Part shown: piece after piece, positions 1-53,728 of the stretch
How the letters are laid out: each line of letters starts with the position of its first letter
Numbering within the stretch: position 1 is the stretch's first letter
Source of the DNA: an uncultured Chromatiales bacterium
Lineage (GTDB): Bacteria > Pseudomonadota > Gammaproteobacteria > SZUA-140
Reading direction: 5' to 3'
NCBI GenBank assembly: GCA_964384095.1
Contig: CAYLKC010000002.1
Coordinates: forward strand, 1-53,728
DNA: 53,728 nt
The notes under the pieces: generated by a model
What the model saw: only the letters and a program-made list of their open reading frames with translations
The model's database searches: none
What the model was told of the DNA's origin: nothing
Program-made: the position numbers and the translations under genes

Positions 1-372
1 GTCGAAACCGTTCTCCTCCATCCACTGTCGCGCCTTGCGTACCATGAAGCCCTTGCAGTCGAGGCAGGGATTCATGTTCGCGCCGTAACCGTGCTTCGGG
101 TTGATGACGACGTCCTTGTATTCCTCGATGACGTCGACGATGTGCAGCTTGATGCCGATCTGCTCGGCAACCCACAGCGCGTTGTTGCGCTTCGGGCGCT
201 CCCGTTCGCGGTCCTTGCGGCGGATGGCATGGGTATGCCCCTCGACGCAGAAGCCGGTGAAGAAATTGATGCCTTCGACGATGACGCCGTGGTCCTGGAT
301 CGCCCGCGCGGCGAGCATCGAATCCAGTCCGCCGGAGATCAGGGCCACGGCCTTGCGTGGTGTCTCTGCCAT
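1..372 (-). CDS. PP-loop ATP pyrophosphatase family protein (ThiI/tRNA-thiolation-like); N-terminal 124 aa only, the gene runs off the left edge
   Basis: Reverse translation from the ATG at 372-370 gives MAETPRKAVALISGGLDSMLAARAIQDHGVIVEGINFFTGFC...NPCLDCKGFMVRKARQWMEENGFD. It has an SGGxDS PP-loop and an NPCxDCK motif. It is absent from the ORF track because it is truncated. Confidence 0.6.
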   Translation of the reverse strand, partial: MAETPRKAVALISGGLDSMLAARAIQDHGVIVEGINFFTGFCVEGHTHAIRRKDRERERPKRNNALWVAEQIGIKLHIVDVIEEYKDVVINPKHGYGANMNPCLDCKGFMVRKARQWMEENGFD

Positions 373-460
373 AGCATGCCGTCCCGTAATCCGTCCGGGC
401 CATGCCCGGAAAGAGTGCAATCATAGCAAAACGGGGCAGCGGAAAAAATTCGGCGGCGGA

Positions 461-1042
461 TTACATCAACAGCGGTGCCTGTCCGGACTGATCGCGTACC
501 GGGAAGGCGCCGGTGCAGGCGCGAATGTAGCGCAATGCGCGCGGACTGCCGGTATCGCTCCACAGATCGAAGGCATGCAGCGGCGTCAGGCCGCCCTCGC
601 TGGCGCGAAGCTCGCGCATCGTGTGCAGGAGGTCGATCAGGGTCGCGAAGGCGAGGCAGAGATCAGCATACTGGGCGCGACGCTCGTCCTGGAGCAGCTC
701 GTGGAGCTGGCGGTAGGCAGTCTGGCCGAGGCTGACGAACTGGCTGAGGCGGACGCCGCGCTGTTCGGCGAGGTCGGGAAACAGCCCGGCGAACAGCAGG
801 CACTGGTCGCCGATGTCACGCAGGTGTTCGGCGCGCGGCTTCAGCGGCGGTTGCCCGGTGAGCTGGTCGAGGGCCATCAGCCCGTCGAACAGGTCTGCCC
901 GCGTCGACACCCGGATCAGCAGGTTGACGAGATAGGTCTCGAGCCACTCGCCGAGCACACAGCCGGTTTGTGCCTCGGCCTCGCCGACGAGGGTACGCCA
1001 TTCGGCCTCGGATCCGGGGTTCGCGGTCAGTTTCAGCATCAT
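461..1042 (-). CDS. hypothetical protein (193 aa), upstream of and co-directional with the PP-loop gene
   Basis: Intact ORF with GC3-rich codon usage and no recognisable motif. The alternative-frame ORFs here are Arg/Ala-rich shadows. Confidence 0.5.
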   Translation of the reverse strand: MMLKLTANPGSEAEWRTLVGEAEAQTGCVLGEWLETYLVNLLIRVSTRADLFDGLMALDQLTGQPPLKPRAEHLRDIGDQCLLFAGLFPDLAEQRGVRLSQFVSLGQTAYRQLHELLQDERRAQYADLCLAFATLIDLLHTMRELRASEGGLTPLHAFDLWSDTGSPRALRYIRACTGAFPVRDQSGQAPLLM

Positions 1043-1180
1043 GAATGCTACATCGGCCGCCGGCGGCCGCGCGTTAGCGCGCGGGCGAGGCTTTCTTCAC
1101 CGCGGCTCTGTTGATAAGATCCTGATCTTCCCGAGCAATTCCGGACGGCAGCGAGGTCCGGACATAAACCTGGCAAGCCG

Positions 1181-2101
1181 ATGAGCCACAATCCCGATAT
1201 CACCACCTTCCAGGGTCTGATCCTGGCCCTGCAGCAGTACTGGATCGAGCAGGGCTGCGTGCTGCTGCAACCCTGTGACATGGAGGTTGGCGCCGGCACG
1301 TTTCACCCGGCAACTTTCCTGCGCTCGATCGGCCCTGAGCCCTGGGCCGCGGTTTATGTCCAGCCCTCGCGACGGCCGACCGACGGTCGTTATGGCGAGA
1401 ATCCGAACCGGTTGCAGCACTATTACCAGCTCCAGGTCGTCATCAAGCCGTCGCCGCATGACTTCCAGCAGCTCTATCTCGGTTCTCTCGCGCGCCTCGG
1501 CATCGATCCGCTGGTCCATGACGTCCGCTTCGTCGAGGACAACTGGGAGTCGCCGACGCTCGGCGCCTGGGGGCTCGGCTGGGAGGTCTGGCTGAACGGC
1601 ATGGAGATCACCCAGTTCACCTATTTCCAGCAGGCCGGCGGCCTCGACTGCCGGCCGGTCACCGGCGAGATCACCTACGGACTCGAGCGCATCGCGATGT
1701 ATTTGCAGGGCGTGGGCAGTGTCTACGACCTGGTCTGGAGCCGGGGCGGTCCGGCCGGCGTCGTCAGCTATGGCGACGTGTTCCACCAGAACGAGGTCGA
1801 GATGTCCGCATACAATTTCGAACATGCCGACACCGCGATGCTGTTCGCGGGCTTCGACGCATGCGAGGCCGAAAGCGTGCGCATGATTGAGGTCGGTCTG
1901 CCGCTGGCCGCCTACGAATTGACCCTGAAGTCATCGCACCTGTTCAATCTGCTCGATGCCCGCAAGGCGATCAGCGTGACGGAGCGTGCGCGCTACATCG
2001 GCAGGGTGCGCGCGTTGTCCGAGGCGGTCGCGAAGGCCTATTACGCGCGCCGAGAGGCACTCGGTTTCCCGATGTGCGCCGGCGCGGAGCGCGGGTCATG
2101 A
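1181..2101 (+). CDS. glyQ: glycine--tRNA ligase alpha subunit
   Basis: 306 aa. [35 protein letters not shown]...[22 protein letters not shown] is the highly conserved GlyQ sequence. Confidence 0.97.
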
Positions 2102-4203
2102 GCGCGCGGCACGACTTTCTGTTCGAGATCGGCACCGAAGAGCTGCCGCCAAAGGCCCTGCCGGGTCTCGGCGAGGCGCTCGGGGAAGGGGTCCGACGCG
2201 GATTGCGCAAGGCCAACCTCGGCTTCGACGATCTCCGTGTCTGCGCGGCGGCGCGTCGGCTCGCGGTGATCGTCGAACACCTGGCTGCCGTGCAGCCCGA
2301 CACCGTCGAGGAACGCCGCGGCCCGGCGCTGTCGGCTGCCTTCGATGAAAACGGCAGGCCGACAGCGGCCGCGCTCGGCTTCGCGCGTTCCTGCGGCGTC
2401 GAGGTCGATGCGCTGGAGCGGCTCGAAACGGACAAGGGCGCATGGCTGGTCGCGCGCGCCGCGCATCGTGGTCGCGACGTGCGTGAACTGCTGCCTGGCA
2501 TCGTCACCGACGCGCTGGCTGCGTTGCCGATCCCGCGGCGCATGCGCTGGGGCGCACTGGATACGGCTTTCGTCCGCCCTGTGCACTGGCTGGTGATGCT
2601 TTACGGGGAGGAAGTCGTCCCGCTCGAGCTGTTCGGGCTCGCGGCCGGCAGGGAAACCCGCGGACATCGATTCCATTGTGACCGGCCCTTGCACCTCGCG
2701 CAGCCGTCCTCCTACGTTCCTCTGTTGGAGACCGAAGGCTATGTCGTCGCCGATTTTGCGCAGCGCCGTGAGGCGGTGCGCGCGCAGGTGCTCAAGGCCG
2801 CGGCGGCGGCCGGTGGGCGCGCGGAGATCGATGCCGCCCTGCTCGACGAGGTCACCGCGATCGTCGAGTGGCCGCGCGCGATCACCGGACACTTCGAAGA
2901 ACGCTTCCTTGATCTGCCGGAAGAGGTGCTGATCTCGGTGATGAAACAGCATCAGAAATATTTTCACCTGCGTGATGCCGGTGGCAGCCTGATGCCCGCC
3001 TTCATCACCGTCAGCAACATCGAGAGCCGCAATCCCGCCGTGGTGCAGGCCGGAAACGAACGCGTGATCCGTCCCCGTCTCAGTGACGCGATGTTCTTCT
3101 GGAACCAGGACAGCAAGCGCCGCCTCGATGCGCGCATCGAGGAGCTCGGGCGCGTGGTCTTCCAGCGCGGCCTCGGTACGCTGTACCAGAAGGGCGAGCG
3201 CATCGCTGCGCTGGCCACGACGATCGCCGAGGAGATCGATGGCGACCGCTACGCCGCCGAGCGCGCGGGCTGGCTGTGCAAGTGCGACCTGATGACCGAC
3301 ATGGTCGGAGAATTTCCGGAGCTGCAAGGGATCATGGGCCGCTATTACGCCGTGCATGATGGCGAACCCGGCGAGGTCGCGGCGGCGATTGCCGAACATT
3401 ACCTGCCGCGTTCCGCCGGCGATGCGCTGCCGGCGACGACTGCCGGACAGGCCGTTGCGATCGCCGACCGGCTCGACACGCTGGCCGGCATCTTTGGCCT
3501 CGGCCGCGTGCCGACCGGCGACAAGGATCCGTTCGCGCTCAGGCGCGCGGCGTTCGGCGTCCTGCGCATCATCATCGAGGGTGGTCTGCGTCTCGATCTC
3601 GTGCCGCTCATCGATGCCGCATTCGAGGGCTATCGCCGACAGGGCGCCGCCATCGCCCATGGCAACGAGCAATGTGAACAGCTGTTCGGTTTCATGATGG
3701 AGCGGCTGCGCGCCTGGTACCATGACGCGGGTATCGGCAGCGAGATCTTCGATGCGGTGCTGTCGCGCCGTCCGGCGCAGCCCGCGGATTTCGACGCGCG
3801 CGTGCGCGCGGTCAGAATGTTCAGCGCCCTTCCCGAGGCCGAGAGTCTGGCCGCGGCCAACAAGCGCATCGCGAACATCCTCAGAAAGTCAGCTGCGCGT
3901 CCCGCTGATCACGTCGATGAAGGGCTGCTGCGCGATCCCGCCGAACGGGCGCTCGCCGCCGCCCTCGATGACGCCGTTCGCGAGACTGCGCCGCTGATCG
4001 GGACAGGGGAATATGCCGAGGCGCTGAAGCGTCTGGCGGCGCTGCGCGGCCCGGTCGACGCCTTCTTCGACCAGGTGCTGGTCATGAGCGACGATGCGGC
4101 GGTGCGCGACAACCGCCTTGCACTGCTTCAGCGTCTGCACGGACAGTTCATGCAGGTCGCCGACCTGTCCTGCCTGTTCAGCCAGGGCGATTCGCGGGGG
4201 TGA
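2098..4203 (+). CDS. glyS: glycine--tRNA ligase beta subunit
   Basis: [19 protein letters not shown] is a typical GlyS N-terminus. The ATG at 2098 overlaps the glyQ stop (ATGA). The ORF track begins earlier, at 2074. Confidence 0.95.
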
Positions 4204-4748
4204 TGATGCGGCCTGTCGTGTTATGCCGGGATGGCGTCATCAACCGGATTCCGAAGGGGAACGTGCGTTCTCCTGACGACTGGCACGCTTTGCCCGGCAG
4301 TCTGCGCGCGATCGCCCGTCTGACCTTCGCCCATTGTAACGTCATCGTCGTGACCAACCAGCCTGACATCGGCGAGGGCGGACTCGACAGCGGTACGCTC
4401 GCGCGCATTCACACCAAGATGAGGGCAGAGGCCGCGCGCGAGGGCGGCAGGATCGATGCGCTGCTGTACTGCCCGCACCGCGCCGACGAGGATTGCCCGT
4501 GCCGCATGCCGAAACCGGGCCTGCTGATCGAGATCGGCAGACGCCTGGATGTCGACCTCGGTAATGTGCCCTTCGTCACCCATTCAGTCGATAACGCGCG
4601 CATGGCTGCCTCGCTCGGCATGCAGGCCATGCTGATCGATCCCGAACGTTGCCGCCGGGGGGATGACGGGCTGGGTGGAGAGTTCCCGCTGTTTCCGGAT
4701 CTCGCCGCGGTCGCCGACGCTGTGATCCGGCAGGCCGAAGCGGCCTGA
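4200..4748 (+). CDS. GmhB-like HAD phosphatase (D,D-heptose 1,7-bisphosphate phosphatase family) with degenerate catalytic motifs
   Basis: 182 aa with VVTNQP and the CPH...CPC zinc-loop signature of GmhB. Its position after glyS and before plsC matches Pseudomonas. HAD motif I reads CRDG instead of DRDG. Confidence 0.7.
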   Translation: MMMRPVVLCRDGVINRIPKGNVRSPDDWHALPGSLRAIARLTFAHCNVIVVTNQPDIGEGGLDSGTLARIHTKMRAEAAREGGRIDALLYCPHRADEDCPCRMPKPGLLIEIGRRLDVDLGNVPFVTHSVDNARMAASLGMQAMLIDPERCRRGDDGLGGEFPLFPDLAAVADAVIRQAEAA

Positions 4749-4752
4749 GCGG

Positions 4753-5493
4753 ATGTTGATCGCGCGCTCGCTGCTGTTCGCGCTCGGCCTGTGGCTGTCG
4801 ACGATTGCCTATGCGCCTTTCGCGCTGATGACCTTCCCGTTCCCGGTACGCGCCCGCTATCGATTCATCACGACCTGGGCGCGCTTCAATGTCTGGTGGC
4901 TGCGAATCACTTGCGCACTCGATTACCGGGTCGAGGGACGCGAGCATCTCCCGAAGGGCGCGGCGATCGCGTTTTGCAAGCATCAATCCACCTGGGAGAC
5001 CTTTGCGCTGCCCGAGATCCTGCCCTACCAGGTCTGGTTGATGAAGCGCGAACTGCTGCGCATCCCCTTGTTCGGCTGGGGCATCGCAATGCTCAAGCCG
5101 ATCGCGATCGACCGCCGCGGCGGTCGCAAGGCCATCGAACAGCTGGTCGAACAGGGCGCGCGGCATCTCGCTGATGGCCGCTGGGTCATGGTCTTCCCCG
5201 AGGGTACCCGCGTCGCGCCGGGCGAGACCGGGAGGTATGGCATCGGTGGCGCGGTGCTCGCCGGGAAGACCGGCTATCCGGTCGTGCCGGTCGCGCACAA
5301 CGCCGGCGAGTTCTGGCCGCGCAAGGGCTTCGTCAAGCGGCCCGGCACGATCACGATTTCGATCGGCCCCGCGATCGAATCGCGCGGCAAGACCCCCGAA
5401 CAGATCCGCGACGAGGCGCGCGACTGGATCGAGGCGAAGTCCCGCGAGATCAGCACCCTCAAGCTTCCCGCAGCGACACCGGACACTGCGTGA
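4753..5493 (+). CDS. plsC: 1-acyl-sn-glycerol-3-phosphate acyltransferase
   Basis: 246 aa with an N-terminal TM segment, an HQSTWE acyltransferase block and an FPEGTR motif. Confidence 0.85.
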   Translation: MLIARSLLFALGLWLSTIAYAPFALMTFPFPVRARYRFITTWARFNVWWLRITCALDYRVEGREHLPKGAAIAFCKHQSTWETFALPEILPYQVWLMKRELLRIPLFGWGIAMLKPIAIDRRGGRKAIEQLVEQGARHLADGRWVMVFPEGTRVAPGETGRYGIGGAVLAGKTGYPVVPVAHNAGEFWPRKGFVKRPGTITISIGPAIESRGKTPEQIRDEARDWIEAKSREISTLKLPAATPDTA

Positions 5494-5547
5494 TTCGCAC
5501 AACGCGCGGAGACAGCGAACCGCGCATCGACGTCGCAGCAGTGGTAA

Positions 5548-5654
5548 GCAGGGTCTGGACGGCCTGTGTTCAGGACACGCGTAAATACGTCCCTGTAGCT
5601 CTCGGCCGCATCCCTGCGGCCGAAGGTCCTGAACACAGGCCGTCCAGACCCTGC
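5548..5654 (+). repeat. hairpin element A: 29-bp perfect arms plus a 49-nt REP-like loop (GTAG + GGCCGC-ATCCCT-GCGGCC)
   Basis: Arm 5548-5576 is the exact reverse complement of arm 5626-5654. The loop is homologous to the loops at 5710-5758 and 40935-40987. Confidence 0.9.
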
Positions 5655-5680
5655 CGCGAGCGCGTGCCACAGCCGCAGGT

Positions 5681-5787
5681 CGCCACGTCCCGCCTTCCGT
5701 TGCCATGACCTTCCGCCGCAGGGATGCGGCGGGGAGCTACATGGATGTATTAACGCGAGTCATGGCAACGGAAGGCGGGACGCGGCG
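5681..5787 (-). repeat. hairpin element B: 29-bp arms (1 mismatch) plus a 49-nt REP-like loop, inverted relative to A
   Basis: Arms 5681-5709 and 5759-5787 pair at 28/29 positions (24 contiguous). The reverse complement of the loop matches loop A at 42/49 positions by hand count. Confidence 0.9.
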
Positions 5788-5853
5788 GCCGGGAATATGG
5801 CAGAACGCTTTATGCGGACAGCAGTCGATGCGGTCCTCTGCGCACAGGGCGTC

Positions 5854-6660
5854 CTACATTTTTCCGGAATTCTGCGGGGTGGCGGCTCGGGGAAGTTGCG
5901 CGGCGAGGCGGGCGAAATCGGACAGCGTGAGCTGTTCGGCGCGCAGGCCGGGATCGACGCCGGCGGCCTCGATCGCGGCGCCGTCGAGCAGCGTCGACAA
6001 TGCATTGCGCAGGGTCTTGCGCCGGTACATGAATGCCATGCGGACCACCTCTGCAAAGATCACCGGGTTAGCGATCTCGACCGGCGGGCGGGCGTGCGGG
6101 ACCAGACGCACGAAGGCCGATTCGACCTTCGGTGGCGGATTGAATGCGCCCGGACCAATCGTGAACAGTCGATCGACCGCGCAATGGCATTGGACCATCA
6201 CGCTGAGGCGGCCGTAGTCCTTGCCGCCGGGACCGGCGGCCATCCGTTCGACGACCTCCTTCTGCAGCATGAAGTGCATGTCCTCGATGCAGTGGCGCTG
6301 CTCGAGCAGGCGGAAGATCAGCGGGGTCGAGATGTTATAGGGCAGGTTGCCGACGACGCGCAGCCGCTCACCACCGGCGACGGCGCAGACATCGAAATCG
6401 AGGGCATCGGCCTGGTGCACGCGCAGTCTGCCTTGCGCGCGCGCGGGCAGCGCCTCGAGCGCGGGGATGAGGTCACGATCGAGTTCGACGACATCGAGGT
6501 CGGCGCCGGATTCGAGCAGGGGTAGGGTCAGCGCGCCCCTGCCCGGACCGATCTCGAGCAGGCGTTGCCCGGGGACGGGCGAGATCGCGCGCACGATCCG
6601 GTCGATGATGGCGGGGGCGTGGAGGAAATTCTGTCCGAATCGTTTGCGCGGCCGGTGCAT
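5854..6660 (-). CDS. rsmA: 16S rRNA (adenine1518/1519-N6)-dimethyltransferase
   Basis: 268 aa. RKRFGQNFLHAPAIIDRIV...LLEIGPGRGALT is the KsgA signature, and the gene lies downstream of pdxA. Confidence 0.93.
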   Translation of the reverse strand: MHRPRKRFGQNFLHAPAIIDRIVRAISPVPGQRLLEIGPGRGALTLPLLESGADLDVVELDRDLIPALEALPARAQGRLRVHQADALDFDVCAVAGGERLRVVGNLPYNISTPLIFRLLEQRHCIEDMHFMLQKEVVERMAAGPGGKDYGRLSVMVQCHCAVDRLFTIGPGAFNPPPKVESAFVRLVPHARPPVEIANPVIFAEVVRMAFMYRRKTLRNALSTLLDGAAIEAAGVDPGLRAEQLTLSDFARLAAQLPRAATPQNSGKM

Positions 6661-6665
6661 GAGGC

Positions 6666-7664
6666 TCAGGCCGTGCGCAAACGCCGGCGGGAGGCCATCG
6701 CGATCGCGGTGTCGAGCGCGAGTTCGAAACTGCCGGCGCGCGCCCGGCCACTGCCGGCCAGTTCGAGGGCGGTGCCATGATCGACCGAGGTGCGGATCAG
6801 CGGCAGGCCGAGGGTGATGTTGATCGCGTTGCCGAAGCCCATGTGCTTGAGTACCGGCAGGCCCTGATCATGGTACATCGCGACCACCGCGTCGGTTGCG
6901 GCGAGCACTTCGGGCAGGAAGGCGGTATCGGCCGGTCGCGGGCCGTCGACCGCCATGCCTTCACGCGCGAGCCGGCGGATCACCGGCGTGATGCTCCCGA
7001 TCTCCTCGGTGCCGAGCTCGCCGTCCTCGCCTGCATGCGGATTCAGGCCGCAGACCAGCAGCCGCGGATCGTCGATGCCGTATAGTTCGCGCAGGCCGCG
7101 ATGCGTCGTGCGCAGCACCGCCTCGATGCGTTCCGGCGTGATGCCGTCAAAGACGTCCCTGAGCGCGACATGCGTCGTCGCGAGCGCAACGCGCAGGCCG
7201 GGTGTCGCCAGCATCATGACCACGTCGCGTGTCGCGGTCAGCATCGCGAGATATTCGGTATGTCCCGAGAAACGGATGCCGGCGCGATTGATGACGCCCT
7301 TGTGCACGGGGCCGGTCATCATCGCGTCGAAGCGGCCCTCGAGACAGCCTTCTACTGCGGTCTTCAGGGTGTCGAGCACATAGGCGGCATTGGCGGGGTC
7401 GGTCTCGCCGCAGACCGCGGGATTGGCGGCCGTGACCGGCAGGACGGTGATCGTGCCGGGTGCGCTTGCGCGGGGATCGGCGCCGGGCCGGTATTCGACG
7501 AGCGTAAGATCGAGGCCGAGCCGTCGCATGCGTCGCTCGAGCACGCCGGGATCGGCAATCACGATCTGTCCGCCATCGGCCCTGCGCGCGAGCACCTGCA
7601 GGCACAGGTCGGGCCCGATGCCTGCGGGCTCGCCGGGGGTTACGGCGATAACCGGAGGGCGCAT
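6666..7664 (-). CDS. pdxA: 4-hydroxythreonine-4-phosphate dehydrogenase
   Basis: 332 aa with IAVTPGEPAGIGPD, GHTEYLA and GLNPHAGE motifs, in surA-pdxA-rsmA synteny. Confidence 0.93.
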   Translation of the reverse strand: MRPPVIAVTPGEPAGIGPDLCLQVLARRADGGQIVIADPGVLERRMRRLGLDLTLVEYRPGADPRASAPGTITVLPVTAANPAVCGETDPANAAYVLDTLKTAVEGCLEGRFDAMMTGPVHKGVINRAGIRFSGHTEYLAMLTATRDVVMMLATPGLRVALATTHVALRDVFDGITPERIEAVLRTTHRGLRELYGIDDPRLLVCGLNPHAGEDGELGTEEIGSITPVIRRLAREGMAVDGPRPADTAFLPEVLAATDAVVAMYHDQGLPVLKHMGFGNAINITLGLPLIRTSVDHGTALELAGSGRARAGSFELALDTAIAMASRRRLRTA

Positions 7665-7675
7665 CGGTTCGCGTC

Positions 7676-8977
7676 CTACAGTCGGTACTCGACGTAGGCA
7701 TCCTCGCGGAGCCTGCGCAACCAGTCGGAGAATTCCTCTTCGGCCTTGCGCCGGTAGATCGATTCACGCGCCATCTCGCGCGAGAATTCCTCGGTGACGT
7801 CGCGCTCACGGCGGGCGATGATCTGCACCAGGTGCCAGCCGAACGGCGTCTGCACCGGTTCGCTGAGTTCGCCGATGGCAAGCCTGGCCATCGCCTGTTC
7901 GAATTCGGGGACCATCTCGCCGGGATTGACCCAGCCGAGATCCCCCCCGGTCGAGGCGCTGGCGACGTCGTCGGAATGGGCATGGGCGAGGTCGGCGAAG
8001 CTCGCGCCGGCGTCGATCCTGTCTTTCATCTCACGCAACAAGTCGAGCGCAGCCTCGTCGCTGAGCAGTTCGCCGGTTTCGACGAGGATGTGACGCGCCC
8101 GGGTCTGCGTCAGCACCCGGGTCTCACCCGAGCGATGCCCGTGCAAGCGGATGATATGGAAGCCGCTGCCGCTGCGGATCAGTTCGCTGATCTCGCCCGG
8201 CTGCATCTGCGGGGCGATCTCGGCGAACAGCGTCGGCAGTTCCGCGGCCTTGCGCCAGCCGAGATCGCCGCCGGACAGCGCCTGCTGGCCATCGGAGGAC
8301 GCGATTGCGACCTGGCTGAATTCCGTCCCTTCCCGGAGTCGGGCGAGGACCGCCTCGGCACGCTCGCGGGTTTCGCGCAGCTGCTCCGGGCTCGCGGCGT
8401 CCGGCGCGGCGATCAGGATATGGCCGAGGTGATATTCATCGGAACCCTGGCCCTGGCGCCGCTGGGTCGCGAGGAAGTGATCGACCTCCTGGTCGGTGAC
8501 GACGACGCGGTTGTCGACCTGCTGCTGGCGCAGACGGTGCAGGATCATCTCCTTGCGGATGTTCTCGCGGAACTTCGCGAAGTCGAAGCCTTCGTCCTGG
8601 AGCACGGCGCGAAATTCGGTCAGTGACAGGTTGTTCTGGGTGGCGATGCCGAGGATGGCCTGGTTGAGCGTGTCATCGTCGACGAGGATGCCGATGTCCC
8701 CGGCGAGCTGGAGCTGGATCTGTTCGAGCACCATGCGCTCGAGCACCTGCCGCTGCAGGATGTGCTCGGAGGGGGGGGTGATGCGCTGTTGCCGCAGTTG
8801 CGCCCGCACGGTGCGGACCTGCTCGGCCAGTTCGGTGCGTGAGATGATGTCGTTATCGACGATCGCAACGATGCGGTCGACCTCGACCGGCGCCGCGGAC
8901 GCAGCCACCGGCATGCCGGCAAGACAGAACAGGCAGAGCAGTGGCAGCAGGGCTGCGGGCAGGGTCGGGATTTTCAT
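7676..8977 (-). CDS. surA: periplasmic chaperone / peptidyl-prolyl isomerase SurA
   Basis: 433 aa with a signal peptide and two parvulin-like blocks (GGDLGW... twice), between lptD and pdxA. Confidence 0.92.
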   Translation of the reverse strand: MKIPTLPAALLPLLCLFCLAGMPVAASAAPVEVDRIVAIVDNDIISRTELAEQVRTVRAQLRQQRITPPSEHILQRQVLERMVLEQIQLQLAGDIGILVDDDTLNQAILGIATQNNLSLTEFRAVLQDEGFDFAKFRENIRKEMILHRLRQQQVDNRVVVTDQEVDHFLATQRRQGQGSDEYHLGHILIAAPDAASPEQLRETRERAEAVLARLREGTEFSQVAIASSDGQQALSGGDLGWRKAAELPTLFAEIAPQMQPGEISELIRSGSGFHIIRLHGHRSGETRVLTQTRARHILVETGELLSDEAALDLLREMKDRIDAGASFADLAHAHSDDVASASTGGDLGWVNPGEMVPEFEQAMARLAIGELSEPVQTPFGWHLVQIIARRERDVTEEFSREMARESIYRRKAEEEFSDWLRRLREDAYVEYRL

Positions 8978-9004
8978 GTGCTTGAGGCGGATGCCGGTTC
9001 AGGT

Positions 9005-11332
9005 TCAATAACGATAGCCAAGAATACCATGATCGAGCAGGCTTTCGAGGCTGGTGCCGATGCTGGTCAGCCCCTTGAGGTCGAACTGGAAATACAGGCT
9101 TCTGTCGGTGTTGCCGAAGTCGTCGTCGACGAAGCGGCGGCTGACGACACGCAGTCGCCAGCAACAACTTTGATACTCGAGACCGGCCAAAGTTTCGAGT
9201 ACGCGCTCGTCACGCAGCGAATAATTGTGACGCGCGATCAGGTGCCAGCGCGGGGTCAGCGGCCACAGCAGGGAGATGTCGGTCTGTTCCAGGGCGTCGT
9301 CGCGATAGCGGTAGGCCACGTTGAGGATGCTCCTCATTGCCGGCCGGTATTGCAGCCAGACGCCGCCCTTGTCGAATTTCCCCGTGTCCTCGCTGCGGCG
9401 TGCATCGAAGCGCAGGGACAGGCTCCGGGTCAGATTGGCCGTACCCTCGGCGACGATATCCGAGGTCTTTGACGTCTCGACGGGGTCCTGTGGCCGCAGC
9501 GTGACCTCGCGGTCCTCGAAGTAGAAGATCCGCCCGATGCCAAACTGCGCGCGCTGATTCGCGCTGGCGGCGTCGAGGTAACGCGTCGTGACCGCGACGC
9601 TGAGCTGGTTGGCGTCACCGACCCGGTCCGAGCCGTTGAAGCGATTGTCGCGGAACAGCTGGGTGAAATTGAAATCGGGCCTGCCGGTATCGAACAGTGG
9701 CAGTCCGGACTGGTCGCGATAGGGGACATAGAGATAGTACAGCCGCGGTTCCAGGGTCTGCAGCATGGGCCGGGAACCCCAGCGGGTGTCCCGCTCGAGA
9801 AAGACGCCGGTGTCGAAGGCGAAGACCGGCAGGGTACGGTCCGGCTGCGCGGCGTCTCCGCCCGGGGGGACAGGGCCGTCGTCGAGGCGGTATTGCGTAT
9901 GGCGCAATGTCAGCGTCGGTTGGGCATAGGCCGCCATCGAATAGAAAGGCAGGGTCAGGCCGGGTTGCACATCGAGGCGTCCGCCGGTGAGCCGCTGTTC
10001 GGGCACGTCGTGATCGAAGTTGACATAGCTGGTCACGAAACGCGGGTTGAGGCGGTTGCTGAATTCTGGGCGCTGGGTCCGGAACAGCAGGACCGGCAGC
10101 TGGCGATACGGGCGCCGGGCCGGCTGGATCAGGTCGTCGATGGTCTGGTAGGCCTGCAGCCGCGCCGAGGCCATCCACGCCTCGGCCTGGTAGTTCAACA
10201 CCGCGCGCTGCTCGAGATGGGTGACGCTGGCGATGCTGAGCGTATCGCCGAGGTCGCGGAAGTAGTCGCTGTCGGAGGCGCGGTTGAAGTCGAGGTCGAG
10301 GCTGAGACGCTCGCTTGGGCGGCCGAAGTGTCGGTAATTCAGCAGATAGCGATCGCGGTCGGCGAGGTCATCGCCGGGTAACCAGGTGGTCTCGATCTGG
10401 CCGCGACTCCTGCGATTCAGGTAGCGGAACTCGGTTTCGAGCATCTCCCCGCGTCGGCTGATGAAGCGCGGGGTCAGCGTGGCGTCGAAGCGCGGCGCGA
10501 GATTCAGGTAGTAAGGGGTCGCGATGTCTATACCGTTGCGCGAGGAGCTGCGCATGGTCGGACTCAGCAGCCCGGACTTGCGACGATCGTCAATCGGGAA
10601 GCTGAGATAGGGCGAATACAGGAACGGCACGCCCATGAACGACACCCTGACATGGCGCGCGGTACCGGTGCCGCGCGCCTGGTCGAGCCGCACGTGGCTG
10701 GAACGCAGCAGCCAGTCATTCCGGCCCGGATCGCAGGTCGTATAACGCATTTGCGACAACAGCGTCCGCTCCCGGTCCTCGAACTGGGCTCGCTCGGCCT
10801 CGCCGCGGGCGTGACGCTCATAGAGCAGAAAGCCGGCGTTATCGAGGTGGCCGCGATCGTCGTCGAGCCAGAATTCGCCGCGATCACCGTCGAGGACCAG
10901 GCCTTCGCGGATGACTCTGACATGGCCTTCGGCGCGCAGGAGTTCGCGCTCGCGGTCGTAGCTGGCCTGATCGGCCCTCAGTACGGTGCCGTCGCGGATC
11001 GCCTCGATCTCGCCGCGCAAGGCCAGTGTCGTGCGTCCAAGCACCCGCGCGTCGTCGGCGGACAGCAGTGTGACGCCTTCATGCCCGGGGCCGGGCAGCG
11101 ATTGCAGTTCCGGTGGCGCCGGGTATTGCGTGTGACACAGCCGCCAGTCCATCAACGGCTCCGGCGCCGGTTGCGCGAGCGCGGTGTTGCAGACGAGCAG
11201 CAGCGACAGGGCGAGCGGACGGGATGGGGATGCTGGCAAGGTGCGCTTCCGGGATGCCGGCCGCCGGCCGGGCTGTGTTTTTTCTCGTTCCGTCAGCGCC
11301 TTATTGTTGTTGATTTGGCGGAATCCTGTCAA
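9005..11332 (-). CDS. lptD: LPS-assembly outer-membrane protein LptD
   Basis: 775-aa maximal ORF starting at a TTG. An in-frame TTG at 11239 would give MPASPSRPLALSLLLVCNTALAQ, a cleaner signal peptide. It is a large beta-barrel ending in ...GILGYRY, upstream of surA. Confidence 0.9.
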   Translation of the reverse strand: MTGFRQINNNKALTEREKTQPGRRPASRKRTLPASPSRPLALSLLLVCNTALAQPAPEPLMDWRLCHTQYPAPPELQSLPGPGHEGVTLLSADDARVLGRTTLALRGEIEAIRDGTVLRADQASYDRERELLRAEGHVRVIREGLVLDGDRGEFWLDDDRGHLDNAGFLLYERHARGEAERAQFEDRERTLLSQMRYTTCDPGRNDWLLRSSHVRLDQARGTGTARHVRVSFMGVPFLYSPYLSFPIDDRRKSGLLSPTMRSSSRNGIDIATPYYLNLAPRFDATLTPRFISRRGEMLETEFRYLNRRSRGQIETTWLPGDDLADRDRYLLNYRHFGRPSERLSLDLDFNRASDSDYFRDLGDTLSIASVTHLEQRAVLNYQAEAWMASARLQAYQTIDDLIQPARRPYRQLPVLLFRTQRPEFSNRLNPRFVTSYVNFDHDVPEQRLTGGRLDVQPGLTLPFYSMAAYAQPTLTLRHTQYRLDDGPVPPGGDAAQPDRTLPVFAFDTGVFLERDTRWGSRPMLQTLEPRLYYLYVPYRDQSGLPLFDTGRPDFNFTQLFRDNRFNGSDRVGDANQLSVAVTTRYLDAASANQRAQFGIGRIFYFEDREVTLRPQDPVETSKTSDIVAEGTANLTRSLSLRFDARRSEDTGKFDKGGVWLQYRPAMRSILNVAYRYRDDALEQTDISLLWPLTPRWHLIARHNYSLRDERVLETLAGLEYQSCCWRLRVVSRRFVDDDFGNTDRSLYFQFDLKGLTSIGTSLESLLDHGILGYRY

Positions 11333-11503
11333 ACCGCGCCCCGGCGCCGGTGTGCCGGGCGATTTGTGACGGCCGTCGCATCAGTCTCGTGCGGCCTTCA
11401 CGAATCCGGCATCCGGATTGGCGCGGCCCCGGGCCGTACCGATATTCTCAAACAGAGTCGGCGGAAGCATCCGTCGCCACGGATTTCCGGAGGCAAGCAG
11501 CTC

Positions 11504-12439
11504 ATGAGCGCATCCCCACAACCAGGCGTCGCGGACAGGGTCCAGCCCCCGGTCCGCCAGGTCCCGCGCGGTAACGGCCCCCTGCTCGATATCCGGGGGC
11601 GCATTAAGCGGCTCGACAAGCTGCCGCCGATGCCGGAGATGACGCACAAGATCCTGCGGCTGAGCGCGAATCCCGATGCCAACGTCAAGGAGCTGGTCGC
11701 AATCGTCGAACTCGACCCGAGTCTTGCCGCCCAGGTCATGCGCTACGCGAGTTCGCCGTTCTTCAGCTACCAGGGCAAAGTCGAGTCGGTGCATACCGCG
11801 ATCACGCGTGTGCTCGGCTATAACACCGTGCTGAATCTCGCGCTCGGCGCCACCGCCGCGCGTGCGTTCAAGGTGCCGCGCAATGTCCCGCTGGGGCTCG
11901 ACAGCTTCTGGCGCCATGCGATCTACAGCGCAGCCCTGGTCCAGGCGCTCAGCAATGCCGTACCCAAGGAGTCACGCCCACCCGCGGGGCTCGCCTACCT
12001 TGCCGGTCTGTTACACAACTTTGGCCACCTGCTGCTCGGTCACATCTTCCGGCAGGAATTCCTGGTCCTGAACAAGTTCATCAGCAGATATCCCGACAAG
12101 CCGATCGAGCTGATCGAACAACGCGTCCTCGGCGCCGATCACGGCGCGATCGGCGCCTGGCTGATGGAGGCGTGGCGGTTACCGGAGGAGATTGTCATCG
12201 CGACGCGTGAACATCACAACGAGTGTTACCACGACATTCACGCGGTCTATCCACAGCTGGTCTTTCTCGCCGATCGCCTGCTCAAGGCGCATGGTATCGG
12301 CGATGCACCCGACGACCAGGTCCCGCAGGCAATCTACGATACGCTCGAGATCGGTGAGTACCAGGCCAAGGCAATTACTGCGAAGGTGATGGAAGGCGCC
12401 GGCGGTCTCGAGGTCATGGCCAGCAACTTCGCCGCCTGA
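11504..12439 (+). CDS. HDOD domain-containing signalling protein
   Basis: ATG at 11504 preceded by GGAGG. The sequence LPPMPEMTHKILRLSANPDANVKELVAIVELDPSLAAQVMRYASSPFF is a typical HDOD domain. The upstream 852 nt of ORF 10652.. are antisense to lptD. Confidence 0.8.
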   Translation: MSASPQPGVADRVQPPVRQVPRGNGPLLDIRGRIKRLDKLPPMPEMTHKILRLSANPDANVKELVAIVELDPSLAAQVMRYASSPFFSYQGKVESVHTAITRVLGYNTVLNLALGATAARAFKVPRNVPLGLDSFWRHAIYSAALVQALSNAVPKESRPPAGLAYLAGLLHNFGHLLLGHIFRQEFLVLNKFISRYPDKPIELIEQRVLGADHGAIGAWLMEAWRLPEEIVIATREHHNECYHDIHAVYPQLVFLADRLLKAHGIGDAPDDQVPQAIYDTLEIGEYQAKAITAKVMEGAGGLEVMASNFAA

Positions 12440-12457
12440 GATCCTCCAGGCGGGGTG

Positions 12458-12494
12458 TCGGGGTCAGGCCCGGATCTCCCGGCCCTGACCCCGA
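12458..12494. terminator. GC-rich hairpin between convergent genes (candidate bidirectional terminator)
   Basis: tcggggtcaggcccgg / ccggccctgaccccga form a 16-bp stem with 1 mismatch and a 5-nt loop. There is no U-tract. A second 7-bp stem lies at 12493-12512. Confidence 0.4.
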
Positions 12495-12510
12495 TCAGGT
12501 CGCGGCCTGA

Positions 12511-13677
12511 TCAGGCCGAGGCGCAGACCTGGGCATAGTCCTGGTAGCCCGGGAATTCCCTGCCTTCACCGCAGTAGCGGCAATTCGGATTCTTGCGCAC
12601 CTTCATCTCGGTGAACTGGCCCGACAGCGCGTCGTAATGGGTCATGCGCCCGACCAGCGGTTCGCCGATGTCGAGCAGGATCTTGACGGTCTCGACCGCC
12701 TGCAGCAGGCCGAGCGTTCCGGGCATGACGCCGAGTACACCGGCCTCGGCGCATGAAGGCGCGAATTCGGGCGGCGGCGGCTCCGGGAACATGCAGCGGT
12801 AACATCCCCCCTTGACCTTTTCGTAGGCCGGCCAGAACACGGTGATCTGGCCCTCGAAGCGGTAGACCGCGGCGTGGACGTTCGGCTTGCCCAGCTTCAC
12901 GCAGGCGTCGTTGATCAGGTAGCGCGTCGCGAGATTGTCGGAGCCATCGACGATGACGTCGTAGTCATCGAAGATTTCCTCGACATTGCTGCTCTCGATA
13001 TGGGTCTGGTAGGTCCGCACCGTGATCCTGGGATTCAGCTGCTCCAGCGCGATGCGCGCCGATTCGACCTTCGGCATGCCGACCCGCGCTTCCGTATGCA
13101 GGATCTGGCGTTGCAGGTTGCTGCGGTCGACGACGTCATGATCGACGAGGCCGATCGTGCCGACGCCGGCGGCGGCGAGGTAATAGGCCGATGGTGAGCC
13201 GAGCCCGCCGGCGCCGATCAGCAGCACCTTGCTGCCGAGCAGCTTGAGCTGGCCGGCCTCGCCGACATCGGGCATCAGCAGGTGGCGGGAGTAACGCTCG
13301 CGCGCCTCGGCGTCGAGGGTCGGCGGGACTTCAAAGGGATGACCTTCGTTCTTCCAGCGACTGAAGCCGCCCTTGACCGAGCGCACGTCACGGTAGCCGA
13401 GGCGCTTGAGGTCCTCGGCGGCGAACAGCGAGCGGACTCCGCCGGCGCACATCACCAGCACCGGGGCGTCGAAGTCCGGCACGGCGTCCTCGATTCGCAA
13501 TTCGAGAAAACCGCGACCGAGGCGGTGGGCGTCGGTCGGGCTGCCCTGGGCGACCTCATCGGTGTCGCGGACGTCAATCAGTGCGGCTCCCTGCCTCTGC
13601 ATCGCCAGTGCCTCCGCTGGCGTGATCTCGGGAATCGCGTCACGCAATTCCGCCAGTCGACGATCTTTGGCCTTCAT
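12511..13677 (-). CDS. rhodanese-ThiF/MoeB fusion (MoaD/ThiS-type adenylyltransferase-sulfurtransferase) with the rhodanese domain N-terminal
   Basis: 388 aa. The N-terminal rhodanese has a CAGGVRS active-site loop. It is followed by RYSRHLL...LLIGAGGLGSP...DRSNLQRQILH, with CYRC and CRYC zinc motifs. Confidence 0.85.
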   Translation of the reverse strand: MKAKDRRLAELRDAIPEITPAEALAMQRQGAALIDVRDTDEVAQGSPTDAHRLGRGFLELRIEDAVPDFDAPVLVMCAGGVRSLFAAEDLKRLGYRDVRSVKGGFSRWKNEGHPFEVPPTLDAEARERYSRHLLMPDVGEAGQLKLLGSKVLLIGAGGLGSPSAYYLAAAGVGTIGLVDHDVVDRSNLQRQILHTEARVGMPKVESARIALEQLNPRITVRTYQTHIESSNVEEIFDDYDVIVDGSDNLATRYLINDACVKLGKPNVHAAVYRFEGQITVFWPAYEKVKGGCYRCMFPEPPPPEFAPSCAEAGVLGVMPGTLGLLQAVETVKILLDIGEPLVGRMTHYDALSGQFTEMKVRKNPNCRYCGEGREFPGYQDYAQVCASA

Positions 13678-13788
13678 GTCACCTCCGAGCCGGATATGTC
13701 GGGTGCAGAGCGGGTTGCCGGCGGTTGCGCCGGTGCCCCGGTTTGCGGGTCTGGGCGTTTCATAAAAAAGTTCTGCGAGGACGGATAA

Positions 13789-14544
13789 TTATACATTATG
13801 ACGATCGCATTGGGGATCCTTGGCCAGCGCGGACTGCCGCCAGCTCATCGCCGCAGCGTCGATACGCGTCAGGCGCCCGCAAAGGGTATCGCCCAGGTCG
13901 AGCAGGACCTTGAGGGCCTCTGTCGCCATGATGCAGCCGACGATCCCGGCGAGCGGCGCCAGTACGCCGGCCGCGGCACAGCTTTCGTCGAGGGCATCGC
14001 GCTCGCGCTCCGGATACAGACAGGCAAGGCAGGGGCTGTCCGGGCGGCGGAAATCGAAGGTCGAGGCCTGGCCCTGCAGGCGGATCACCGCCCCCCAGAC
14101 CAGCGGCACGCGGGCCGCGGCGCAGGCCCGGTTGATCGCGAAGCGGCTGTCGAAGTTGTCGGTGGCGTCGAGTACCACATCGGTATTGGTCACCGCCCGC
14201 GCGAGCGCCTCGCCGTCGAGGCGATTCGCGATCGTGACGAGTTCGATCCCGGGATTCAGCGCATGCAGACGATCGCGCGCGGAGGCGGTCTTGGCTCGCC
14301 CCAGGTCGGCGGTCGAGTGCAGGATCTGGCGCTGGAGATTGCCGGCCTCGACCTCGTCGTGATCGCAGAGCACGAGGCGACCGACGCCGCTGGCGGCCAG
14401 ATAGAGCGCAGCCGGTGAACCCAGTCCGCCGAGACCGATGATCAGCGCGGTGGCGCCCAGCAGCCGCTCCTGCCCCGCGATATCGATCTGCGGGAGCAGG
14501 AGGTGACGGCTATAGCGCTGGAGTTGTTCGCGGTCCAGGTCGAT
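13789..14544 (-). CDS. ThiF/MoeB-family E1-like adenylyltransferase (second copy, no rhodanese domain); start codon non-canonical or unresolved
   Basis: The frame is open from 14556. It translates as IDLDREQLQRYSRHLLLPQIDIAGQERLLGATALIIGLGGLGSPAALYLAASGVGRLVLCDHDEV..NLQRQILH. The first ATG/GTG/TTG (14373) lies after the Rossmann GxGxxG, so the start must be upstream (ATC at 14544 or CTG at 14538). Confidence 0.75.
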   Translation of the reverse strand: MDLDREQLQRYSRHLLLPQIDIAGQERLLGATALIIGLGGLGSPAALYLAASGVGRLVLCDHDEVEAGNLQRQILHSTADLGRAKTASARDRLHALNPGIELVTIANRLDGEALARAVTNTDVVLDATDNFDSRFAINRACAAARVPLVWGAVIRLQGQASTFDFRRPDSPCLACLYPERERDALDESCAAAGVLAPLAGIVGCIMATEALKVLLDLGDTLCGRLTRIDAAAMSWRQSALAKDPQCDRHNV

Positions 14545-14556
14545 GCGACCCCGCTG

Positions 14557-15492
14557 TCAGAAGCTGTAGGAGAAAAAGCAGTCCTGCGGCGTGCGACCGT
14601 CGTCCGCCCAGCCGCCGAGCAGGTAGATCGTGTTGTCGATGACGCCGACGCCCATCGCGCACAATGGCTGGGGGATCGGCGGCAGGATATGCCACTTGTC
14701 CGTGGCGGTGTCGTGGAAGGCGCAGTGGTCGCTGATGCCATCACCGCTGTAGCCCCCGAAGATGAACAGCCGTCCGGCGGCCAGGCAGGCCCCGGCCCCG
14801 GCCGCGGTCCACGGCAGGGTCAGTTGTTCGCGCGTCCACCGCCCCGTCTCCGGGTCGTAGGCCTCGATGTGGTCGAAATTGTTGAAACCCTCGGGGGTAA
14901 ACGCGACGCCGCCCATGGTCAGGATGCGGTCATCGACGACCACCGCGTCGAGCGCGAAACGCGGCGTCGGCAGCGGGGCGATCTCCTCCCACCGACCGGT
15001 CTCCAGGTTCAGCCGTTCGCAGAAATCGAAGCCCGGATCGGTCTTCGGCCCGGAGGTCGTCGCGTCGGGGTGATGTCCGCCGAGTATGTAGATATGGCCG
15101 TCGAGCAGGGCGCCGGCCGGGTAGTCATGCGGCATCAGCATGTCGGGACCGGACTCCCAGCGGTCCTCGCCGGGATAGTAGATCTCGGTCGTGCGCAGGA
15201 AACGGAAGGTGCCGTTCTCCTGCTTGAAGCCGCCGCCGATGATGTAGATCGCGTCACCGACGGTGCGCGCGATCGCCCCGGAGCGGTAGGTCGGCATATC
15301 GGCCCCTCGCTCCCAGCGGTCGCGTGCGGGATCGTAAATAATTACGGAATTCAGACTCTTGAAGTTTGGCCCGCCGCCGCCGAAACCGTAGATGCGACCG
15401 TTCCAGGTGGCCGTCGGGCAATGCGAGCGGGCGACGGGGAGGGCGGGCTTGCGGGTCCAGGCGCCATTGAGGCAGTCGTCAGCAGTCTTCAT
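14557..15492 (-). CDS. cytoplasmic six-bladed Kelch-repeat beta-propeller protein
   Basis: 311 aa with six GG-doublet blades (IYGFGG, IYIIGG, IYILGG, ILTMGG, LFIFGG, IYLLGG), each followed by a W-containing strand. No signal peptide. Confidence 0.8.
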   Translation of the reverse strand: MKTADDCLNGAWTRKPALPVARSHCPTATWNGRIYGFGGGGPNFKSLNSVIIYDPARDRWERGADMPTYRSGAIARTVGDAIYIIGGGFKQENGTFRFLRTTEIYYPGEDRWESGPDMLMPHDYPAGALLDGHIYILGGHHPDATTSGPKTDPGFDFCERLNLETGRWEEIAPLPTPRFALDAVVVDDRILTMGGVAFTPEGFNNFDHIEAYDPETGRWTREQLTLPWTAAGAGACLAAGRLFIFGGYSGDGISDHCAFHDTATDKWHILPPIPQPLCAMGVGVIDNTIYLLGGWADDGRTPQDCFFSYSF

Positions 15493-15744
15493 AGGGTGTC
15501 CAGCGCTCTTGTTATGGCGGATCGCATGCGAAGGGGGTCAATACATCCGCGTCGGGGTCGATAAGTGAGAATGAAGGTCGGTCATTGTCCGATGATTTGG
15601 CCGGCGACGGCAAGCGGCGCGTCAGCGATCGCCGGGGCGCAACGGTAAGCAAAGTTATCAGAAACATATGAATATTGCGCTGGGCACAGGCATTGCGGGG
15701 AGGAGTGTGATTCCGTTCCGGTTCCTATTATGTTATGCTTTTGC

Positions 15745-15990
15745 GACGGTAGACCCGGTCCGAAGTGGAGTGGGTCTAGCGGTGAAAACAGGCCTCCGGA
15801 GACGGGGGCCCTCTTCCAGCAAGGGCATGCGACCTGGGGTCATACGCACCCCGATCACCACGTTACGGACGACCGGGTGGACTGGACGTTCCACCTCAGT
15901 TCGGTTGAGGTTCAGGGACGATTCAGGTCATCACCTGGGTGATGAGGTGACGCGCGCAGGCGGGTCCCCGCGGGACGACAGGGCTGGCGA
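15745..15990 (+). promoter_or_regulatory. highly structured 5' leader upstream of moaA; candidate Moco-type riboswitch
   Basis: A chain of hairpins: agaccc..gggtct at 15751-15777, gccct..agggc, ggggt..acccc, ggtgga..tccacc, cctca..tgagg and tcatcacc..ggtgatga. It also contains GGUGAAAACAGGCCUCCGGAG, which resembles the conserved CCUCCGAG region of the Moco motif. That comparison is from memory, not from an alignment. Confidence 0.3.
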
Positions 15991-16122
15991 TGGCGATGAG
16001 CGCAAGCTGTTGTTCGCGACCTGATCCTGACAAATCCGGTCAACTATATTCTTTAGCTTTGGGTCGTTTGACAGAGTAGTTCAGGCGAAGCAGCAATAAA
16101 GAAGCCCTCGAGGAGAATCGTC

Positions 16123-17244
16123 ATGCTCAATAACCCGCTGAACCAGAAGTCCTACGGAGCCACTGATTCCAACTCCGTTTCAGCGTTGCAGCAGGAAAAC
16201 CCGCCGCTCAATCCGCTCCCGCCACTCCAGGATCGCCACGGCCGGACCTTCGACTACGTCCGTATCGCCGTCATCGAGCAGTGCAATCTCCGCTGCACCT
16301 ACTGCATGCCGGAAGAGGGCGTGAAGTTCAAGGAAAAGGACATGGTGCTGCGCACCGACGAGATCCTGCGGGTCATCGAACTCCTTGCCCGCATGGGCGT
16401 GCGCAAGGTCCGTTTCACCGGCGGTGAGCCGCTGGTCCGCCCGGACATCGTCGATATCGTCGCGCGCTCGGTGAAGATCCCCGGCGTCAAGGCGACACAC
16501 CTGACGACCAACGGCCTGCTGTTCCCGAAATACGCGAAGGCGCTGCGAGAGGCCGGCCTGTTCGGCGTCAACATCAGCCTCGATTCGCTGCAGGCCGACA
16601 AGTTCGAGACCATCACTCGCCGCTCCGGCCTCGAGAAGGTGCTCGAGAGCATCGACCTCGCTGTCGAGCTTGGTTTCCCGCGCGTCAAGGTCAATGTCGT
16701 GCTAATGCGCGGCTTCAACGAGGATGAACTGATCTCGTTCTGCGAATTGACCAAGGACAAGCCGATCACTGTACGTTTTATCGAATTCATGCCGTTCGAT
16801 GCCCACCAGATCTGGGAGAGCGGCCAGCACTTCGCCAGCGCCGCGGATCTCTGCGGACAGATTGAATCGCACTACAAGTCCCAGGGGCTCGAGCCCGCCA
16901 GCGGTACCCGTACCGAGCACCACATCTATCACGTCCCCGGCTATGCAGGAAAATTCGCGGTGATCCCGGCCTTTACCCGCAGCCTCTGCGGCAACTGTTC
17001 GCGTATCCGCGTGACCGCCGACGGCAATATCATGAATTGCCTCTATTCCGAAGAGCCCTATCACCTGCGCGACCTGATCCGCAAGGGCGGCAGCGATGAT
17101 GACATCGTCGGCCTGTTCCGCAAGGCCTTCGATGAAAAGCACAAGGACGGTTTCGAGGCCAAGAAGGCGGCCAGCGTCGCGGCCAAGATCAACGTTTCGG
17201 ATATCAACCGTTCACGGGCCAGCATGACCCAGATCGGCGGCTGA
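16123..17244 (+). CDS. moaA: GTP 3',8-cyclase (radical SAM)
   Basis: 373 aa. [22 protein letters not shown] contains the CxxxCxxC motif. RBS GAGGAG lies 7 nt upstream. It carries an N-terminal extension of about 35 aa. Confidence 0.93.
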
Positions 17245-17296
17245 GGCCGTCGGGTTTTCCGATCAGTCTGTAACACGTAAACGAAGGGATGACACG

Positions 17297-17788
17297 ATGA
17301 GCTATAACGACCTGACCCACTTCAACGCCAGCGGTGAGGCGTACATGGTCGATGTCGGCGCGAAGAACAGCACCACGCGCGAGGGCATCGCCGAGGGCCG
17401 CATCTACATGGAGCCCGAGACGCTGAAAAAGATCATGGAGGGGTCGCACAAAAAGGGTGACGTGCTCGGTATCGCGCGCGTCGCCGGCATCATGGGCGCA
17501 AAGAAGACCCCGGACCTCATTCCGCTGTGTCATCCGATCATGATCACTTCGGTCGATCTGGTGCTGACTCCGGAGCCCGAGAACAATGCCGTCTACTGCA
17601 AGGCGACTGTGCGCTGCAACGGTCAGACCGGCGTCGAGATGGAGACCCTGACCGCGGTGCAGGTCGCGCTGCTGACGATCTACGATATGTGCAAGGCGGT
17701 CGATCGCGGCATGGTGATTTCGGAAATCGGGCTGCTCGAGAAGTCGGGCGGCAAGTCGGGCCACTGGCGCAGGTCGGCGACCGCCTGA
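17297..17788 (+). CDS. moaC: cyclic pyranopterin monophosphate synthase
   Basis: 163 aa. [18 protein letters not shown]...[29 protein letters not shown] is the MoaC signature. Confidence 0.95.
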
Positions 17789-17827
17789 GGGCGGCGACGG
17801 TTGCTTACTCGAGCAGAGGCGGAAAAC

Positions 17828-18061
17828 ATGGATATCAAGATACGTTACTTCGCGAGTCTTCGCGATCGCATGGGCAAGTCCGAGGACAAGGTCAGCCTGA
17901 AGGGCGACAAGATCACGGTCGCGGATGTCTGGGGCGAAGTCTCCAGCGATCCGATCCCCGAGACCATCCTGGTTGCCGTGAACATGGAGTACACGGATTC
18001 GAGCCACGAACTGAAGAGCGGCGATGAGGTTGCGTTCTTCCCGCCGGTGACTGGAGGCTGA
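17828..18061 (+). CDS. moaD: molybdopterin synthase sulfur-carrier subunit
   Basis: MDIKIRYFASLRDRMG...FFPPVTGG has a ubiquitin-like fold signature and a C-terminal GG. The ORF track start at 17801 is probably too early. Confidence 0.85.
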   Translation: MDIKIRYFASLRDRMGKSEDKVSLKGDKITVADVWGEVSSDPIPETILVAVNMEYTDSSHELKSGDEVAFFPPVTGG

Positions 18062-18062
18062 C

Positions 18063-18536
18063 ATGAAGGTATTCATCACCAAGGATACGCTGGATCCGTA
18101 CAAGGAGGTGCTGGAGTACGAGAAAAACGTGCTGCCTCCGGGCAAGCACGGTGGCGTCGTGACCTTCGTCGGCACGATGCGCGACTTCAACGACGGCCAG
18201 GACGTCCGCGCGATGAATCTCGACTACTATCCGGGCATGACCGAGCACCATATCGAGCGCGTCTGCCAGGAGGCGATGGACGAGTGGGACATCATGGACT
18301 GCATGGTCGGCCACCGCGTCGGCGAGATGGTGCCGACTGATCCGATCGTACTGGTCGCCGTGTGGTCGGCGCATCGCAAGGATTCCTTCGATGCCTGCCG
18401 CTACATCATCAACTACCTCAAGGAAAGCGCCCCGTTCTGGAAGTGCGAGGTGACGACCGAGGGCAAGAAGCACTGGGTCGAGAAGAATTCCGAGGACCCG
18501 GGCGTCGCCCAGCGGGTGGTCAGAAAGTCCGCCTGA
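18063..18536 (+). CDS. moaE: molybdopterin synthase catalytic subunit
   Basis: 157 aa. GGVVTFVGTMRDF...VLVAVWSAHRKDSFDACRYIINYLKESAPFWK is the MoaE signature. Confidence 0.92.
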   Translation: MKVFITKDTLDPYKEVLEYEKNVLPPGKHGGVVTFVGTMRDFNDGQDVRAMNLDYYPGMTEHHIERVCQEAMDEWDIMDCMVGHRVGEMVPTDPIVLVAVWSAHRKDSFDACRYIINYLKESAPFWKCEVTTEGKKHWVEKNSEDPGVAQRVVRKSA

Positions 18537-18565
18537 GGCCAATCCCGAATGGCCGGCATGATCGG

Positions 18566-18587
18566 CGCCCCGCGATTCTGCGGGGCG
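18566..18587 (+). terminator. GC hairpin after moaE (candidate terminator, no U-tract)
   Basis: cgccccgc-gattct-gcggggcg forms an 8-bp perfect stem 30 nt after the moaE stop. Confidence 0.35.
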
Positions 18588-18647
18588 ACCGTCCCGCCCC
18601 TGTGTTATGATGTGATCACTTATAATCTTACGTGACTTGGTGGCCGC

Positions 18648-19259
18648 ATGATGAATCCTTCCGCTGTTTCAACCCGCCGCGCCCTGATTCTGCTGCTGTT
18701 ACTGTTGTTGTGGCCGTTGTCGGCTGCCCATGCCCACAAGGTCAACCTGTTCGCCTATGCCGAGGGCAACAAGGTCGTCGTCGAGGGCTTTTTCACGGAC
18801 GGCAAGGTCGCCGAGAACGCCCAGATCCAGGTCTTCTCACCTGCCGGCGATCGCCTCGTGCAGGGCCAGGCGGACGGAGAGGGCGTATTCGTATTCGAGG
18901 TCCCCGAGGTCACCGATCTCAGGATCTCGCTCTATGCCGGCATGGGCCACCGCGCCGAGTTCACGCTGCCCGCCGACGAGATCCGCGGGGCGATGGCGGC
19001 GGGTGAGCCGGCCACTGCAGGCGCGGCAACGACTGCCGGGACCCCGGTTGCCGCCGACAGCGCGGCGATCGAGGCGATGGTGCGCCAGGCAGTCAACGAG
19101 GCCACGCTGCCGCTGGTGCGCAATATGGCGGAACTGAGCGATCGACGCACTGCCAGTGATATCATCGGCGGGGTCGGCTTCATCATCGGCATCGTCGGGG
19201 TCTTTTTCTATCTGAGGGCGCGCAGCCTGCAGGGCAAGTCCGCGTCGTCAGGCAACTGA
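18648..19259 (+). CDS. nickel/cobalt ECF-type uptake accessory protein (NikL-like: N-terminal signal/TM, periplasmic beta-sandwich-like domain, C-terminal TM)
   Basis: 203 aa. It has the signal LLLLLLWPLSAAHA, the sequence HKVNLFAYAEGNKVVVEGFF.., and a C-terminal TM IIGGVGFIIGIVGVFFYL. It lies immediately upstream of nikM/cbiM. Confidence 0.5.
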   Translation: MMNPSAVSTRRALILLLLLLLWPLSAAHAHKVNLFAYAEGNKVVVEGFFTDGKVAENAQIQVFSPAGDRLVQGQADGEGVFVFEVPEVTDLRISLYAGMGHRAEFTLPADEIRGAMAAGEPATAGAATTAGTPVAADSAAIEAMVRQAVNEATLPLVRNMAELSDRRTASDIIGGVGFIIGIVGVFFYLRARSLQGKSASSGN

Positions 19260-19332
19260 ACGACGCGCAAAGTTCAGGTCGCGGGGTCGGCGACCGATAA
19301 GAGAGAAACTTCCAGGGACACCCGGCCACGCC

Positions 19333-19965
19333 ATGCACATCTCCGAAGGCATTCTGAACGCCCCCGTCTGGATTGCCGGTTACGCCGGCGCCGTTGCGAT
19401 CGCCGCGGTGACGATGCGCAATATGGACATGGAGGAGGTGCCGAAGATCGCTGTCATCACCTCCGTATTCTTTGTTGCCTCGCTGATCAAGGTGCCGATC
19501 GGGCCGGCCAGCGTCCATCTGATATTGAACGGCCTGGTCGCCGTGGTGCTCGGCTGGCGGGCATTTCCCGCCATCATGCTCGGCATCATATTGCAGGCGA
19601 TCATCTTCGGACACGGCGGTGTCACCGTCATCGGAGTCAACGCGATCATGCTCGGCGGGGGCGCGCTGGTCGCCTATCTGGTCTGGCAGTTGCGTCATCA
19701 CTTCAGTTTCGCGAAGAAGGAGTTTGTATTCGGCGCGCTGGCCGGAGCGGTAGCAACGATCAGTTCCGGCGTCGTACTGGCACTGGCCTTGCTCAGTACC
19801 GGGGAGGCCTTCATTGCAGTCGCCGGCATGATCCTGCTCGCACATATTCCGATCATGCTGATCGAGGCCGCGGTGGTCGGCGCCTGCGCCGAATTCCTGC
19901 ATCGCGTCAAACCGGAGATCCTCGCAGGGCGCAGGGTCGCGGCGGCCGGCAGCAGTAGCGGCTGA
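19333..19965 (+). CDS. ECF-type Ni/Co transporter substrate-capture component (CbiM/NikM family)
   Basis: 210 aa with the N-terminus MHISEGIL (the MHIxxG metal-binding N-terminus of CbiM/NikM) and multiple TM segments. Confidence 0.88.
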   Translation: MHISEGILNAPVWIAGYAGAVAIAAVTMRNMDMEEVPKIAVITSVFFVASLIKVPIGPASVHLILNGLVAVVLGWRAFPAIMLGIILQAIIFGHGGVTVIGVNAIMLGGGALVAYLVWQLRHHFSFAKKEFVFGALAGAVATISSGVVLALALLSTGEAFIAVAGMILLAHIPIMLIEAAVVGACAEFLHRVKPEILAGRRVAAAGSSSG

Positions 19966-19966
19966 C

Positions 19967-20755
19967 ATGGCGCTCGACATCGACCGCTATTCCAGCGTCG
20001 CCTCGCCGATCCAGCGCTGGGATCCGCGCGTCAAGACCGTTGCCCTCGGCTTGCTGATCATCTCGATTGCGCTGCTGAAATCCCTGCCGATGGCGCTCGC
20101 GGCGCTGGCCTTCGCGGCGGTGATCCTGGCGATCAGCGCGCTGCCGATGCACTTCATCTCGCACGGACTCGCCTTCATCATCGTGTTCCTGCTGCCGTTC
20201 TTTCTGGTAATGCCGCTGACCTATCCCGGCGAGGCCGCCTTTTATGTGATCGGCCTGCCGTTCGCGTGGGAGGGGTTGCGCATCGCAGCGCTGATATTCA
20301 CCAAGGCGCTGGCCATCGTCATCGTCAGTTTCGCGCTGTTCGGTTCCAGCCGCTTCGACGTGTCGATGATCGCATTGCAGCATCTCAAGTGTCCGAAGAT
20401 CATCGTGCAGATGCTGCTGTTCACTTACCGCTATACCTTCCTGTTCCTCGATGAACTCAAGCGCATGTATACTTCGATGCGGGTGCGCGGCTTCGTGGCA
20501 CGCACCGACCGCCGTACGCTGCGGGTGTTCGGACATTTCGTCGGCACCCTGCTGGTGCACAGCTTCGAGCGCACCGAGCGGGTCTACAAGGCGATGTTGT
20601 CCAAAGGGTACCAGGGGGAACTGCATTCAATGGTGACATTCCGCTCCAACGCAACCGATTACCTCAAGGCCGCGGTGGTGCTCGCGATCGGCTTCACTAT
20701 CGTCGCGCTGGACATGAGCGGAACATTTGGAGTCGCGGAACATGCCTGGTACTGA
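19967..20755 (+). CDS. ECF transporter transmembrane (T) component (CbiQ/NikQ family)
   Basis: 262-aa polytopic protein with an ...ERTERVYKAMLSKGY motif region typical of CbiQ. It lies between the M and O components. Confidence 0.85.
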   Translation: MALDIDRYSSVASPIQRWDPRVKTVALGLLIISIALLKSLPMALAALAFAAVILAISALPMHFISHGLAFIIVFLLPFFLVMPLTYPGEAAFYVIGLPFAWEGLRIAALIFTKALAIVIVSFALFGSSRFDVSMIALQHLKCPKIIVQMLLFTYRYTFLFLDELKRMYTSMRVRGFVARTDRRTLRVFGHFVGTLLVHSFERTERVYKAMLSKGYQGELHSMVTFRSNATDYLKAAVVLAIGFTIVALDMSGTFGVAEHAWY

Positions 20756-21749
20756 TACCCCCCCGGTCCCTGTCATCATCGACGTCGACAACGTCGTCTT
20801 CAGTTATCCCGACGGGCACCAGGTGCTCAAGGGACTGAGTTGCCACATCCACAAGGGTGAGAAGGTCGCGCTGATCGGGCCCAATGGCGCCGGCAAGTCG
20901 ACCTTCATGAGTCATCTGAACGGCGTACAGTTCCCGGTTTCCGGCACCGTGACCATCGACGGCGCAGTGATCGGCAAGGACAACCTCAAGGACGTCCGCC
21001 GCAAGGTCGGCATCGTCTTCCAGGACCCTGATGACCAGTTGTTCTGCCCGACTGTTTTCGACGACGTCGCCTTCGGTCCGCTGAACCTCGGCCTGCCGAA
21101 GGATGAGATCGAGGCGCGGGTCAGGGAGGCGCTGGCAGTCGTCGGTCTCGAGGGCTTTGAGGAACGCTCCTCGTTTCACCTGTCATTCGGTGAGCGCAAG
21201 CGACTCGCGCTTGCGACCGTGCTGTCTTACCAGCCGGATATCCTCGTCTTCGACGAGCCATCGACCAACATGGATCCGCTCAACCGGCGCAATCTCATCA
21301 ACTGGCTGCGCGATACGGACAAGACGATACTGCTGTGCACCCACGATCTCGATATCGCGCTCGAGGTCTGCAGTCGCTGCCTGTTGCTGGTCGACGGCCG
21401 GATCGCCGCCGATGGCCCGACGACCAGCATCCTCTACGACCGCAAGCTGCTCGAGGACAACAAGCTCGAGTTGCCGCTGGCGCTGATGACGCACGAGTTG
21501 TTGCATGACATCCTGCATCGCCAGGATATGGATGAGGGAGATCGCAAGGTCATCGGCAAGTTCCTGCATGCGCACCGGCATGCCCATGGCGCCGACGGTC
21601 ATCTGCATGTGCACCTGCATACCCACGAGCACGACCACGGCCACCTCCATGAGGAGGTCGACGAGTCGCACTTCCATGACGAGGCGCTGGACAGCGAGGA
21701 CACGCCGGCAGCCGATCGCAGGAAGCTGTCGGGAGATTCCTCAGCCTGA
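20742..21749 (+). CDS. ECF transporter ATPase (CbiO/NikO family) with a His-rich C-terminal tail
   Basis: Walker [10 protein letters not shown], signature LSFGERKR and Walker [10 protein letters not shown]. The tail reads [30 protein letters not shown]. The ATG at 20742 is preferred over the TTG at 20727. Confidence 0.9.
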
Positions 21750-24197
21750 GGCCTGCGCCCGGAAACCGCGCAGGCGCAGACTGTTGCTGACGACGAACAG
21801 ACTCGACACACTCATCGCCGCGGCGGCCAGCATCGGGTTCAGCAGGATCCCGAAGAACGGATAGAGCGCCCCCGCCGCGACCGGGATCAACGCTACATTG
21901 TAGGCATAGGCCCAGAAGAAATTCAGCCGGATCGTGCGCAGGGTCCGCCGGGACAGCGCGATCGCATCGACGAGCACGCGCAGGTCACCGCGCATCAGGA
22001 TCACCTCCCCGGATTCGATCGCTATATCCGTGCCGGTGCCGATTGCGATACCGACGTCGGCGCGGGCCAGCGCCGGCGCATCATTGATGCCGTCGCCGAC
22101 AAAGGCGACACGACGTCCCTCCCTTTGCAGGCGTTGAACCTCGTCGGCCTTCTGCCCCGGCAGCACCTCGGCAATGACAAATTCGATCCCGACCTCGGCC
22201 GCGACCGCGTGCGCGCTGCGCGGGTTGTCGCCGCTCAGCATGCCGGTCTTCATCCCCGCCGCGTGCAGGGCCGCGATCGCCGCGCGGCTGCCTTCCTTCA
22301 ACGGGTCGGAGATCGCGAGCAGACCGCGCAGATTGCCGTCACAGGCAGCGAACAGCAGGGTGTGGCCGAGGCTGCTCCAGTGTGCAGCGACCGCTGAGAG
22401 GGGCGCTGTACCGATGCCGAGCCGTTCCATGTAGCGTCCCGCGCCGACCTGCACCAGCTGGCCGTCGATTCGGGCCTCGATGCCGAAGCCGGGCTCGGCA
22501 CGAAATTCGCTCGCCGGTGCGATGGTGAGACCGCGCGCCCCGGCGGCGTCGGCGATCGCCTTCGCAACCGGGTGCTCGCTCAGGGCCTCGGCACTCGCGA
22601 CCAGCGCAATCAGCGCCTCCGTGTCTCCGTCCACGGCCTCAACGCCGGTCAGTTCCGGTCGGCCGATGGTCAGCGTGCCGGTTTTGTCGAACAGGATCGT
22701 ATCGGCGCGCGCCAGCATTTCCAGTGCGGTACCCTTGCGGAACAGGATGCCGAGTTCAGCGGCCTTGCCGCTGCCGACCATGATCGCGGTCGGCGTTGCG
22801 AGCCCCATCGCGCAGGGACAGGCGATCAGCAGTACGCTGACTGCTGCGATGAAGGCGAAGCTCAGCGCCGGCGCCGGACCGAACCCGAGCCATGCGGCGA
22901 AGGTGATCGCCGCGAGCAGCAATACCAGCGGCACGAACACCCCGGCAATGCGGTCGGCGATTTCCTGGATCGGTGGTTTCGATGCCTGCGCCTCCTCGAC
23001 CATACGGATCACGCGCGCGAGGACGGTGTCGGCGCCGACCCGCGTCGCGCGGAAGCGGAAGGCCCCGGTCTGGTTGATGGTGCCGCCGGTGATCTCGTCG
23101 CCGGTTCGTTTTGCCGCAGGCAGCGGTTCGCCGGTGATCATCGATTCGTCGAGATAGCTCTCGCCCTCGATGACCACGCCATCGACCGGAACGCGCTCGC
23201 CCGGGCGCACGACGATCTCGTCGCCCGGCATGACGTCCTCGACCGGCATCTCGGTCTCGTGACCGTCGCGGATTACGCGTGCGGTCTTGCCCTGCAGGCG
23301 GATCAGGCGCTTGATGGCCTCCGAGGTCCGGCCGCGGGCGCGGGACTCGAGCCAGCGGCCGAGCAGGATCAACGTGACGATGACCCCGGCCGCCTCGAAA
23401 TAGAGATTGGCAGTGCCCTCCGGAAACAGCCCGGGCACGCTCAGCGCCAATGTCGAATAGCACCAGGCGGCAGAGGCGCCGATCATGACCAGGGAATTCA
23501 TGCCGGGATTCAGGTGCCGCAGTTCACCCCAGCCCTGGCGAAAAAAACGACGCCCGGCGATGAACAGCACCGGACTCGCGAGCAGAAATTCCAGCCAGCG
23601 CCAGCCGGCGACCGGCATCAGGGAGTGCATCAGGTTGCCGAGTCCGGGCAGCAGCATCGGCCCCATCGCGACCAGCACCAGCGGCGCGGTCAGCGCAAGG
23701 GCCAGCATGAGGTCATGTTTGAGAGTTCGGAGTTCCTGTTCGCCGCGGCGTTCGTCAGCGCCGGCGTCCTCGGCCCCGTCATCGGCCAGCGCCTCATAGC
23801 CGGCGGAGGTGATCGCTGCGCGGATGCCCGCGAGGTCGCCGGCGTCGGGCAGGTATTCGATCGCGGCCTTCGCGGTCGCGAGGTTCACGCTGACACCGAT
23901 AATGCCCGGCAAGCGGCCGATCACCCGTTCGAGGCGCGTGACGCAGGCGGCGCAGGTCATGCCGCCGATGCCGATAGCGATGCGCCGCGTCCGCGGCGGA
24001 TAACCGGCCTCACGCACCGCCGCGAGCGAGCGCGCCAGCTCGAAGGTATCGGTATCGACCTCGATTGCGGCCTTGGCGGTCGCAAGATTGACGGTGGCGG
24101 CTAGTACACCGGGCTGCTTGTTCAGGACCCGCTCGACGCGGGTGACGCAGGCGGCGCAGGTCATGCCGTCGATACCGAAATTCAGTGAGGTCTTCAC
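21741..24197 (-). CDS. copA: copper-translocating P1B-type ATPase
   Basis: 818 aa with two N-terminal [11 protein letters not shown] domains, a CPC transmembrane motif, DKTGTLT and GDGINDAP. Confidence 0.95.
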
Positions 24198-24205
24198 GGC
24201 GGCGC

Positions 24206-24514
24206 TCAGCGGTACTTCAGCAGCTCCATCAGTTCGTCGACGATCACATTCGCGTCACCGCGTTGCGCCGCGGTGGCGACATGATCATGCAGGTGACTGC
24301 GCAGCACCACCGTGCTGACCTTTCTGAGCGCGCCATCGACGGCCTTGACCTGCTTCAGTACATCGACGCAGTAGACGCCCTCGTCTTCGAGCATGCGCAG
24401 GATGCCCTCGACATGTCCCCGGATAGAACGCAGGCGCCGGCTTGCCTCCGCGCGGGCGCCGGGGTCGAGGCGCAGCGCGCGACAGTGGTCGACCGCGCCG
24501 CTCAGCTCTGCCAT
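24206..24514 (-). CDS. csoR: CsoR/RcnR-family metal-sensing repressor
   Basis: 102 aa counted from the ATG at 24514. [38 protein letters not shown]...H.H is the CsoR signature. The longer ORF-track model (to 24673) overlaps copZ. Confidence 0.85.
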
Positions 24515-24702
24515 GCCTTGTAGCCCGCTTCCTCGATCGCGGCGACCAGTGCGCGCGGATCGGCGCTGCCCTCGATGCGGGCCGCCCCCTGTTCCACGCT
24601 GACCTCGACGACGCGCTCGACGCCCGGCACCGCGGTCAGTGCACGCTCCACCGCCTGCCGGCAGTGTCCGCAACTCATGCCTTCTATCTTCAGTTCGATC
24701 AT
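24502..24702 (-). CDS. copZ: copper chaperone, HMA domain
   Basis: 66 aa. MIELKIEGMSCGHCRQAVERAL contains the MxCxxC motif. Confidence 0.88.
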   Translation of the reverse strand: MIELKIEGMSCGHCRQAVERALTAVPGVERVVEVSVEQGAARIEGSADPRALVAAIEEAGYKAWQS

Positions 24703-24719
24703 GTGTATGGCTCCTATCC

Positions 24720-24740
24720 TACCCCACCTGGGGAGGGGTA
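24720..24740 (-). promoter_or_regulatory. candidate CsoR operator (TACCCC-N9-GGGGTA with inner CCCCAnnTGGGG dyad) in the copZ promoter
   Basis: The minus strand reads TAGATTACCCCTCCCCAGGTGGGGTAGGATAGGAGCCATACAC-ATG. It is a G/C-tract dyad of the type bound by CsoR proteins, lying between a -10-like TAGATT and the RBS AGGAG. Confidence 0.55.
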
Positions 24741-24951
24741 ATCTAGCATGATCGCCGGTGCCGCCGCAAGGCGCCGGATTTATGGCTCAATTTTATGTTT
24801 ATCCTGTATGATTTGTGACGGGTCCGCGTCCGAGACGGACCCGGGGACGGCACAAGCCGGTCCGGCGGGCGAGGGTGCCGGACAGCGCTGCGGCGCGGGC
24901 GGCCGGCGCCGCGAACACAGGACTGCGATCAGCATAACCGGGGCGGGGTGT

Positions 24952-25413
24952 ATGGAACGTATAACAATGTCGCTGGATACAGCGCTATCCGAGTTGTTCG
25001 ATACGTTTATCAAGGAACGGGGCTACAAGAATCGTTCGGAGGCAATGCGTGACCTGATCCGGCAACAGCTCGAGAAGGAGCGGCTGGAGAAATCCGATGA
25101 CGGATACTGCGTCGGTACCCTGAGTTATGTCTACAACCATCACGAGCTGGAGCTTGCCAGTCGGATCACCCGCGTGCACCACAAGCACCATGAGCTGAAC
25201 CTGTCGAGCATGCACGTCCATCTCGATCACGACCATTGCCTGGAGATCGCGCTGATGCGCGGACCGGTCCGCGAGGTACGCGCGTTTGCGAACGCGGTGA
25301 TGGCCGAACGCGGCGTGCGTCACGGCAAGCTCAACATGGTGCCGGTCGACGTCAGCGAGAGCAGCCATAGTCATGGCGGTCACCCCCATACGCACAGCCG
25401 GCCGATGACCTGA
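24952..25413 (+). CDS. nikR: nickel-responsive regulator NikR
   Basis: MERITMSLDTALSELFDTFIKERGYKNRSEAMRDLIR is the RHH N-terminus. The C-terminal ACT-like domain has the HHKHH..H..C nickel site and a His-rich tail. The 204 nt upstream of it in ORF 24748.. are not supported. Confidence 0.9.
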   Translation: MERITMSLDTALSELFDTFIKERGYKNRSEAMRDLIRQQLEKERLEKSDDGYCVGTLSYVYNHHELELASRITRVHHKHHELNLSSMHVHLDHDHCLEIALMRGPVREVRAFANAVMAERGVRHGKLNMVPVDVSESSHSHGGHPHTHSRPMT

Positions 25414-25439
25414 GCCAGGCACAAGGTGCCGGGACACGC

Positions 25440-26066
25440 ATGCGAGACAAGGAAAAGACCACCGGCGTGATTTTCGTGCGCCACGGCCAGGCCGACTTTC
25501 CGAACAAGCGCCTGTACTGTGACGACCGCGAAGATCCGGGCCTGACCGAGCGCGGCCACGGGCATGCGCGCCATGCCGCAGAACTGCTCGTCGGCCAGGC
25601 GATCGATGTGATCTACGCGAGCCCGATGCAGCGCACGCGCCTGACCGCGGAGGCGATCGCCGGCGCGACCGGTGTGCCGCTGCACTTCGATCCGCAGTTG
25701 AAGGAGCGGCCATTCGGCATCTGGGACGGCCTCTTTTTCGATGAGATCTCGCGCGATTATCCCGAGGCGTTCCGTGCCTGGAAACAGGATCCGGTCTACT
25801 TCGTGCCGGAGGGTGGTGAGACGATCCACGATCACATGAGTCGCGTGACCGGCGCCCTGGAGCGCATCCTGAACGCCCACCGGGGGCAGCTGATCGTCAT
25901 CGTGGCCCATGTCGGCCCGATTCGCATGTGCATCACCGATGCGCTGACGATGCCGCTCGAGGCCTACCGCCGCCTGACGATCGATTATGGCTCGCTGACC
26001 CGGGTGGATTACGGTGAGCAACAGAACAATCTGATTTATTTGAACTTTTATCACCGGGACGGATGA
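25440..26066 (+). CDS. histidine phosphatase family protein (phosphoglycerate mutase / CobC-like)
   Basis: 208 aa with the RHGQADF catalytic motif and a downstream H in VAHVGPIR. Confidence 0.75.
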   Translation: MRDKEKTTGVIFVRHGQADFPNKRLYCDDREDPGLTERGHGHARHAAELLVGQAIDVIYASPMQRTRLTAEAIAGATGVPLHFDPQLKERPFGIWDGLFFDEISRDYPEAFRAWKQDPVYFVPEGGETIHDHMSRVTGALERILNAHRGQLIVIVAHVGPIRMCITDALTMPLEAYRRLTIDYGSLTRVDYGEQQNNLIYLNFYHRDG

Positions 26067-26195
26067 CCGCCGCTGCCGGCGTCGACGCCGGCAGCCGGCG
26101 GGTGTGCCGGCGTTGCAGAGTTGGACTTTTTTCGTTGCGGAGTGCTAACATATGGGCATGAGTATGTATCCTGACCGGCCGAGGGGGGTTCAGAG

Positions 26196-27116
26196 ATGAC
26201 TAGGGGTAGCAGAGGTTTCTACGGAGTACTTGCAGCCGCGCCTGCGCTGGCGCTGCTCCCGCTGACGGTCCATGCTGCGGCCGCCTTACCGGTCTTCGGC
26301 GGCTGGACGGTCGATAACGGCGTCATCGACCACACCTGCCCGGTCGGGTTCAGCTGCACGGTCGAAGTCGGCGGCATCGACGGTTTTGCGCAGATCTCGG
26401 TCAGCGCGGCGGGCGAGCCGACCTACATCTGGACGATCATCACCGACCCGAACGCAAATACCGACGATCCCAATTTCTACCGCGACGAGAGCTTCGTGCG
26501 TCAGGGCGCCACGAACGGCATCATGGCGCAGCAGATGCACCAGCAGAGTGACGTGACCGGTGACTTCACGAACACGAGCACGCTGATGATCGGCTGGGCC
26601 AATGAGGCCCCGGACGCAGACAATCCGAATCTCATCATCGAACAGGCCTTCGCCGGCGCCGATGATACCTTCATCTCGAACTTCGACATGCTCGTGATCC
26701 ATGACGAGAACGGCGAGGTCGCGGATCGTTCGATCACGATCGACCAGCGGGTCTTCTTCAATGACAACGACCCGATCCCCGACCAGCAGCGCTTCCTGCT
26801 CGAGCAGCGTCAGGGCGCGTTCACCGACGCGGGTTCGATCACCTTCGACTCATGCCAGGAGCAGGCGGGCGAATGCTCACTCGCGTGGGACGCCGGCGAT
26901 GAGGTCATGATGCGCTGGATCGGGCAGAGGCTCGATCTCGGCGGGCAGGGGACGTCACAGTTTGGTTTCCAGGGGGTCACCAATCTGACCCCGGATCCGG
27001 ACCTGGAGATCACGACCTTCTCACTCGACGCGACCGGCATCAATGACGGCCTTGGCGGCGCTGTAACACCGTTCGGCTGGAACGAGACCTTCGGCGATAC
27101 CCCGCCGTCGCTGTAA
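26196..27116 (+). CDS. secreted acidic protein of unknown function
   Basis: 306 aa with the signal peptide ALALLPLTVHAAAA, a very Asp/Glu/Asn-rich sequence and two short Cys loops (CPVGFSC, CQEQAGEC). It has its own RBS GAGGGGGG and a strong terminator. Confidence 0.6.
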   Translation: MTRGSRGFYGVLAAAPALALLPLTVHAAAALPVFGGWTVDNGVIDHTCPVGFSCTVEVGGIDGFAQISVSAAGEPTYIWTIITDPNANTDDPNFYRDESFVRQGATNGIMAQQMHQQSDVTGDFTNTSTLMIGWANEAPDADNPNLIIEQAFAGADDTFISNFDMLVIHDENGEVADRSITIDQRVFFNDNDPIPDQQRFLLEQRQGAFTDAGSITFDSCQEQAGECSLAWDAGDEVMMRWIGQRLDLGGQGTSQFGFQGVTNLTPDPDLEITTFSLDATGINDGLGGAVTPFGWNETFGDTPPSL

Positions 27117-27163
27117 ACGCGGCCGTCAACGGTCTCTTTGCCGCGCAGTTCATGATGGGAATC

Positions 27164-27197
27164 AAAGAGAAGGGCAGCCTGCCCTTCTCTTTTTTTT
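27164..27197 (+). terminator. rho-independent terminator
   Basis: aaagagaagggcag-cc-tgcccttctcttttttttt: an 11-13 bp stem followed by a T-run. Confidence 0.85.
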
Positions 27198-27226
27198 CGC
27201 CTGCGGGCGCGTGATATGGAAGGCTG

Positions 27227-28078
27227 ATGCCGCGAAGATACCTGCAAGGTCTCCTGATACTCGTCACCGGCGCGTGCGCCGGGGGTGGCGCCTTGGCCGC
27301 GGGGCCGGAATCCGAGCTGACCGGCGTCGAGGTCTATCAGCGCTGCGCGGAGCAATACGCGGGCGAAGATCAGCAGGGTCTGTTCACAGTCTCCCTGCGG
27401 GATCGGGAGGGCCGTATCCGGCGCAGCGAATACATGCGCTTCTGGAAGGACTACGGCGGCGAGGACGGTGTCGCCGACAAGATGCTGCTGTTCACGGTCT
27501 ATCCGCCGGATGCCCGCGGCGCCGCCTTCATGCGCATTGCCTATACCCCTTCGACCAGCCGCCCGGTCGATCAGTGGATCTATCTTCCCCTGCTGAAAAA
27601 GATCCGCCGGGTGACGATCCGCGATCCCGGCGATAGCTTCCTGAACTCCAACCTGACCTATGCCGATGTCTCGCCGCGCCGGATCGACGAGGACGATCAC
27701 CGTTATCTCGGCGTCAGCACCGTCGAGGACATCGATTTCCATGTCGTCGAGAGCGTCCCCCGCGAGAGCAATCCGCTCTATGGCAAGCGGGTATTCTGGT
27801 TCGTCAAGACGGACAACTGGGATGAGTGCGTGACCGCGCGCATCGATTACTACGACACCGCCGGCGAGCTGATCAAGGACCAGTTCATCAAATGGCAGCG
27901 GGTCGGTGATGCCTGGGTGTGGGAACGCGTGCTGGTCAGGAGCCGGCGCAGCGAGAGTGCATCGATCTTTCAGTTGAGCGATGTCAGGGTCAACGTGGGG
28001 CTGGAAGACGAGCTCTTCTCCGCCCGCAGCCTGCAGCGTGGACCCGAGGTCATCGAGCGCTTCCGCCGCGCCCCCTGA
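27227..28078 (+). CDS. LolA-like outer-membrane lipoprotein-sorting family protein
   Basis: 283 aa with an N-terminal signal or possible lipobox (LVTGAC). Length and sequence style (FWKDYGG...KMLLFTVYPPDARGAAFM...DQWIYLPLLKKIRRV) fit the LolA_like family as I recall it. No HMM search was run. Confidence 0.6.
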   Translation: MPRRYLQGLLILVTGACAGGGALAAGPESELTGVEVYQRCAEQYAGEDQQGLFTVSLRDREGRIRRSEYMRFWKDYGGEDGVADKMLLFTVYPPDARGAAFMRIAYTPSTSRPVDQWIYLPLLKKIRRVTIRDPGDSFLNSNLTYADVSPRRIDEDDHRYLGVSTVEDIDFHVVESVPRESNPLYGKRVFWFVKTDNWDECVTARIDYYDTAGELIKDQFIKWQRVGDAWVWERVLVRSRRSESASIFQLSDVRVNVGLEDELFSARSLQRGPEVIERFRRAP

Positions 28079-28104
28079 GGCCCGCGCTTGTCCGGCGTTC
28101 AACG

Positions 28105-28125
28105 TTGTTATACAATGTATAACAA
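28105..28125. promoter_or_regulatory. AT-rich perfect 9-3-9 palindrome, candidate operator/promoter in front of the RHH gene
   Basis: ttgttatac-aat-gtataacaa forms an AT island in about 65% GC DNA, 29 nt upstream of the ATG at 28154. Confidence 0.5.
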
Positions 28126-28153
28126 TTTGATCCGGGTGTCACAGGGGGGAGCC

Positions 28154-28597
28154 ATGCACGATTTCGCGAGAGAGATACGCAACGCCGGCCGCAAGCAGGC
28201 CAGGATCGCTGCCGACAGGGCGCGCAAGAACGCGCTGGCGCGCAAGCAGGAATACCTTGGCGCGCGCGTGCCGAAGGAATTGCGTGACAAGGTCATCGCG
28301 CGGGCGGAGACGCTCGGAATCCCGGTCTCGATCCTGATCCGCGACATCCTCGAGGAGGCATTCGGCGGCGCTGCCGAAACTGCCGGTGAGCAGCGCAGCG
28401 CCCGGGCGCCCGTCGCGCGTACGGACGGACCGCGCTTCCCCGGCGTCATCGGCTGGGAAGATATCGTGCTGAATCGCGGCATGCAGTGTTCCTCCTGTCA
28501 CCACCGGATCAGTGCCGGCGCAGTGGTCATGTTCGGCTTCGCTGCCCCGGGGGAGGAACATGTTATCCTTTGCGACAAATGCAGAGTCGATGCCTGA
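28154..28597 (+). CDS. ribbon-helix-helix (CopG/Arc-like) regulator fused to a C-terminal Cys4-type zinc-ribbon-like domain
   Basis: 148 aa. RVPKELRDKVIARAETLGIPVSILIRDILEE is an RHH motif. The C-terminus has CSSCHH...CDKC. RBS GGGGGGA. Confidence 0.6.
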   Translation: MHDFAREIRNAGRKQARIAADRARKNALARKQEYLGARVPKELRDKVIARAETLGIPVSILIRDILEEAFGGAAETAGEQRSARAPVARTDGPRFPGVIGWEDIVLNRGMQCSSCHHRISAGAVVMFGFAAPGEEHVILCDKCRVDA

Positions 28598-30069
28598 AGC
28601 CTGGCAGGATACTTCACGCCCTTTCCCTGATTCTCGCGCTCCAGGTCGTCGATAGCGGCATCCGGGAGACGCATGCACAGGACCCGGACGTCGGGCCCGG
28701 GTCCGCGGGCGCCATGGCGCGCATCGCTGACCGCCTGACCCTGAACGGTTATCTCAAGAACGAAACCGCCTACCGCTTCCGCGAACCGCGTTCGATCACC
28801 AAGCTGCGCAATATCCTCTGGCTGGGTGGAGAGTACTCGTTCAGCCCTGATGCACGGTTGGTGGCCTCCGGCTGGGCCTATCACGACCTGGCCTACGACC
28901 TGTTTGCCTATGAGACGATCAGCGCGCGTTTCGCGCGCGATGATGACCAGCCGCTGGTCTTCATCGACAATCTCGAGCAGGAAAAGGATTCCCCGGTGGC
29001 CGAACTGCGGGAGTTCTATCTCGACCTCTATTTCAATCGCCTCGATATTCGCGTCGGCAAGCAGTTCGTCATCTGGGGTGTCTTCGAGGGTATCCGGATC
29101 ACCGACGAGCTCAACCCGCTCGATTTCCGCGAACTGATCCTGCCGGATCTACTCGATTACCGGATCCCGCAATGGACACTGAAGACCGACTATTACGGGG
29201 ACGCGGCAGACCTGCAATTTCTGTGGATTCCGGACATCCGCTTTCACAAGCCCGCGCCTCGCGGCTCGGAGTGGGAACTGCTGCAGGATATACGGGACGA
29301 GGATGACCGGATCATTACCCGATACCCGGCGCGAAACCTGCGTAATTCCGATTTCGGGCTGCGCCTGTCGAGCGAATGGCGCGGTAACGACGTCGCGCTC
29401 AGTTATCTGTACACCTGGGACAGTTTCCCGGTGGTGTTCCGCTCCGCGCTCATCGACTCGCCGCTGGACCCGCAGTTCTTTCCGACCTATTCCCGTCTGA
29501 ATGTCTATGGCGGCACGCTGATCCGGCCCGTCGGGCGGGGTATCCTCAAGGCAGAGCTGGCATATGTGCCTGACAAGTACTTCGGCCTGCGCGCCGACAG
29601 CGATCGCGATCTCGACGGGTTCCTCGACGAACAGGGCGCGGTCCGCAAGCGCCATATCCGCTGGGGGCTGGGTTATGACTTCAGCCTGTGGGGCATCGAC
29701 TTCTCGCCGGCGATCACGCAATGGGTGATCCTGGGCTACGATGAGCGGCTCATCCAGGACGAATACGATACCTCGCTGACCCTGTTCGCGCGCAAGCCGG
29801 TGCCTCAGTACAATGCCGTGATCCAGTTGCTCGCGATCGGTCTCGTCAATCTCGAGGAGCTGTATCTCAAGCCCAAGGTCATCTTCAATGTGACCAGTCA
29901 GTTCCAGATCGCGACCGGCGCCGACCTGTTCTTTGGCCGCCGTTCACAGCTCGGGTCGCCGGGGGGCGGCGCCGCGATCATCGGCGCGAGCCTGGTCGAA
30001 CAGGCGCAGTTCTTCGGCAATTTCAACGACAATGACCGGTTGTTCCTCGAGTTCCGGTATTCATTCTGA
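28579..30069 (+). CDS. outer-membrane beta-barrel protein (DUF1302-like)
   Basis: The ATG at 28579 overlaps the RHH gene's end. It has a signal peptide ..THA/QD, the sequence LTLNGYLKNETAYRF.., alternating beta-strand patterning and the C-terminal FLEFRYSF. Confidence 0.6.
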   Translation: MQSRCLKPGRILHALSLILALQVVDSGIRETHAQDPDVGPGSAGAMARIADRLTLNGYLKNETAYRFREPRSITKLRNILWLGGEYSFSPDARLVASGWAYHDLAYDLFAYETISARFARDDDQPLVFIDNLEQEKDSPVAELREFYLDLYFNRLDIRVGKQFVIWGVFEGIRITDELNPLDFRELILPDLLDYRIPQWTLKTDYYGDAADLQFLWIPDIRFHKPAPRGSEWELLQDIRDEDDRIITRYPARNLRNSDFGLRLSSEWRGNDVALSYLYTWDSFPVVFRSALIDSPLDPQFFPTYSRLNVYGGTLIRPVGRGILKAELAYVPDKYFGLRADSDRDLDGFLDEQGAVRKRHIRWGLGYDFSLWGIDFSPAITQWVILGYDERLIQDEYDTSLTLFARKPVPQYNAVIQLLAIGLVNLEELYLKPKVIFNVTSQFQIATGADLFFGRRSQLGSPGGGAAIIGASLVEQAQFFGNFNDNDRLFLEFRYSF

Positions 30070-31007
30070 TGATCCTCACGATTCGCAGAAAACGGTCTGC
30101 TCATCTGCTCCCGTTCCTTGCGCTCGCATTGCCGTGCATGCTGCTGGCATCGGCGTGGCCGGGCGAGGCCCGCGCCGAGTGGGAGCGCTGGAGCATCTCG
30201 CCGCTGCTCGGCATCCACAGCCCGCGGCTTAAACTGCTGAACGAGGGTGAGTTCCGCGCGCCGTTGCCGGGCCGCGGGCGACTGATTCCGTCCGGGGTCG
30301 AGGAAGGCGTCGATTTCGACTTCATGATCGACAATCCGTTGCCCGCGATGCGGCGTGGCACCGAGGCCGGGGTCGAGATCGCCTTCGCGCTCGATCAGCA
30401 GAATGCGCTGTTTTTCGGCGCCAGCGTCTGGGAGAGCGGCTCGGCCGCGTCCATGCGCACGGAGATCCCGTTCCAGGGCACGCTGACCGCCGTCGGCTAT
30501 GAGCGCAGCGCCCGCATGTCCTACTTCCAGTACTTCCTCGGCTGGCAGCGTCTGCTGAATCCCGGGCATGAACGCTGGAGGTTCCACACCCGGGTCGCGC
30601 TGCACGAGGTCTTCGATATCGACTACCGCGAGGAACTCGTGTTTGGCTTCAATCCGGAGGGCGTGAATACCTTCAAGCGCTTTATTGTCATGGATTCCCA
30701 GGCGACGGGTCACTTCATGTTCAACCTCGGCTTGAGCAGTGAGTATGCCTTTCGCGACTGGTTCTCGATCGGTGCGGATCTCGGCTACACCATCAGCGCG
30801 CGCAAGTTCAAGCTCGGCAACTCGACCCTGACGACGGATATACAGGTAGAGGACAACCTGAATTTCCGCACTCCGGTCCAGCTGGACTCGCAGCAACGGC
30901 TGACTTATCTCGCGGAGGCGGAGTCGTTCGATGACGTGACCTACCGTGACATGGAGCTGGACTTCGATGGCTGGCGCTTGCTGTTGCGGGTCAATCTCCA
31001 TTTCTGA
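30069..31007 (+). CDS. putative outer-membrane beta-barrel protein, unknown family
   Basis: 312 aa. The start overlaps the preceding stop (TGATG). It has the signal LLASAWPGEARA/EW and the C-terminal LLLRVNLHF. Confidence 0.5.
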   Translation: MILTIRRKRSAHLLPFLALALPCMLLASAWPGEARAEWERWSISPLLGIHSPRLKLLNEGEFRAPLPGRGRLIPSGVEEGVDFDFMIDNPLPAMRRGTEAGVEIAFALDQQNALFFGASVWESGSAASMRTEIPFQGTLTAVGYERSARMSYFQYFLGWQRLLNPGHERWRFHTRVALHEVFDIDYREELVFGFNPEGVNTFKRFIVMDSQATGHFMFNLGLSSEYAFRDWFSIGADLGYTISARKFKLGNSTLTTDIQVEDNLNFRTPVQLDSQQRLTYLAEAESFDDVTYRDMELDFDGWRLLLRVNLHF

Positions 31008-31015
31008 GTGGATGC

Positions 31016-33580
31016 ATGGCCGTTTCCGATCCGAAGCAGTCTCCCGATTTTACCTGCCGCCGGTTTGCGGGACTGGTGGCGGCCTGCCTGCTGACCCTGT
31101 GTTGCCTGTTGACGCCGGCGGTCCTCGCACAGACCGGCGATGCCGGCGTCACGACCCTCGAGGGTGAAGTCGAGGCGAATCCGGGACGGGCCGATGTCCG
31201 TATCCGCCTCGGTATCCTCTATGAATCTCTGGAGCGCATCGATGACGCAATCGGCCAGTTCCAGGCTGCGTTCGACCTCGCTGCGCCGGGAAGCGTCGAG
31301 CAGGAGGATGCGCTGCGCAGGCTTCGTTATGCGATAGCGACGCGGAATGCCAGGCGCGGCGAGGTCGAGGTTGCCCGGGACCAATTCGCATCGCTGGCAG
31401 CGGATTATCCCGACAACGCCCTGATCGTCTACAGCGCAGCGGTCGCCAACCTGCTGATCAACCGCCGGCAGGAGGCGCGCGCCGGATTCGAGCGCGTCAT
31501 CGAGCTCGATCCCGGGTTCGTCAATGCTTATCTGAATCTCGCTACCATCGACGAGAGTGAAGGCGATCTGGTCGCGGCGGTCGACAGGCTTGAGCGCATC
31601 GTTGAAATCGATCCCGACAGCACGGCCGCCCGTCGCGCAAGCATCCGTCTCGGTCTGATGGAAGGGCAGTTACTGGCACGACAGGGTAATTTTGCCGAGG
31701 CCGGGGCGGCCCTCGAACGGGTGCTGGCCGTCGAACCAGAGAATCGCGTTGCGCTGGGCACACTGGCAGAGATCCGCCGGGAACAGCGTGATCCCGACGC
31801 CGAGCGCGAGGTACTGACCACGCTCAGCAAGCACTATCCCGACGATGCCGGCGCGCGCATGCGGCTCGCCGAGTTGTACCTGCTGTCCGGCGATATGGCG
31901 CTCGCTTGGGAGGAGCTCGACCGGGTCGCCGCCTCGGAGGCAGACAGCCGTCTTCGTGAACAGGCGCTTCGGGTCATCGCGCGCCTGCGACAGACCGAGG
32001 AGGGGCGCGCGATCGAGCGTCAGCGCATGCAGGTTAGGATCGGGCAATACCAGGACAGGCTGGCGGCCGACCCGGACGATGCGGAGGCCTGGAAGGCGCT
32101 GGGACTGCTGTACTTCAGGGAAAATGCCTACGAGGACGCCGTCACGGCCTTTGAAAACGTGCTGCGCATCGACCCCGACGACCGGCGTGCAACCGAAGGG
32201 CTGGCGATGCTGTATGACCACCTCGGCAGATTCGGGGATTCGGCACAGCGGTATACGCGGCTGCTGGCGATCGAGACCGATGAAGCAGCCCTTGCCCGCC
32301 ACCAGCGATCACTGCGCCTGGTCACGGCCAAGGAACTGTATACCGACGGCAGGCACGCGGAGGCGACGGAGGCGTTCCAGGCCGTGCTCGACTTAGATCC
32401 CGACAATCAGATCGCGTGGTTCTATCTCGGGCTGATCCACACCGAAGAAGAGGACCTGCCAAGGGCGGTCGATGCCTACCGCGAGGTCGTTCGTATCGTC
32501 CCGAGCCATGTCGGGGCGAGGATGAACCTGGCGTTCAGTTACGAGCTGCTGAACCGGGAGGAGGACGCGCTCGATGAGTACCTGAAGATCCTGCAGTCTG
32601 ATCCGTCCGAGGCGGTCGGGGAACGTGTCCGCCGCCGGCTCGATCTGGTACAGCGTCGCATCCGCGGCGTGACCGTTTCCGCCAGTTATGTGATGGCCTA
32701 CGACAACAACAGCAACCTGGCGGAGAGGAACATCATCGATGATTTTCGTTCCGACCTGTCGATGAATCTGGCCTATCAACACAAGTCCCGGAACGACCTG
32801 CGCTGGCGCTTTTTGCTGAGTCCGAGCTACATCAATTACCACAAGGGACAGTTCGATTACCTGAATACGACGATGACGGTCTCGGCGACGCTGATGCCGG
32901 GGCGCTATACGCTGGTCGGCGGATACACCTGGCGCAGCAATGCCTCGCTGATCTCGGACAATCGACTGAGCCGCATGCATACAGTCTTTGCGGACGGCCT
33001 GCTGCGGACGCGTCTGCCGAACCTGTTGCACCCGTTTTCCGGCGAACTGGCCTCGAGCAACCTGTCGGCAAATTTCTCGTACAGTGATTTCGATGCCCGC
33101 AACAGCCCGTTCTTCAGCTCCTATACGGCCTCCGCGGGCGCTTCCTTGAATCAGAATGTGACCGACCGCCACCGCCTGCGGCTGGGCTATTCTGCGGTCT
33201 GGAACTCCAATAAGGAGCTGGTCGGCAACGACTACGCCTATCTGAGCCACGGGATCACGATCGGCGCCGATCGCCAGATGTCCTGGGGCAGCATCAACGC
33301 CAATTACGGGTTCACGCTGCTCGATTACAGCAATCCGGACTCATTCACGCAGTTTACCCGCCAGCGCAGGAACACCCGCCACAACCTCGCGGTGGGCGCC
33401 AGTTACCGCTTCCGGCCGAATATCGGATTCTTTACGACCTTGTCGTGGACCAGGAACAGCTCTAACCTGCCGGTCGGATTCATCCTCGGCAGGGAAGACA
33501 TCATCGAGGGCTTGCAGAGTTCTTCGCTCAGTAATTACGAGCGCTTGATGATCAGTGGCGGGATGAACGTCACCTTCTGA
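31016..33580 (+). CDS. TPR-repeat periplasmic domain fused to a C-terminal outer-membrane beta-barrel (Slam/DUF560-like or PgaA/BcsC-like architecture)
   Basis: 854 aa with a signal peptide. About 550 aa of TPR-like helices follow (repeated A..Y/F..A...P motifs). The last roughly 300 aa are beta-rich (VSASYVMAYDNNSN...) and end in GGMNVTF. Confidence 0.7.
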   Translation: MAVSDPKQSPDFTCRRFAGLVAACLLTLCCLLTPAVLAQTGDAGVTTLEGEVEANPGRADVRIRLGILYESLERIDDAIGQFQAAFDLAAPGSVEQEDALRRLRYAIATRNARRGEVEVARDQFASLAADYPDNALIVYSAAVANLLINRRQEARAGFERVIELDPGFVNAYLNLATIDESEGDLVAAVDRLERIVEIDPDSTAARRASIRLGLMEGQLLARQGNFAEAGAALERVLAVEPENRVALGTLAEIRREQRDPDAEREVLTTLSKHYPDDAGARMRLAELYLLSGDMALAWEELDRVAASEADSRLREQALRVIARLRQTEEGRAIERQRMQVRIGQYQDRLAADPDDAEAWKALGLLYFRENAYEDAVTAFENVLRIDPDDRRATEGLAMLYDHLGRFGDSAQRYTRLLAIETDEAALARHQRSLRLVTAKELYTDGRHAEATEAFQAVLDLDPDNQIAWFYLGLIHTEEEDLPRAVDAYREVVRIVPSHVGARMNLAFSYELLNREEDALDEYLKILQSDPSEAVGERVRRRLDLVQRRIRGVTVSASYVMAYDNNSNLAERNIIDDFRSDLSMNLAYQHKSRNDLRWRFLLSPSYINYHKGQFDYLNTTMTVSATLMPGRYTLVGGYTWRSNASLISDNRLSRMHTVFADGLLRTRLPNLLHPFSGELASSNLSANFSYSDFDARNSPFFSSYTASAGASLNQNVTDRHRLRLGYSAVWNSNKELVGNDYAYLSHGITIGADRQMSWGSINANYGFTLLDYSNPDSFTQFTRQRRNTRHNLAVGASYRFRPNIGFFTTLSWTRNSSNLPVGFILGREDIIEGLQSSSLSNYERLMISGGMNVTF

Positions 33581-33587
33581 GCCTTGA

Positions 33588-34334
33588 CTAGTCGCGCAGC
33601 GCGTTGAAGGCAAGCACTGCCCAGGTCAGGGTGGCGCCGGCGAAGACGACCATGACGCCGAGGCCGAGCGCGTAGGCGCCGAGGTCCGGCGGCGCGACCA
33701 GCACCGCGCGCACGCCCTCGACGGCGTAGGTGATCGGGTTGATGATCGAGATGAACTGTATCCAGTCCGGCATGAACTGCTTCGGCACCAGCGCCGACGA
33801 GAAGAACATCAGCGGCAGCGTCATCAGGTTGCCGATCATCACCAGCGGCTCCTCGCGCTGCAGCGTGATCGCGAAGCCGTTGGAGATCGCCGCGAAGCCG
33901 ATGCCGAGCAGGAACACGATCAGCATACCCATGATCAGATAGACCGGGTTCATCGTAATCGTCGAACCCATCAGCCAGGCGACGACGAGGATGATCAGCG
34001 CCTGGGCGATGACCTGCACCGCCGAGTGCATGACCCGGCTCAGCACGATCGCGACGCGTGATACCGGCGACACCAGCAGCTTGTCGACGGTGCCGGCCGA
34101 GATCTCGCGCAGCAGGCTGACGCCGGACCACGACGAGCCGAACAGTACGGTCATGATCAGGATGCCGGGGACCATGAAGTCCATGTAATTTTCGGCCTGC
34201 ACGAAGCGGCCGAACAGCTGGCCGAAGATGATCAGCCAGATCAGCGGCTGGATCAGCGTGAACAGCGTCCACAGCGGCATCCGCAGGGTGATGATCATGT
34301 ACTTGTTGAACAGATGCCAGGTATCGGCGATCAT
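33588..34334 (-). CDS. ABC-2 type exporter permease
   Basis: ATG at 34334, 4 nt after the ATPase stop. MIADTWHLFNKYMIITLRMPLWTLFTLIQPLIWLIIFGQLF.. with six TM segments is typical of ABC-2/DrrB-like proteins. Confidence 0.8.
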   Translation of the reverse strand: MIADTWHLFNKYMIITLRMPLWTLFTLIQPLIWLIIFGQLFGRFVQAENYMDFMVPGILIMTVLFGSSWSGVSLLREISAGTVDKLLVSPVSRVAIVLSRVMHSAVQVIAQALIILVVAWLMGSTITMNPVYLIMGMLIVFLLGIGFAAISNGFAITLQREEPLVMIGNLMTLPLMFFSSALVPKQFMPDWIQFISIINPITYAVEGVRAVLVAPPDLGAYALGLGVMVVFAGATLTWAVLAFNALRD

Positions 34335-34338
34335 CACG

Positions 34339-35823
34339 TCAGCCCTTCTTGTTCCAGTCGGTGCGGGGCTTGCCGTCCTTGTCGACCCACTCGTTGCCCT
34401 GCCAGTCCGGGGAGTCGCCCCATTTGCCCTTCTGGTCGCCCTTGTCGTCGACCCATTCATTGCCTTTCCAGTCGTCGGCTGATGCCGGCGCGGCCGGTTT
34501 CTCGGGCTCGGCGGCGGGCTGGCTCCAGTCAGATTTGGGCTTGCCCTGGTCGTCTACCCACTCATTACCCTTCCAGTCAGGCGAGTCGCCCCAGTCGCCT
34601 TTCTGCGCGCCCTGCTTGTCGACCCATTCGTTGCCCTGCCACTCGCCGGAATCGGCGGTCCTGCTCTCTGGCGGCGGATCGCCGGGCTTCTTGTCCTGCT
34701 CGGGTATGCGCGGCTTACCGTCGGCATCGACCCACTCATTACCCTGCCACTCGGCGTCGTCCTCGCCCTCGACATAGCCCCATTTCGCGGCCTGCTTCTT
34801 CCAGTCGCCACCGCCGCCACCCTTGCCGGCCCACTGGTGCCACCACTGTTCGGGCTCTTCCTCGGCGGTCTCGACCATGCTGGCGCCGGTGTACTTCAGG
34901 AACACGTCGTCGAGCGTCGGGCGCGCGAGCGACAGCGTCTTCACATGGACGTCGTGGGGCGCGGCCTGTTCCATGATCGCCGGGATCGAGGTCGCGCCGT
35001 CGTCGACGTAGAGGTGCAGGTTGTTGCCTTCGAACACGGCCTCGCGGGCGATGCCGCCGGCCTTGATGTCAGCCGCGTAGGCCTTCTCGCGCGCGCCGAC
35101 GCTATCGAAGGAGAGCACGACCGAGTCGCCGTGGATGCCGTTCTTGAGTTCCTCGGGCGTGCCGATGATCCGGATCTTGCCGGCATTGATGATCGCGACG
35201 TGGTGCGCGAGCTTGTCGGCCTCTTCGAGATAGTGCGTCGTCAGCAGGATCGTCAGGCCGAACTTTTTGTTCAGTTCCTCGATATGTTTCCACAGGATCT
35301 TGCGGCTGCGGATATCGAGGCCGAGCGTCGGCTCGTCAAGGAACAGGATCTTCGGCCGGTGGATCAGCGCGGTCGCGATGTCGAGCTTGCGGGTCATGCC
35401 GCCGGAATAGGCCATCACCGGCTTGTCGATGCTGTCCTTGAGTTCGAAGTATTCGGCGAGTTCCTCGATGCGCGAGCGGATGTCGGCCTTCTTCATCCGG
35501 TACATATGCCCCTGCAGGGTCATGTTCTCGCGACCGGTCAGGAAGTAGTCGACGCCGGTCTTCTGGGCGACGACGCCGATCGTGCGGCGCACCTGCTCCG
35601 GCGCCTGGTCGACGTCGATGCCGCCGACGAAGGCCTTGCCGGAATCGAAGCCCGACAGCGTCGACAGCACCCGGATCGTCGTCGACTTGCCGGCCCCGTT
35701 CGGGCCGAGCAGGGCCAGGATCTCACCCTCGCGGACCTCGAGGTCGAGTTCATCGACCGCGCGGTGGTCGGGCAGATAGATCTTGGTCAGCTTGCTGACC
35801 TGTATGGCAAGATGGTCTGTCAT
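34339..35823 (-). CDS. ABC-2 exporter ATPase (DrrA-like) with a roughly 170-aa Trp-rich tandem-repeat C-terminal extension
   Basis: Walker [10 protein letters not shown], signature YSGGMTRK and Walker [13 protein letters not shown]. The tail contains 5 copies of W(Q/K)GNEWVD. Confidence 0.9.
34342..34860 (-). repeat. in-frame tandem repeats encoding the W(Q/K)GNEWVDxxG(K/A/D) modules
   Basis: The 24-nt core gtcgacccaytcrttrccytkcca (plus-strand reading) occurs at 34381, 34447, 34552, 34618 and 34726. Spacings alternate 66 / 105-108 nt. Confidence 0.85.
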
Positions 35824-36000
35824 CGCTGGGGTGGCCGGATGGGCTGGTGTTCCGGTTTTGTCGTTATCGTCTTCCCGGGCGGTAGAATGGGAACCGCGCC
35901 GGTGATGAAACCGGGGGCTGACCCCGTGTCTCGCAAGCGCTTATATTACTACATTTATCGGATACTTGCCCGCGGACTTTACCCTTCTGGGTACCCTGAA

Positions 36001-37053
36001 ATGAAGATTCTCGGCATCGAAACCTCCTGTGACGAGACCGGCCTCGCGGTCTATGAGGCCGGTCGTGGCGTCGTCGCGCAGCGGCTATACAGCCAGGTCG
36101 CGCTGCATGCCGATTACGGCGGGGTCGTGCCGGAGCTGGCTTCTCGCGACCATGTTCGCCGTCTGCTGCCGCTGTTGCGCGAGGTCCTGGCTGAGGCCGG
36201 GCTCGCGGGCGGCCGACCGGACGGGATCGCGTGGACCGCCGGCCCGGGACTCGCCGGGGCGTTGCTGGTCGGCGCTGCCGTCGCCCGCAGCCTCGCGTGG
36301 ACCTGGGGTATTCCGTCGATTGCGGTCCATCACATGGAAGGGCATCTGCTCGCGCCGCTGCTCGAGACCCCGGCCCCGGCGTTCCCGTTCGTCGCGCTGC
36401 TGGTGTCCGGCGGCCATACGATGCTGGTCGCGGTCGAACGCCCCGGCGCCTGCCGGGTCATCGGCGACACCCTCGACGACGCCGTTGGCGAGGCCTTTGA
36501 CAAGACCGCGTCGCTGCTCGACCTTGGCTATCCGGGCGGCCCCGCACTCGAGCGCCTCGCGGCTACGGGCGACCCGGACCGTTTCCGGTTCCCGCGCCCG
36601 ATGACCGATCGCCCGGGGCTCGACTTCAGTTTCAGCGGGCTCAAGACCTTCGCGCTGAATACCCTGCAGACGCACGCAGGGCAGGGCGACGACGCGCAAC
36701 TGCGCGCCGACGTCGCCTGCGCGTTCCAGCACGCAGTCGCCGACACCATGGTCATCAAGTGCCGGCGCGCGCTGCGCGAGACCGGCATGAAGCGGCTGAT
36801 CGTCGCCGGCGGCGTCGGCGCCAACAGGACGCTGCGCGAACGCCTGCGCGCGATGGCGGCCGAAGAGGGCGGCGAGACCTACTTCCCGCGCATGGAATAC
36901 TGCACCGATAATGGCGCGATGATCGCCTTCGCCGGCTGCCTGCGCATCGCCGACGGGCAGCGGGACGGGGAGAGTTTCAATGTGCGGGCGCGGTGGGGGC
37001 TGGAAGAGCTGGCGCCTGTCAGGGTCGATGTGGCTCGATATCTGCCTGCCTGA
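36001..37053 (+). CDS. tsaD: tRNA N6-adenosine threonylcarbamoyltransferase
   Basis: [18 protein letters not shown]...[12 protein letters not shown]...SGGHT is the TsaD/Kae1 signature. The upstream part of ORF 34837.. is antisense to the ABC ATPase. Confidence 0.95.
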
Positions 37054-37067
37054 CCACGGCACCGGGT

Positions 37068-37688
37068 CTATTCCCGCTTCTCCCCGATCCTCGGCTCCGT
37101 CCCTTCGCTGAGATTCCGGATATTCGACCGGTGCCGCCACAGTAGTACGAGGCTCATCGCCAGCGTCGCGGCGATGTATTGCCAGGCGGCGGGTTCGGTG
37201 AGCCACATCGCGACCGGCGCGGCGACCGCAGCGGCGATCGCCGCGAGCGAGGAGATGCGGAACACCAGCGCCATGCCGAGCCAGATCGCGACCAGCGCGA
37301 TCGCGACCGGCCACGCGAAGCCGAGGATCGCGCCGAGCGCGGTGGCGACGCCCTTGCCGCCCTTGAAGCCGAAGAAGATCGGGTAGAGGTGGCCGACGAA
37401 GGCGAGGAAGCCGGCGATCGCGACGGTCAGCGGATCGAGCAGCAGCACGATCCCGACGACGACCGGGATCAGGCCTTTCAGCAGGTCGCCGGCGAGCACC
37501 AGCGCGGCGATCTTTCTGCTGCCGAGGCGCAGTACATTGGTCGCGCCGGGATTGCCGGAGCCTTCCCTGCGCGGATCGGGCAGGCCGGCGAGCTTGCACA
37601 TAATCACCGCGGAAGACAGCGATCCGAGCAGATAGGCGAAGGCGCAGACGGCGATGTCGAGATACATGGCGTGAGTCAGGATAGGCAT
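37068..37688 (-). CDS. plsY: glycerol-3-phosphate acyltransferase PlsY
   Basis: 206 aa. GSGNPGATNVLR and FKGGKGVAT are PlsY signatures. Confidence 0.92.
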   Translation of the reverse strand: MPILTHAMYLDIAVCAFAYLLGSLSSAVIMCKLAGLPDPRREGSGNPGATNVLRLGSRKIAALVLAGDLLKGLIPVVVGIVLLLDPLTVAIAGFLAFVGHLYPIFFGFKGGKGVATALGAILGFAWPVAIALVAIWLGMALVFRISSLAAIAAAVAAPVAMWLTEPAAWQYIAATLAMSLVLLWRHRSNIRNLSEGTEPRIGEKRE

Positions 37689-37758
37689 GGGCCCGTGGTT
37701 TCGATACGATTATGGTATCCGATAATCATGACAGGAAGAAAAGGGTAGCGCCTCCTTT

Positions 37759-38115
37759 ATGGATACCATTTACCTGACCGACCTCAAGATCGATACCGTG
37801 ATCGGTATCTTCGAGTGGGAGCGGCGGACCCGGCAGACGGTCAGCTTCGACATCGAGATGAGCACCGACGTCGCCCGCGCCGCTGTGACCGACTCGATCG
37901 ACGACGCCCTCGATTACAAGGCGGTGTCGAAGGCGGTACGCGAATTCGTCGAGCGCAGCGACTTCCAACTCGTCGAGACCCTTGCCGAGCGGGTCGCGGA
38001 GCTGATCCTGCGCGATTTCGGCGTCGCCTCGGTGCGCCTGCGCATCAACAAGCGCGGCGCGATCCGCGGGGCGCGGGACGTCGGCGTCTCCATCGAGCGC
38101 GGCGCGCCGTTCTGA
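37759..38115 (+). CDS. folB: dihydroneopterin aldolase
   Basis: 118 aa. MDTIYLTDLKIDTVIGIFEWER...YKAVSK is the FolB signature, divergent from plsY as in E. coli. Confidence 0.9.
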   Translation: MDTIYLTDLKIDTVIGIFEWERRTRQTVSFDIEMSTDVARAAVTDSIDDALDYKAVSKAVREFVERSDFQLVETLAERVAELILRDFGVASVRLRINKRGAIRGARDVGVSIERGAPF

Positions 38116-38129
38116 GCCCTGGCTATCCC

Positions 38130-38624
38130 GTGGCCCGCGTCTACGTCAGCATCGGCAGCAATATCGATCGCGCTGCGAACATCCGCGCCGGTATCGCGGC
38201 GCTGCGCGAGCGCTATGGCGAGGTCACGGTTTCGCCGGTGTATGACACGCGCGCGGTCGGCTTCGACGGCGACGATTTCTACAATCTCGTCGCGGCCTTC
38301 GATACCGCGGACGATGTCGATGCGGTCGCGGCCTCCCTGCGCGAGATCGAGCGGCGCCGGGGCCGGGTGCGGGCGCCGAAGGCCGGCAGCTTCATTTCGC
38401 GGACCCTCGACATCGATCTGCTGCTCTACGACGACCTCGTCACCGAGCGCCCCGGCTTCACCCTGCCGCGCGACGAGATCCTGAAATACGCCTTCGTGCT
38501 TGCGCCGCTCGCCGCGATCGCCGGCGAGCAGTGTCACCCGGTACTCGGGCGCCGCTTCAGCGATCTGTGGGCCGAATTCGACCGCACCGCCGAATCCCAG
38601 ACCGTCGTCGATTTCGACTGGTAG
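38130..38624 (+). CDS. folK: 2-amino-4-hydroxy-6-hydroxymethyldihydropteridine diphosphokinase
   Basis: GTG at 38130. VARVYVSIGSNIDR...SRTLDIDLLLYDD...LPRDEILKYAFVLAPL is the HPPK signature. Confidence 0.88.
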   Translation: MARVYVSIGSNIDRAANIRAGIAALRERYGEVTVSPVYDTRAVGFDGDDFYNLVAAFDTADDVDAVAASLREIERRRGRVRAPKAGSFISRTLDIDLLLYDDLVTERPGFTLPRDEILKYAFVLAPLAAIAGEQCHPVLGRRFSDLWAEFDRTAESQTVVDFDW

Positions 38625-38631
38625 GCTGGTT

Positions 38632-38810
38632 TGCATTATTCATGATCCGCACGGACTTTCAGCAGGGCCTTGGCGGGTTTTGTCTTTTCAGGAGCCTGCG
38701 AGACAGGATGTCTCGCCGGCAGCCCCCAGGGATGGGTTCATGGCGGTCCTGAAAAGACAAAACCCGCCAAGGCCCGGATCCCTCGAATACCCGAGTTTAT
38801 GAATAATGCA
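38632..38810. repeat. hairpin element D: inner 29-bp perfect arms (38665-38693 / 38747-38775) plus a 53-nt loop, nested inside an AT-rich 12-bp outer inverted repeat
   Basis: gggccttggcgggttttgtcttttcagga and its exact reverse complement form the inner arms. The outer pair is tgcattattcat / atgaataatgca. The element fills the folK / SDR convergent spacer. Confidence 0.85.
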
Positions 38811-38812
38811 GG

Positions 38813-39568
38813 CTAGATATAGAGGGAACGGCCGCCGTCGATGGCGATGATCTGCCCGGTCACGTAGGGCGCGTCCCGCACCAGGAACAGCACCGCGCGG
38901 GCGATGTCGTCGGGATTGCCCTGGCGTTTCAGCGCGGTGCGGGCGAGGATGCGCTGCTGCTGCTCGGCGCCGATATCGTCCTCGGGCCACAGGATCGCGC
39001 CGGGCGCGACCGCGTTGACGCGCACCTTTGGACCCAGTTCACGGGCGAGTGAGCGCGTCATCATCACCAGGCCCGCCTTCGCGATGCTGTAGACCGGATA
39101 GCCCTTCAGCGGGCGCTCGGCGTGCACGTCAGTGATGCTGACGATGCAGCCTCCGCGTTCCGCCAGTGGTCGCGCCGCGGCCTGTGACAGGAAGAACGGC
39201 GCGCGCAGGTTGCTGTCCATCAATTCGTGCCACTGCGCGCCAGTGATCGTGCCGACCGGCGTCGGATAGAAGCTCGAGGCATTGTTGACCAGCACGTCGA
39301 GCCGGCCCCAGTGCGAGCGCGCCTCGGCGACGGTCTCGTCGAAATTATCGACGCGGGAGAGATCTGCGCCGAGCAGAGCGGCGGAATCAGGACGCGCGGC
39401 ATTCAGTTCGTGACACAGGGCGCGGGCATCGCGCGATGAAGAGCGATAGTGCAGCACGACACGCATGCCGCCGGCGTGCAGGGTGCGCGCGATCACCGCG
39501 CCGATGCGGCGCGCGGCGCCGGTGATCAGCGCGACCTTGTCCTCGATGTCGGGTGTTCCGGTCGTCAC
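38813..39568 (-). CDS. short-chain dehydrogenase, pteridine reductase (FolM/PTR1-like)
   Basis: 251 aa with ALITGAARRIGAVIA (TGxxxRIG) and YSIAK catalytic motifs, in a folate-gene neighbourhood. Confidence 0.75.
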   Translation of the reverse strand: MTTGTPDIEDKVALITGAARRIGAVIARTLHAGGMRVVLHYRSSSRDARALCHELNAARPDSAALLGADLSRVDNFDETVAEARSHWGRLDVLVNNASSFYPTPVGTITGAQWHELMDSNLRAPFFLSQAAARPLAERGGCIVSITDVHAERPLKGYPVYSIAKAGLVMMTRSLARELGPKVRVNAVAPGAILWPEDDIGAEQQQRILARTALKRQGNPDDIARAVLFLVRDAPYVTGQIIAIDGGRSLYI

Positions 39569-39654
39569 GATGACCTTATGGTAGCACGGCGGTTATACTG
39601 GCCATACGAGCCCGCCGACCCCGGGCGCCTACCTGCCCAGCGATCTGCCCAGCA

Positions 39655-40839
39655 ATGCCGGATACCCCGAGCACACTCCCCGAACCCGACGCCGATGCCC
39701 GCGCGCACGGCGAGCGCGTGACCGCGCATATCAGGGATGCGATCGCGGTCGCCGGTGGCGCGATCCCGTTCGCGCGCTACATGGAACTCGCGCTGCATGC
39801 ACCCGGCCTCGGCTATTACAGCGCCGGCAGCGCCAAGTTCGGCGAGGCCGGCGACTTCGTCACCGCGCCGGAGCTGTCGCCGCTGTTCGCGCGCTGTCTC
39901 GCCAGGCAGGCCCGCGAGATCCTCGCGGCGCTCGGTGACGGCGGTATCCTCGAGGCCGGCGCCGGCAGCGGCGTCATGGCCTGCGAACTGCTCGCCGAAC
40001 TCGAACGCCTCGACGCGCTGCCGGCGCAGTACGCGATCCTCGAGCTGAGCGCCGACCTGCGTGAACGCCAGCGGGCATTATTCATGCAACGCATCCCGCA
40101 GTTGCTGCCGCGCATCGCGTGGCTCGACCGCCTGCCGGCGCGGGGCTTCACCGGCCTCGTCATCGCGAACGAACTGCTCGACGCGATGCCGGTGCACCGC
40201 GTCATCGCCGGCCGCGATGCCGAGGAATACGTCTGCTGGCGCGACGGTCGCTTCTCCTTGACCGAGGGGCCGCTGTCCGATGTGCATCTCGACCTGCGCG
40301 TCGATGCGCTGTATCGCGAACTCGGCCGCGAGCATTTCACCGCCGGCTATCGCATCGAGATCAATCTCGCGATGGAGGCGTGGATCGCGGCGGTCTCGTC
40401 CGCACTCGAACGCGGCGCGATCCTGCTCGTCGACTACGGTTACCCGCGTCGCGAGTACTATCACCCCGAGCGTGCCGGCGGCACGCTGATGTGCCATTAC
40501 CGCCACCGCGCCCACGGCGACCCGCTGATCCTCGCCGGCCTGCAGGACATCACCGCGCACGTCGATTTCACCGCCGTCGCCGAGGCCGCGGTCGCGCACG
40601 GGCTCGCGGTCGCCGGCTATACGACGCAGGCGTATTTCCTGCTCGCGAGCGGCCTGCAGGAGATCGGCTCGACGCTTGGTGAGCTGCCGGCCGTAGAGCG
40701 TATGCAGATCGCGCAGCAGATCCGCCGCCTGACCCTGCCGGGCGAGATGGGCGAGAAATTCAAGGTGATCGCGTTGACGCGCGGGCTGGAGATGCCGCTG
40801 AGCGGCTTTTCGCTGCGTGACGAGCGAGGACGTTTATAA
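39655..40839 (+). CDS. class I SAM-dependent methyltransferase, MidA/NDUFAF7 (DUF185) family
   Basis: 394 aa. FARYMELALHAPGLGYYSAGSAKFGEAGDFVTAPELSPLF...LEAGAGSG is typical of MidA. Confidence 0.8.
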   Translation: MPDTPSTLPEPDADARAHGERVTAHIRDAIAVAGGAIPFARYMELALHAPGLGYYSAGSAKFGEAGDFVTAPELSPLFARCLARQAREILAALGDGGILEAGAGSGVMACELLAELERLDALPAQYAILELSADLRERQRALFMQRIPQLLPRIAWLDRLPARGFTGLVIANELLDAMPVHRVIAGRDAEEYVCWRDGRFSLTEGPLSDVHLDLRVDALYRELGREHFTAGYRIEINLAMEAWIAAVSSALERGAILLVDYGYPRREYYHPERAGGTLMCHYRHRAHGDPLILAGLQDITAHVDFTAVAEAAVAHGLAVAGYTTQAYFLLASGLQEIGSTLGELPAVERMQIAQQIRRLTLPGEMGEKFKVIALTRGLEMPLSGFSLRDERGRL

Positions 40840-40860
40840 GGAGATCGGGTGACAGCGCCG

Positions 40861-41060
40861 GATCAAAGGGGCCGGAGTCGTTTGATCCATTGAGCACAGT
40901 GGCTTAAGCCGGTGGTTCCTCTTCGTTACGGGACACGCTGTTAATACATCCATGTACGCTCACCGGCCGCATCCCTGCGGCCGGAAGGTCCCGTAACGAA
41001 GAGGAACCACCGGCTTCGGATAGATCCTGCAGGAATCAAACGACTCCGACCCCTTTGATC
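40861..41060 (+). repeat. hairpin element C: inner 29-bp perfect arms (40906-40934 / 40988-41016) plus a 53-nt REP-like loop, nested in a 26-bp outer inverted repeat (1 mismatch)
   Basis: aagccggtggttcctcttcgttacgggac and its exact reverse complement form the inner arms. The loop acgctgttaatacatccatgtacgctcaccggccgcatccctgcggccggaag is homologous to loops A and B. The outer pair is 40861-40886 / 41035-41060. Confidence 0.9.
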
Positions 41061-41062
41061 CC

Positions 41063-42001
41063 TCAGCCGACCGCTTCGCCCGCCGCCTGCAGGTCGGCGT
41101 GGTACGAGGAGCGCACCATCGGACCGCTGGCGACGTTGGCGAAGCCGAGCCCGCGCGCGATGTCGCCGAGGCGGTCGAATTCCTCCGGCGTCACGTAGCG
41201 GTCGACCGGCAGGTGATGCTTGCTCGGTTGCAGGTACTGGCCGAGCGTCAGCATGTCGCAGCCGTGCGCGCGCAGGTCGCGCATCACTTCCTCGATCTCC
41301 TCGAGGGTCTCGCCGAGGCCGAGCATCAGCCCCGATTTGGTCGGGATCCGCGGATGCCGTTCCTTGAACAGTTGCAGCAGTTTCAGCGACCACGCGTAGT
41401 CGGCGCCAGGGCGCGCCTTGCGGTACAGGCGCGGCACGGTCTCGAGGTTGTGGTTGAAGACGTCGGGCGGTGCCTTTTCCAGCAGCGCGAGCGCGACGTC
41501 CATGCGGCCGCGGAAGTCCGGCACCAGCACCTCGATGCGGGTCTGCGGGCTGAGTCGTCGCACGGCGCCGATGCAGTCGACGAAGTGGCCGGCGCCGCCG
41601 TCGCGCAGGTCGTCGCGGTCGACCGAGGTGATGACGACGTACTTCAGCCCCATCGCCGCGATCGTGCGACCGAGATTCTCCGGCTCTTCGGCGTCGAGCG
41701 GGCCCGGCTTGCCGTGGGCGACGTCGCAGAACGGGCAGCGCCGCGTGCAGATGTCGCCCATGATCATGAAGGTCGCGGTGCCGTGGCCAAAGCACTCGCC
41801 GAGGTTCGGGCACGAGGCCTCTTCGCAGACCGTATGCAAACGGTGCTCGCGCAGGATCGTCTTCAGGCGCGCGACGTTCGGGCTCGCCGTGCTGCGCGCC
41901 CGGATCCACGGCGGCTTGCGCTGCGGCGTCTCGGTGGGGACGACCTTGACCGGGATGCGGGCGACCTTGCCGGCCCCGCGCAATTTTTCGGGTGTGCTCA
42001 T
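41063..42001 (-). CDS. lipA: lipoyl synthase
   Basis: 312 aa. [13 protein letters not shown] and the radical-SAM motif CTRRCPFC are the LipA signature. Confidence 0.96.
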
Positions 42002-42654
42002 GACAGGGCGTCCATTCTAGCGTATCCGAATGCGGCTGTCAGGCGGCCAGCGAGCAGGTTTCCTGTTTTTTCAATGAGTTGTGCTGGGTCATCCCCGATC
42101 TCCGGGGCCAGGTCGCGCACCTGGGTCACGCCGAGCCCGGGGTAGCCGCAGGGGTCGATGCCGGCGAACGGCGCCAGGTCCATCGCGACGTTCAGGCTCA
42201 GGCCGTGATAGCTGCGACCGCGCCGCACGCGCAGGCCGAGCGCGGCGATCTTCTCGCCATCGACATAGACCCCGGGCGCGCCGGCGCGGCGCGCGGCGGC
42301 GATCGACAGGTCCGCGAGCAGATCGATGACGACCTGTTCCAGCGTCGCGACGAAGGGCCTGATCCCGAGCCCGAGGCGTCCGATGTCGATCAGCGTATAG
42401 CCGATCAACTGGCCGGGACCGTGATAGGTGATCTGCCCGCCGCGGTCGCTCGGCACGACCGGGATTGCGCCGGCGTCGAGCAGGTGTCCGTCGCGCGAGG
42501 CGCGGCCGAGGGTGTAGACCGGCGGATGTTCGAGCAGCCACAGTTCATCGGGCGTACCGGCGTCGCGGGCGTCGGTGAAGGCCTGCATGCGCGCGAAGGT
42601 GTCCCGGTAATCGATGCAGCCGAGCCGGCGCACCGTGAGGGTCCCCTGGCCCAA
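41998..42654 (-). CDS. lipB: octanoyltransferase
   Basis: 218 aa. [13 protein letters not shown]...[13 protein letters not shown]...K.AALG are LipB motifs. There is a 4-nt overlap with lipA. Confidence 0.93.
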
Positions 42655-42657
42655 GGC

Positions 42658-42927
42658 TCAGAGCACCATCGCGATGTCGTCGCTGTCGGTCAGCGCGCGA
42701 TAGATCGCGTCGAGCTGCGCGCGGCTGGTCGCCTGCACGACGACGGTGACCGACTGATAGCGGCCGTGGCGGCTGAAGCGGCTGGTGATCGCGGATTCAC
42801 CGAGGTCGGGGGCATGCGGCCGCACCAGGCTGAACACCAGCGCATCGAGTTCGATGCCGGCCTTGCCGAAGACCTTGATCGGGAACTCGCAGGGAAACTC
42901 GAGCAGGCTGTCGCCGTCGTCAGTCAC
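42658..42927 (-). CDS. ybeD: YbeD-family (DUF493) protein
   Basis: 89 aa with LEFPCEFPIKVFG, in the conserved position upstream of lipB. Confidence 0.85.
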   Translation of the reverse strand: MTDDGDSLLEFPCEFPIKVFGKAGIELDALVFSLVRPHAPDLGESAITSRFSRHGRYQSVTVVVQATSRAQLDAIYRALTDSDDIAMVL

Positions 42928-43780
42928 CGCCCGCGGCGCCCCACGCGCGCTTGTAGTCCTGGTACAGCGCGATCATGCGCTGCCACATCGGCCCCGGCCG
43001 GCCGTCGCCGATCGCGGCGCCGTCGAGGCGCGTCACCGGCAGGATCTCGCGCGTCGAACTGGTCAGCCAGACCTCGTCGGCGGCCGAAAGCGCCGCCTGG
43101 GTGATCGCGGCCTCGCGCCATTCGATGCCGTGCGCATCGGCAAGCTCGAGCACGAGGTCGCGGGTGATGCCGGGCAAAAGTCGCGGCCCCTTCGGCGGCG
43201 TGATGATGACGTCGTTGCGGACGATGAACAGATTGCTCGCGGCCCCTTCAGTGACCTCGCCGTCGCGGACCAGGATCGCCTCGGCGGCGCCGGCGTCGAG
43301 CGCCTGCTGGCGCAGCAGGATATTCGGCAGCAGCGAGATCGTCTTCAGGTGGCAGTTCTCCCAGCGCGTGTCCCTGAGCGCGATCGCCGCGACGCCGTCG
43401 CGGCGGATCGCGTCGGCGATCGGCGCCAGCGGCGTGCTCATCGCGAACACGGTCGGGCGGACGTCGCGAGGGAAGGCATGATCGCGCTTGGCGACGCCGC
43501 GGGTGATCTGCAGATAGATCGACTGGTCGGGCGCGTCATGGCGTGCGACCAGTTCGGCGAGGATACGGGTCCATTCGGCATCGCCGTACGGCTGCGCGAT
43601 ACGGACGCCGGCGAGGCTGTGCTCCAGGCGGCGCAGGTGTTCACCGAGGCGGAACAGGCGACGTCCGTAGACCGGGATGACCTCGTAGACGCCGTCGCCG
43701 AAGATGAAGCCGCGGTCGAGCGGGGAGATCGTCGCCTGTTCGGCGGGCAGGAATTCACCGTTCAGATAGACCGTCGCCAT
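42920..43780 (-). CDS. dat: D-amino-acid (class IV) aminotransferase
   Basis: 286 aa. LDRGFIFGDGVYEVIPVY...L.RL..S are fold-type IV PLP aminotransferase motifs. Confidence 0.8.
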   Translation of the reverse strand: MATVYLNGEFLPAEQATISPLDRGFIFGDGVYEVIPVYGRRLFRLGEHLRRLEHSLAGVRIAQPYGDAEWTRILAELVARHDAPDQSIYLQITRGVAKRDHAFPRDVRPTVFAMSTPLAPIADAIRRDGVAAIALRDTRWENCHLKTISLLPNILLRQQALDAGAAEAILVRDGEVTEGAASNLFIVRNDVIITPPKGPRLLPGITRDLVLELADAHGIEWREAAITQAALSAADEVWLTSSTREILPVTRLDGAAIGDGRPGPMWQRMIALYQDYKRAWGAAGGD

Positions 43781-43790
43781 GCGCGCCGGC

Positions 43791-44981
43791 CTACTCGAAC
43801 ATCATCATGATGCGGTCGGTCATGCGCTGGAAGAAACCGCCTTCCTCGATGGTCTGCAGCGCGACCAGGGGACGTATCGCGACATTTGCCTCGTCGAGCG
43901 TGACCTCGACGCTGCCATGCGGGTCGCCGCGGCGGATCGGCGCGGTCAGCGCGGGATTGATGCGTGTTACCGCATTGAGGCGGCTGTACTGGTTGCGGGG
44001 GATCGTCACATAGAGATCCTCATCCAGGCCAAGCGCGAGTTCGGGCGCGGCGCCCTGCCACACCCGCGTAGCCGTGACCGGCGCGCCGGCTTCGTAGAGG
44101 CGGTGGGTCTCGAAGAAACGGAAGCCGTAGTTCAGCAGCTTCTGCGTCTCCTGCATGCGCGCCTCGTCGCTGCCGGTGCCAAGTACGACGGTGACGAGAC
44201 GCATGTTATCGCGCTCGGCCGAGGTCACGAGGCAGAAGCCGGCCGACTCGGTGTGGCCGGTCTTGACGCCATCGACGCCGCCGTCCCGCCACAGCAGGCG
44301 GTTGCGGTTCGGCTGGGTGATGCCGTTGAAGGTGAATTCGCGTTCCGAATAGAGTTGGTAGTACTCCGGGAAATTGCGGATCATCGCCCGGGTCAGCAGC
44401 GCGAGGTCATGCGCGGTGGTGTAGAGATCCGGATCAGGCAGGCCGGTACTGTTGGTATAGTGCGTGCTGGCCATGCCGAGCGCGCGCGCGTGCTCGTTCA
44501 TCAGGTCTGCAAAGGCAGATTCGCTGCCGGCAACATGCTCGGCCAGCGCCACGCTGGCATCGTTACCCGACTGGATGATCATGCCCCTCAGCAGGTCCTC
44601 GACCGATACGCGTGTATTGACCTCGATGAACATGCGGGAGCCGGCCATGCGCCAGGCTTTCTCGCTTACCAGCACCTGGTCGTCGAGGCTGACGGTGCCC
44701 GCGCGAATCTCGCTGAACACGATGTAGGCGGTCATCAACTTGACCAGACTCGCCGGTTCCATACGCTCGCCGGCATTGTGTTCGCTGAGCACGACGCCGC
44801 TGTGAAAGTCCTGCAACAACCAGGAACGGGCGTTTACCGCAGGCGGCGCGGGGATCGGCGCGGCTGCGTGCGCGGCGGATATCAGGGGCGTCAGCGGGCT
44901 GGCCAGCGCGCAGGCGATCGCCAGCAGGAAGGCGGCCGCCCGTCCGGGCAGGGTGTTTCGCGTGGATTCCATATCAGACAT
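43791..44981 (-). CDS. dacC: D-alanyl-D-alanine carboxypeptidase (PBP5/6 class)
   Basis: 396 aa with a signal peptide and SLVKLMT (SxxK), SGND (SxN) and KTGHT (KTG) motifs. Confidence 0.9.
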   Translation of the reverse strand: MSDMESTRNTLPGRAAAFLLAIACALASPLTPLISAAHAAAPIPAPPAVNARSWLLQDFHSGVVLSEHNAGERMEPASLVKLMTAYIVFSEIRAGTVSLDDQVLVSEKAWRMAGSRMFIEVNTRVSVEDLLRGMIIQSGNDASVALAEHVAGSESAFADLMNEHARALGMASTHYTNSTGLPDPDLYTTAHDLALLTRAMIRNFPEYYQLYSEREFTFNGITQPNRNRLLWRDGGVDGVKTGHTESAGFCLVTSAERDNMRLVTVVLGTGSDEARMQETQKLLNYGFRFFETHRLYEAGAPVTATRVWQGAAPELALGLDEDLYVTIPRNQYSRLNAVTRINPALTAPIRRGDPHGSVEVTLDEANVAIRPLVALQTIEEGGFFQRMTDRIMMMFE

Positions 44982-45116
44982 GCGTGTCGTCGCTCCAGTA
45001 CTTCCGGTGGATCCGGTGTTGGTAGTGTCAGGACGTCTTGCGGGGCCGGTCCGTTCCCCCCGGCTATTCTAGCGGTAATCGACGGAGCTGTGGAATGAAG
45101 GGCGGGTAGCCTGGCG

Positions 45117-45941
45117 TCAATCGCTGACGATATGCGCGCCTTCGATGCCCAGCGCGAGCAGGTCCCGGCTCATGCGGGAGGCCTCGTCGCGATCATCGAT
45201 GGGTCCGATACGCACACGGTAGACCGGGATACCGGCGGACTGGCTCTGCACGACGTGTATGCCGCGCGCGGGGACGAGGCCATCGAGCTGGCTCCGCAAA
45301 CGGGTTGCATTCTCGGCCTGGCTGAAGGCGCCGATCTGCAGGTAATAGCCGCCATTGTCCGCTGCCGGCCGGGCGTTGCCCGCGGCCGCGGACATGCGGT
45401 TGTGCCACTCTACCGGGTCGATCGCGCGCACCTCGACACGTCCGGTGCCGGCCTGCTTGATGCCGAGGCGGGTGGCTGCGGCATAAGACAGGTCGATCAG
45501 GCGGTCGCCGACAAATGGCCCGCGATCGTTGATCTTGACGATGATCGAGCGGTCGTTGTCGAGGTTGGTCACCTCGGCGTAGGTCGGCAGCGGCAGGGTC
45601 TTGTGCGCCGCCGTCATCGCGAACATATCGTAGGGTTCACCGCTCGAGGTCCTGCGACCGTGGAACTTGGTGCCATACCAGGAGGCGATACCGCGCTCGA
45701 CGTAGCCGGCGCTGTCCTGCATCACATAATAGCGGCGGTTGAAGACCTCATAGGAAGGCGGGTTGCCGTAGCGGCTCAGTGGTTCGGCGCGTGGCACCGC
45801 ATCGGGCACGCTCGACACGTCTACATGGCGGGACGGCGGCCCGTCGCCCGGTTCGGGGGGCTCCAGCGTCGGCAGGCTGCCGCAACCGGCAAGCAGCAGC
45901 GCCAGCAGCCAAGTCCCGTGATTGCGCAACGGCATCGGCAT
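45117..45941 (-). CDS. rlpA: septal ring lytic transglycosylase RlpA (DPBB + SPOR domains), lipoprotein
   Basis: Only the last 274 aa of the 779-aa ORF are credible. These have the lipobox LLLAGCGS, the DPBB block ASWYG.KFHGRRTSSGE.YD and a C-terminal SPOR-like YYLQIGAFS...YRVRIGP. Confidence 0.9.
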   Translation of the reverse strand: MPMPLRNHGTWLLALLLAGCGSLPTLEPPEPGDGPPSRHVDVSSVPDAVPRAEPLSRYGNPPSYEVFNRRYYVMQDSAGYVERGIASWYGTKFHGRRTSSGEPYDMFAMTAAHKTLPLPTYAEVTNLDNDRSIIVKINDRGPFVGDRLIDLSYAAATRLGIKQAGTGRVEVRAIDPVEWHNRMSAAAGNARPAADNGGYYLQIGAFSQAENATRLRSQLDGLVPARGIHVVQSQSAGIPVYRVRIGPIDDRDEASRMSRDLLALGIEGAHIVSD

Positions 45942-45943
45942 CG

Positions 45944-47080
45944 TCAGGAGGATAGCAGTTTCCTGTGAGTATGTATCGACATGATGATCCCGAACGCGGC
46001 CATCACCGTGACCATCGATGTACCACCGTAACTGACCAGCGGTAGCGGCAGGCCGACTACCGGCAGCAGCCCGATGACCATCCCGATGTTGACGAAAGTA
46101 TATACGAAAAAGGTCAGTGTCAGACTGCCGGCGACCAGGCGGTTGAAGGTGTCCTGGGCCTGGGTCGCGATATACAGCCCGCGAATCACGATGAATATGT
46201 ACAGTGCGAGCAGCAGGACGATACCGATCAGCCCGAACTCCTCGGCGAACACCGCAAAGATGAAGTCGGTGCTGCGTTCGGGCAGGAATTCGAGCCGCGA
46301 TTGCGAGCCATTGAGCCAGCCCTTGCCATAGAGGCCGCCTGATCCGATCGCGATCTTCGACTGTATGATGTGGTAGCCGCTGCCGAGCGGGTCGCGTTCG
46401 GGATTCAGGAAGGTCAGTACGCGCTCGCGCTGGTAGTCCCTGAGCGTATACCACAGCAACGGGGCGCTTGCGGCGGCGGCTGTGCCCACCGCGACCAGGT
46501 AGCGCCAGCGCATGCCGGCGAGCAGCAGCACGAAGACACCGGCGCCGCCGATCAGAATCGAGGTCCCGAGGTCGGGCTGATTCATGATCAGCAGCACCGG
46601 CACCAGGATGATCAGCGAACCGAGCGCCAGCTGGCGCTTGTTCGGTGGCAGCGGATTCTCCGACAGATACCACGCGATCATGATCGGCACTGCGATCTTC
46701 ATCAATTCGGAGGGCTGAAAGCGGAACAGTCCGAGGTCGAGCCAGCGTTGCGCGCCCTTGCCGATATCGCCGAACAGCAGCACCCCGATGAGCAGCAACA
46801 GCCCGCCCGCGAACATCCATGGCGCCCAGTACTCTATATAGTGCGGCGGTACCTGGGCCAGTGCGAACATGATGGCGAAGGCGATCGCCAGGCGGAGGCC
46901 CTGGCGCATGAGCAGGTCGCTGTCCTGGCCGCTGGCGCTGTACAGAATGACGAGTCCGATCACCGCGAGGGTGATCAGGGCGACCAGCAACGGGATATCG
47001 AGATGCAGGCCGCGCACGAACATGCGCGAGCCGCGGCGGTCTCCCCAGCGGACGATGTTGCGTTGCCCGGCCGGGATCAT
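45944..47080 (-). CDS. rodA: peptidoglycan glycosyltransferase RodA (SEDS)
   Basis: 378-aa polytopic protein. PSELMK...IAVP and the C-terminal GGTS are SEDS signatures. It overlaps the mrdA stop by 4 nt. Confidence 0.93.
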   Translation of the reverse strand: MIPAGQRNIVRWGDRRGSRMFVRGLHLDIPLLVALITLAVIGLVILYSASGQDSDLLMRQGLRLAIAFAIMFALAQVPPHYIEYWAPWMFAGGLLLLIGVLLFGDIGKGAQRWLDLGLFRFQPSELMKIAVPIMIAWYLSENPLPPNKRQLALGSLIILVPVLLIMNQPDLGTSILIGGAGVFVLLLAGMRWRYLVAVGTAAAASAPLLWYTLRDYQRERVLTFLNPERDPLGSGYHIIQSKIAIGSGGLYGKGWLNGSQSRLEFLPERSTDFIFAVFAEEFGLIGIVLLLALYIFIVIRGLYIATQAQDTFNRLVAGSLTLTFFVYTFVNIGMVIGLLPVVGLPLPLVSYGGTSMVTVMAAFGIIMSIHTHRKLLSS

Positions 47081-48927
47081 GTCCCGCTGCCCCCGAGATA
47101 GTGGTCCATGACCTTGCGGGCGACCGGTGCTGCCGCGGCGGAACCGCTGCCGGCGTTCTCGACGATGACCGCGACCGCGATCCGCGGGTTCTCCACCGGC
47201 GCGAAACTGACGAACAGCGCATGATCGCGCAGCCGTTCGGCCACCTCTTCCTGGATATAGCGCTGGTCCTGGGCGATGCCGAAGACCTGCGCGGTGCCGG
47301 TCTTGCCGGCAATCTGATAGTGGGCGCCGTGACTGATCGTAAAGGCGGTGCCGCGCAGGGTATGTATGGTCTTGCGCATGGATTCGATGATATCGCGCCA
47401 GTTTTCCGGGTCGACGATCTCGACGGTGCCGGGCCGCGCCGGCTCAACGGGTTCATGCACGCCGGTATCCGGGGTCTCGATGGAGCGCACCAGTCTCGGC
47501 GTGAAACCGTGGCCCATGTTGGCGAGTATCGATGTTGATTGTGCGAGCTGCAGCGGGGTCACCAGCATGTAACCCTGGCCGATGCCGGTGATCAGTGTTT
47601 CGCCAGGGTACCAGGGCTGGCGCCGCGCGGAACGCTTCCAGTCGCGTGACGGCATCAGGCCGGGTGACTCGCTTCTGAGATCGATCCCGGTCGTGTGACC
47701 GATACTGAACAGGCTCAGATATTCATGCATGCGGTCGATGCCGAGCGTGCGTGCGAGGTCATAGAAATAGACGTCACAGGATTCAACGATCGCTTTTTCG
47801 AGATCGGTTGGACCGTGGCCGAGCTCACGCCAGTCGCGATAACGGTGGCTGTCGCCCTCGAGGCTGTACCAGCCCGGGCAGAAGGTCGTGGTATTGATCC
47901 TGACCTTGCCGCTCTCGAGGCCGGCAAGACCGATCAGCGGCTTGACCGTCGACCCTGGCGGATACTGCCCGTTCAGCGCGCGATTGAACAACGGCCGATC
48001 CGGTGAGTTCTGCAGTTCGTTGAAGGTCCGCGCATCGATGCCGGTTACGAACAGGTTCGGGTCGTACGAGGGCGTGCTGACGAAGGCGAGGACGTCGCCG
48101 CTGTCCGGATCGAGGGCAACGACGGCACCGCGGCGTCCTTCCAGCGCCTGTTCTGCAACCTGCTGCAGGCGCGCATCGAGCGCAAGGTGGAGGTTGCGAC
48201 CCGATGTCGGCGCGATGTGCGCGGCCTCGCGAATTCTCCTGCCGAGGACATTGACCTCGACCTGTTTGGAACCGACCTGTCCGTGCAGGATCTCCTCGTA
48301 GTAGCGTTCGACGCCGACCTTGCCGATGAAATTCGTCGCGCTGTAGTTGAGCGCGTCGAGCTGGCGCAGTTCCTCCTCGCTGATGCGCCCGACATAACCG
48401 ACCGCATGCGCGACCAGGGTGCCGTGGGGGTAATGGCGAATGACGCGCGCCTCGGTCTCGACGCCGGGAAAGAGATGACGATTGATCGCGAAATGCGCCA
48501 TTTCGCTGTCATTCAGATGAAAGCGCAGCGTGATGCTGTTGAACGGACGGCTCTGGCTTCTCTGCCGGTGGAAGCGGCGGATATCTTCATCGCTGATGGC
48601 GATGAATTCGCGCAGCTCCCCGATCGTGCGGTCGATGTCGGACACGCGCTCGGGGATGATCTCGAGGCTGAACGACGGGATGTTCTGGGCAAGGATCACG
48701 CCATTGCGGTCATAGATGAAGCCGCGCATCGGCGGTACCGCAACAATATTGATGCGATTTTCGTCAGACAGTGTCGAGAAGTGTGTGTGACTGATGACCT
48801 GGAGCCAGACCAGGCGGCCGCCGATCAGCAACAGCAGCAGTACGGTGATCGCCAGCGCGAAGGCCGCGCGCTCGTTGAACAGACGCGATTCCCGGATGTT
48901 GTCCTTGATCGTCAGCCGAATCGGCAT
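47077..48927 (-). CDS. mrdA: penicillin-binding protein 2 (elongasome transpeptidase)
   Basis: 616 aa with an N-terminal TM segment and STVKP (SxxK), SxN and KTGTAQ motifs. Confidence 0.94.
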   Translation of the reverse strand: MPIRLTIKDNIRESRLFNERAAFALAITVLLLLLIGGRLVWLQVISHTHFSTLSDENRINIVAVPPMRGFIYDRNGVILAQNIPSFSLEIIPERVSDIDRTIGELREFIAISDEDIRRFHRQRSQSRPFNSITLRFHLNDSEMAHFAINRHLFPGVETEARVIRHYPHGTLVAHAVGYVGRISEEELRQLDALNYSATNFIGKVGVERYYEEILHGQVGSKQVEVNVLGRRIREAAHIAPTSGRNLHLALDARLQQVAEQALEGRRGAVVALDPDSGDVLAFVSTPSYDPNLFVTGIDARTFNELQNSPDRPLFNRALNGQYPPGSTVKPLIGLAGLESGKVRINTTTFCPGWYSLEGDSHRYRDWRELGHGPTDLEKAIVESCDVYFYDLARTLGIDRMHEYLSLFSIGHTTGIDLRSESPGLMPSRDWKRSARRQPWYPGETLITGIGQGYMLVTPLQLAQSTSILANMGHGFTPRLVRSIETPDTGVHEPVEPARPGTVEIVDPENWRDIIESMRKTIHTLRGTAFTISHGAHYQIAGKTGTAQVFGIAQDQRYIQEEVAERLRDHALFVSFAPVENPRIAVAVIVENAGSGSAAAAPVARKVMDHYLGGSGT

Positions 48928-48946
48928 GCCTGCACCGCAGCGTCAG

Positions 48947-49426
48947 TCATGTGACCCGGAACCTGCGCCTCAGGTTGCGCAGGCCCAGGAAGAGTATCGG
49001 CCAGACCAGCATGCTGCTCAATGCCGGCAGCAGCCAGGTCCAGCCATGCGTGGTGTCGCCGGAGATCCCGGTGATCCACAGCTGCAGGATCAGGTGCAGG
49101 AACACCAGCACCAGCACGCTGCAGGCCTGCTGCCACAGCGGGAAGACGCGAATGCGCTGGTACAGTTGCAGCGTGATATAGGCGATGATCGCGAACGTCA
49201 GCGCGTGTTGGCCGAGCAGTCCCGCGCGCAGTACGTCGAGCAGCAGCCCCAGTGTCCAGCCGACACCGACACCGACCCGGTTCGGCAGAGCCATGCACCA
49301 GTAGATCAATACCAGCGCGACCCATTCCGGGCGTACGGCCGCGAACCAGTCCGGCAGCGGGACGATGGTCAGCATCATCGCGACGACGAAGCTGATAACG
49401 ATGATGCCGCCGCCGCGCGCCATCAA
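48947..49426 (-). CDS. mreD: rod shape-determining protein MreD
   Basis: 159-aa hydrophobic protein located between mreC and mrdA. Confidence 0.85.
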   Translation of the reverse strand: MMARGGGIIVISFVVAMMLTIVPLPDWFAAVRPEWVALVLIYWCMALPNRVGVGVGWTLGLLLDVLRAGLLGQHALTFAIIAYITLQLYQRIRVFPLWQQACSVLVLVFLHLILQLWITGISGDTTHGWTWLLPALSSMLVWPILFLGLRNLRRRFRVT

Positions 49427-50280
49427 TCCTGCTCCTGCGCGGCATCGTCATCCGCGACCTGGTCGGGTTGCACGACCAGCAGCACGACGCGGGTGCTTTC
49501 GAGCCGGGCCAGGGGTTCGGCGCTGACCCGTGCGAAAGGGCTGTCGGTCAGGCGTTCGATTTCGGTCACGCGAGCGACCGGATAGCCGGGCGGGAAGCGC
49601 CCGCCGAGGCCCGAGGTGACCAGTAGATCGCCTGCGGTGATGTCCGCGTTACGCGGCAGCGGTGACAGCTCGAGGCGGTGGGCCTCGCCGGTCCCCTGGG
49701 CGATCGCGCGCAGCCCGCTGCGGTTGACCTCGACCGGCAGGGCATGGCTGGGATCGGTGATCAGCATCGCGGTGCTGGTCATTGCCGAGACGCTGACGAC
49801 CTGGCCCATGACGCCGCTGGCGTCGAGCATCGGCTGTCCCTGGTGGATATTGTGGCGGCTGCCCTTGTTGAGCACGATCTGGCGCGAGAACGGCGCCATG
49901 TCGGCCGAGACCAGCTCGGCGATCAGCACCGGCTGGTTCAGGTCCGCGGATGAATCGAGGAGGTCGCGCAGCCGGTAGTTCTCGGCCTCCAGTGACTCGA
50001 GTTTCAGCAACTGGGTCTCGAGCAGCAACTGGCGGGCCCGCAGGGTGCGGTTTTCTTCCTCAAGCGTGCGCCGGGTGGAAAAACTTTCGCCCCACCAGTC
50101 ACCGGTCGCGTTCGGCAGGTTAACGAGATACTGGATCGGATAGACTACCCAGGACAGCACCTGGCGGACATTTTCCATGTGGTGCTGGCGGTGGTCGATC
50201 GTCATCATCGCGATCGACACGAGCACCAGCACCACCACCCGAAGGGTGATCGAGGGGCCCTGCAGGAATAGGGGTTTTAT
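49423..50280 (-). CDS. mreC: rod shape-determining protein MreC; N-terminus extended to an apparent ATA start
   Basis: The ORF track begins at the GTG at 50238. The open frame upstream reads IKPLFLQGPSITLRVVVLVLV, which aligns with E. coli MKPIFSRGPSLQIRLILAVLV. GAGAGG lies 6 nt upstream of the ATA at 50280. Confidence 0.85.
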   Translation of the reverse strand: MKPLFLQGPSITLRVVVLVLVSIAMMTIDHRQHHMENVRQVLSWVVYPIQYLVNLPNATGDWWGESFSTRRTLEEENRTLRARQLLLETQLLKLESLEAENYRLRDLLDSSADLNQPVLIAELVSADMAPFSRQIVLNKGSRHNIHQGQPMLDASGVMGQVVSVSAMTSTAMLITDPSHALPVEVNRSGLRAIAQGTGEAHRLELSPLPRNADITAGDLLVTSGLGGRFPPGYPVARVTEIERLTDSPFARVSAEPLARLESTRVVLLVVQPDQVADDDAAQEQD

Positions 50281-50345
50281 CTCACACCTCTCGTGATCGT
50301 CCTGTCACCCGCGGCGCGGCGCGGCGCCATCGCCAACGTCGCGGC

Positions 50346-51410
<1,065 letters not shown>

Positions 51411-51539
51411 TTATAAAGGTATGGGGCCAAGGCCGGTGATACTCTAGCAGCGGCACAAGGTCATAGCAATAAAAGCAAAGCAAGTTAAGTGCCAGAACTG
51501 TTGGCCTGCATCTGGCCGGGAGAAATACGGGAGTTCGTC

Positions 51540-51827
51540 ATGTCGCTGGACAAATCCGATGTCGAAAGGATCGCGCACCTCGCGCGTCTCGAGATCGACC
51601 CCGCTGCGGTCGATGGCTATTGCCGGAACCTGTCCGACATCCTCGCCTTCGTCGAGCAGATGAACGCCATGGATACGTCGGGCGTCGAACCGATGGCGCA
51701 TCCGCTGGATGCGGTGCAACGCCTGCGCCAGGACGAGGTCAGCGAGGCGGACCGGCGGGCGGAATTCCAGGCGATCGCCCCGCAGGTCGAGCGCGGCCTG
51801 TACCTGGTGCCGAAGGTCATCGAATAG
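51540..51827 (+). CDS. gatC: Asp/Glu-tRNA(Asn/Gln) amidotransferase subunit C
   Basis: [19 protein letters not shown]...[22 protein letters not shown] is the GatC signature. The ATG at 51540 is preferred over the ORF-track start at 51489. Confidence 0.92.
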
Positions 51828-51834
51828 GCCCGTG

Positions 51835-53289
51835 ATGCACACCCGTACGATCAGCGAACTGGCCGCCGGCCTGCGCGCCGGCGAGTTCTCGAGCGAGGAG
51901 CTGACCCGCAGCCTGCTCGACCGCATCGCGCGCCTCGACCAGCGTTTGAACAGCTTCATCACCGTCACCGCCGACGACGCGCTGGCGCAGGCGCGCGCCG
52001 CCGACGGGCGTCTGCGCGCCGGCCGGGCCGGACCGCTCAACGGCATCCCGATCGCGCACAAGGACATCTTTTGTACCCGCGGCGTCAGGACCAGTTGCGC
52101 CTCGCGGATGCTCGACAACTTTATCTCGCCCTACGATGCGACCGTCGTCGAGCGCCTGCAACAGGCCGGCGCGGTGATGCTCGGCAAGACCAATATGGAC
52201 GAGTTCGCGATGGGTTCGTCGAACGAGACCAGCTGGTATGGTCCGGTGCGTAATCCCTGGAACACCGGGACCGTCCCCGGCGGCTCTTCCGGCGGCTCGG
52301 CGGCCGCGGTCGCCGCCCGGTTCGTGCCGGCCGCGACCGGCACCGACACCGGTGGCTCGATTCGCCAGCCGGCGGCGCTGTGCGGCGTCACCGGCCTCAA
52401 GCCGACCTACGGCGCGGTCTCGCGCTACGGCATGATCGCATTCGCGTCGAGCCTCGACCAGGCCGGACCGATCACGGCCAGCGCCGAGGACGCGGCGCGT
52501 GTCTACATGGCGATGGCCGGTTTCGACCCGCGGGATTCGACCAGCGTTGAACGTGCGCCGACGGACTGCCTCGCGACGCTGGACGCGCCGCTCAGAGGGC
52601 TGCGCATCGGTCTGCCCGGGGAATATTCAGATGCCGGACTCGATGCCGGCGTCGGTCGCGCCGTCGAGGAGGCGGTCGCGGTCTATGAGCGGCTCGGTGC
52701 GAAGATCGTCCGCATCAGTCTGCCGAACACCCGCCTGTCGGTGCCGGCCTATTACGTCGTCGCGCCGGCCGAGTGCTCGTCGAACCTCGCGCGCTTCGAC
52801 GGCGTCCGCTACGGCCATCGCTGCGCCGAGCCGCGCGACCTGATGGACCTGTACAAGCGCTCGCGTGGCGAGGGCTTCGGCGCCGAGGTCAAGCGCCGCA
52901 TCTTGGTCGGCACCTATGTGCTGTCTTCCGGTTACTACGACGCCTATTATCTGAAGGCGCAGCAGATTCGCCGCCTCATCAGCGCCGACTTTGCACGCGC
53001 CTTCGAGCAGGTCGATGTGATCATGGGACCGACCGCGCCGACGCCGGCCTTCGCGCTCGGCGCCAAGGACCAGGATCCGCTGACGATGTATCTCTGCGAC
53101 ATCTACACGATCGCGGCAAACCTCGCCGGTCTGCCGGGCATGTCGATCCCCTGCGGTTTCGTCGATGGTCTGCCAGTCGGCCTGCAGCTGATCGGCAACT
53201 ATTTCGACGAGGCGCGGCTGCTGAACGCGGCCCATGTCTACCAGGGCGAGACCGACTGGCACCGGCGGCTGCCGGCCGGCTTCGAATAG
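51835..53289 (+). CDS. gatA: Asp/Glu-tRNA(Asn/Gln) amidotransferase subunit A
   Basis: [23 protein letters not shown]... with the amidase signature [13 protein letters not shown]. The ORF-track start at 51709 lies inside gatC. Confidence 0.95.
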
Positions 53290-53302
53290 CGGGAAACGGA
53301 TC

Positions 53303-53728
53303 ATGGAATGGGAAACGGTGATCGGGCTGGAGACGCATGTCCAGCTGAAGACGCAGAGCAAGATCTTCTCCGGCGCGCCGACCGCCTATGGTGCAGAGCC
53401 GAATACGCAGGCCTGCGCAATCGATCTCGGCCTGCCAGGCGTGCTGCCGGTGCTGAATGGTGAGGCGGTGCGGCTGGCGGCGCGCTTCGGCGTCGCGATC
53501 GGCGCCGGGGTTGCCGGGCGCTCGGTGTTTGCGCGCAAGAATTATTTCTATCCCGATCTGCCGAAGGGCTACCAGATCAGCCAGTACGAGCTGCCGATCG
53601 TCAGCGGTGGCCGGCTCGAGATCACGCTCGGCGATGACGCCGTCAAGGTGATCCGCATCACCCGCGCGCATCTCGAGGAGGACGCCGGCAAGTCGCTGCA
53701 TGAGGACTTCCACGGCATGACCGGCATC
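53303..53728 (+). CDS. gatB: Asp/Glu-tRNA(Asn/Gln) amidotransferase subunit B; N-terminal 142 aa, runs off the right edge
   Basis: [25 protein letters not shown]...[17 protein letters not shown]...AHLEEDAGK is the GatB signature. Confidence 0.93.

Follow-up and report, generated by a model that had tools for sequence, protein, structure and literature searches.

The stretch of DNA analysed here (the window, 53,728 nt in total) is taken from the forward strand of contig CAYLKC010000002.1 (assembly GCA_964384095.1) of an uncultured Chromatiales bacterium. It carries four hairpins, A, B, C and D, of about 107-111 bp each, in which arms of 29 bp enclose a conserved interior of 49-53 nt (Table 1). 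The hairpins sit 41-67 nt from the stops of convergent genes (58-70 nt for A and B by model-hit coordinates). In particular, element D lies 41 nt after the stop of an HPPK gene (assigned by Pfam) and element C lies 47 nt from the stop of a lipoyl-synthase gene.

Table 1. Positions of the hairpins and associated features in the window, with the arms of the long stem (P1) and the scores of covariance model R1
Feature	Positions	GGA strand	Arms	Core	R1 score	Details
Element A	5548-5654	-	5548-5576 / 5626-5654 (29 nt, complementarity 100%)	5577-5625 (49 nt)	96 bits, E = 1.4e-21 (minus strand)	P2 mini-hairpin 5599-5625; P3 (TAC/GTA) 5586-5597; ACAGGGACGT at 5587-5596 (-)
A-B spacer	5655-5677					contains CGCGAGCGCG and TGCCACAG; about 26 nt from one 29-nt arm to the next, 23 nt up to the extended arm of B
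Element B	5678-5790	+	5681-5709 / 5759-5787 (29 nt, single A/C mismatch at 5685/5783); pairing reaches 32 nt (5678-5709 / 5759-5790, 94%, two non-Watson-Crick positions)	5710-5758	86.9 bits, E = 2.4e-19 (plus strand)	P2 about 5710-5736, GGA 5722-5724; P3 loop ACATGGATGT 5739-5748
Element D	38665-38775	+	perfect, 29 nt	53 nt	76.5 bits, E = 9e-17	diverged subfamily; P2 GCGAGAC-AGGAU-GUCUCGC; P3 CCC-AGGGAU-GGG
Element C	40906-41016	-	perfect, 29 nt	53 nt	102 bits, E = 4e-23	
Outer inverted repeat around C	40860-41061		40860-40886 / 41035-41061 (27 nt, 96%)

The four elements have folding z-scores of -11 to -14, and their hairpins, modelled as single-stranded DNA, reach about -52 kcal/mol. A scan of the window with the covariance model returned four sites only (E = 1e-17 to 1e-23), element D among them despite having been left out of the training set, and the rest of the window gave no match below E = 0.1 except weaker reverse-strand matches at the same four sites. 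The four-hairpin design is far above chance expectation.

The interior of A matches the reverse complement of the B interior at 85% across 61 nt, including 6 bp of each arm, while the identity of their arms is 0.26 over 23 nt. The 5' ends of their GGA strands face each other, which is the geometry typical of the family. Element D has a paralogue at locus L019 (2561-2671). Element C is separated from its outer inverted repeat by internal-loop segments of about 18 nt on both sides, and the same nested layout is found at locus L007 (6153-6364). Some copies elsewhere likewise lie inside an extra outer inverted repeat, with a total length of about 200 bp.

An earlier description made from the letters of the window alone (the sequence-only reading) had given the arms and interiors of A and B, the perfect arms of A and the single mismatch in B, and all of these were reproduced. 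The mutual reverse complementarity of the two loops, the return of the design at the positions of D and C with perfect 29-nt arms, and the compensatory exchange in the mini-stem (G>C and C>G; GGCCGC/GCGGCC versus CGCCGC/GCGGCG) are equally visible in our analysis. The search pattern proposed at the same time (GTAGCTC-N2-...) was off by one base and yields zero matches.

Architecture of the core and the probable folding strand

What the sequence-only reading took for a 49-nt loop really consists of two hairpins and conserved single-stranded segments: two small hairpins, P2 and P3, sit on a three-way junction with the long stem P1. On the strand opposite GTAG, P1 comprises about 26-33 bp, P2 is a hairpin of 11 bp in which one U·U mismatch is conserved, and P3 has 3-4 bp. 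The stems of P1 and P2 vary freely yet stay paired, whereas the apical loops of P2 and P3 are constant (CA-N-GGA-Y-G). In an alignment of 83 sequences 96.8% of the cells pair, compared to 61% in shuffled and 36-44% in slid controls, and 32 of the 39 base pairs display changes on both sides. P3 covaries between UAC/GUA, CCC/GGG, CAC/GUG and UCC/GGA around an unchanged loop. Besides the GGA loops, the tail UUCAC(N)GCGU, the closing GAC/GUC pairs and the AGCC linker are invariant, and the core contains about 26 invariant single-stranded nucleotides.

The mismatches of the arms are distributed unequally between the strands. Counted on the GGA strand after related copies had been collapsed, G·U exceeds A·C (59 vs 11, p = 4e-9) and purine-purine exceeds pyrimidine-pyrimidine mismatches (44 vs 6, p = 3e-8), and the orientation of the elements showed no bias, with respect to local GC skew or to flanking genes, able to explain this asymmetry. 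We interpret this pattern as an indication that the GGA strand, opposite GTAG, is probably the folding strand. The signal is no proof of RNA, because in single-stranded DNA, too, no mismatches are more stable than G·T, G·A and G·G.

A dispersed repeat family and its variable arms

The recurrence of the design beyond the window, anticipated by the sequence-only reading, is wide: about 190 copies were collected from Chromatiales MAGs and varied metagenomes. MAG JBJHCZ has at least 14 exact-pattern matches, the window has four copies in 54 kb, and in E. coli single copies occur in each of 5 out of 5426 genomes. One E. coli plasmid copy (H4) lies in a segment flanked by the IS elements IS26 and ISKpn26, and its surroundings pointed to no partner gene.

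The core of a family profile HMM aligns over its full length to RU-2/YPAL of Y. pestis (positions 65-117; 38 bits, E = 1e-13; sequence from PMC2759123). In Rfam, the consensus of Ysr224 (RF02770), a model that spans the left arm and core of the Yersinia form, contains the same core as the family of A-D, and it matches the copy L067 (47 bits, E = 1e-8) and about ten other family members. The gathering score of RF02770, 70 bits, is not reached, the window copies scoring 14-16 bits and L067 being the best relative; at the gathering threshold Rfam gave zero matches in the window. At an E-value threshold the only matches were generic miRNA-hairpin models, Ysr224 and one weak match to TwoAYGGAY. It is very likely, judging from these alignments, that the hairpins are members of the widespread intergenic repeat family described as YPAL (RU-2) and partly captured by Ysr224. 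In terms of sequence, A-D are not a new kind of element, as their interior corresponds to the core of the YPAL/RU-2 miniature insertion sequence. Both this identity and the two CsrA-type GGA loops on the other strand had been overlooked in the sequence-only reading.

YPAL was reportedly described in 2006 by De Gregorio et al. Its likeness to the elements studied here extends to a core of 53 nt with the P2 GGA loop, the AGCC linker, UAC-AUGGAU-GUA and the tail UUUACGGCGU, to the habit of a long hairpin present in many copies per genome, intergenic and near gene ends or stop codons, and to a presence or absence that varies among related genomes. By contrast, the present elements are shorter (104-113 bp, compared to 167-168 bp in yersiniae), their arms are near-perfect over 26-33 bp where those of YPAL are long and imperfect, and their closing pairs are GAC/GUC instead of AAAG/CUUU. 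The hosts differ likewise, yersiniae for YPAL and Chromatiales and varied environmental bacteria for the copies described here. Typical MITEs have conserved arms, whereas the arms in this lineage are almost unrelated between copies.

The arms range from 20 to 35 bp (mean 28.5, sd 3.1), so that the 29 bp once suggested as a fixed length is only the mode, and the supposed perfect pairing holds for fewer copies than assumed, with zero mismatches in only 32 of 107. The earlier description of a conserved interior with copy-specific yet paired arms is borne out in the lineage of the window and JBJHCZ, where the 5' arm has an identity of 0.38 between copies and the single-stranded core an identity of 0.82. 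Unique arms are a property of this lineage, in which they are near-random, and not of the sister MAG JALSSV, in which arm identity is 0.69 and both arm ends are shared (GCCCTCAWGG...GTTKCGTGAC). Within subfamilies variation is confined to the middle of the arms, both ends (distal and proximal) being conserved, and a weak family-wide consensus runs along the full arm length (GG..GG.....C.UU.CG.GAC). A guide-like role of the variable middles found no support: their 16-mers, searched in about 1 Mb, matched other copies only.

Comparisons between closely related copies illustrate how the arms change. D and its paralogue in L019 differ at 7 of 29 arm positions, all of the changes being compensated and most of them transversions, compared to 2 of 53 core positions. 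Between B and its orthologue in L002, 3 of 32 arm positions differ, every one compensated. Among the three orthologues L047, L074 and L111, divergence has affected the arms and P2 without disrupting their pairing. Their single-stranded core has been preserved although the surrounding intergenic DNA can hardly be aligned any more, which suggests selection in place. We propose that the stem sequence would drift at roughly the local neutral rate and that the arms would stay complementary because changes pass from arm to arm, by intra-palindrome template switching or conversion, to which selection for the stability of the GGA-strand hairpin would add. The family offers a clean natural system of long palindromes which stay perfect while their sequence drifts.

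Neighbouring copies follow an orientation rule. Among 25 inverted pairs, 23 have the geometry with GTAG distal and 2 the opposite one, independent of gene context; the arms of the partners are mostly unrelated, and about 74% of all copies are singletons. At the site of A, the element is absent in the orthologous locus L015, is represented by an 18-bp palindrome in L002, and is complete in L018 and in the window. The L002 palindrome, GCAGGGTCCGGACCCTGC, is perfect and corresponds to the outer 8-9 bp of the arms of A. Such gains and losses between related genomes indicate that the family is or was mobile. Direct repeats at the arm ends, as expected of target-site duplications, were not evident, and one site (L002) is compatible with an 8-bp palindromic duplication.

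A predicted CsrA/RsmA module and its alternatives

The SELEX consensus of CsrA is RUACARGGAUGU, in which ACA and GGA are invariant and GGA lies in a hairpin loop (PMC4347634), and CsrA sites are mostly paired (PMC4383904). Of 129 copies of the repeat, 116 have ACA.GGA.GU at P3 and 110 have CA.GGA.G at P2. Overall, the loop consensus is matched in 116-128 of 129 copies for P3 and 110-116 of 129 for P2. The copies came from two collection scans, and either loop had been free to vary in one of them. At least two GGAs are present in 127 of 129 copies, and in 112 of these 127 the distance from the first to the last GGA is 21-24 nt. A spacing of about 10-63 nt reportedly suits one CsrA dimer (Mercante et al. 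2009), and the distance seen here falls within it. Some copies have extra GGA hairpins inserted in P2.

Two loops that match the 12-nt SELEX consensus, carried by covarying stems and suitably spaced, would hardly arise by chance. From the loops and their spacing, P2 and P3 may present two canonical, predicted high-affinity CsrA/RsmA sites fit for one dimer, an assignment to which we give about an even chance. Our best reading of the hairpins, held with the same evenly divided confidence, is that of a YPAL-class repeat with a predicted two-site CsrA/RsmA RNA module, the stem of which may be kept paired by arm conversion. The GGA strand would be transcribed mostly within neighbouring transcripts, the long stem would present and protect the module, and the module would bind a CsrA dimer; once bound, CsrA would either be held on that mRNA or, over the hundreds of copies combined, be titrated. 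More tentatively, and with some doubt on our part, YPAL-class repeats in general might be mobile, predicted high-affinity CsrA/RsmA-dimer modules that act as a genome-wide sponge or as 3'/5'-UTR tethers for this global post-transcriptional regulator, with 29-bp stems kept perfect by conversion between the arms and a strict doublet geometry.

The predicted module resembles CsrB and RsmY/Z in having paired GGA motifs in the apical loops of short hairpins and in matching the SELEX consensus. It differs from CsrB and RsmY/Z, which are encoded by dedicated sRNA genes under promoters of their own, in being a dispersed repeat of tens to hundreds of copies, and from the Csr/Rsm RNAs in having only two sites per unit. 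TwoAYGGAY, an Rfam RNA predicted to bind CsrA, likewise has two A-N-GGA-Y loops per closing stem and sometimes adjacent copies; membership is not shown for the copies here, of which a single one matches RF01731, at 23.8 bits against a threshold of 43. If CsrA is bound, the "junk" YPAL hairpin repeats would gain a concrete molecular function and the Csr/Rsm network a dispersed, evolvable layer of sites, from Yersinia to environmental sulfur bacteria. If it is not, the copies only add new, shorter representatives to a known miniature insertion sequence family.

Several observations weigh against the CsrA/RsmA module. The only recorded transcript, Rfam Ysr224, has a model built on the GTAG strand, and the invariant tail, the closing pairs and the AGCC linker are unnecessary for CsrA binding; the conservation of the core could reflect recognition by some transposase. 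Where genes lie in tandem, 26 model-based matches have the GGA strand in sense and 13 in antisense orientation (18 vs 15 in an earlier copy set), and near gene 3' ends its orientations number 26 vs 25. The orientation bias relative to genes is at most weak, which counts against a cis-acting mRNA element, as such an element would be expected to show a stronger bias. A promoter consensus was not found beside the window copies. The lack of csrA in the loci analysed is uninformative.

Part of this evidence would suit a purely selfish YPAL-type element, in which the core and paired arms serve a transposase, perhaps one whose substrate is the GGA strand as a hairpin of single-stranded DNA, and in which the likeness to CsrA sites has no function. 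The many copies per genome, the gain and loss at orthologous sites, the copies nested within one another, the scant orientation bias, the invariant core segments beyond the GGA loops and the adjacent-copy geometry that is strict whatever the gene context are all consistent with such an element, as is the stability of G-containing mismatches in DNA hairpins. Nevertheless, we consider it rather unlikely, because transposase genes are not enriched near the copies in 147 sources (nor is any other gene family, the best occurring in 16 of them), no target-site duplication was seen, orthologues keep their single-stranded core within nearly unalignable flanks, and the SELEX-matching loops occur in pairs, on covarying stems and at the right spacing.

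A REP/REPIN-like element appears improbable. In this view GTAG and a short hairpin, pointed out by the sequence-only reading as a REP hallmark, are recognised by a RAYT (IS200/IS605-like tyrosine transposase), and A and B move together as an inverted doublet. A, B and C each have GTAG directly 5' of P2, a stem of 10-11 bp, but this GTAG is only the complement of the C-UAC of P3. It is absent in every copy in which P3 is CCC/GGG, CAC/GUG or UCC/GGA, and D lacks it because its P3 is CCC/GGG. GTAG is thus not a family-wide signal, and the mismatch asymmetry marks the strand opposite to it as the folding one. A tblastn search with E. coli RayT gave zero matches in the window and 146 loci (about 1 Mb). 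There is a likeness to REPs and REPINs in the intergenic palindromic repeats, enriched between convergent genes, in the GTAG near a hairpin in most copies, and in the doublets of preferred inverted, GTAG-distal geometry. However, about three quarters of the copies are singletons, and the present elements, 104-113 bp long and with a three-way junction, are three to five times larger than REPs (20-40 bp). The REPIN organisation is reversed here, the interior being conserved and the stem variable.

Equally doubtful is a mobile short core that inserts into the apex of a hairpin or palindrome already in place, for example a terminator, and takes its outer arms from the target, or, as a variant, around which a measured inverted duplication is built. 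The L002 palindrome would fit either a core inserted into its middle or the duplication of an 8-bp palindrome, hairpins occur nested in hairpins, and YPAL targets reportedly overlap terminator-like hairpins (De Gregorio et al. 2006). The L002 state could equally be a deletion between GTC repeats, however, and the arms bear a weak family-wide consensus over their whole length, with both ends conserved in subfamilies, which is not expected of target-derived sequence. The variation in arm length argues against a measured duplication.

A generic structure without a specific protein partner, that is, a bidirectional terminator or a stabiliser of mRNA 3' ends, is likewise a poor candidate on its own. 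About 26 invariant single-stranded nucleotides and two conserved GGA loops on covarying stems would be superfluous in a plain hairpin. The stems are not followed by a U-tract. The terminator scan detected no intrinsic terminators at A or B, and at D two sites only, both partly inside an arm; the bidirectional-terminator module once considered for these hairpins lacks the intrinsic-terminator signature. YPAL and REP have been reported as terminators or stabilisers of mRNA 3' ends, and such a role would agree with the very stable hairpins and with the position of all window copies close to convergent gene stops. It could coexist with the CsrA-module explanation. In the family as a whole convergent intergenic regions are over-represented, with 27 copies compared to 12 in divergent ones.

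Hairpin elements and the family they belong to

The hairpins with 29-bp arms that the sequence-only reading had placed at the A/B (5548-5787), D and C sites are real: their coordinates, their folding energies (11-14 sd lower than those of shuffled sequence) and R1, a covariance model of the family, agree. Built from relatives found outside the window, R1 detected exactly A, B, C and D in a scan of the 53.7 kb (E = 1e-17 to 1e-23), with no further match in the window below E = 0.1 except weaker reverse-strand matches at the same four sites. The interiors of A and B are mutual reverse complements (85% over 61 nt), and each of the three locations lies between convergent housekeeping genes.

Hairpin elements of the window, with their arms and the convergent genes on either side
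Element	Strand	Span	Arms	Pairing	Interior	Neighbouring genes
A	-	5548-5654	5548-5576 / 5626-5654	29 nt, perfectly complementary	49 nt	acyltransferase; 16S rRNA dimethylase RsmA/KsgA
B	+	5678-5790	5681-5709 / 5759-5787	one A/C mismatch; pairing extends to 32 nt, 94%		same spacer as A
D	+	38665-38775		perfect 29-nt arms		HPPK; short-chain dehydrogenase
C	-	40906-41016		perfect 29-nt arms		methyltransferase; lipoyl synthase

Element C is enclosed by an inverted repeat spanning 40860-41061, and D likewise sits inside an outer inverted repeat, recognised by eye only (38634-38644 / 38800-38810, gcattattcat / atgaataatgc). Many copies carry a conserved motif, CAGTGGYW, that abuts the outer end of the arm at the GTAG-5' side, e.g., at window 5538-5547 (cAGTGGTAA) and 40895-40905 (cAGTGGCTT) and in the collected loci L007, L012, L016, L019, L022 and L025; B-type copies have the complementary TGCCACAG on the other side of the element. 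The conservation of these motifs outside the arms indicates that the repeated unit reaches past the 29-bp arms.

Many family members matched Rfam Ysr224 ("Yersinia sRNA 224", RF02770) below threshold (best 47 bits, E = 1e-8), and the Ysr224 consensus includes the same core as these elements. The entire core likewise aligned between the family profile and the 168-nt Y. pestis RU-2 repeat (38 bits, E = 1e-13), which was published by Delihas (PMC2759123), corresponds to the YPAL element that De Gregorio and co-workers described in 2006, and is classed as a miniature inverted-repeat element (PMC3733652; PMC2267715). RU-2/YPAL has the same junction fold, but its stem is longer and imperfect, whereas the window elements are shorter, near-perfect and fast-evolving. 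The core, matching both Ysr224 and RU-2, is therefore already known, and the window holds new, compact representatives of the YPAL family. In the 2006 account of De Gregorio and co-workers, YPALs are said to lie just downstream of stop codons, often to overlap terminator-like hairpins, and to raise the upstream transcript level.

When species-representative genomes were scanned with one part of the core, 26 loci came back, nearly all in Chromatiales MAGs (genomes assembled from metagenomes); another part of the core, used on metagenomes, gave at least 120. Among the loci listed from both scans R1 identified about 190 copies, in sources with a GC content of 0.37-0.76. E. coli is nearly without the family, with one copy each in 5 of 5426 genomes. 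A copy on an E. coli plasmid (L148, NZ_CP058751.1, 34779-34837) sits immediately 3' of an iron-containing alcohol dehydrogenase gene, and was probably imported with foreign DNA because its segment is flanked by IS26 on one side and ISKpn26 on the other. The 6.5-kb contig L001, binned as Rhodobacteraceae, may be mis-binned, since its arms and those of the sister Chromatiales MAG JALSSV fall in one subfamily and the two sources apparently stem from the same study, judging by isolate naming. Locus L087 (2006-2106) contains an Rfam t44 RNA (73 bits, above threshold) unrelated to the hairpin family.

Arm variation and the folding strand

Arms were measured in 107 non-redundant intact copies, their length being scored with isolated mismatches allowed. 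They average 28.5 bp (sd 3.1, median 29, range 20-35), and the interior spans 49-54 nt, with exactly 52 nt in 72 copies. The earlier claim of a fixed arm length is therefore abandoned: the architecture is inherited, with 29 bp as its mode, and no length is measured out. Perfect pairing, claimed as well, holds for 32 copies, but 41 have one mismatch and the remainder two to five. A conserved core with copy-specific arms is upheld in the window's lineage, where identity between copies is 0.38 in the arms vs 0.82 in the single-stranded core; copy-specificity does not extend to JALSSV (arm identity 0.69), nor to copies within a subfamily, where both arm ends are common and only the middle 10-12 bp vary (e.g., between GCCCTCAAGG and GTTTCGTGAC). 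A weak arm consensus, GG..GG.....C.UU.CG.GAC, is recognisable family-wide along the arm.

Of the 29 arm positions, 7 are changed between element D and its L019 relative, five by transversion, and each copy is still a perfect palindrome; their 53-nt cores differ at two positions only. Between B and its orthologue in L002, where the flanking genes are 82-86% identical, there are three arm differences, all compensated. The orthologous loci L047, L074 and L111 have an intact single-stranded core, with divergence in the arms, in the stems of the small interior hairpin P2 and in the intergenic DNA around them. The arms thus change roughly at the local neutral rate; many of the changes are transversions, and few unresolved mismatches are left. 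Because transversions cannot pass via a wobble intermediate, and given this near-neutral rate and the few mismatches, copying of changes from arm to arm fits better than slow compensatory selection alone. Such copying would proceed via template switching within quasi-palindromes, an established mechanism. The arm middles have no other matches in the ~1 Mb of window and locus sequence, so nothing suggests a guide function.

With related copies collapsed, arm mismatches on the GTAG strand are asymmetric: A·C outnumbers G·T by 59 to 11 (p = 4e-9), and pyrimidine-pyrimidine outnumbers purine-purine by 44 to 6 (p = 3e-8). On the complementary strand the same mismatches are G·U, G·A and G·G, the least destabilising ones in RNA and DNA hairpins alike. 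General strand-specific mutation pressure cannot explain this asymmetry, since the orientation of the copies shows no bias relative to local GC skew (34 vs 43) and little or none relative to neighbouring genes. We infer a constraint on the element to fold as a single strand, namely the one complementary to GTAG (the GGA strand).

Conserved interior and CsrA-like loops

In A1, an alignment of 83 family sequences, the long arms (P1) are always closed by GAC/GUC. The interior comprises the 11-bp hairpin P2, a linker of 4 nt (AGCC or AGCG), the hairpin P3 of 3-4 bp, and an invariant 10-nt tail, UUCAC(N)GCGU. In P2 the third position is a conserved U·U, or A·A on the opposite strand, and the middle covaries freely. 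In this structure 96.8% of cells pair, against 61% in column shuffles and 36-44% with partners slid by one to three columns, and two-sided changes occur in 32 of 39 pairs; P1 pairing was partly a selection criterion for the sequences, P2 pairing was not. P3 is invariant within A1, and in more distant copies found with R1 its stem is UAC/GUA, CCC/GGG, CAC/GUG, UCC/GGA or GCAC/GUGC, always with the same loop; window element D is one of the variant copies.

On the GGA strand the sequence of P3 is C-UACA-N-GGA-Y-GUA, and that of the P2 apex is CA-(G/U)-GGA-UG. The SELEX consensus of CsrA is RUACARGGAUGU, with ACA and GGA invariant and GGA preferentially in a hairpin loop (PMC4347634), and CsrA sites are mostly paired, one per dimer face (PMC4383904). 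ACA.GGA.GU is present at P3 in 116 of 129 copies and CA.GGA.G at P2 in 110 of 129, with a GGA-GGA distance of 21-24 nt in 112 of the 127 copies that have at least two GGAs. This conservation is not built in, since for each loop one of the two collection scans imposed no constraint. A single weak match to Rfam TwoAYGGAY among the copies fits the same picture, because that RNA has been predicted to bind CsrA at two sites (PMC4333381). Together, the evidence from sequence, structure and strand suggests that the conserved interior is most likely a two-site CsrA/RsmA-binding RNA module. Main weaknesses of this reading are that the copies show no clear co-orientation with transcription, and that CsrA binding leaves invariant core segments unexplained. 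A search of the available literature returned no paper naming CsrA and YPAL together, or tying CsrA to bacterial miniature repeats. The link to REP elements and RAYT transposases, drawn earlier from GTAG followed by a short hairpin, finds no support: GTAG is simply the complement of C-UAC and disappears with any change in the P3 stem, and the collected sequence (window and loci, ~1 Mb) yielded no RayT homologue.

As DNA, the tail forms a palindrome, CACG(N)CGTG, overlapping the P1 closing pairs (window 5577-5584; A1 columns 75-83); CsrA binding does not explain it, and it could be a DNA-level protein-binding site. Some copies have insertions in P2 with extra GGA-loop hairpins (L069 1092-1247, L044 2715-2869, L071 1174-1323, L053 12668-12810 and L125). 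In L125 (74-nt interior, R1 match 1275-1400) the insertion repeats the GGA loop motif in tandem (GGCCATCCAT, read on the GTAG strand).

Adjacent copies, gain and loss

Among copies less than 400 bp apart, 23 pairs have their GGA strands arranged with the 5' ends facing, against 2 in the opposite inverted and 3 in direct arrangement (p = 2e-5), the direct pairs all at one locus. The facing geometry is invariant under reverse-complementing the region and is seen whether the neighbouring genes are convergent, tandem or divergent. Adjacent partners usually have unrelated arms, and their spacers (32-345 bp) are dissimilar. The A/B pair (window 5551-5784) follows this rule, whose basis may be a doublet unit, insertion with a set orientation on the two sides of a target, or an RNA-level constraint. 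The 27 other adjacent pairs are found in loci such as L006, L012, L018, L020, L078, L097 and L144.

Comparison of the orthologous acyltransferase-ksgA (plsC-rsmA) spacer, proposed in the sequence-only reading, revealed both presence/absence of A and the compensated change in the B arms. In L002 the whole intergenic block is inverted relative to the window, B is present, and A is replaced by an 18-bp palindrome, GCAGGGTCCGGACCCTGC. The same MAG has a second locus, L018, that is 95% identical to the window across A, the spacer and a B that has decayed. L015, the L018 orthologue from another MAG, contains just one element and no remnant of A. Copies are gained and lost, as these differences in A and B content demonstrate. 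No gene family is enriched near the copies, and neither termini, a target-site duplication nor a partner gene could be defined from the copies compared.

The inverted block was compared between window 5500-5840 and L002 6900-7260. In L002 its outermost part is a 22-nt inverted repeat (GAGCGCAGCGAGCTGCATTGAC / GTCGATGCAACTCGCTGCGCTC), which could mediate the flip of the block; the window has a weak counterpart only, around GCATCGAC / GTCGATGC. L002 likewise carries, at 4-88, a perfect palindrome with 41-bp arms and a 3-nt loop without the family core, which may represent another hairpin family or an "empty" hairpin.

Follow-up and report, generated by a model that had tools for sequence, protein, structure and literature searches.

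A Kelch propeller gene precedes a MoeB/ThiF-type E1 gene opposite the molybdenum cofactor genes in a lineage of uncultured Gammaproteobacteria

Organization of the locus

The locus lies in a stretch of 53,728 nucleotides from an uncultured Chromatiales bacterium (assembly GCA_964384095.1, contig CAYLKC010000002.1), referred to here as the window. Three minus-strand genes, which an earlier note had read from the letters alone, are present at the positions it gave according to the open reading frames and Pfam domains:

12511-13677, minus strand: RhdE1, N-terminal rhodanese plus MoeB/ThiF adenylyltransferase gene (388 aa; member of NF006444/PRK08762)
13678-13788: spacer between E1a and RhdE1 (111 bp)
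13789-14544, minus strand: E1a, stand-alone MoeB/ThiF-type adenylyltransferase gene (about 250 aa; ThiF domain)
14557-15492, minus strand: Kelch six-bladed beta-propeller gene (311 aa; ORF and Pfam)
15493-16122: Kelch-moaA intergenic region, flanked by divergent genes (630 bp)
16123-17244, plus strand: moaA, radical-SAM GTP 3',8-cyclase, divergent from the Kelch gene (ORF; name from the earlier note and tblastn synteny)
17297-17788, plus strand: moaC (ORF; synteny)
17801-18061, plus strand: moaD, sulfur carrier with C-terminal GG (ThiS family, E 1.3e-15)
18063-18536, plus strand: moaE (MoaE domain, E 7.8e-33)

MoaD ends in TGG and is assigned to the ThiS family by Pfam, in agreement with the GG terminus noted before; it also exceeds the cut-off of the moaD model TIGR01682 (69.6 versus 66.15 bits), and its true start is likely the ATG at about 17828. 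Both the 111-bp spacer and the TATAAT box reported for it exist; however, TATAAT overlaps the stop codon of E1a, and a consensus promoter scan of positions 12300 to 16200 found no two-hexamer promoter. The 630 bp that separate the Kelch gene from moaA yielded no match to Rfam, Moco riboswitches included, and no consensus promoter.

The rhodanese-fused E1

RhdE1 consists of a rhodanese domain (residues 19-111) and a ThiF domain (residues 129-367; 279.6 bits, Pfam cut-off 28.1), and the N-terminal position of the rhodanese, its CAGGVRS loop and the CYRC and CRYC motifs are all as previously described. The earlier note had contrasted this arrangement with described MoeZ/MoeBR-type proteins, which carry the rhodanese at the C-terminus; it is, however, covered by the curated NCBIfam equivalog NF006444/PRK08762, 'molybdopterin-synthase adenylyltransferase MoeB' with N-terminal rhodanese, which RhdE1 matches over model positions 3-385 of 387 with 611 bits (cut-off 449) and from which it shows no structural difference. 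Within this already catalogued family, RhdE1 is unremarkable and highly conserved, with 75-97% identity in each of the 24 genomes of the window's GTDB family. Its homologues are publicly annotated as MoeB or 'sulfur-carrier protein adenylyltransferase/sulfurtransferase', none of 14 named control genomes passes the NF006444 cut-off, and a literature search found no paper on the N-terminal-rhodanese E1 arrangement. The substrate of RhdE1 can be putatively assigned by homology; the protein remains below the cut-off of the ThiF equivalog TIGR02356 (250.4 versus 275.25 bits).

MoeZ/MoeZR of Mycobacterium, MOCS3 and Uba4 possess the same two domains, but with the rhodanese at the C-terminus; the chemistry, i.e., adenylation followed by persulfide transfer to the carrier C-terminus, is presumed to be shared. 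An identification of RhdE1 as MoeZ was rejected, as it reaches only 352.2 bits against NF005902 (cut-off 647) and has the reversed domain order. In 8 of the best 120 RhdE1 homologues, a MoaD/SAMP-like domain ending in AVAGG is fused to the N-terminus; it scores 58.5 bits against SAMP1 (cut-off 60) and 46.3 bits against archaeal MoaD, and we take it to be CysO-like. These carrier-fused homologues and a Prok-JAB gene in the genome are reminiscent of the CysO-Mec+-MoeZ and archaeal SAMP1/UbaA systems; RhdE1 of the window, however, has no fused carrier. The fused MoaD-family domain could instead mark RhdE1 as a MoaD-type activator.

The stand-alone E1

The open reading frame of E1a extends from 14556 to 13789 and continues the Kelch frame directly past the Kelch TGA. 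The earlier note had placed the gene at 13789-14544, where an open frame is indeed found, but it had overlooked that the codon at 14544, located 12 nt past the Kelch TGA, is ATC and thus no usual start. The first ATG, GTG or TTG in the frame is only reached at 14373 (ORF listing), and a start at this site would remove the GxGGxG loop; therefore, E1a must start at ATC 14544 or CTG 14538. Orthologues begin with ATG or GTG where the window has ATC, and the CTG two codons further on is common to the window and a 93% relative (L019). The Kelch-E1a junction is identical, with no differences listed, in contigs from runs of two further studies and hence no assembly slip of this bin; a further contig extends over the entire stretch, although it may itself be the source.

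E1a clearly belongs to the ThiF/MoeB superfamily: it contains a ThiF domain (PF00899; E 7.7e-73, 245 bits versus a cut-off of 28.1) as well as the nucleotide-binding loop, the catalytic Asp and the ATP-contacting Arg/Lys. Among 34 orthologues, R10 and Y11, G37/G39/G40/G42, D61, N69, R72 and Q73, K85, D129 and N130, C172 and C175, C189 and C246 are invariant, and these residues presumably have the roles of their E. coli counterparts; no residue class required of a MoeB/ThiF enzyme is missing, and RYSR, GxGGxG, the catalytic Asp within the DN pair, the first of the CxxC motifs and the Cys of the loop are all kept. As stated before, a CLAC motif is followed by a single Cys in QCDRH; the second zinc site, however, is probably not degenerate. 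Most orthologues have CxxC at this site, whereas CxxH (CDCH, CDIH or CDRH) is found in 4 of the 6 loci examined of the window's clade, the window included, and judging from these motifs a Cys-to-His ligand swap is more likely than a loss.

E1a aligns end to end with E. coli MoeB (solved with MoaD, PDB 1JW9) and ThiF (with ThiS, PDB 1ZUD/1ZFN), has the same size and shares the ATP-binding, catalytic Asp, zinc and loop-Cys positions. It differs from both by the CxxH motif (seen in the window and 3 of the 5 closest relatives examined), by the lack of a canonical start codon in the window and by its position behind a Kelch gene; in E. coli, moeB lies behind moeA and thiF inside the thi operon. The protein passes the MoeB subfamily model NF004281 (285 bits, cut-off 266), but fails the equivalogs for MoeB (TIGR02355; 250.9 versus 376.55 bits) and ThiF (TIGR02356; 236.4 versus 275.25 bits). 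Direct comparison gives 197.8 bits with E. coli ThiF and 194.6 bits with MoeB, so that ThiF is the best PDB match by 3 bits; Uba4 is matched at 131.8 bits. Gene position suggests MoaD as the carrier of E1a.

Sulfur carriers and molybdenum cofactor genes in the genome

Exactly two ThiF-family E1 genes of the genome exceed the Pfam cut-off, and both are found in 24 of 24 family genomes and in all 5 more distant genomes with Kelch-E1a. The ThiS-family carriers likewise number two, MoaD and a ThiS whose gene precedes thiG and trmB; thiS-thiG has no thiF next to it, and the genome, which is 93% complete, yielded no third ThiS-family gene. Further MoaD/ThiS-like genes, which the earlier note had suggested looking for, thus come down to the ThiS beside thiG, and its suggestion that the paralogous E1 could be part of a second ubiquitin-like-carrier module is not supported, because two E1s for two carriers, MoaD and ThiS, already explain the paralogy. 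Within the family, the Kelch protein is universal, whereas MogA, full-length MoeA, DMSO-reductase matches above 200 bits and the sulfite-oxidase and MOSC families differ from genome to genome.

The Kelch protein

The repeated motifs of the Kelch protein (Kelch_1, PF01344: E 1.7e-36, five stretches, 123.8 bits; Kelch_6, PF13964: E 7.7e-38) and its AlphaFold2 model (pLDDT 94.3, pTM 0.92), whose strand runs form six blades, identify it as a Kelch propeller and agree with the six-bladed cytoplasmic protein described before; no hydrophobic stretch that could be a signal is visible in the N-terminus, MKTADDCLNGAWTRK (judged by eye). Foldseek retrieved generic Kelch domains only, the best structural matches being those of Keap1 and NS1-BP (E about 1e-21, TM 0.75-0.8). 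In an alignment of 26 orthologues, including 7 Nitrospirota sequences, R22, S23 and H24, R70 and S71, H122 and D123, H140 and H141, D152, C158 and E159, and R178 are invariant. According to the strand map of the model, the invariant polar residues are placed in the D-A and B-C strand loops of blades 1-4, a side which we take to be the ligand-binding face in Kelch domain structures such as Keap1. The same invariant His, Asp, Cys and Arg loop residues are kept in Nitrospirota orthologues without adjoining E1, and the His/Asp/Cys pattern looks like a putative small-molecule or metal site.

The closest structural matches, the adaptor Kelch domains of Keap1/KLHL proteins, carry their conserved residues on the same loop face; however, the peptide-binding set of Keap1/KLHL consists of Arg, Ser and Tyr, whereas the conserved residues of the window protein are rich in His, Asp and Cys, and this protein has neither BTB/BACK domains nor a ligase context. 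A Cullin-3 type substrate adaptor was rejected, as Pfam finds the 311 aa to be propeller only, without BTB/BACK before it. NanM/YjhT sialic-acid mutarotases share the six-bladed Kelch fold, and automatic JGI names of Kelch relatives read 'N-acetylneuraminic acid mutarotase'; Pfam NANM, however, is matched only partially (64.9 bits, 90 of 350 positions covered). NanM is periplasmic with a signal peptide, whereas the window protein has no visible one (by eye) and falls short of the NanM models by about 70 residues. With 52.9 bits versus a cut-off of 416 and 52.5 versus 256.35 for the NCBIfam models, a NanM-type mutarotase is ruled out, and the Kelch gene does not belong to this characterised family, a possibility that the earlier note had allowed for. 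The subfamily is an uncharacterised bacterial cytoplasmic group, whose members are labelled 'hypothetical' in databases or, wrongly, 'sialic acid mutarotase'.

Conservation of the Kelch-E1a pair

All 24 further genomes from the window's GTDB family encode a Kelch orthologue, whereas a search of 16 other families of the class yielded one weak match only. A survey of 120 related loci, 40 from genomes and 80 from metagenomes, with 116 distinct Kelch sequences, revealed an E1 directly downstream of Kelch in 91 of the 107 loci that extend at least 400 bp downstream, so the pairing is strongly co-conserved and not unique to one genome, a possibility that the earlier note had considered. The gap has a median of 21 nt between aligned ends (range 2-187), Kelch identity in the E1-linked loci spans 53-93%, and, of the 88 loci that reach at least 1500 bp upstream, 73 have a divergent moaA within 1.5 kb. 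Throughout this lineage of uncultured sulfur-type Gammaproteobacteria, the Kelch gene thus precedes a MoeB/ThiF-type E1 gene opposite the Moco genes. In distant members, rpsU-dnaG-rpoD rather than the RhdE1 gene comes after E1a; Kelch-E1a is therefore a two-gene unit. No Kelch-E1 fusion protein was found, an absence that the tool itself rates as weak evidence.

On a quick tree of the Kelch proteins, the genes linked to an E1 group together in a single proteobacterial block. Part of the count is therefore explained by vertically inherited gene order, and the surveyed loci, being not independent, trace the linkage to essentially one lineage. The 16 of 107 loci without an adjoining E1 mostly carry Nitrospirota-type orthologues (48-59% identity) with varied neighbours (4 have a Flavin_Reduct gene immediately upstream, 2 a divergent DsrE-like gene and at least 3 a GcvT-type gene), indicating that the activity of Kelch is not intrinsically tied to an E1. 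Relatives of the lineage occur in activated sludge, compost, landfill and wastewater metagenomes, and record titles point to groundwater and other environmental bins.

Possible role of Kelch in MoaD activation

The sulfur route to MoaD varies: eukaryotes and mycobacteria use a rhodanese fused to the E1, and E. coli relies on IscS/TusA/YnjE; to our knowledge, the route is unknown in most bacteria. We give an even chance to the reading that the locus is a molybdopterin-synthesis supra-operon, with moaA-moaC-moaD-moaE in one direction, Kelch-E1a in the other and RhdE1 alongside as a second E1 for sulfur carriers in general, and that Kelch has a role in MoaD activation. E1a would adenylate MoaD, and RhdE1, with its own rhodanese, would serve ThiS, because no thiF adjoins thiS-thiG; RhdE1 may also provide persulfide sulfur. 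The Kelch protein would be a lineage-specific accessory of MoaD activation or sulfuration, an assignment of roles that could go either way, and its invariant loop residues in blades 1-4 (His, Asp, Cys and Arg) may form a pocket for ligand binding or catalysis. The preferred role would be sulfur delivery via the invariant Cys158, or the holding of a partner, for an E1 that has no rhodanese of its own.

It is possible, if rather unlikely, that Kelch is a passenger with no part in activating MoaD: an enzyme or binding protein that works by itself in an unrelated pathway, entered the moeB transcription unit on a single occasion in the lineage's ancestor and was kept by inertia or shared expression. 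The essentially single origin of the linkage is consistent with this, as are the loci in which the same invariant residues occur with neither E1 nor moa nearby and the universal presence of Kelch in a family whose canonical Moco genes and enzymes vary. However, functionally unlinked gene pairs in general seldom remain so tightly joined across such divergence, and here the narrow gap and the gene order are kept down to 53% identity for Kelch and about 47-50% for E1a, even where every other downstream neighbour has changed.

Doubtful is the exchange of the two carriers, with RhdE1 as the true, MOCS3/MoeZ-like MoeB for MoaD, E1a as ThiF for the unlinked ThiS and Kelch in a thiazole or other thiocarboxylate pathway. 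RhdE1 passes a model named MoeB, some of its homologues have an N-terminally fused MoaD-family domain ending in GG, E1a is closest to E. coli ThiF among PDB entries, and thiS-thiG has no adjoining thiF. On the other hand, E1a lies opposite moaACDE in every proteobacterial locus, whereas distant members encode RhdE1 tens of kilobases away; the domain fused to some RhdE1 homologues belongs to the SAMP1/archaeal-MoaD (CysO-like) type, unlike the bacterial MoaD of the window; and E1a passes the MoeB subfamily model, but not the ThiF equivalog.

The ubiquitin-like conjugation or targeting module proposed in the earlier note, with Kelch as substrate adaptor as in eukaryotic Cullin-3 ligases, is highly improbable: the fold shared with Keap1 and NS1-BP, the adjoining E1 and the Prok-JAB protein (67.7-67.8 bits) speak for it, but Kelch is a propeller without BTB/BACK or any other adaptor domain, its invariant residues resemble a small-molecule or metal site and are kept in E1-less Nitrospirota, the carriers found are MoaD and ThiS only, the sole JAB gene adjoins prmC and gatB on another contig with no E1 or carrier near, and the locus contains no E2-like or JAB gene linked to an E1; a UQ_con search carries no weight, as its control genomes gave no match either.

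In our reading, Kelch is a ligand-binding or catalytic protein drawn into MoaD activation as an accessory rather than a ubiquitin-type adaptor; a 'specialised sulfur-relay branch', as also proposed before, is possible for Kelch-E1a. More speculative, and unlikely as a specific proposal, is that Kelch is an unrecognised component of molybdopterin synthesis, a propeller partner of a rhodanese-less MoeB that passes a Cys158 persulfide to adenylated MoaD or docks MoaD/MoaE at the E1, thereby replacing rhodanese or TusA/IscS-type donors. In a bolder variant, the propeller pocket may bind molybdopterin or Moco, with Kelch as cofactor client or carrier in genomes where one candidate molybdoenzyme only is otherwise seen. 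The interest of the locus lies in the Kelch-E1a pair, whereas the two E1 paralogues and the N-terminal rhodanese are ordinary: a Kelch gene fixed before moeB across a wide uncultured lineage is a concrete, testable candidate for an accessory factor and, if true, would give a bacterial cytoplasmic Kelch subfamily a biochemical role.

Organization and conservation of the Kelch-E1a block

The genes discussed here comprise three reading frames on the minus strand of the region 12511-15492, which ORF calls placed where the earlier note had put them, and the divergently oriented moa genes:

14557-15492, minus strand: Kelch, a six-bladed propeller protein of 311 amino acids (Kelch_1 and Kelch_6, E-values of about 1e-36 to 1e-38)
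13789-14544, minus strand: E1a, a stand-alone MoeB/ThiF-type E1 enzyme
12511-13677, minus strand: RhdE1, a rhodanese-E1 fusion of 388 amino acids (Rhodanese, residues 19-111; ThiF, residues 129-367) with a CAGGVRS loop and both CxxC pairs
from 16123, plus strand, opposite to the Kelch block: moaA, moaC, moaD and moaE; the moaD product ends in GG

This uncharacterised subfamily of Kelch proteins has a well-supported genomic association with MoeB and the moa genes, which extends beyond the source genome. Public genome and metagenome contigs yielded 120 related loci with 116 distinct Kelch sequences. Where the downstream sequence reached at least 400 bp (107 loci), 91 loci have an E1 gene directly behind the Kelch gene, with a median of 21 nt between the aligned ends; where the upstream sequence reached at least 1500 bp (88 loci), 73 have a divergent moaA gene within 1.5 kb. 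The arrangement is kept down to 53% identity for Kelch and about 47-50% for E1a, and also where the genes following E1a became rpsU-dnaG-rpoD. Of the 24 further genomes in the GTDB family of the source genome, 23 encode a full-length Kelch orthologue (67-93% identity), and in the remaining one, G016, the match is partial and located at the edge of a contig; the 16 other sampled families of the class gave a single weak match (28% identity). RhdE1 adjoins the Kelch-E1a pair only in closer relatives and is present elsewhere in all five distant genomes checked. In a quick maximum-likelihood tree of 116 Kelch rows (5 of 121 rows were left out because of short or interrupted matches), the E1-linked genes form one proteobacterial block, and the unlinked genes form two Nitrospirota clades with a long-branch exception, L117. 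Thus, the linkage arose about once, and the loci have to be regarded as kin rather than as independent trials. A literature search outside subscription journals found no paper on a Kelch-MoeB pairing by title.

An HDOD-domain gene (11600-12439) is convergent with RhdE1, and this pair is kept in closer relatives; its listed ORF, 10652-12439, is over-extended, with the domain at residues 324-523. Downstream of moaE, the region 18648-21749 encodes a secreted protein of 203 amino acids followed by CbiM-, CbiQ- and CbiO-like transporter genes (named by eye), the first two of these genes staying beside moaE in many related loci; the unit may be a metal uptake system, which travels with the moa operon. 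No Rfam family was detected in 11000-19500 at E-values up to 1, and so no Moco riboswitch; scanning for promoters revealed no consensus match, and terminator-like sites occurred at chance level only.

The start of E1a

The E1a frame is open from 14556 to 13789, lies in the frame of Kelch and begins immediately past the Kelch TGA. It contains no ATG, GTG or TTG before 14373, a position that falls within the nucleotide-binding region. The start at 14544 proposed in the earlier note agrees in position with the orthologues, which have an ATG or GTG at exactly this codon, but the codon itself is ATC in the window. It is GTC in the closest relative, L019 (Kelch 93% identical), and a CTG two codons on is common to both; translation of E1a likely starts at ATC 14544 or CTG 14538. 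The junction between the two genes (14536-14559) is identical, with no differences listed, in contigs from independent sequencing runs of a compost and a landfill study (X9 record 21 and X10 record 4), which indicates that the unusual start is real DNA and not an assembly artefact. A single read-through gene or a broken fusion spanning the Kelch TGA was rejected, since Kelch and E1a lie in different frames in L019 (= L002) and other relatives and the E1a orthologues possess their own ATG or GTG. No Kelch-E1 fusion was found among proteins of 546-2000 amino acids, which included only generic Kelch proteins with at most 33% identity, although this is weak evidence.

The two E1 enzymes and their carriers

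Across 34 E1a orthologues, the RYSR motif, the GxGGxG loop and the residues D61, R72, K85, D129-N130, C172/C175, C189 and C246 are invariant, and judged by these residues E1a looks catalytically intact. It scores nearly equally against E. coli ThiF (197.8 bits) and MoeB (194.6 bits), lies above the cut-off of the MoeB subfamily model NF004281 (285 versus 266) and below the cut-offs of both equivalog models, MoeB and ThiF. The second cysteine of its second zinc motif, described as missing, is indeed replaced in the window, where the motif reads CxxH; however, this is a clade-level change, since CD[R/C/I]H is found in the window, L019, L020 and L046, CxxC in the likewise closely related L021 and L023, and most orthologues end in CxxC. 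The CxxH motif would be consistent with a Cys3His zinc site.

The rhodanese-first architecture of RhdE1 is already catalogued as NCBIfam NF006444 (PRK08762, named MoeB), which RhdE1 matches with 611 bits (cut-off 449) over model positions 3-385 of 387. Close homologues carry the public names 'MoeB' and 'sulfur-carrier protein adenylyltransferase/sulfurtransferase', and the MoeZ model, which has a C-terminal rhodanese, is failed (352 versus 647 bits). Within the block, RhdE1 shows the strongest conservation, being present at full length with 75-97% identity in 23 of the 24 other family genomes; in the 24th, G024, the copy is cut by a contig end. A PF02597 domain is present in 8 of the best 120 RhdE1 homologues (P0196, P0210, P0215, P0226, P0234, P0235, P0237 and P0238), which are 462-483 amino acids long and 71-74% identical, one being labelled Acidiferrobacterales. 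In the three of these that were inspected, an additional N-terminal MoaD/SAMP1-like domain ending in AVAGG directly precedes the rhodanese; it reaches 58.5 bits on SAMP1 (cut-off 60) and also scores on archaeal-type MoaD. These fusions suggest that the family as a whole works with MoaD/CysO-like carriers, and freeing the GG end of the fused carrier would need cleavage.

In the source genome (2.2 Mb, 93% complete, 226 contigs), E1a and RhdE1 are the only ThiF-family genes above the Pfam cut-off. The ThiS family also has two members, MoaD in the window and a ThiS on contig 11, which is followed by thiG and trmB without a thiF gene. Two E1 enzymes thus face two carriers, which suffices to account for the paralogy with no additional pathway; sequence alone does not assign the enzymes to their carriers. 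For the ubiquitin-like targeting role raised in the earlier note, no support was found here. A Prok-JAB (JAMM) protein that stands alone and has 134 amino acids is encoded elsewhere in the genome (C104:1042-1446, locus L154); its gene sits after prfA-prmC and convergent with gatB, with no adjoining carrier or E1 gene.

Possible functions of the Kelch protein

The structure model of Kelch, built with 26 orthologues, is confident (pLDDT 94.3, pTM 0.92), and its strand runs correspond to six blades. The closest solved structures are generic Kelch domains, namely NS1-BP, Keap1 and the designed SAKe (Foldseek E-values of about 1e-21, TM 0.75-0.8), and matches in the ESM Atlas comprise only Kelch clusters from Nitrospirota and Pseudomonadota without a functional name. 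Residues R22 S23 H24, R70 S71 G72, H122 D123, G138 G139 H140 H141 P142, D152 P153 G154 F155, C158 E159 and R178 F179 are invariant in all 26 aligned orthologues, 7 of which are from Nitrospirota. According to the strand map of the model, they sit in blades 1-4, in the loops joining strands D and A and strands B and C, on what we take to be the ligand face of Kelch domains. This His/Asp/Cys-rich cluster resembles a binding site for a metal or small molecule more than a surface for peptide docking.

The neighbours of Kelch vary in the 16 loci without an adjoining E1 gene. A Flavin_Reduct gene lies directly upstream (0-50 nt) in four Nitrospirota-type loci (L050, L051, L054 and L055), a DsrE/DsrF-like gene is divergent from Kelch in two (L133 and L141), a GcvT-type gene is found in at least three, and a rhodanese gene is located two genes off in one. 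These differing neighbours suggest that the activity of Kelch stands alone and was recruited to moeB in Gammaproteobacteria. E1a lacks a rhodanese domain, which is present in its adjoining paralogue RhdE1, and we favour a mechanism in which Kelch would supply or position sulfur, or a partner, for MoaD-AMP.

Two other assignments were rejected. Replacement of MogA by Kelch does not match the distribution of the genes, since MogA-sized MoCF_biosynth matches are absent from the source genome and many relatives but present in others, and Kelch is found in all. Kelch is also not a NanM-like mutarotase, the known enzyme considered in the earlier note: scores are far below the cut-offs (52.9 versus 416 and 52.5 versus 256), the Pfam NANM match spans just 90 of 350 positions and no signal peptide is visible by eye.

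Molybdenum cofactor synthesis and molybdoenzymes

In the source genome, no MogA/MoaB-sized match, no MobA above the cut-off and no enzymes of the sulfite-oxidase and xanthine-oxidase families were found. A short MoeA-like protein of 333 amino acids (C24:17328-18329; L149:2329-3330) contains MoeA_N and MoCF_biosynth without MoeA_C; its gene lies between leucyl-aminopeptidase-like and dihydroorotase-like genes (both named by eye). The only matches to the DMSO-reductase family are NuoG and a TAT-signal protein of 749 amino acids, which is encoded together with a QrcA-like multihaem cytochrome and a QrcC-like Fe-S protein in an operon at C62:310-4184 (L148). In the 749-amino-acid protein, the CxxCxxxC...C motif is intact and a Molydop_binding domain is present; the protein reaches 261 bits on QrcB (cut-off 440), may bind the cofactor and is, as judged from its sequence, the only candidate molybdoenzyme of this genome. 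Since it is found beside QrcA- and QrcC-like genes in every well-assembled family genome, the idea that molybdopterin is made without any molybdoenzyme could not be sustained; with this Qrc-like enzyme present, Kelch itself need not be invoked as a client of the cofactor, although it might be one.

Among 36 family genomes, xanthine-oxidase and AOR enzymes were found in none, sulfite-oxidase in 6 and MOSC in 11, and by table reading a DMSO-reductase match above 200 bits is lacking in 16, including the source genome. Canonical nitrate-reductase-sized matches, MogA and full-length MoeA co-vary across these genomes, and the moa-Kelch-E1a block and the Qrc-like enzyme are retained throughout.

Follow-up and report, generated by a model that had tools for sequence, protein, structure and literature searches.

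RND pumps have already been described together with LolA-like periplasmic proteins in more than one system. Cassettes of the type DUF1302-DUF1329-BNR(COG4447)-RND(COG1033) are found in Shewanella, Kangiella and Pseudomonas (PMC6394551; bioRxiv 10.1101/072470; 10.1101/2020.07.04.188060), and deletion of AmeABCD in Castellaniella defragrans lowers monoterpene tolerance (PMC6394551). In Pseudomonas, the DUF1302/DUF1329 genes are cofit with the BNR/RND genes even when they form two separate loci (bioRxiv 10.1101/072470; 10.1101/2020.07.04.188060). ApeL (LolA-like), ApeM (RND) and ApeN (LolB-like) were proposed to carry an aryl-polyene (APE) lipid to the outer membrane (PMC8253772). TOL_3187 from Thalassolituus oleivorans, an MMPL-LolA-like fusion induced by a C28 alkane, is encoded beside the porin-like TOL_3188 (PMC6304351).

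The locus analysed here belongs to a stretch of 53,728 nucleotides from an uncultured Chromatiales bacterium (GCA_964384095.1, CAYLKC010000002.1:1-53728), the whole of which is hereafter called the window. An earlier note on this DNA had described six co-directional genes as a self-contained envelope module moving a lipidated or hydrophobic cargo from the periplasm to the cell surface. The six ORFs are indeed present on the + strand between 26196 and 33580. Genes 2 to 6 are probably one operon for RND-type export across the envelope, of which they would supply the periplasmic and outer-membrane half; the cargo would be hydrophobic and probably lipidic. The operon is not a wholly new machine: it is an offshoot, without the pump, of an RND/LolA-like/DUF1302 type of system that has been reported before but is poorly understood. 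Its features and those of its surroundings are the following:

26196..27116, + strand: gene 1, secreted acidic protein (306 aa, pI 4.05, signal peptide), monocistronic
27164..27200, + strand: intrinsic terminator after gene 1 (13-bp stem and T8 at 27164-27192)
27227..28078, + strand: gene 2, soluble periplasmic LolA-like (PF17131/TP_0789-like) carrier (283 aa)
28088..28116, + strand: sigma-70-like promoter for genes 3 to 6 (TTGTCC-17-TACAAT)
28105..28125, no strand: predicted operator, perfect 21-bp palindrome TTGTTATACA-A-TGTATAACAA, overlapping the -10 element
28154..28597, + strand: gene 3, cytoplasmic RHH-like and Cys4 zinc-ribbon protein, putative autorepressor (147 aa, pI 9.3)
28579..30069, + strand: gene 4, DUF1302-family outer-membrane barrel (496 aa, ends FRYSF), overlapping the end of gene 3
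30067..30071, + strand: junction TGATG, site of the RND/MMPL gene of the relatives, cleanly absent here
30069..31007, + strand: gene 5, outer-membrane beta-barrel (312 aa, ends NLHF)
31016..33580, + strand: gene 6, signal peptide, TPR and barrel (854 aa, ends NVTF)
31190..32662, + strand: TPR domain of gene 6, about 13 TPR pairs (aa 59-549; AF2 model and Pfam TPR matches)
32663..33574, + strand: C-terminal barrel of gene 6, 14 strands (aa 550-853; AF2 model)
33588..35823, - strand: convergent DrrAB-like ABC-2 exporter (permease 33588-34334, ATPase 34339-35823)

The locus shares with the AmeABCD-type cassettes a DUF1302 outer-membrane barrel, a periplasmic protein of the LolA superfamily and, in the relatives of the window only, an HAE3-type RND pump. 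The division into an outer-membrane/periplasmic pair and an RND pair, split yet cofit in Pseudomonas, also resembles the arrangement proposed here. However, the carrier is a PF17131 protein instead of a full-length DUF1329 protein, and the BNR/Ycf48-like (COG4447) protein is missing: none of the six proteins has a BNR or Ycf48 domain, and the gene tables available for related loci list none either. Furthermore, the locus has an additional 312-aa barrel, a fusion of TPRs with a 14-strand barrel, a putative RHH/zinc-ribbon regulator that is encoded within the cluster and has its own operator, and a secreted acidic protein linked to the cluster. The window's clade has also lost the RND gene. The combination, which the earlier note did not recognise as a described system, is a novel form of a system whose core trio was already known (AmeABCD/DUF1302-DUF1329-BNR-RND; PMC6394551; bioRxiv 10.1101/072470).

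The pairing of an RND transporter with a LolA-like chaperone is common to the ApeL/ApeM/ApeN system, whose cluster includes a SAM methyltransferase, as do some of the loci related to the window (types A and B, see below). The latter differ by the lack of APE biosynthetic genes (KS, ACP, DH) and of a LolB-like DUF3261 protein, and have three outer-membrane barrels instead. In the same way, TOL_3187, encoded beside an outer-membrane protein, combines the MMPL and LolA_like domains, which supports a direct coupling of pump and carrier; pump and carrier are separate genes in the present cluster, and the alkane-induced fusion is accompanied by neither a TPR-barrel protein nor a regulator.

A conserved cell-envelope operon

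The junctions are as tight as initially reported: genes 3 and 4 overlap at 28579-28597, genes 4 and 5 meet in the TGATG at 30067-30071 and a gap of 8 nt (31008-31015) separates genes 5 and 6. The cluster contains neither an enzyme nor an inner-membrane protein, again as reported. Identical gene order recurs in about 45 independent gammaproteobacterial MAG loci, the cluster family being known from MAGs throughout. Because of this recurrence, the adjacency of the six genes is far beyond chance, and the hypothesis of unlinked outer-membrane proteins does not hold. The locus is an operon for cell-envelope proteins that is conserved among uncultured Gammaproteobacteria of the sulfur type, and the description of a co-regulated envelope module with a LolA-like carrier, outer-membrane barrels, a TPR-barrel fusion and a small regulator is supported. 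The related loci are flanked by housekeeping and metal-homeostasis genes. Small-molecule or sugar methyltransferases lie alongside some of them.

Pfam searches and structure prediction with AlphaFold2 (AF2), two kinds of check suggested by the earlier note, agree with its reading of genes 2, 4, 5 and 6. Residues 84-271 of gene 2 match PF17131 over model positions 3-184 of 184 (123.1 bits, 1.3e-35, gathering cut-off 30 bits). This protein also has PDB sequence matches to 9TP6 (P. gingivalis LolA3), 4Z48 and 3BK5 (E 1e-25 to 2e-19) and a partial match to DUF1329 (31 bits, cut-off 23.1), and its homologues carry type I signal peptides and no lipoboxes. Gene 4 matches DUF1302 (PF06980) with 40.8 bits for a cut-off of 23.2, covering only model positions 95-366 of 541, and its orthologues in related loci have precomputed PF06980 matches. 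Published AF2 models of DUF1302 proteins are 18-strand AlgE/Occ-like barrels (PMC13499233). Genes 1, 3 and 5 and the barrel of gene 6 belong to no Pfam family above cut-off. The AF2 model of gene 5 is all-beta and of barrel type (pLDDT 91.3). Foldseek finds only generic barrels for it (TM ≤0.36), no Pfam, NCBIfam or PDB sequence match was obtained, and its family has only 57 clusters among 5.8 billion proteins; gene 5 is a new, rare barrel family.

These families could also evoke the import of hydrophobic nutrients, which would pass through the DUF1302 barrel and gene 5 and be bound in the periplasm by the LolA-like protein. DUF1302 and DUF1329 genes are found in islands for the catabolism of hydrocarbons, aromatics and terpenes and are required for growth on fatty esters, and FadL and TodX are among the top Foldseek matches of gene 5. 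Such an uptake function is nevertheless distinctly improbable: the TM score with FadL is just 0.17-0.21, catabolic genes are found in none of the loci, whose flanks are of the housekeeping and metal-homeostasis kind, and the RND and ABC-2 partners are exporters.

The RND/MMPL pump and its absence from the window's clade

An MMPL gene (815-870 aa) is translationally packed within the operon in 34 related loci. It lies between genes 4 and 5 in the 31 full loci and directly upstream of gene 5 in the three partial ones. The encoded proteins have MMPL and Patched SSD domains, and their best family is TIGR00921, with 212-256 bits, below the cut-off of 352; they can be considered as HAE3-like RND/MMPL pumps. 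No MMPL remnant was detected in the window, either by tblastn (best E 0.06) or by Pfam searches on large ORFs. All six genes nevertheless evolve under purifying selection within the MMPL-less clade (dN/dS 0.08-0.31), a point in favour of the export system proposed above. The tree built from genes 4 and 5 places the MMPL-less loci in a single clade, with L021 in addition; L021 has the same WxGNEW ATPase tail as this clade. As judged from these sequence comparisons, the missing inner-membrane and energy component is a derived, clade-specific loss. The module was therefore wrongly called self-contained, since its pump gene has been lost in the clade and is present in 34 related loci.

The presumed ancestral order, still seen in most relatives, is LolA-like protein, RHH-like regulator, DUF1302 barrel, HAE3 RND/MMPL pump, 312-aa barrel and TPR-barrel protein. 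The pump would take the cargo out of the inner membrane, the LolA-like protein would shield it through the periplasm, and the DUF1302 barrel and the two extra barrels would pass it through the outer membrane or insert it there. The long TPR arm of gene 6 may serve as a periplasmic scaffold. The window's clade has lost the pump gene from this operon, and the most likely source of the pump step is an MMPL-bearing paralogous cluster that is located elsewhere in the genome and acts in trans. Such paralogous clusters (type B, as opposed to the type A loci, which all contain gene 3 and end with gene 6) are carried by close relatives of the window. From these relatives, at ~80% amino-acid identity, we infer that the window's organism has one too. 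Type B clusters occur in the same MAG for 3 of the 7 MMPL-less genomes, versus 0 of the 34 MMPL-bearing ones (Fisher test, p ~0.003, kinship being ignored). The four other MMPL-less genomes show no type B locus, which could be due either to MAG incompleteness or to true absence.

These four genomes would fit the self-contained module of the earlier note, in which genes 2 to 6 would move a periplasmic cargo to the surface without any dedicated inner-membrane transporter, and so would the purifying selection that persists after the loss of the pump. This transporter-free operation is still unlikely, considering that MMPL is an integral member of the operon in 34 relatives, that type B clusters accompany only those type A clusters that lack MMPL and that split yet cofit cassettes have a precedent in Pseudomonas.

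The earlier note left room for the convergent ABC-2 exporter as the inner-membrane step. Its ATPase matches the DrrA family TIGR01188 (320.6 bits, cut-off 312.45) and its permease PF01061 (ABC2_membrane, 114.7 bits). This exporter adjoins the cluster in most type A loci, with the exception of L015, L033 and L034; at L052 it lies beside tsaD, on a different contig from the type A cluster of the same MAG (L015). It is thus often syntenic yet separable, which goes against this role. As an inner-membrane partner it is possible but unproven, and less likely than the paralogous MMPL cluster to supply the pump step. The mycobacterial export of PDIM relies on MmpL7 (an MMPL-type RND), DrrABC (a DrrAB-type ABC-2 exporter) and LppX (a LolA-fold lipid carrier). 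In the same way, an MMPL pump, a DrrAB-type exporter and a LolA-fold protein are found together in most type A loci. However, the mycobacterial system deals with a mycomembrane, has no beta-barrels and uses a lipoprotein, LppX, and the link with the ABC-2 exporter is only putative here.

The TPR-barrel protein, gene 1 and the cargo

The AF2 model of gene 6 (pLDDT 84.5) and Pfam TPR matches agree with the TPR and barrel protein first reported, the model giving a 14-strand barrel. Its Foldseek search is dominated by the TPR domain. Periplasmic TPRs located N-terminal to an outer-membrane barrel are also found in Slam, PgaA, BcsC and AlgK-AlgE exporters, and 14 strands are reported for the Slam barrel as well, a likeness of architecture only. 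The analogy with PgaA, BcsC and Slam made in the earlier note stands for this architecture and fails for the barrel, in which no DUF560, PgaA or BcsC signature was found. The barrel region of gene 6 and of three orthologues gives nothing with PF04575 (DUF560) at E up to 10. The NCBIfam matches to PgaA (39.5 bits, cut-off 366.65) and BcsC (47.1 bits, cut-off 858) concern the TPR region only. Furthermore, the TPR arm of gene 6, with about 13 repeats, is much longer than those of these exporters. To our knowledge, TPR-barrel fusions elsewhere serve polysaccharide or protein export and not lipid export, which counts against a lipidic cargo.

The TPR-plus-barrel architecture, the resemblance of DUF1302 models to AlgE and the epimerases and GT41-like protein of the type B locus L007 would suit an exopolysaccharide export locus of the PgaA/BcsC/AlgK-AlgE type. 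This is hardly credible. Neither the window nor the type A loci contain a synthase, a glycosyltransferase, Wza/Wzx/Wzy or a c-di-GMP receptor, the lack of a synthase being a clear difference from PgaA and BcsC, and the barrel of gene 6 has 14 strands, not 16.

ORF, signal peptide and acidity of the secreted protein of gene 1 are as first described, and so is its own terminator, the strongest terminator-like site of the region. Almost all related loci have a comparable hairpin and U-tract after gene 1. The protein is separately terminated and probably abundant. Its family, with 407 representative clusters, has a conserved CPxGFxC motif and no Pfam match in 36 sampled members; the signal peptides are of type I, and a lipobox is absent. 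With a family HMM, almost all type A loci are seen to have a copy upstream, while the type B loci L050 and L052 have several, those of L050 forming three tandem pairs. Operator half-sites precede gene 1 in L029, L030 and L039. The family travels with both cluster types, and gene 1 is probably a partner or client of the system.

This distribution, the half-sites and the high expression suggested by the conserved terminator could point to a Slam-like (type XI-like) translocon, in which gene 6, aided by genes 4 and 5, would bring gene-1-family proteins to the surface and the LolA-like protein would chaperone them or a lipid anchor. A match of gene 6 to TPR_Slam (41 bits, cut-off 35) adds to the 14-strand barrel, but it is one among about 20 overlapping generic TPR matches, and DUF560 is absent. 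The adjacent substrate gene of a Slam system would encode a surface lipoprotein or a protein with a C-terminal barrel-like targeting domain; no lipoprotein substrate gene adjoins gene 6, and gene 1, which is linked to the cluster, neither encodes a lipoprotein nor adjoins gene 6. Paralogues of the gene 1 family also stand alone amid housekeeping genes in L059. Moreover, the ancestral operon includes an RND lipid-type pump and a LolA-like protein, neither of which is used by any Slam system that we know of. A translocon of this kind is accordingly improbable. Slightly less so, though still unlikely, is a broader possibility: the three barrels and the LolA-like protein could constitute an undescribed outer-membrane assembly or secretion machine, pump-independent in the window's clade, displaying gene-1-family proteins or a lipid-protein conjugate. 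Against the preferred reading, RND-type export, the window contains neither a cargo nor biosynthetic genes nor lipid-modifying enzymes.

Gene 3 and its predicted operator

The regulator had been announced as an RHH and Cys4 protein of 148 aa. The Cys4 part is correct, the length is not (147 aa from the ATG at 28154), and the N-terminus is RHH-like, with weak profile matches to the RHH proteins MazE7, AvtR, ORF56 and Arc (E 0.02-0.8) and to CopG_antitoxin (17.6 bits, under the Pfam cut-off of 28). In an alignment of 20 orthologues, the motif LGARVPKELRDRV...GIPVSILIRNILEEAF is conserved and the four Cys are invariant. The conserved palindromic site that fronts the gene lends the RHH assignment indirect support.

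This palindrome is the sole match in the window (0.01 expected by chance), and 77 copies of its half-site TGTATAAC/GTTATACA are present in the 904 kb of loci, where about 6 would be expected. They are mostly found immediately upstream of gene 3 or, in type B loci, of the DUF1302 gene; none is near the ABC-2 exporter in the window. The half-site is kept across the cluster family, including paralogous clusters without gene 3. Because the palindrome precedes gene 3 and its half-site is conserved in this way, these data support gene 3 as an autoregulator, whose product would bind the palindrome over the -10 element and repress genes 3 to 6. The operator being common to both, this suggests that gene 3 could also control the paralogous cluster. 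In L050, which is the closest relative's type B cluster, the only operator is a degenerate one, a point against this reading. When loci of types A and B are aligned, a conserved TTGACA -35 element stands at a rather uniform distance from the half-sites.

Gene content of the cluster

The six co-directional open reading frames that the earlier note described are all present in the window. The junctions between genes 3 and 4 (an overlap of 19 nt), genes 4 and 5 (TGATG) and genes 5 and 6 (a gap of 8 nt) are exactly as it had them, and gene 3, to which it attributed 148 aa, encodes 147 aa from the ATG start at 28154.

Genes of the cluster
26196-27116, +, gene 1: acidic secreted protein of 306 aa, signal peptide, pI 4.05
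27227-28078, +, gene 2: LolA-like protein, PF17131 at 123 bits
28154 (ATG start), +, gene 3: RHH-like/Cys4 protein of 147 aa
28579-30069, +, gene 4: DUF1302 protein
30069-31007, +, gene 5: 312-aa barrel, no Pfam or NCBIfam match
31016-33580, +, gene 6: TPR-barrel protein, no Pfam or NCBIfam match for the C-terminal third

The terminator reported after gene 1 proved to be, of all terminator-like hairpins in the region, the strongest (13-bp stem followed by T8, 27164-27192). In the same way, the LolA-like nature of gene 2 is supported by its match to the LolA_like/TP_0789-like family, and the product of gene 4 scores above the DUF1302 gathering score. The closest solved relatives of gene 2 are 9TP6, 4Z48 and 3BK5; its reading as a lipoprotein was rejected because its homologues carry type I signal peptides. 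Neither an RND/MMPL gene nor a remnant of one was found in the window, and scanning it for Rfam families and tRNAs likewise found nothing. Two other long ORFs of the window have no Pfam match: one lies at 43779-45098 (+) and the other, at 2041-3723 (-), is probably a spurious one, overlapping glyS encoded on the opposite strand.

The AlphaFold2 model of gene 5, built with 29 homologues, is a confident all-beta, barrel-type structure (pLDDT 91.3), for which Foldseek searches of the PDB retrieved generic barrels only (FadL, OmpT/Pla, OmpA and NalP, TM <=0.36). From this model and these matches, gene 5 is predicted to encode an outer-membrane barrel without close solved relative. The family is rare, with 57 clusters among 5.8 billion proteins, every one of them from a metagenome or a MAG. 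The AlphaFold2 model of gene 6 (pLDDT 84.5) begins with a signal or hydrophobic helix, followed by about 13 TPR pairs at aa 59-549 and then by 14 beta strands at 550-853, so that the proposed TPR plus barrel architecture is recovered in the model. The note had likened this architecture to that of the PgaA, BcsC and Slam/DUF560 exporters, but no DUF560, PgaA or BcsC signature was detected in the barrel by HMM. The TPR-barrel fusion occurs here in a lipid-type, not a polysaccharide-type, context. The full model of gene 6 retrieved only TPR proteins with Foldseek (OGT, SPY, APC), and its barrel is therefore not classifiable by fold. Neither barrel had a useful match among PDB sequences in profile searches, and their comparison by hhalign (probability 8%) indicates that they are not detectably homologous. 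With full-length gene 6 as query, TPR candidates dominated the homologue search, which yielded 11 orthologues only. Taken as a whole, the observation made in the note is confirmed, and its interpretation is borne out in part only.

Pump-bearing, pump-less and paralogous clusters

A scan that took a single genome for each species and used the gene 5 alignment as query gave 51 loci, all of uncultured Gammaproteobacteria with the labels Chromatiales, Chromatiaceae, Thiotrichaceae or Ca. Tenderia. One of them (L003, GCA_050182315.1) carries the NCBI label Nitrospiraceae, yet its synteny with the gammaproteobacterial loci is complete, including copA, nikR, tsaD, plsY, folB and folK, and this contig is probably mis-binned. 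Placing the window proteins and the MMPL protein of L007 on the six-frame ORFs of all loci revealed two cluster types, A and B.

The gene order of type A, to which the window belongs, is NikR (in some loci), a CobC-like histidine phosphatase, gene 1, an O-methyltransferase (in some loci), one or two LolA-like genes, gene 3, DUF1302, MMPL, gene 5, gene 6, an FmdE-domain gene (in some loci), an ABC-2 permease and its ATPase in convergent orientation, then tsaD. Two tandem LolA-like genes are found upstream of gene 3, instead of one, in one MMPL-bearing sister clade (L013, L014, L016-L018, L020, L027). In eight loci, a COMT/BchU-like O-methyltransferase (PF00891 and PF08100) lies between gene 1 and the LolA-like gene (L005, 5654-6715; L022, 2172-3257; L023, L026, L031, L032, L035, L038); it is absent from the window and could point to a cargo that is a methylated small molecule or lipid. 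An FmdE-domain protein (PF02663) is encoded 3' of gene 6 in six loci (L022, 13070-13705; L023, 13745-14359; L024, L032, L036, L038).

Genes 4 and 5 are separated by the MMPL gene (about 815-870 aa) in 31 full and 3 partial loci. The MMPL product carries MMPL and Patched/sterol-sensing domains, its best NCBIfam family being HAE3 TIGR00921. This gene is missing, and gene 4 abuts gene 5, in the window, L003, L005, L008-L012, L015 and L021; gene 5 likewise directly follows gene 4 on the short contig of L045. Neighbour-joining analysis of genes 4 and 5 groups the MMPL-less loci in one clade, nested beside MMPL-bearing lineages, with L021 just outside, and the WxGNEW repeats of the adjoining ATPase, specific to the MMPL-less clade, also occur in L021. 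A single loss is therefore plausible, two losses being possible. Within the MMPL-less clade (window versus L008, L009 and L010), dN/dS is 0.08-0.31 for all six genes, indicating purifying selection. The pump-less operon is therefore functional and not decaying, and its reading as a decaying remnant left by the loss of MMPL was rejected on these values.

Type B consists of a LolA-like gene, DUF1302, MMPL and a gene-5-like gene, without gene 3. It was found in eight loci (L007, L040, L048, L050, L052, L054, L057, L058), which form their own separate clade in the tree of genes 4 and 5; L057 and L007 have an additional TPR-barrel protein upstream. In three MAGs, a type B locus occurs together with an MMPL-less type A locus.

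MAGs with both an MMPL-less type A locus and a type B locus
JBJHCZ: L008 and L050; nearest relative of the window (amino-acid identity about 80%)
CAZJKV: L009 and L057
CAZASZ: L015 and L052

Of the 34 MAGs whose type A cluster carries MMPL, none yielded a type B locus (0/34; Fisher p ~0.003, phylogeny ignored). A functional operon devoid of MMPL could be read as a truly pump-independent module, a rival explanation; the co-occurrence is the pattern expected if the type B pump replaces the lost one. The DUF1302/DUF1329 and BNR/RND pairs of Pseudomonas, which lie in separate loci yet are cofit, provide a precedent.

A copy of the gene 1 family was found by HMM upstream of nearly all type A loci, and copies also occur in type B loci. 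The terminator-like hairpin is present 3' of gene 1 in almost all loci, which is consistent with a separately and strongly expressed product. An exhaustive search yielded 407 representative clusters of this family, many of them tandem duplications of 650-760 aa; it gave no annotation for the family, and none of 36 sampled members has a Pfam domain. Since a gene-1 paralogue also stands alone among housekeeping genes (L059), gene 1 is a linked but not exclusive partner, possibly a client, a component of the surface or a soluble protein that binds the cargo. L050 is flanked by three tandem pairs (1082-3256, 12528-14742 and 19415-20954), in each of which a gene-1-like secreted protein is paired with another secreted protein, of about 360 aa and distantly related to it; one FkbM-type and two TPR-SAM methyltransferases lie near them.

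The putative regulator and its proposed operator

The gene 3 orthologues (n=20) share an RHH-like segment, LGARVPKELRDRV...GIPVSILIRNILEEAF, with weak but consistent similarity to solved RHH proteins, and, at the C-terminus, a module in which four Cys are invariant. Genes 2 and 3 are separated by 75 nt, within which lies a perfect 21-bp palindrome, TTGTTATACA-A-TGTATAACAA (28105-28125), which is the sole match in the 53.7-kb window (0.01 expected by chance) and overlaps the -10 element of a promoter-like site, TTGTCC-17-TACAAT. Related loci (904 kb) contain 77 copies of its 8-mer half-site, versus about 6 expected, mostly immediately 5' of gene 3. In type B loci, which have no gene 3, half-sites also lie between the LolA-like gene and DUF1302 (L007, L040, L048, L057, L058), the copy in L050 being degenerate. 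Alignment indicates that a TTGACA -35 element is kept at fairly constant spacing to the half-sites in both cluster types. Single half-sites are found upstream of gene 1 in L029, L030 and L039, and about 70 nt upstream of the O-methyltransferase in L032 and L035. From these sequence features, we infer that gene 3 encodes an autorepressor, which would act on the internal promoter of genes 3 to 6 and probably also, in trans, on the paralogous cluster.

Known systems, cargo and flanking genes

The core trio combines a carrier of the LolA superfamily with a DUF1302 barrel and an HAE3 RND pump, and matches AmeABCD and the DUF1302/DUF1329/BNR/RND clusters, ApeL/ApeM/ApeN being functionally analogous. 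Deletion of AmeABCD lowers monoterpene tolerance and dye efflux (PMC6394551), and cofit DUF1302/DUF1329/BNR/RND clusters were proposed to export an envelope component. DUF1302 was modelled as an 18-strand AlgE/Occ-like barrel docking DUF1329 (PMC13499233), and an MMPL-LolA-like fusion from T. oleivorans supports direct coupling of pump and carrier. Export of a hydrophobic, probably lipidic, cargo is therefore favoured with moderate confidence, the rival readings being uptake, polysaccharide export, a Slam-like protein translocon and a truly pump-independent module. The cluster differs from all described cassettes by the lack of a BNR protein, by two further barrels, one fused to a long TPR arm, by its own embedded regulator and, in the window's clade, by the shedding of the pump.

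DUF1302/LolA-like/HAE3-RND cassettes are widespread and have phenotypes in several bacteria, but still have no known mechanism or structure. The main interest of the present family lies in the contrast between pump-bearing and pump-less forms, in the shared operator and in three unannotated protein families. It offers a natural dissection, with RND-bearing, RND-less and paralogous forms that share this operator, and adds three Pfam-dark partners, namely the acidic secreted protein, the 312-aa barrel and the putative RHH/zinc-ribbon regulator. Operator, regulator and carrier provide testable handles on the passage of hydrophobic molecules through the periplasm and outer membrane outside Lol, Lpt and Mla.

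The association of MMPL, DrrAB and a LolA-fold carrier is reminiscent of mycobacterial PDIM export. A DrrAB-like exporter adjoins the cluster in most type A loci, and it is possible that it provides the inner-membrane step. Its status as an obligatory partner is weakened by L015, L033 and L034, where it is not beside the cluster, and by CAZASZ, where it adjoins tsaD in L052 while the type A cluster (L015) is on another contig. No operator half-site lies near the exporter in the window.

The stop codons of gene 6 and of the convergent permease are 7 nt apart, without terminator between them. The probable start of the permease ORF (33588-34460, -, 290 aa) is its second Met (34334), which leaves a protein of 248 aa, the length found in L003; the Arg/Thr-rich stretch upstream of this Met overlaps the ATPase tail in another frame. 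The DrrA-type ATPase (34339-35823, -) ends in a Trp-rich hydrophilic tail of about 180 aa (34339-34880) with five W[QK]GNEWVD repeats. W-rich low-complexity tails are found in all relatives, the WxGNEW form being restricted to L021, L052 and the MMPL-less clade.

Upstream of the cluster lies a metal-homeostasis block (21741-26066).

Genes of the upstream block
21741-24197, -, CopA
about 24206-24500, -, CsoR-like repressor ORF
24967-25413, +, NikR
25440-26066, +, CobC-like histidine phosphatase (TIGR03162, 145 bits versus a cut-off of 163)

The synteny of NikR, the phosphatase and gene 1 with the cluster is kept across many MAGs.

Follow-up and report, generated by a model that had tools for sequence, protein, structure and literature searches.

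Palindromic repeats of the REP, BIME, ERIC and REPIN types are abundant, and their roles at the level of the host are debated. In the BIME (RIP/RIB) of E. coli, inverted REPs surround a conserved central motif bound by IHF. IS elements target REPs, and IS1397 and ISKpn1 target the loops of PU sequences; these elements are autonomous, encode a transposase and insert at the centre of the palindrome. CsrA/RsmA is a global regulator of carbon metabolism, motility, biofilm formation and virulence. SELEX and structural studies have given its recognition consensus (PMC4347634, PMC6849547), and the binding sites of the CsrA homodimer occur in pairs (PMC4333381). CsrB, CsrC, RsmX/Y/Z and RsmU are encoded by single-copy sRNA genes, promoter-driven or processed, that contain many GGA sites; RsmU of Xanthomonas is a 3'UTR-derived GGA RNA able to bind RsmA, in a genus without CsrB/RsmY/RsmZ homologues (PMC7694677). 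By the same kind of reasoning as is used here, the TwoAYGGAY motif (Rfam RF01731) was proposed to bind CsrA (PMC4333381). The REPINs of the REP-RAYT system (Bertels & Rainey 2011, PMC3116915) are intergenic, multi-copy hairpins of about 100 nt, chromosomal and vertically carried, found mainly in Gammaproteobacteria, with singlet/doublet dynamics, excision that leaves short remnants and a one-strand signature.

The palindrome beside lipA described here lies in a window that is the whole 53,728-nt stretch of DNA analysed, from an uncultured Chromatiales bacterium. It is nested, with one copy (D) of a hairpin repeat enclosed by a doublet of a second small repeat (Table 1). The hairpin unit measures about 115 nt, with a stem of ~29 bp and an apex of ~52 nt. 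It resembles REPINs in all the traits listed above; however, its centre is what is conserved, as an apex with twin GGA loops, and it is sometimes found inside REP doublets without being one itself. Like BIME/RIP-RIB, it is an intergenic palindromic mosaic, often at 3' ends, whose arms flank a conserved asymmetric centre that is here a predicted protein site, but its sequences are different, it has neither the IHF consensus nor conserved REP arms, and it is not in E. coli. As with IS1397 and ISKpn1, nesting arises when the element enters an older palindromic repeat at its dyad centre or loop, although the hairpin is a 115-nt non-coding element. With CsrB, CsrC, RsmX/Y/Z and RsmU it shares GGA in hairpin loops, dimer-spaced pairs of sites and a Gammaproteobacterial range, whereas it is dispersed, with one dimer-site per copy, in either orientation and without its own promoter or terminator, and has no sequence or covariance-model similarity to CsrB or RsmY/Z. 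The TwoAYGGAY motif also has two GGA-hexaloop hairpins within a poorly conserved external stem, but the RF01731 model gave no match to copy D at E up to 10, and the motif was put forward as a candidate sRNA from Clostridia and gut metagenomes (PMC4333381), whereas the element here is an interspersed genomic repeat with a 29-bp stem.

The initial annotation had read the locus as a doubly nested copy of a single hairpin element. One palindromic unit does lie inside another, the lipA-midA spacer being 44, 13 and 17 bp in relatives with the same gene order and 223 bp here, but the outer arms are from a second repeat family (ATCAAAGGGGTCRGAGTCGTTTGATC), not from that of the hairpin. The inner arms are as first reported, 29 nt long, 100% complementary and 53 nt apart, and the 53-nt centre is indeed homologous to those of A and B. 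The outer inverted repeat has the single mismatch ascribed to it (96%) but a length of 27 nt instead of 26, and it ends 1 nt, not 3 nt, from the lipA stop codon. The spacers between outer and inner arms are non-complementary, as had been noted, with 19 and 18 nt against the 27-nt arms. Neither arm sequence recurs within the window, the chance expectation being 0 matches. The inner hairpin folds with a z-score of -11 and the entire nested structure with one of -14, and an independent metagenome contig matches positions 40542-41346 exactly, which confirms the assembly.

Table 1. Positions of the parts of the nested locus, its neighbouring genes and the remaining hairpin copies in the window (scores in bits are from the covariance model)
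Feature	Position	Strand	Remarks
Methyltransf_28 (MidA-like) methyltransferase gene	39655..40839	+	stop codon TAA 40837-40839; orthologues in relatives
Left outer unit	40860..40888	+	29-mer GGATCAAAGGGGCCGGAGTCGTTTGATCC, small palindrome; first 27 nt are the outer inverted repeat arm
Outer inverted repeat	40860..40886 / 41035..41061		arms of 27 nt
Left spacer	40889..40905	.	not complementary to right spacer; missing from the empty site of L121
Copy D, model match	40903..41019	+	102 bits
Inner left arm, copy D	40906..40934	+	29 nt; all pairs of the stem covary across the family
Conserved apex (core), copy D	40935..40987	-	53 nt; minus-strand fold is a Y-shaped tip with two hairpin loops
Apex loop CAUGGAUG within UACAUGGAUGUA	complement of 40945..40956	-	
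Apex loop CAGGGAUG	complement of 40970..40977	-	stem 40963-40969 / 40978-40984
Inner right arm, copy D	40988..41016	+	29 nt
Right spacer	41017..41031	.	not complementary to left spacer
Right outer unit	41032..41061	-	inverted 29-mer with one extra base; minus-strand reading identical to the L121 unit (GGATCAAAGGGGTCGGAGTCGTTTGAT)
lipA (lipoyl synthase)	41063..42001	-	stop codon 41063-41065; 100% self-hit; relatives named lipoyl synthase at 94-85% identity
Copy A	5548..5654	+	29-bp perfect arms, 49-nt core; model match 5545-5657, + strand, 96 bits
Copy B	5678..5790	-	32-bp arms (94% complementary), 49-nt core; '+ then -' pair with A; model match 5678-5790, - strand, 91 bits
Outermost inverted repeat around A and B	5523..5832	.	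arms 5523-5531 / 5824-5832; ~27 nt in relative
Copy C	38665..38775	-	29-bp perfect arms, divergent 53-nt core (GAGACAGGAUGUCUC and CCCAGGGAUGGG on + strand); model match 38662-38778, - strand, 85 bits
Outer inverted repeat around C	38632..38643 / 38799..38810		12 bp

Within the window the covariance model recovers A, B, C and D and no others, in agreement with the four copies first noted; the centre of C is more divergent than had been implied. The family is large and, in the sample searched, confined to Gammaproteobacteria, with 160 or more copies spread over more than 120 loci from many orders. A pattern scan gave at least 120 loci, all gammaproteobacterial, from Legionellales to Enterobacterales to Lysobacterales, and the covariance model gave 143 matches in 100 loci; the viral contigs, plasmids and E. 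coli genomes scanned had no family matches. There are up to 5-6 copies per 8 kb, and 5 of 142 clusters overlap a called gene. Neither the window nor the elements in 16 related loci have a gathering-level match in Rfam, and at E up to 10 generic miRNA-precursor hairpin models alone appear, well below their thresholds. Literature searches for the core, the 29-mer unit and CsrA-binding repeats found no prior description. The 115-base hairpin repeat is widespread and apparently undescribed so far.

The unit of duplication is the whole hairpin, and its core is multi-copy in metagenome contigs. The apex is conserved across orders, while the stem sequence drifts with its pairing maintained, the changes coming in both arms together: compensatory changes were found in 36 of 42 pairs, and the arm sequences of A, B, C and D have almost nothing in common. 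Conservation is in this way inverted with respect to the usual repeats, the apex being conserved and the arms variable, and the copy termini are weakly conserved (a GCCGGTG...CACCGGC tendency). An origin of the arms as inverted duplications of the target is ruled out by a weak family-wide arm consensus (CCGG..., CTTTYC, RGGAC), and arms common to within-genome subfamilies also speak against it. No clear direct duplication was found at D, C or A, where a 3-nt GTC repeat at the A junctions is all that is seen, and no parent IS was found for the hairpin family.

The short lipA-midA spacers of close relatives (13-44 bp) indicate that copy D is a lineage-specific insertion; its sites are empty in these relatives, and it was evidently inserted recently. 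Each outer arm extends to a full 29-mer, itself a small palindrome (GGATCAAA-13 nt-TTTGATCC), with a right copy one base longer that on the minus strand is in native orientation and identical to the unit of the closest relative at this site (L121). The existence of the outer unit without the hairpin had been named as possible evidence for nested insertion, and L121 has precisely this, a single copy at the orthologous site. An outer repeat that proved to be the end of another, well-known IS or MITE had been named as a refutation; its membership of a different and widespread family comes close to this, although no published name was found for the family in the literature search. The 29-mer (ATCAAAGGGGTCRGAGTCGTTTGATC) is present in 29 metagenome loci, usually as inverted doublets with a centre of 0-10 nt, and in these loci the hairpin family never lies beside it. 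In other lineages, a second-layer outer inverted repeat surrounds 12 of 65 copies, against 3 of 189 flank-swapped controls, and copies are preferentially located at the dyad centre of pre-existing palindromes; copy C also has such an enclosing repeat (Table 1). The outer units and the hairpin do not form one repeated composite, as metagenome contigs show single-copy depth for both the spacers and the outer units; Sedimenticola composites with differing spacers also argue against it.

On one strand, here called the GGA strand, the apex is predicted from motif, structure and strand to be a double CsrA/RsmA site. Two small hairpins form there, each with CANGGANG in its loop, at a distance of about 23 nt. 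Among 102 copies, 89 carry CANGGANG twice on a single strand, and in 100 the opposite strand lacks it; from one motif start to the next there are 21-25 nt (mode 23), UACANGGANGU is present in 77 copies and the full SELEX 12-mer in 14. The spacing of these twin-motif sites falls in the range permissive for one CsrA/RsmA dimer. The motifs matching the CsrA/RsmA consensus (CANGGANG / RUACARGGAUGU) sit in the loops of covarying stems. The alignment holds 107 copies, 63 of them chosen by a pattern forcing both loop motifs, and the other 44 constitute the unbiased evidence. In these 44, conservation is highest in the two loops (C.TCC.TG), and the mini-stem around loop 1 covaries (TAC/GTA, CCC/GGG, CAC/GTG, TCC/GGA). 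Within the loops, variation is limited to the two N positions of CANGGANG. For resident copies, a conserved core could be the product of ectopic gene conversion between copies and not of selection.

The mismatches of the outer stem are unequally distributed, with 150 A.C against 57 G.T on the strand opposite the GGA strand (p = 8e-11), which indicates that they are wobble pairs on the GGA strand; the latter is also the more stable fold in 91 of 102 copies. A single-stranded DNA intermediate could explain this asymmetry equally well. In RNA-seq of M. buryatense both strands are transcribed, and the GGA strand of the apex is 2.4-3.4 times higher in depth summed over copies, an excess dominated by one subfamily; discrete transcript ends were not seen in these data, in which reads pile up from many copies. 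The orientation of copies is unrelated to the flanking genes, being random for single copies (20:21) and without signal with respect to the majority gene strand (37:42) or local GC skew (65:56). This randomness is unlike the expectation for an RNA selected for transcription in one sense.

Here it is proposed that the hairpin is a palindromic repeat of Gammaproteobacteria, non-autonomous, chromosomal and passed on vertically, and that D was placed at the centre of an inverted 29-mer doublet already present at the lipA/midA junction. The element would act through one particular single strand, on which the apex would present two small hairpins with loops C-A-N-G-G-A-N-G, spaced by ~23 nt and in one case of the form UACANGGANGU. 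When transcription covers it, in a 3' UTR or by intercistronic read-through, the GGA strand would clamp one CsrA/RsmA dimer per copy on top of a long, nuclease-resistant stalk, and hundreds of copies may constitute a distributed CsrA/RsmA buffer or CsrA-dependent 3'-end stabilisers. The perfect arms would most simply result from arm-to-arm templated correction, through hairpin-templated repair or template switching. Taken as a whole, with both the lineage-specific insertion into the doublet and the CsrA/RsmA clamp, we judge this explanation of D to be probable, if only just.

As regards the order of nesting, the outer repeat may instead have grown around the hairpin, if D was inserted beside a single 29-mer that a later template switch during replication (quasipalindrome extension) copied in inverted form to the other side. 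This agrees with the one 29-mer unit that the closest relative carries at lipA/midA, with the single-copy depth of the outer unit in the source community and its absence elsewhere in the 54-kb window, with the unique, non-REP outer inverted repeats around other copies (L112 and L075), and with the templated arm correction and spacer inversion at the A/B junction. However, inverted doublets are the normal state of the 29-mer family, and the hairpin sits nearly at the dyad centre (C and L112 are similar), a position in keeping with insertion into the middle of a doublet that was already there; growth around the hairpin is possible, though we are inclined to doubt it. A different view concerns the predicted CsrA site and takes the family as REPIN-type mobile DNA only, in which a chromosomal transposase of the HUH/RAYT type reads the apex hairpins and moves the element as single-stranded DNA; the likeness to CsrA sites would be coincidental and any RNA effect a by-product. 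The intergenic, multi-copy hairpin of ~110 nt, chromosomal, vertically carried and not in plasmids or viruses, agrees with the published features of REPINs (PMC3116915). The wobble asymmetry would be the one-strand signature, and orientation is random relative to transcription; copies lie within true GTAG-type REP doublets in Sedimenticola and in a Legionellales MAG, and a possible excision footprint is seen at the A site in the closest relative of the present genome (L125), which there has only GCAGGGTCCGGACCCTGC, equal to the outer ends of A's arms joined. Conservation is, however, the reverse of that of REPINs, which have conserved REP arms and a variable spacer, and the apex is kept across orders, whereas REP sequences are lineage- and RAYT-specific. 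Also against mobility as the sole explanation, the stem foot has no conserved GTAG/GTGG, the GTAG of the core being a covarying mini-stem (GTA, GGG, GTG, GGA), the loops vary at the two N positions of CANGGANG and nowhere else, and orientation has no bias with respect to the GC-skew strand. No transposase is found between oppositely oriented copies 1.4-1.8 kb apart, where the genes are of housekeeping type (aroA, cmk, fba and cbpA), and no mobilising enzyme was seen in the 8-kb loci and the 54-kb window. We consider this reading unlikely.

The hairpins could also be bidirectional terminators or 3'-end stabilisers, in which the stem would stop or protect converging transcripts and the apex sequence would be irrelevant. 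The initial annotation pointed this way from the position of all four window copies between convergent genes, which is correct (acyltransferase/KsgA, folK/SDR and Methyltransf_28/LipA); members of the family are found at 3 of 7 convergent junctions in the window and at 0 of 42 others (p = 0.002). As a rule for the family it fails, since 45 of the 80 classifiable clusters are at tandem, 22 at convergent and 13 at divergent junctions, although an enrichment of ~1.9-fold at convergent junctions persists (27.5% vs 14.5%, p = 0.002) and, together with the counts from the window, supports the terminator or stabiliser role. So do the median position of copies 35 nt past the upstream stop codon, their very stable hairpins (-82 kcal/mol) and the different palindromes at the same convergent junctions in relatives, which suggest that some hairpin is favoured there. 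The canonical signature of the bidirectional termination first envisaged is missing: a U-rich tract (6 or more T among the 8 nt past the hairpin, whichever strand is read) follows 3 of 99 copies, with a background of 1.4%, and there is no terminator-like site within 40860-41061, which rules out a canonical terminator. Mostly at tandem junctions, in either orientation and without U-tracts, the copies are not canonical terminators, and a function of the stem only leaves the asymmetric apex shared across orders and the strand-specific wobble unexplained. A role as terminator or stabiliser in this sense is very unlikely.

If the CsrA/RsmA clamp proposed here is real, many Gammaproteobacteria may hold hundreds of self-propagating hairpins as a distributed CsrA/RsmA buffer, a missing antagonist where CsrB/RsmY/RsmZ are absent, with a strand switchable by inversion; this extension is tentative and rather doubtful. 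It would bear on Csr/Rsm antagonism in lineages without a known sponge sRNA, and the level of free regulator would depend on pervasive transcription across hundreds of loci. A locus would change from the binding to the non-binding strand, or back, by inversion between its perfect arms or its enclosing repeats. The family is in any case unlike REP, BIME, ERIC and REPIN in its cross-order conservation, in having the loop and not the arms conserved, and in a loop that matches the CsrA/RsmA motif position by position.

Leaving CsrA aside, the family provides a clean natural case of concerted evolution of hairpin arms. Copy B has an orthologue in L125, and all three arm changes between them (3/3) are mirrored in both arms, while the core is 48/49 identical and the spacer, which is inverted in its entirety, 88.8% identical. 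The stretch that carries A and B has opposite orientations in this genome and in its closest relative, and the A/B junction spans 360 bp here against 25-28 bp at the empty sites of relatives. At the C junction (folK/SDR), relatives have other palindromes. These comparisons of orthologues reveal that palindromes at the 3' ends of genes turn over rapidly, become nested and are inverted; in the one further pair found, orthologous Pantoea copies are 113/116 identical, compared to 86% in their flanks.

The initial annotation had placed the hairpin by lipA (copy D) within an outer inverted repeat, and this arrangement was recovered. Its inner arms (40906-40934 and 40988-41016) lie 53 nt apart and are perfect reverse complements over 29 nt; the outer repeat has the single mismatch described, its length being 27 nt (40860-40886 and 41035-41061) instead of 26. 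The spacers between outer and inner arms are non-complementary, and neither arm has a second occurrence elsewhere in the window, where none was expected by chance either. The segment 40542-41346 is matched exactly by an independent metagenome contig, and single-strand folding against shuffled sequences gave z = -11 for the inner hairpin and -14 for the whole nested structure. No promoter-like or terminator-like site was found within D.

Positions in the window of the four hairpin-family copies and of the genes flanking copy D
Feature	Position	Strand	Score, covariance model R1 (bits)	Remark
Copy A	5545-5657	+	96	
Copy B	5678-5790	-	91	
Copy C	38662-38778	-	85	
Copy D	40903-41019	+	102	
Methyltransf_28 (MidA-like) gene	ends 40839			flanks the spacer with D
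lipA	stop codon 41063-41065			flanks the spacer with D

Three relatives with the same gene order were reached through LipA homologues, and their lipA-midA spacers are 44, 13 and 17 bp, compared with 223 bp in the window. The closest relative (L121, LipA 94% identical) has GGATCAAAGGGGTCGGAGTCGTTTGATCC exactly once at this site and no hairpin, corresponding to the outer repeat unit without the inner one, a state which, according to the initial annotation, would be evidence for nested insertion; in the window the unit flanks the insert on both sides in inverted orientation. The nested insertion is supported; the outer layer, however, is not hairpin element but a second small palindromic repeat family, ATCAAAGGGGTCAGAGTCGTTTGATC (window 40860-40888 and 41032-41061; L121 3940-3968 and 6005-6083; metagenome loci L128-L156), and copy D of the hairpin family occupies, almost exactly, the dyad centre of that family's doublet. 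The ATCAAAGGGGTCAGAGTCGTTTGATC units turn up widely in metagenome contigs from soil, marine and other sources (47-70% GC), for the most part paired as inverted doublets around a 0-10-nt centre; 5 kb can hold as many as nine units (L129). The ATCAAAGGGGTCAGAGTCGTTTGATC family does not reach high copy number in the window genome, the hairpin family was never seen beside its units in the metagenome scan, and no published name for it was found. The folK/SDR junction of L121 also carries a 29-mer doublet, with a 31-nt centre; the folK reading frame enters one unit, which supplies the stop codon (L121 6063-6083).

Such nesting is common elsewhere too: outer inverted repeats enclose 12 of 65 hairpin copies, as against 3 of 189 flank-swapped controls. 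Their arms differ by lineage; in Sedimenticola (3 of 3 copies) and for one copy of a Legionellales MAG they are genuine GTAG-type REPs. The copies between inverted GTAG-type REP units (e.g. GTAGGCCGGGCTTCAGCCCGAC; L034 5170-5430 and 500-760, L037 5955-6215, L001 3700-3960) physically tie the hairpin family to classical REP doublets. The outer repeat of copy C is 12 bp, with spacers of 21 and 23 nt, and the insertions at the C and D sites are recent.

The four window copies have homologous centres although their arm sequences are unrelated, and R1 found exactly these four in the window and 143 copies across 100 loci, with up to 5-6 per 8 kb. A DNA pattern made from the centre was searched in viral contigs, where it had no match, and in one-genome-per-species contigs, where at least 120 loci matched. 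The matches listed are all from Gammaproteobacteria, including Legionellales, Methylococcales, Chromatiales, Thiotrichales, Marinobacter, Microbulbifer, Halopseudomonas, Shewanella, Oceanisphaera, Pantoea, Lysobacterales, Steroidobacteraceae and others. A search at blastn sensitivity found the family in none of 5,426 E. coli genomes and 72,556 plasmids; no Rfam family matched the window or 16 related loci, a permissive threshold returning only generic miRNA-precursor hairpin models. Nearly all pattern matches share one anatomy, a centre of about 52 nt between arms, often perfect, of roughly 27-31 bp. Other copies consist of the core and lack the long arms (L012 598-661, L053 1637-1748, L117 6425-6484, L118 65-122, L044 595-644); additional hairpins of GGA type (CCAUGGAUGG, GCAGGAGC) and a run of U follow some of them, and these copies could be degenerate copies or sRNA-like derivatives.

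RNAalifold on 60 copies gave 42 pairs; compensatory changes occur at 36, and covariation is seen throughout the 29 pairs of the long stem and in the inner hairpin. Because the search pattern held two 8-mers invariant, conservation was judged on 44 model-detected copies outside the pattern selection, in which conservation of at least 90% is confined to two C-N-T-C-C-N-T-G blocks and short stretches beside them. In the same copies, the first 8-mer is enclosed by three covarying base pairs (TAC/GTA, CCC/GGG as in copy C, CAC/GTG, TCC/GGA, TAT/ATA), indicating that both 8-mers are loops of small hairpins atop the long stem, with a predicted Y-shaped apex. The family is thus a large and apparently new hairpin repeat, restricted in this sample to Gammaproteobacteria, whose twin-loop apex is conserved and whose stem evolves in concert.

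On the opposite strand the loops read C-A-N-G-G-A-N-G, the first within UACANGGANGUA. They fit the RsmE/CsrA optimum A/U-CANGGANG-U/A (PMC6849547, citing Schubert 2007) and the CsrA SELEX consensus RUACARGGAUGU, in which a hairpin loop presents GGA (PMC4347634, citing Dubey 2005); the two variable loop positions coincide exactly with the two N positions of the consensus. Two CsrA-type motifs are present on this GGA strand in 89 of 102 full-length copies, separated by 21-25 nt (mode 23), and the other strand has none in 100 of the 102. Paired GGA hairpins had earlier been the basis for proposing CsrA binders, since CsrA is a homodimer (PMC4333381).

The same strand is singled out by an independent feature, the wobble asymmetry of the outer stem. 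Across 107 aligned copies, the outer-stem cells that depart from Watson-Crick pairing are, read on the pattern strand, A.C/C.A in 150 cases versus G.T/T.G in 57 (p = 8e-11), which places the wobble pairs on the GGA strand; since the alignment came from a model of the other strand, a bias introduced by it would oppose this excess. The GGA strand has the more stable fold in 91 of 102 copies, a difference that is partly a constant property of the core, and could be RNA or single-stranded DNA. Stranded RNA-seq of M. buryatense showed depths in the thousands over repeat units on both strands (flanks about 10), and 84-87% of repeat reads continue into other sequence, so that this depth is a sum across many copies. 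GGA-strand RNA, likewise summed over copies, is 2.4-3.4 times higher over the apex and 3' half, an excess stemming partly from one strand-biased subfamily, and no discrete transcript ends were seen at the repeats; these data weakly support the GGA-strand reading. The RNA-seq strain lacks the repeat at L097 6688-6920, having 34 other bases there, so close strains or species differ in carrying the element.

Here it is proposed, from motif and predicted fold, that the conserved apex on the wobble-signature strand may be a bidentate CsrA/RsmA site. The taxonomic range of the family fits the Csr/Rsm system and was counted in favour, and a precedent is RsmU, a 3'UTR-derived GGA RNA that binds RsmA in Xanthomonas, a genus without CsrB/RsmY/RsmZ homologues (PMC7694677). 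Orientation was counted against it, being random with respect to transcription: the split among single copies in tandem spacers is 20:21 relative to the genes, and no relation was found to local GC skew (65:56) or majority gene strand (37:42). In the leading alternative reading, the family is a REPIN-like single-stranded-DNA element with an apex that a transposase recognises. The family has many properties in common with such elements; however, the defining REP features and the conservation of the apex across orders speak against this reading. A hairpin family with a CsrA-like apex appears to have no earlier description known to us; it is a finding wider than the nested copy and directly testable.

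Adjacent copies are polar, '+ then -' 12 times and '- then +' twice (L023, L027, L042, L059, L066, L069, L072, L076, L080, L085, L090, L100 and window 5548-5790), the first order holding for A and B (5548-5790) and for each of the six pairs that lie at convergent junctions. With genes called by a self-trained codon-usage caller and copies placed by nhmmer, 5 of 142 clusters overlap a called gene, and the 80 classifiable clusters are tandem (45), convergent (22) or divergent (13). The restriction to convergent junctions noted initially holds in the window (3 of 7 convergent versus 0 of 42 other junctions) but does not extend to the family, in which the bias is modest, about 1.9-fold (27.5% versus 14.5%, p = 0.002). 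The reading as a terminator between convergent genes is weakly supported; a U-rich tract follows the hairpin on either strand in just 3 of 99 copies, and the family has no terminator signature.

The A/B spacers of relatives L126 and L127 are empty sites of 25-28 bp, and L125, a locus of the L121 genome, has a 286-bp spacer with one B orthologue. The plsC/ksgA spacer including B is inverted between the window (5524-5846) and L125 (2830-3062), with colinear gene ends, and the inverted segment is bounded by the outermost inverted repeat, 9 nt in the window and about 27 nt in the relative. The B arms differ from the orthologue at three positions, all mirrored in both arms, and the core at 1 of 49, with a spacer divergence of 11%; in a Pantoea orthologous pair the elements are identical at 113 of 116 positions versus 86% in the flanks. 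At the A site (window 5548-5654), L125 has only GCAGGGTCCGGACCCTGC (about 2855-2872), an 18-nt perfect palindrome identical to what joining the outermost 8-9 nt of each A arm would give, possibly an excision or slippage footprint, or a short palindrome whose centre A entered. The folK/SDR junction has a different palindrome in each of four genomes (L121 5999-6063, L122 5937-6002, L123 5942-5962, window 38625-38812), indicating rapid hairpin turnover at that gene 3' end. The convergent junction 12439/12511 carries a plain 16-bp hairpin, TCGGGGTCAGGCCCGG / CCGGCCCTGACCCCGA (12458-12494), whose GGGGTCAG motif resembles the 29-mer family and the L122 and L123 palindromes.
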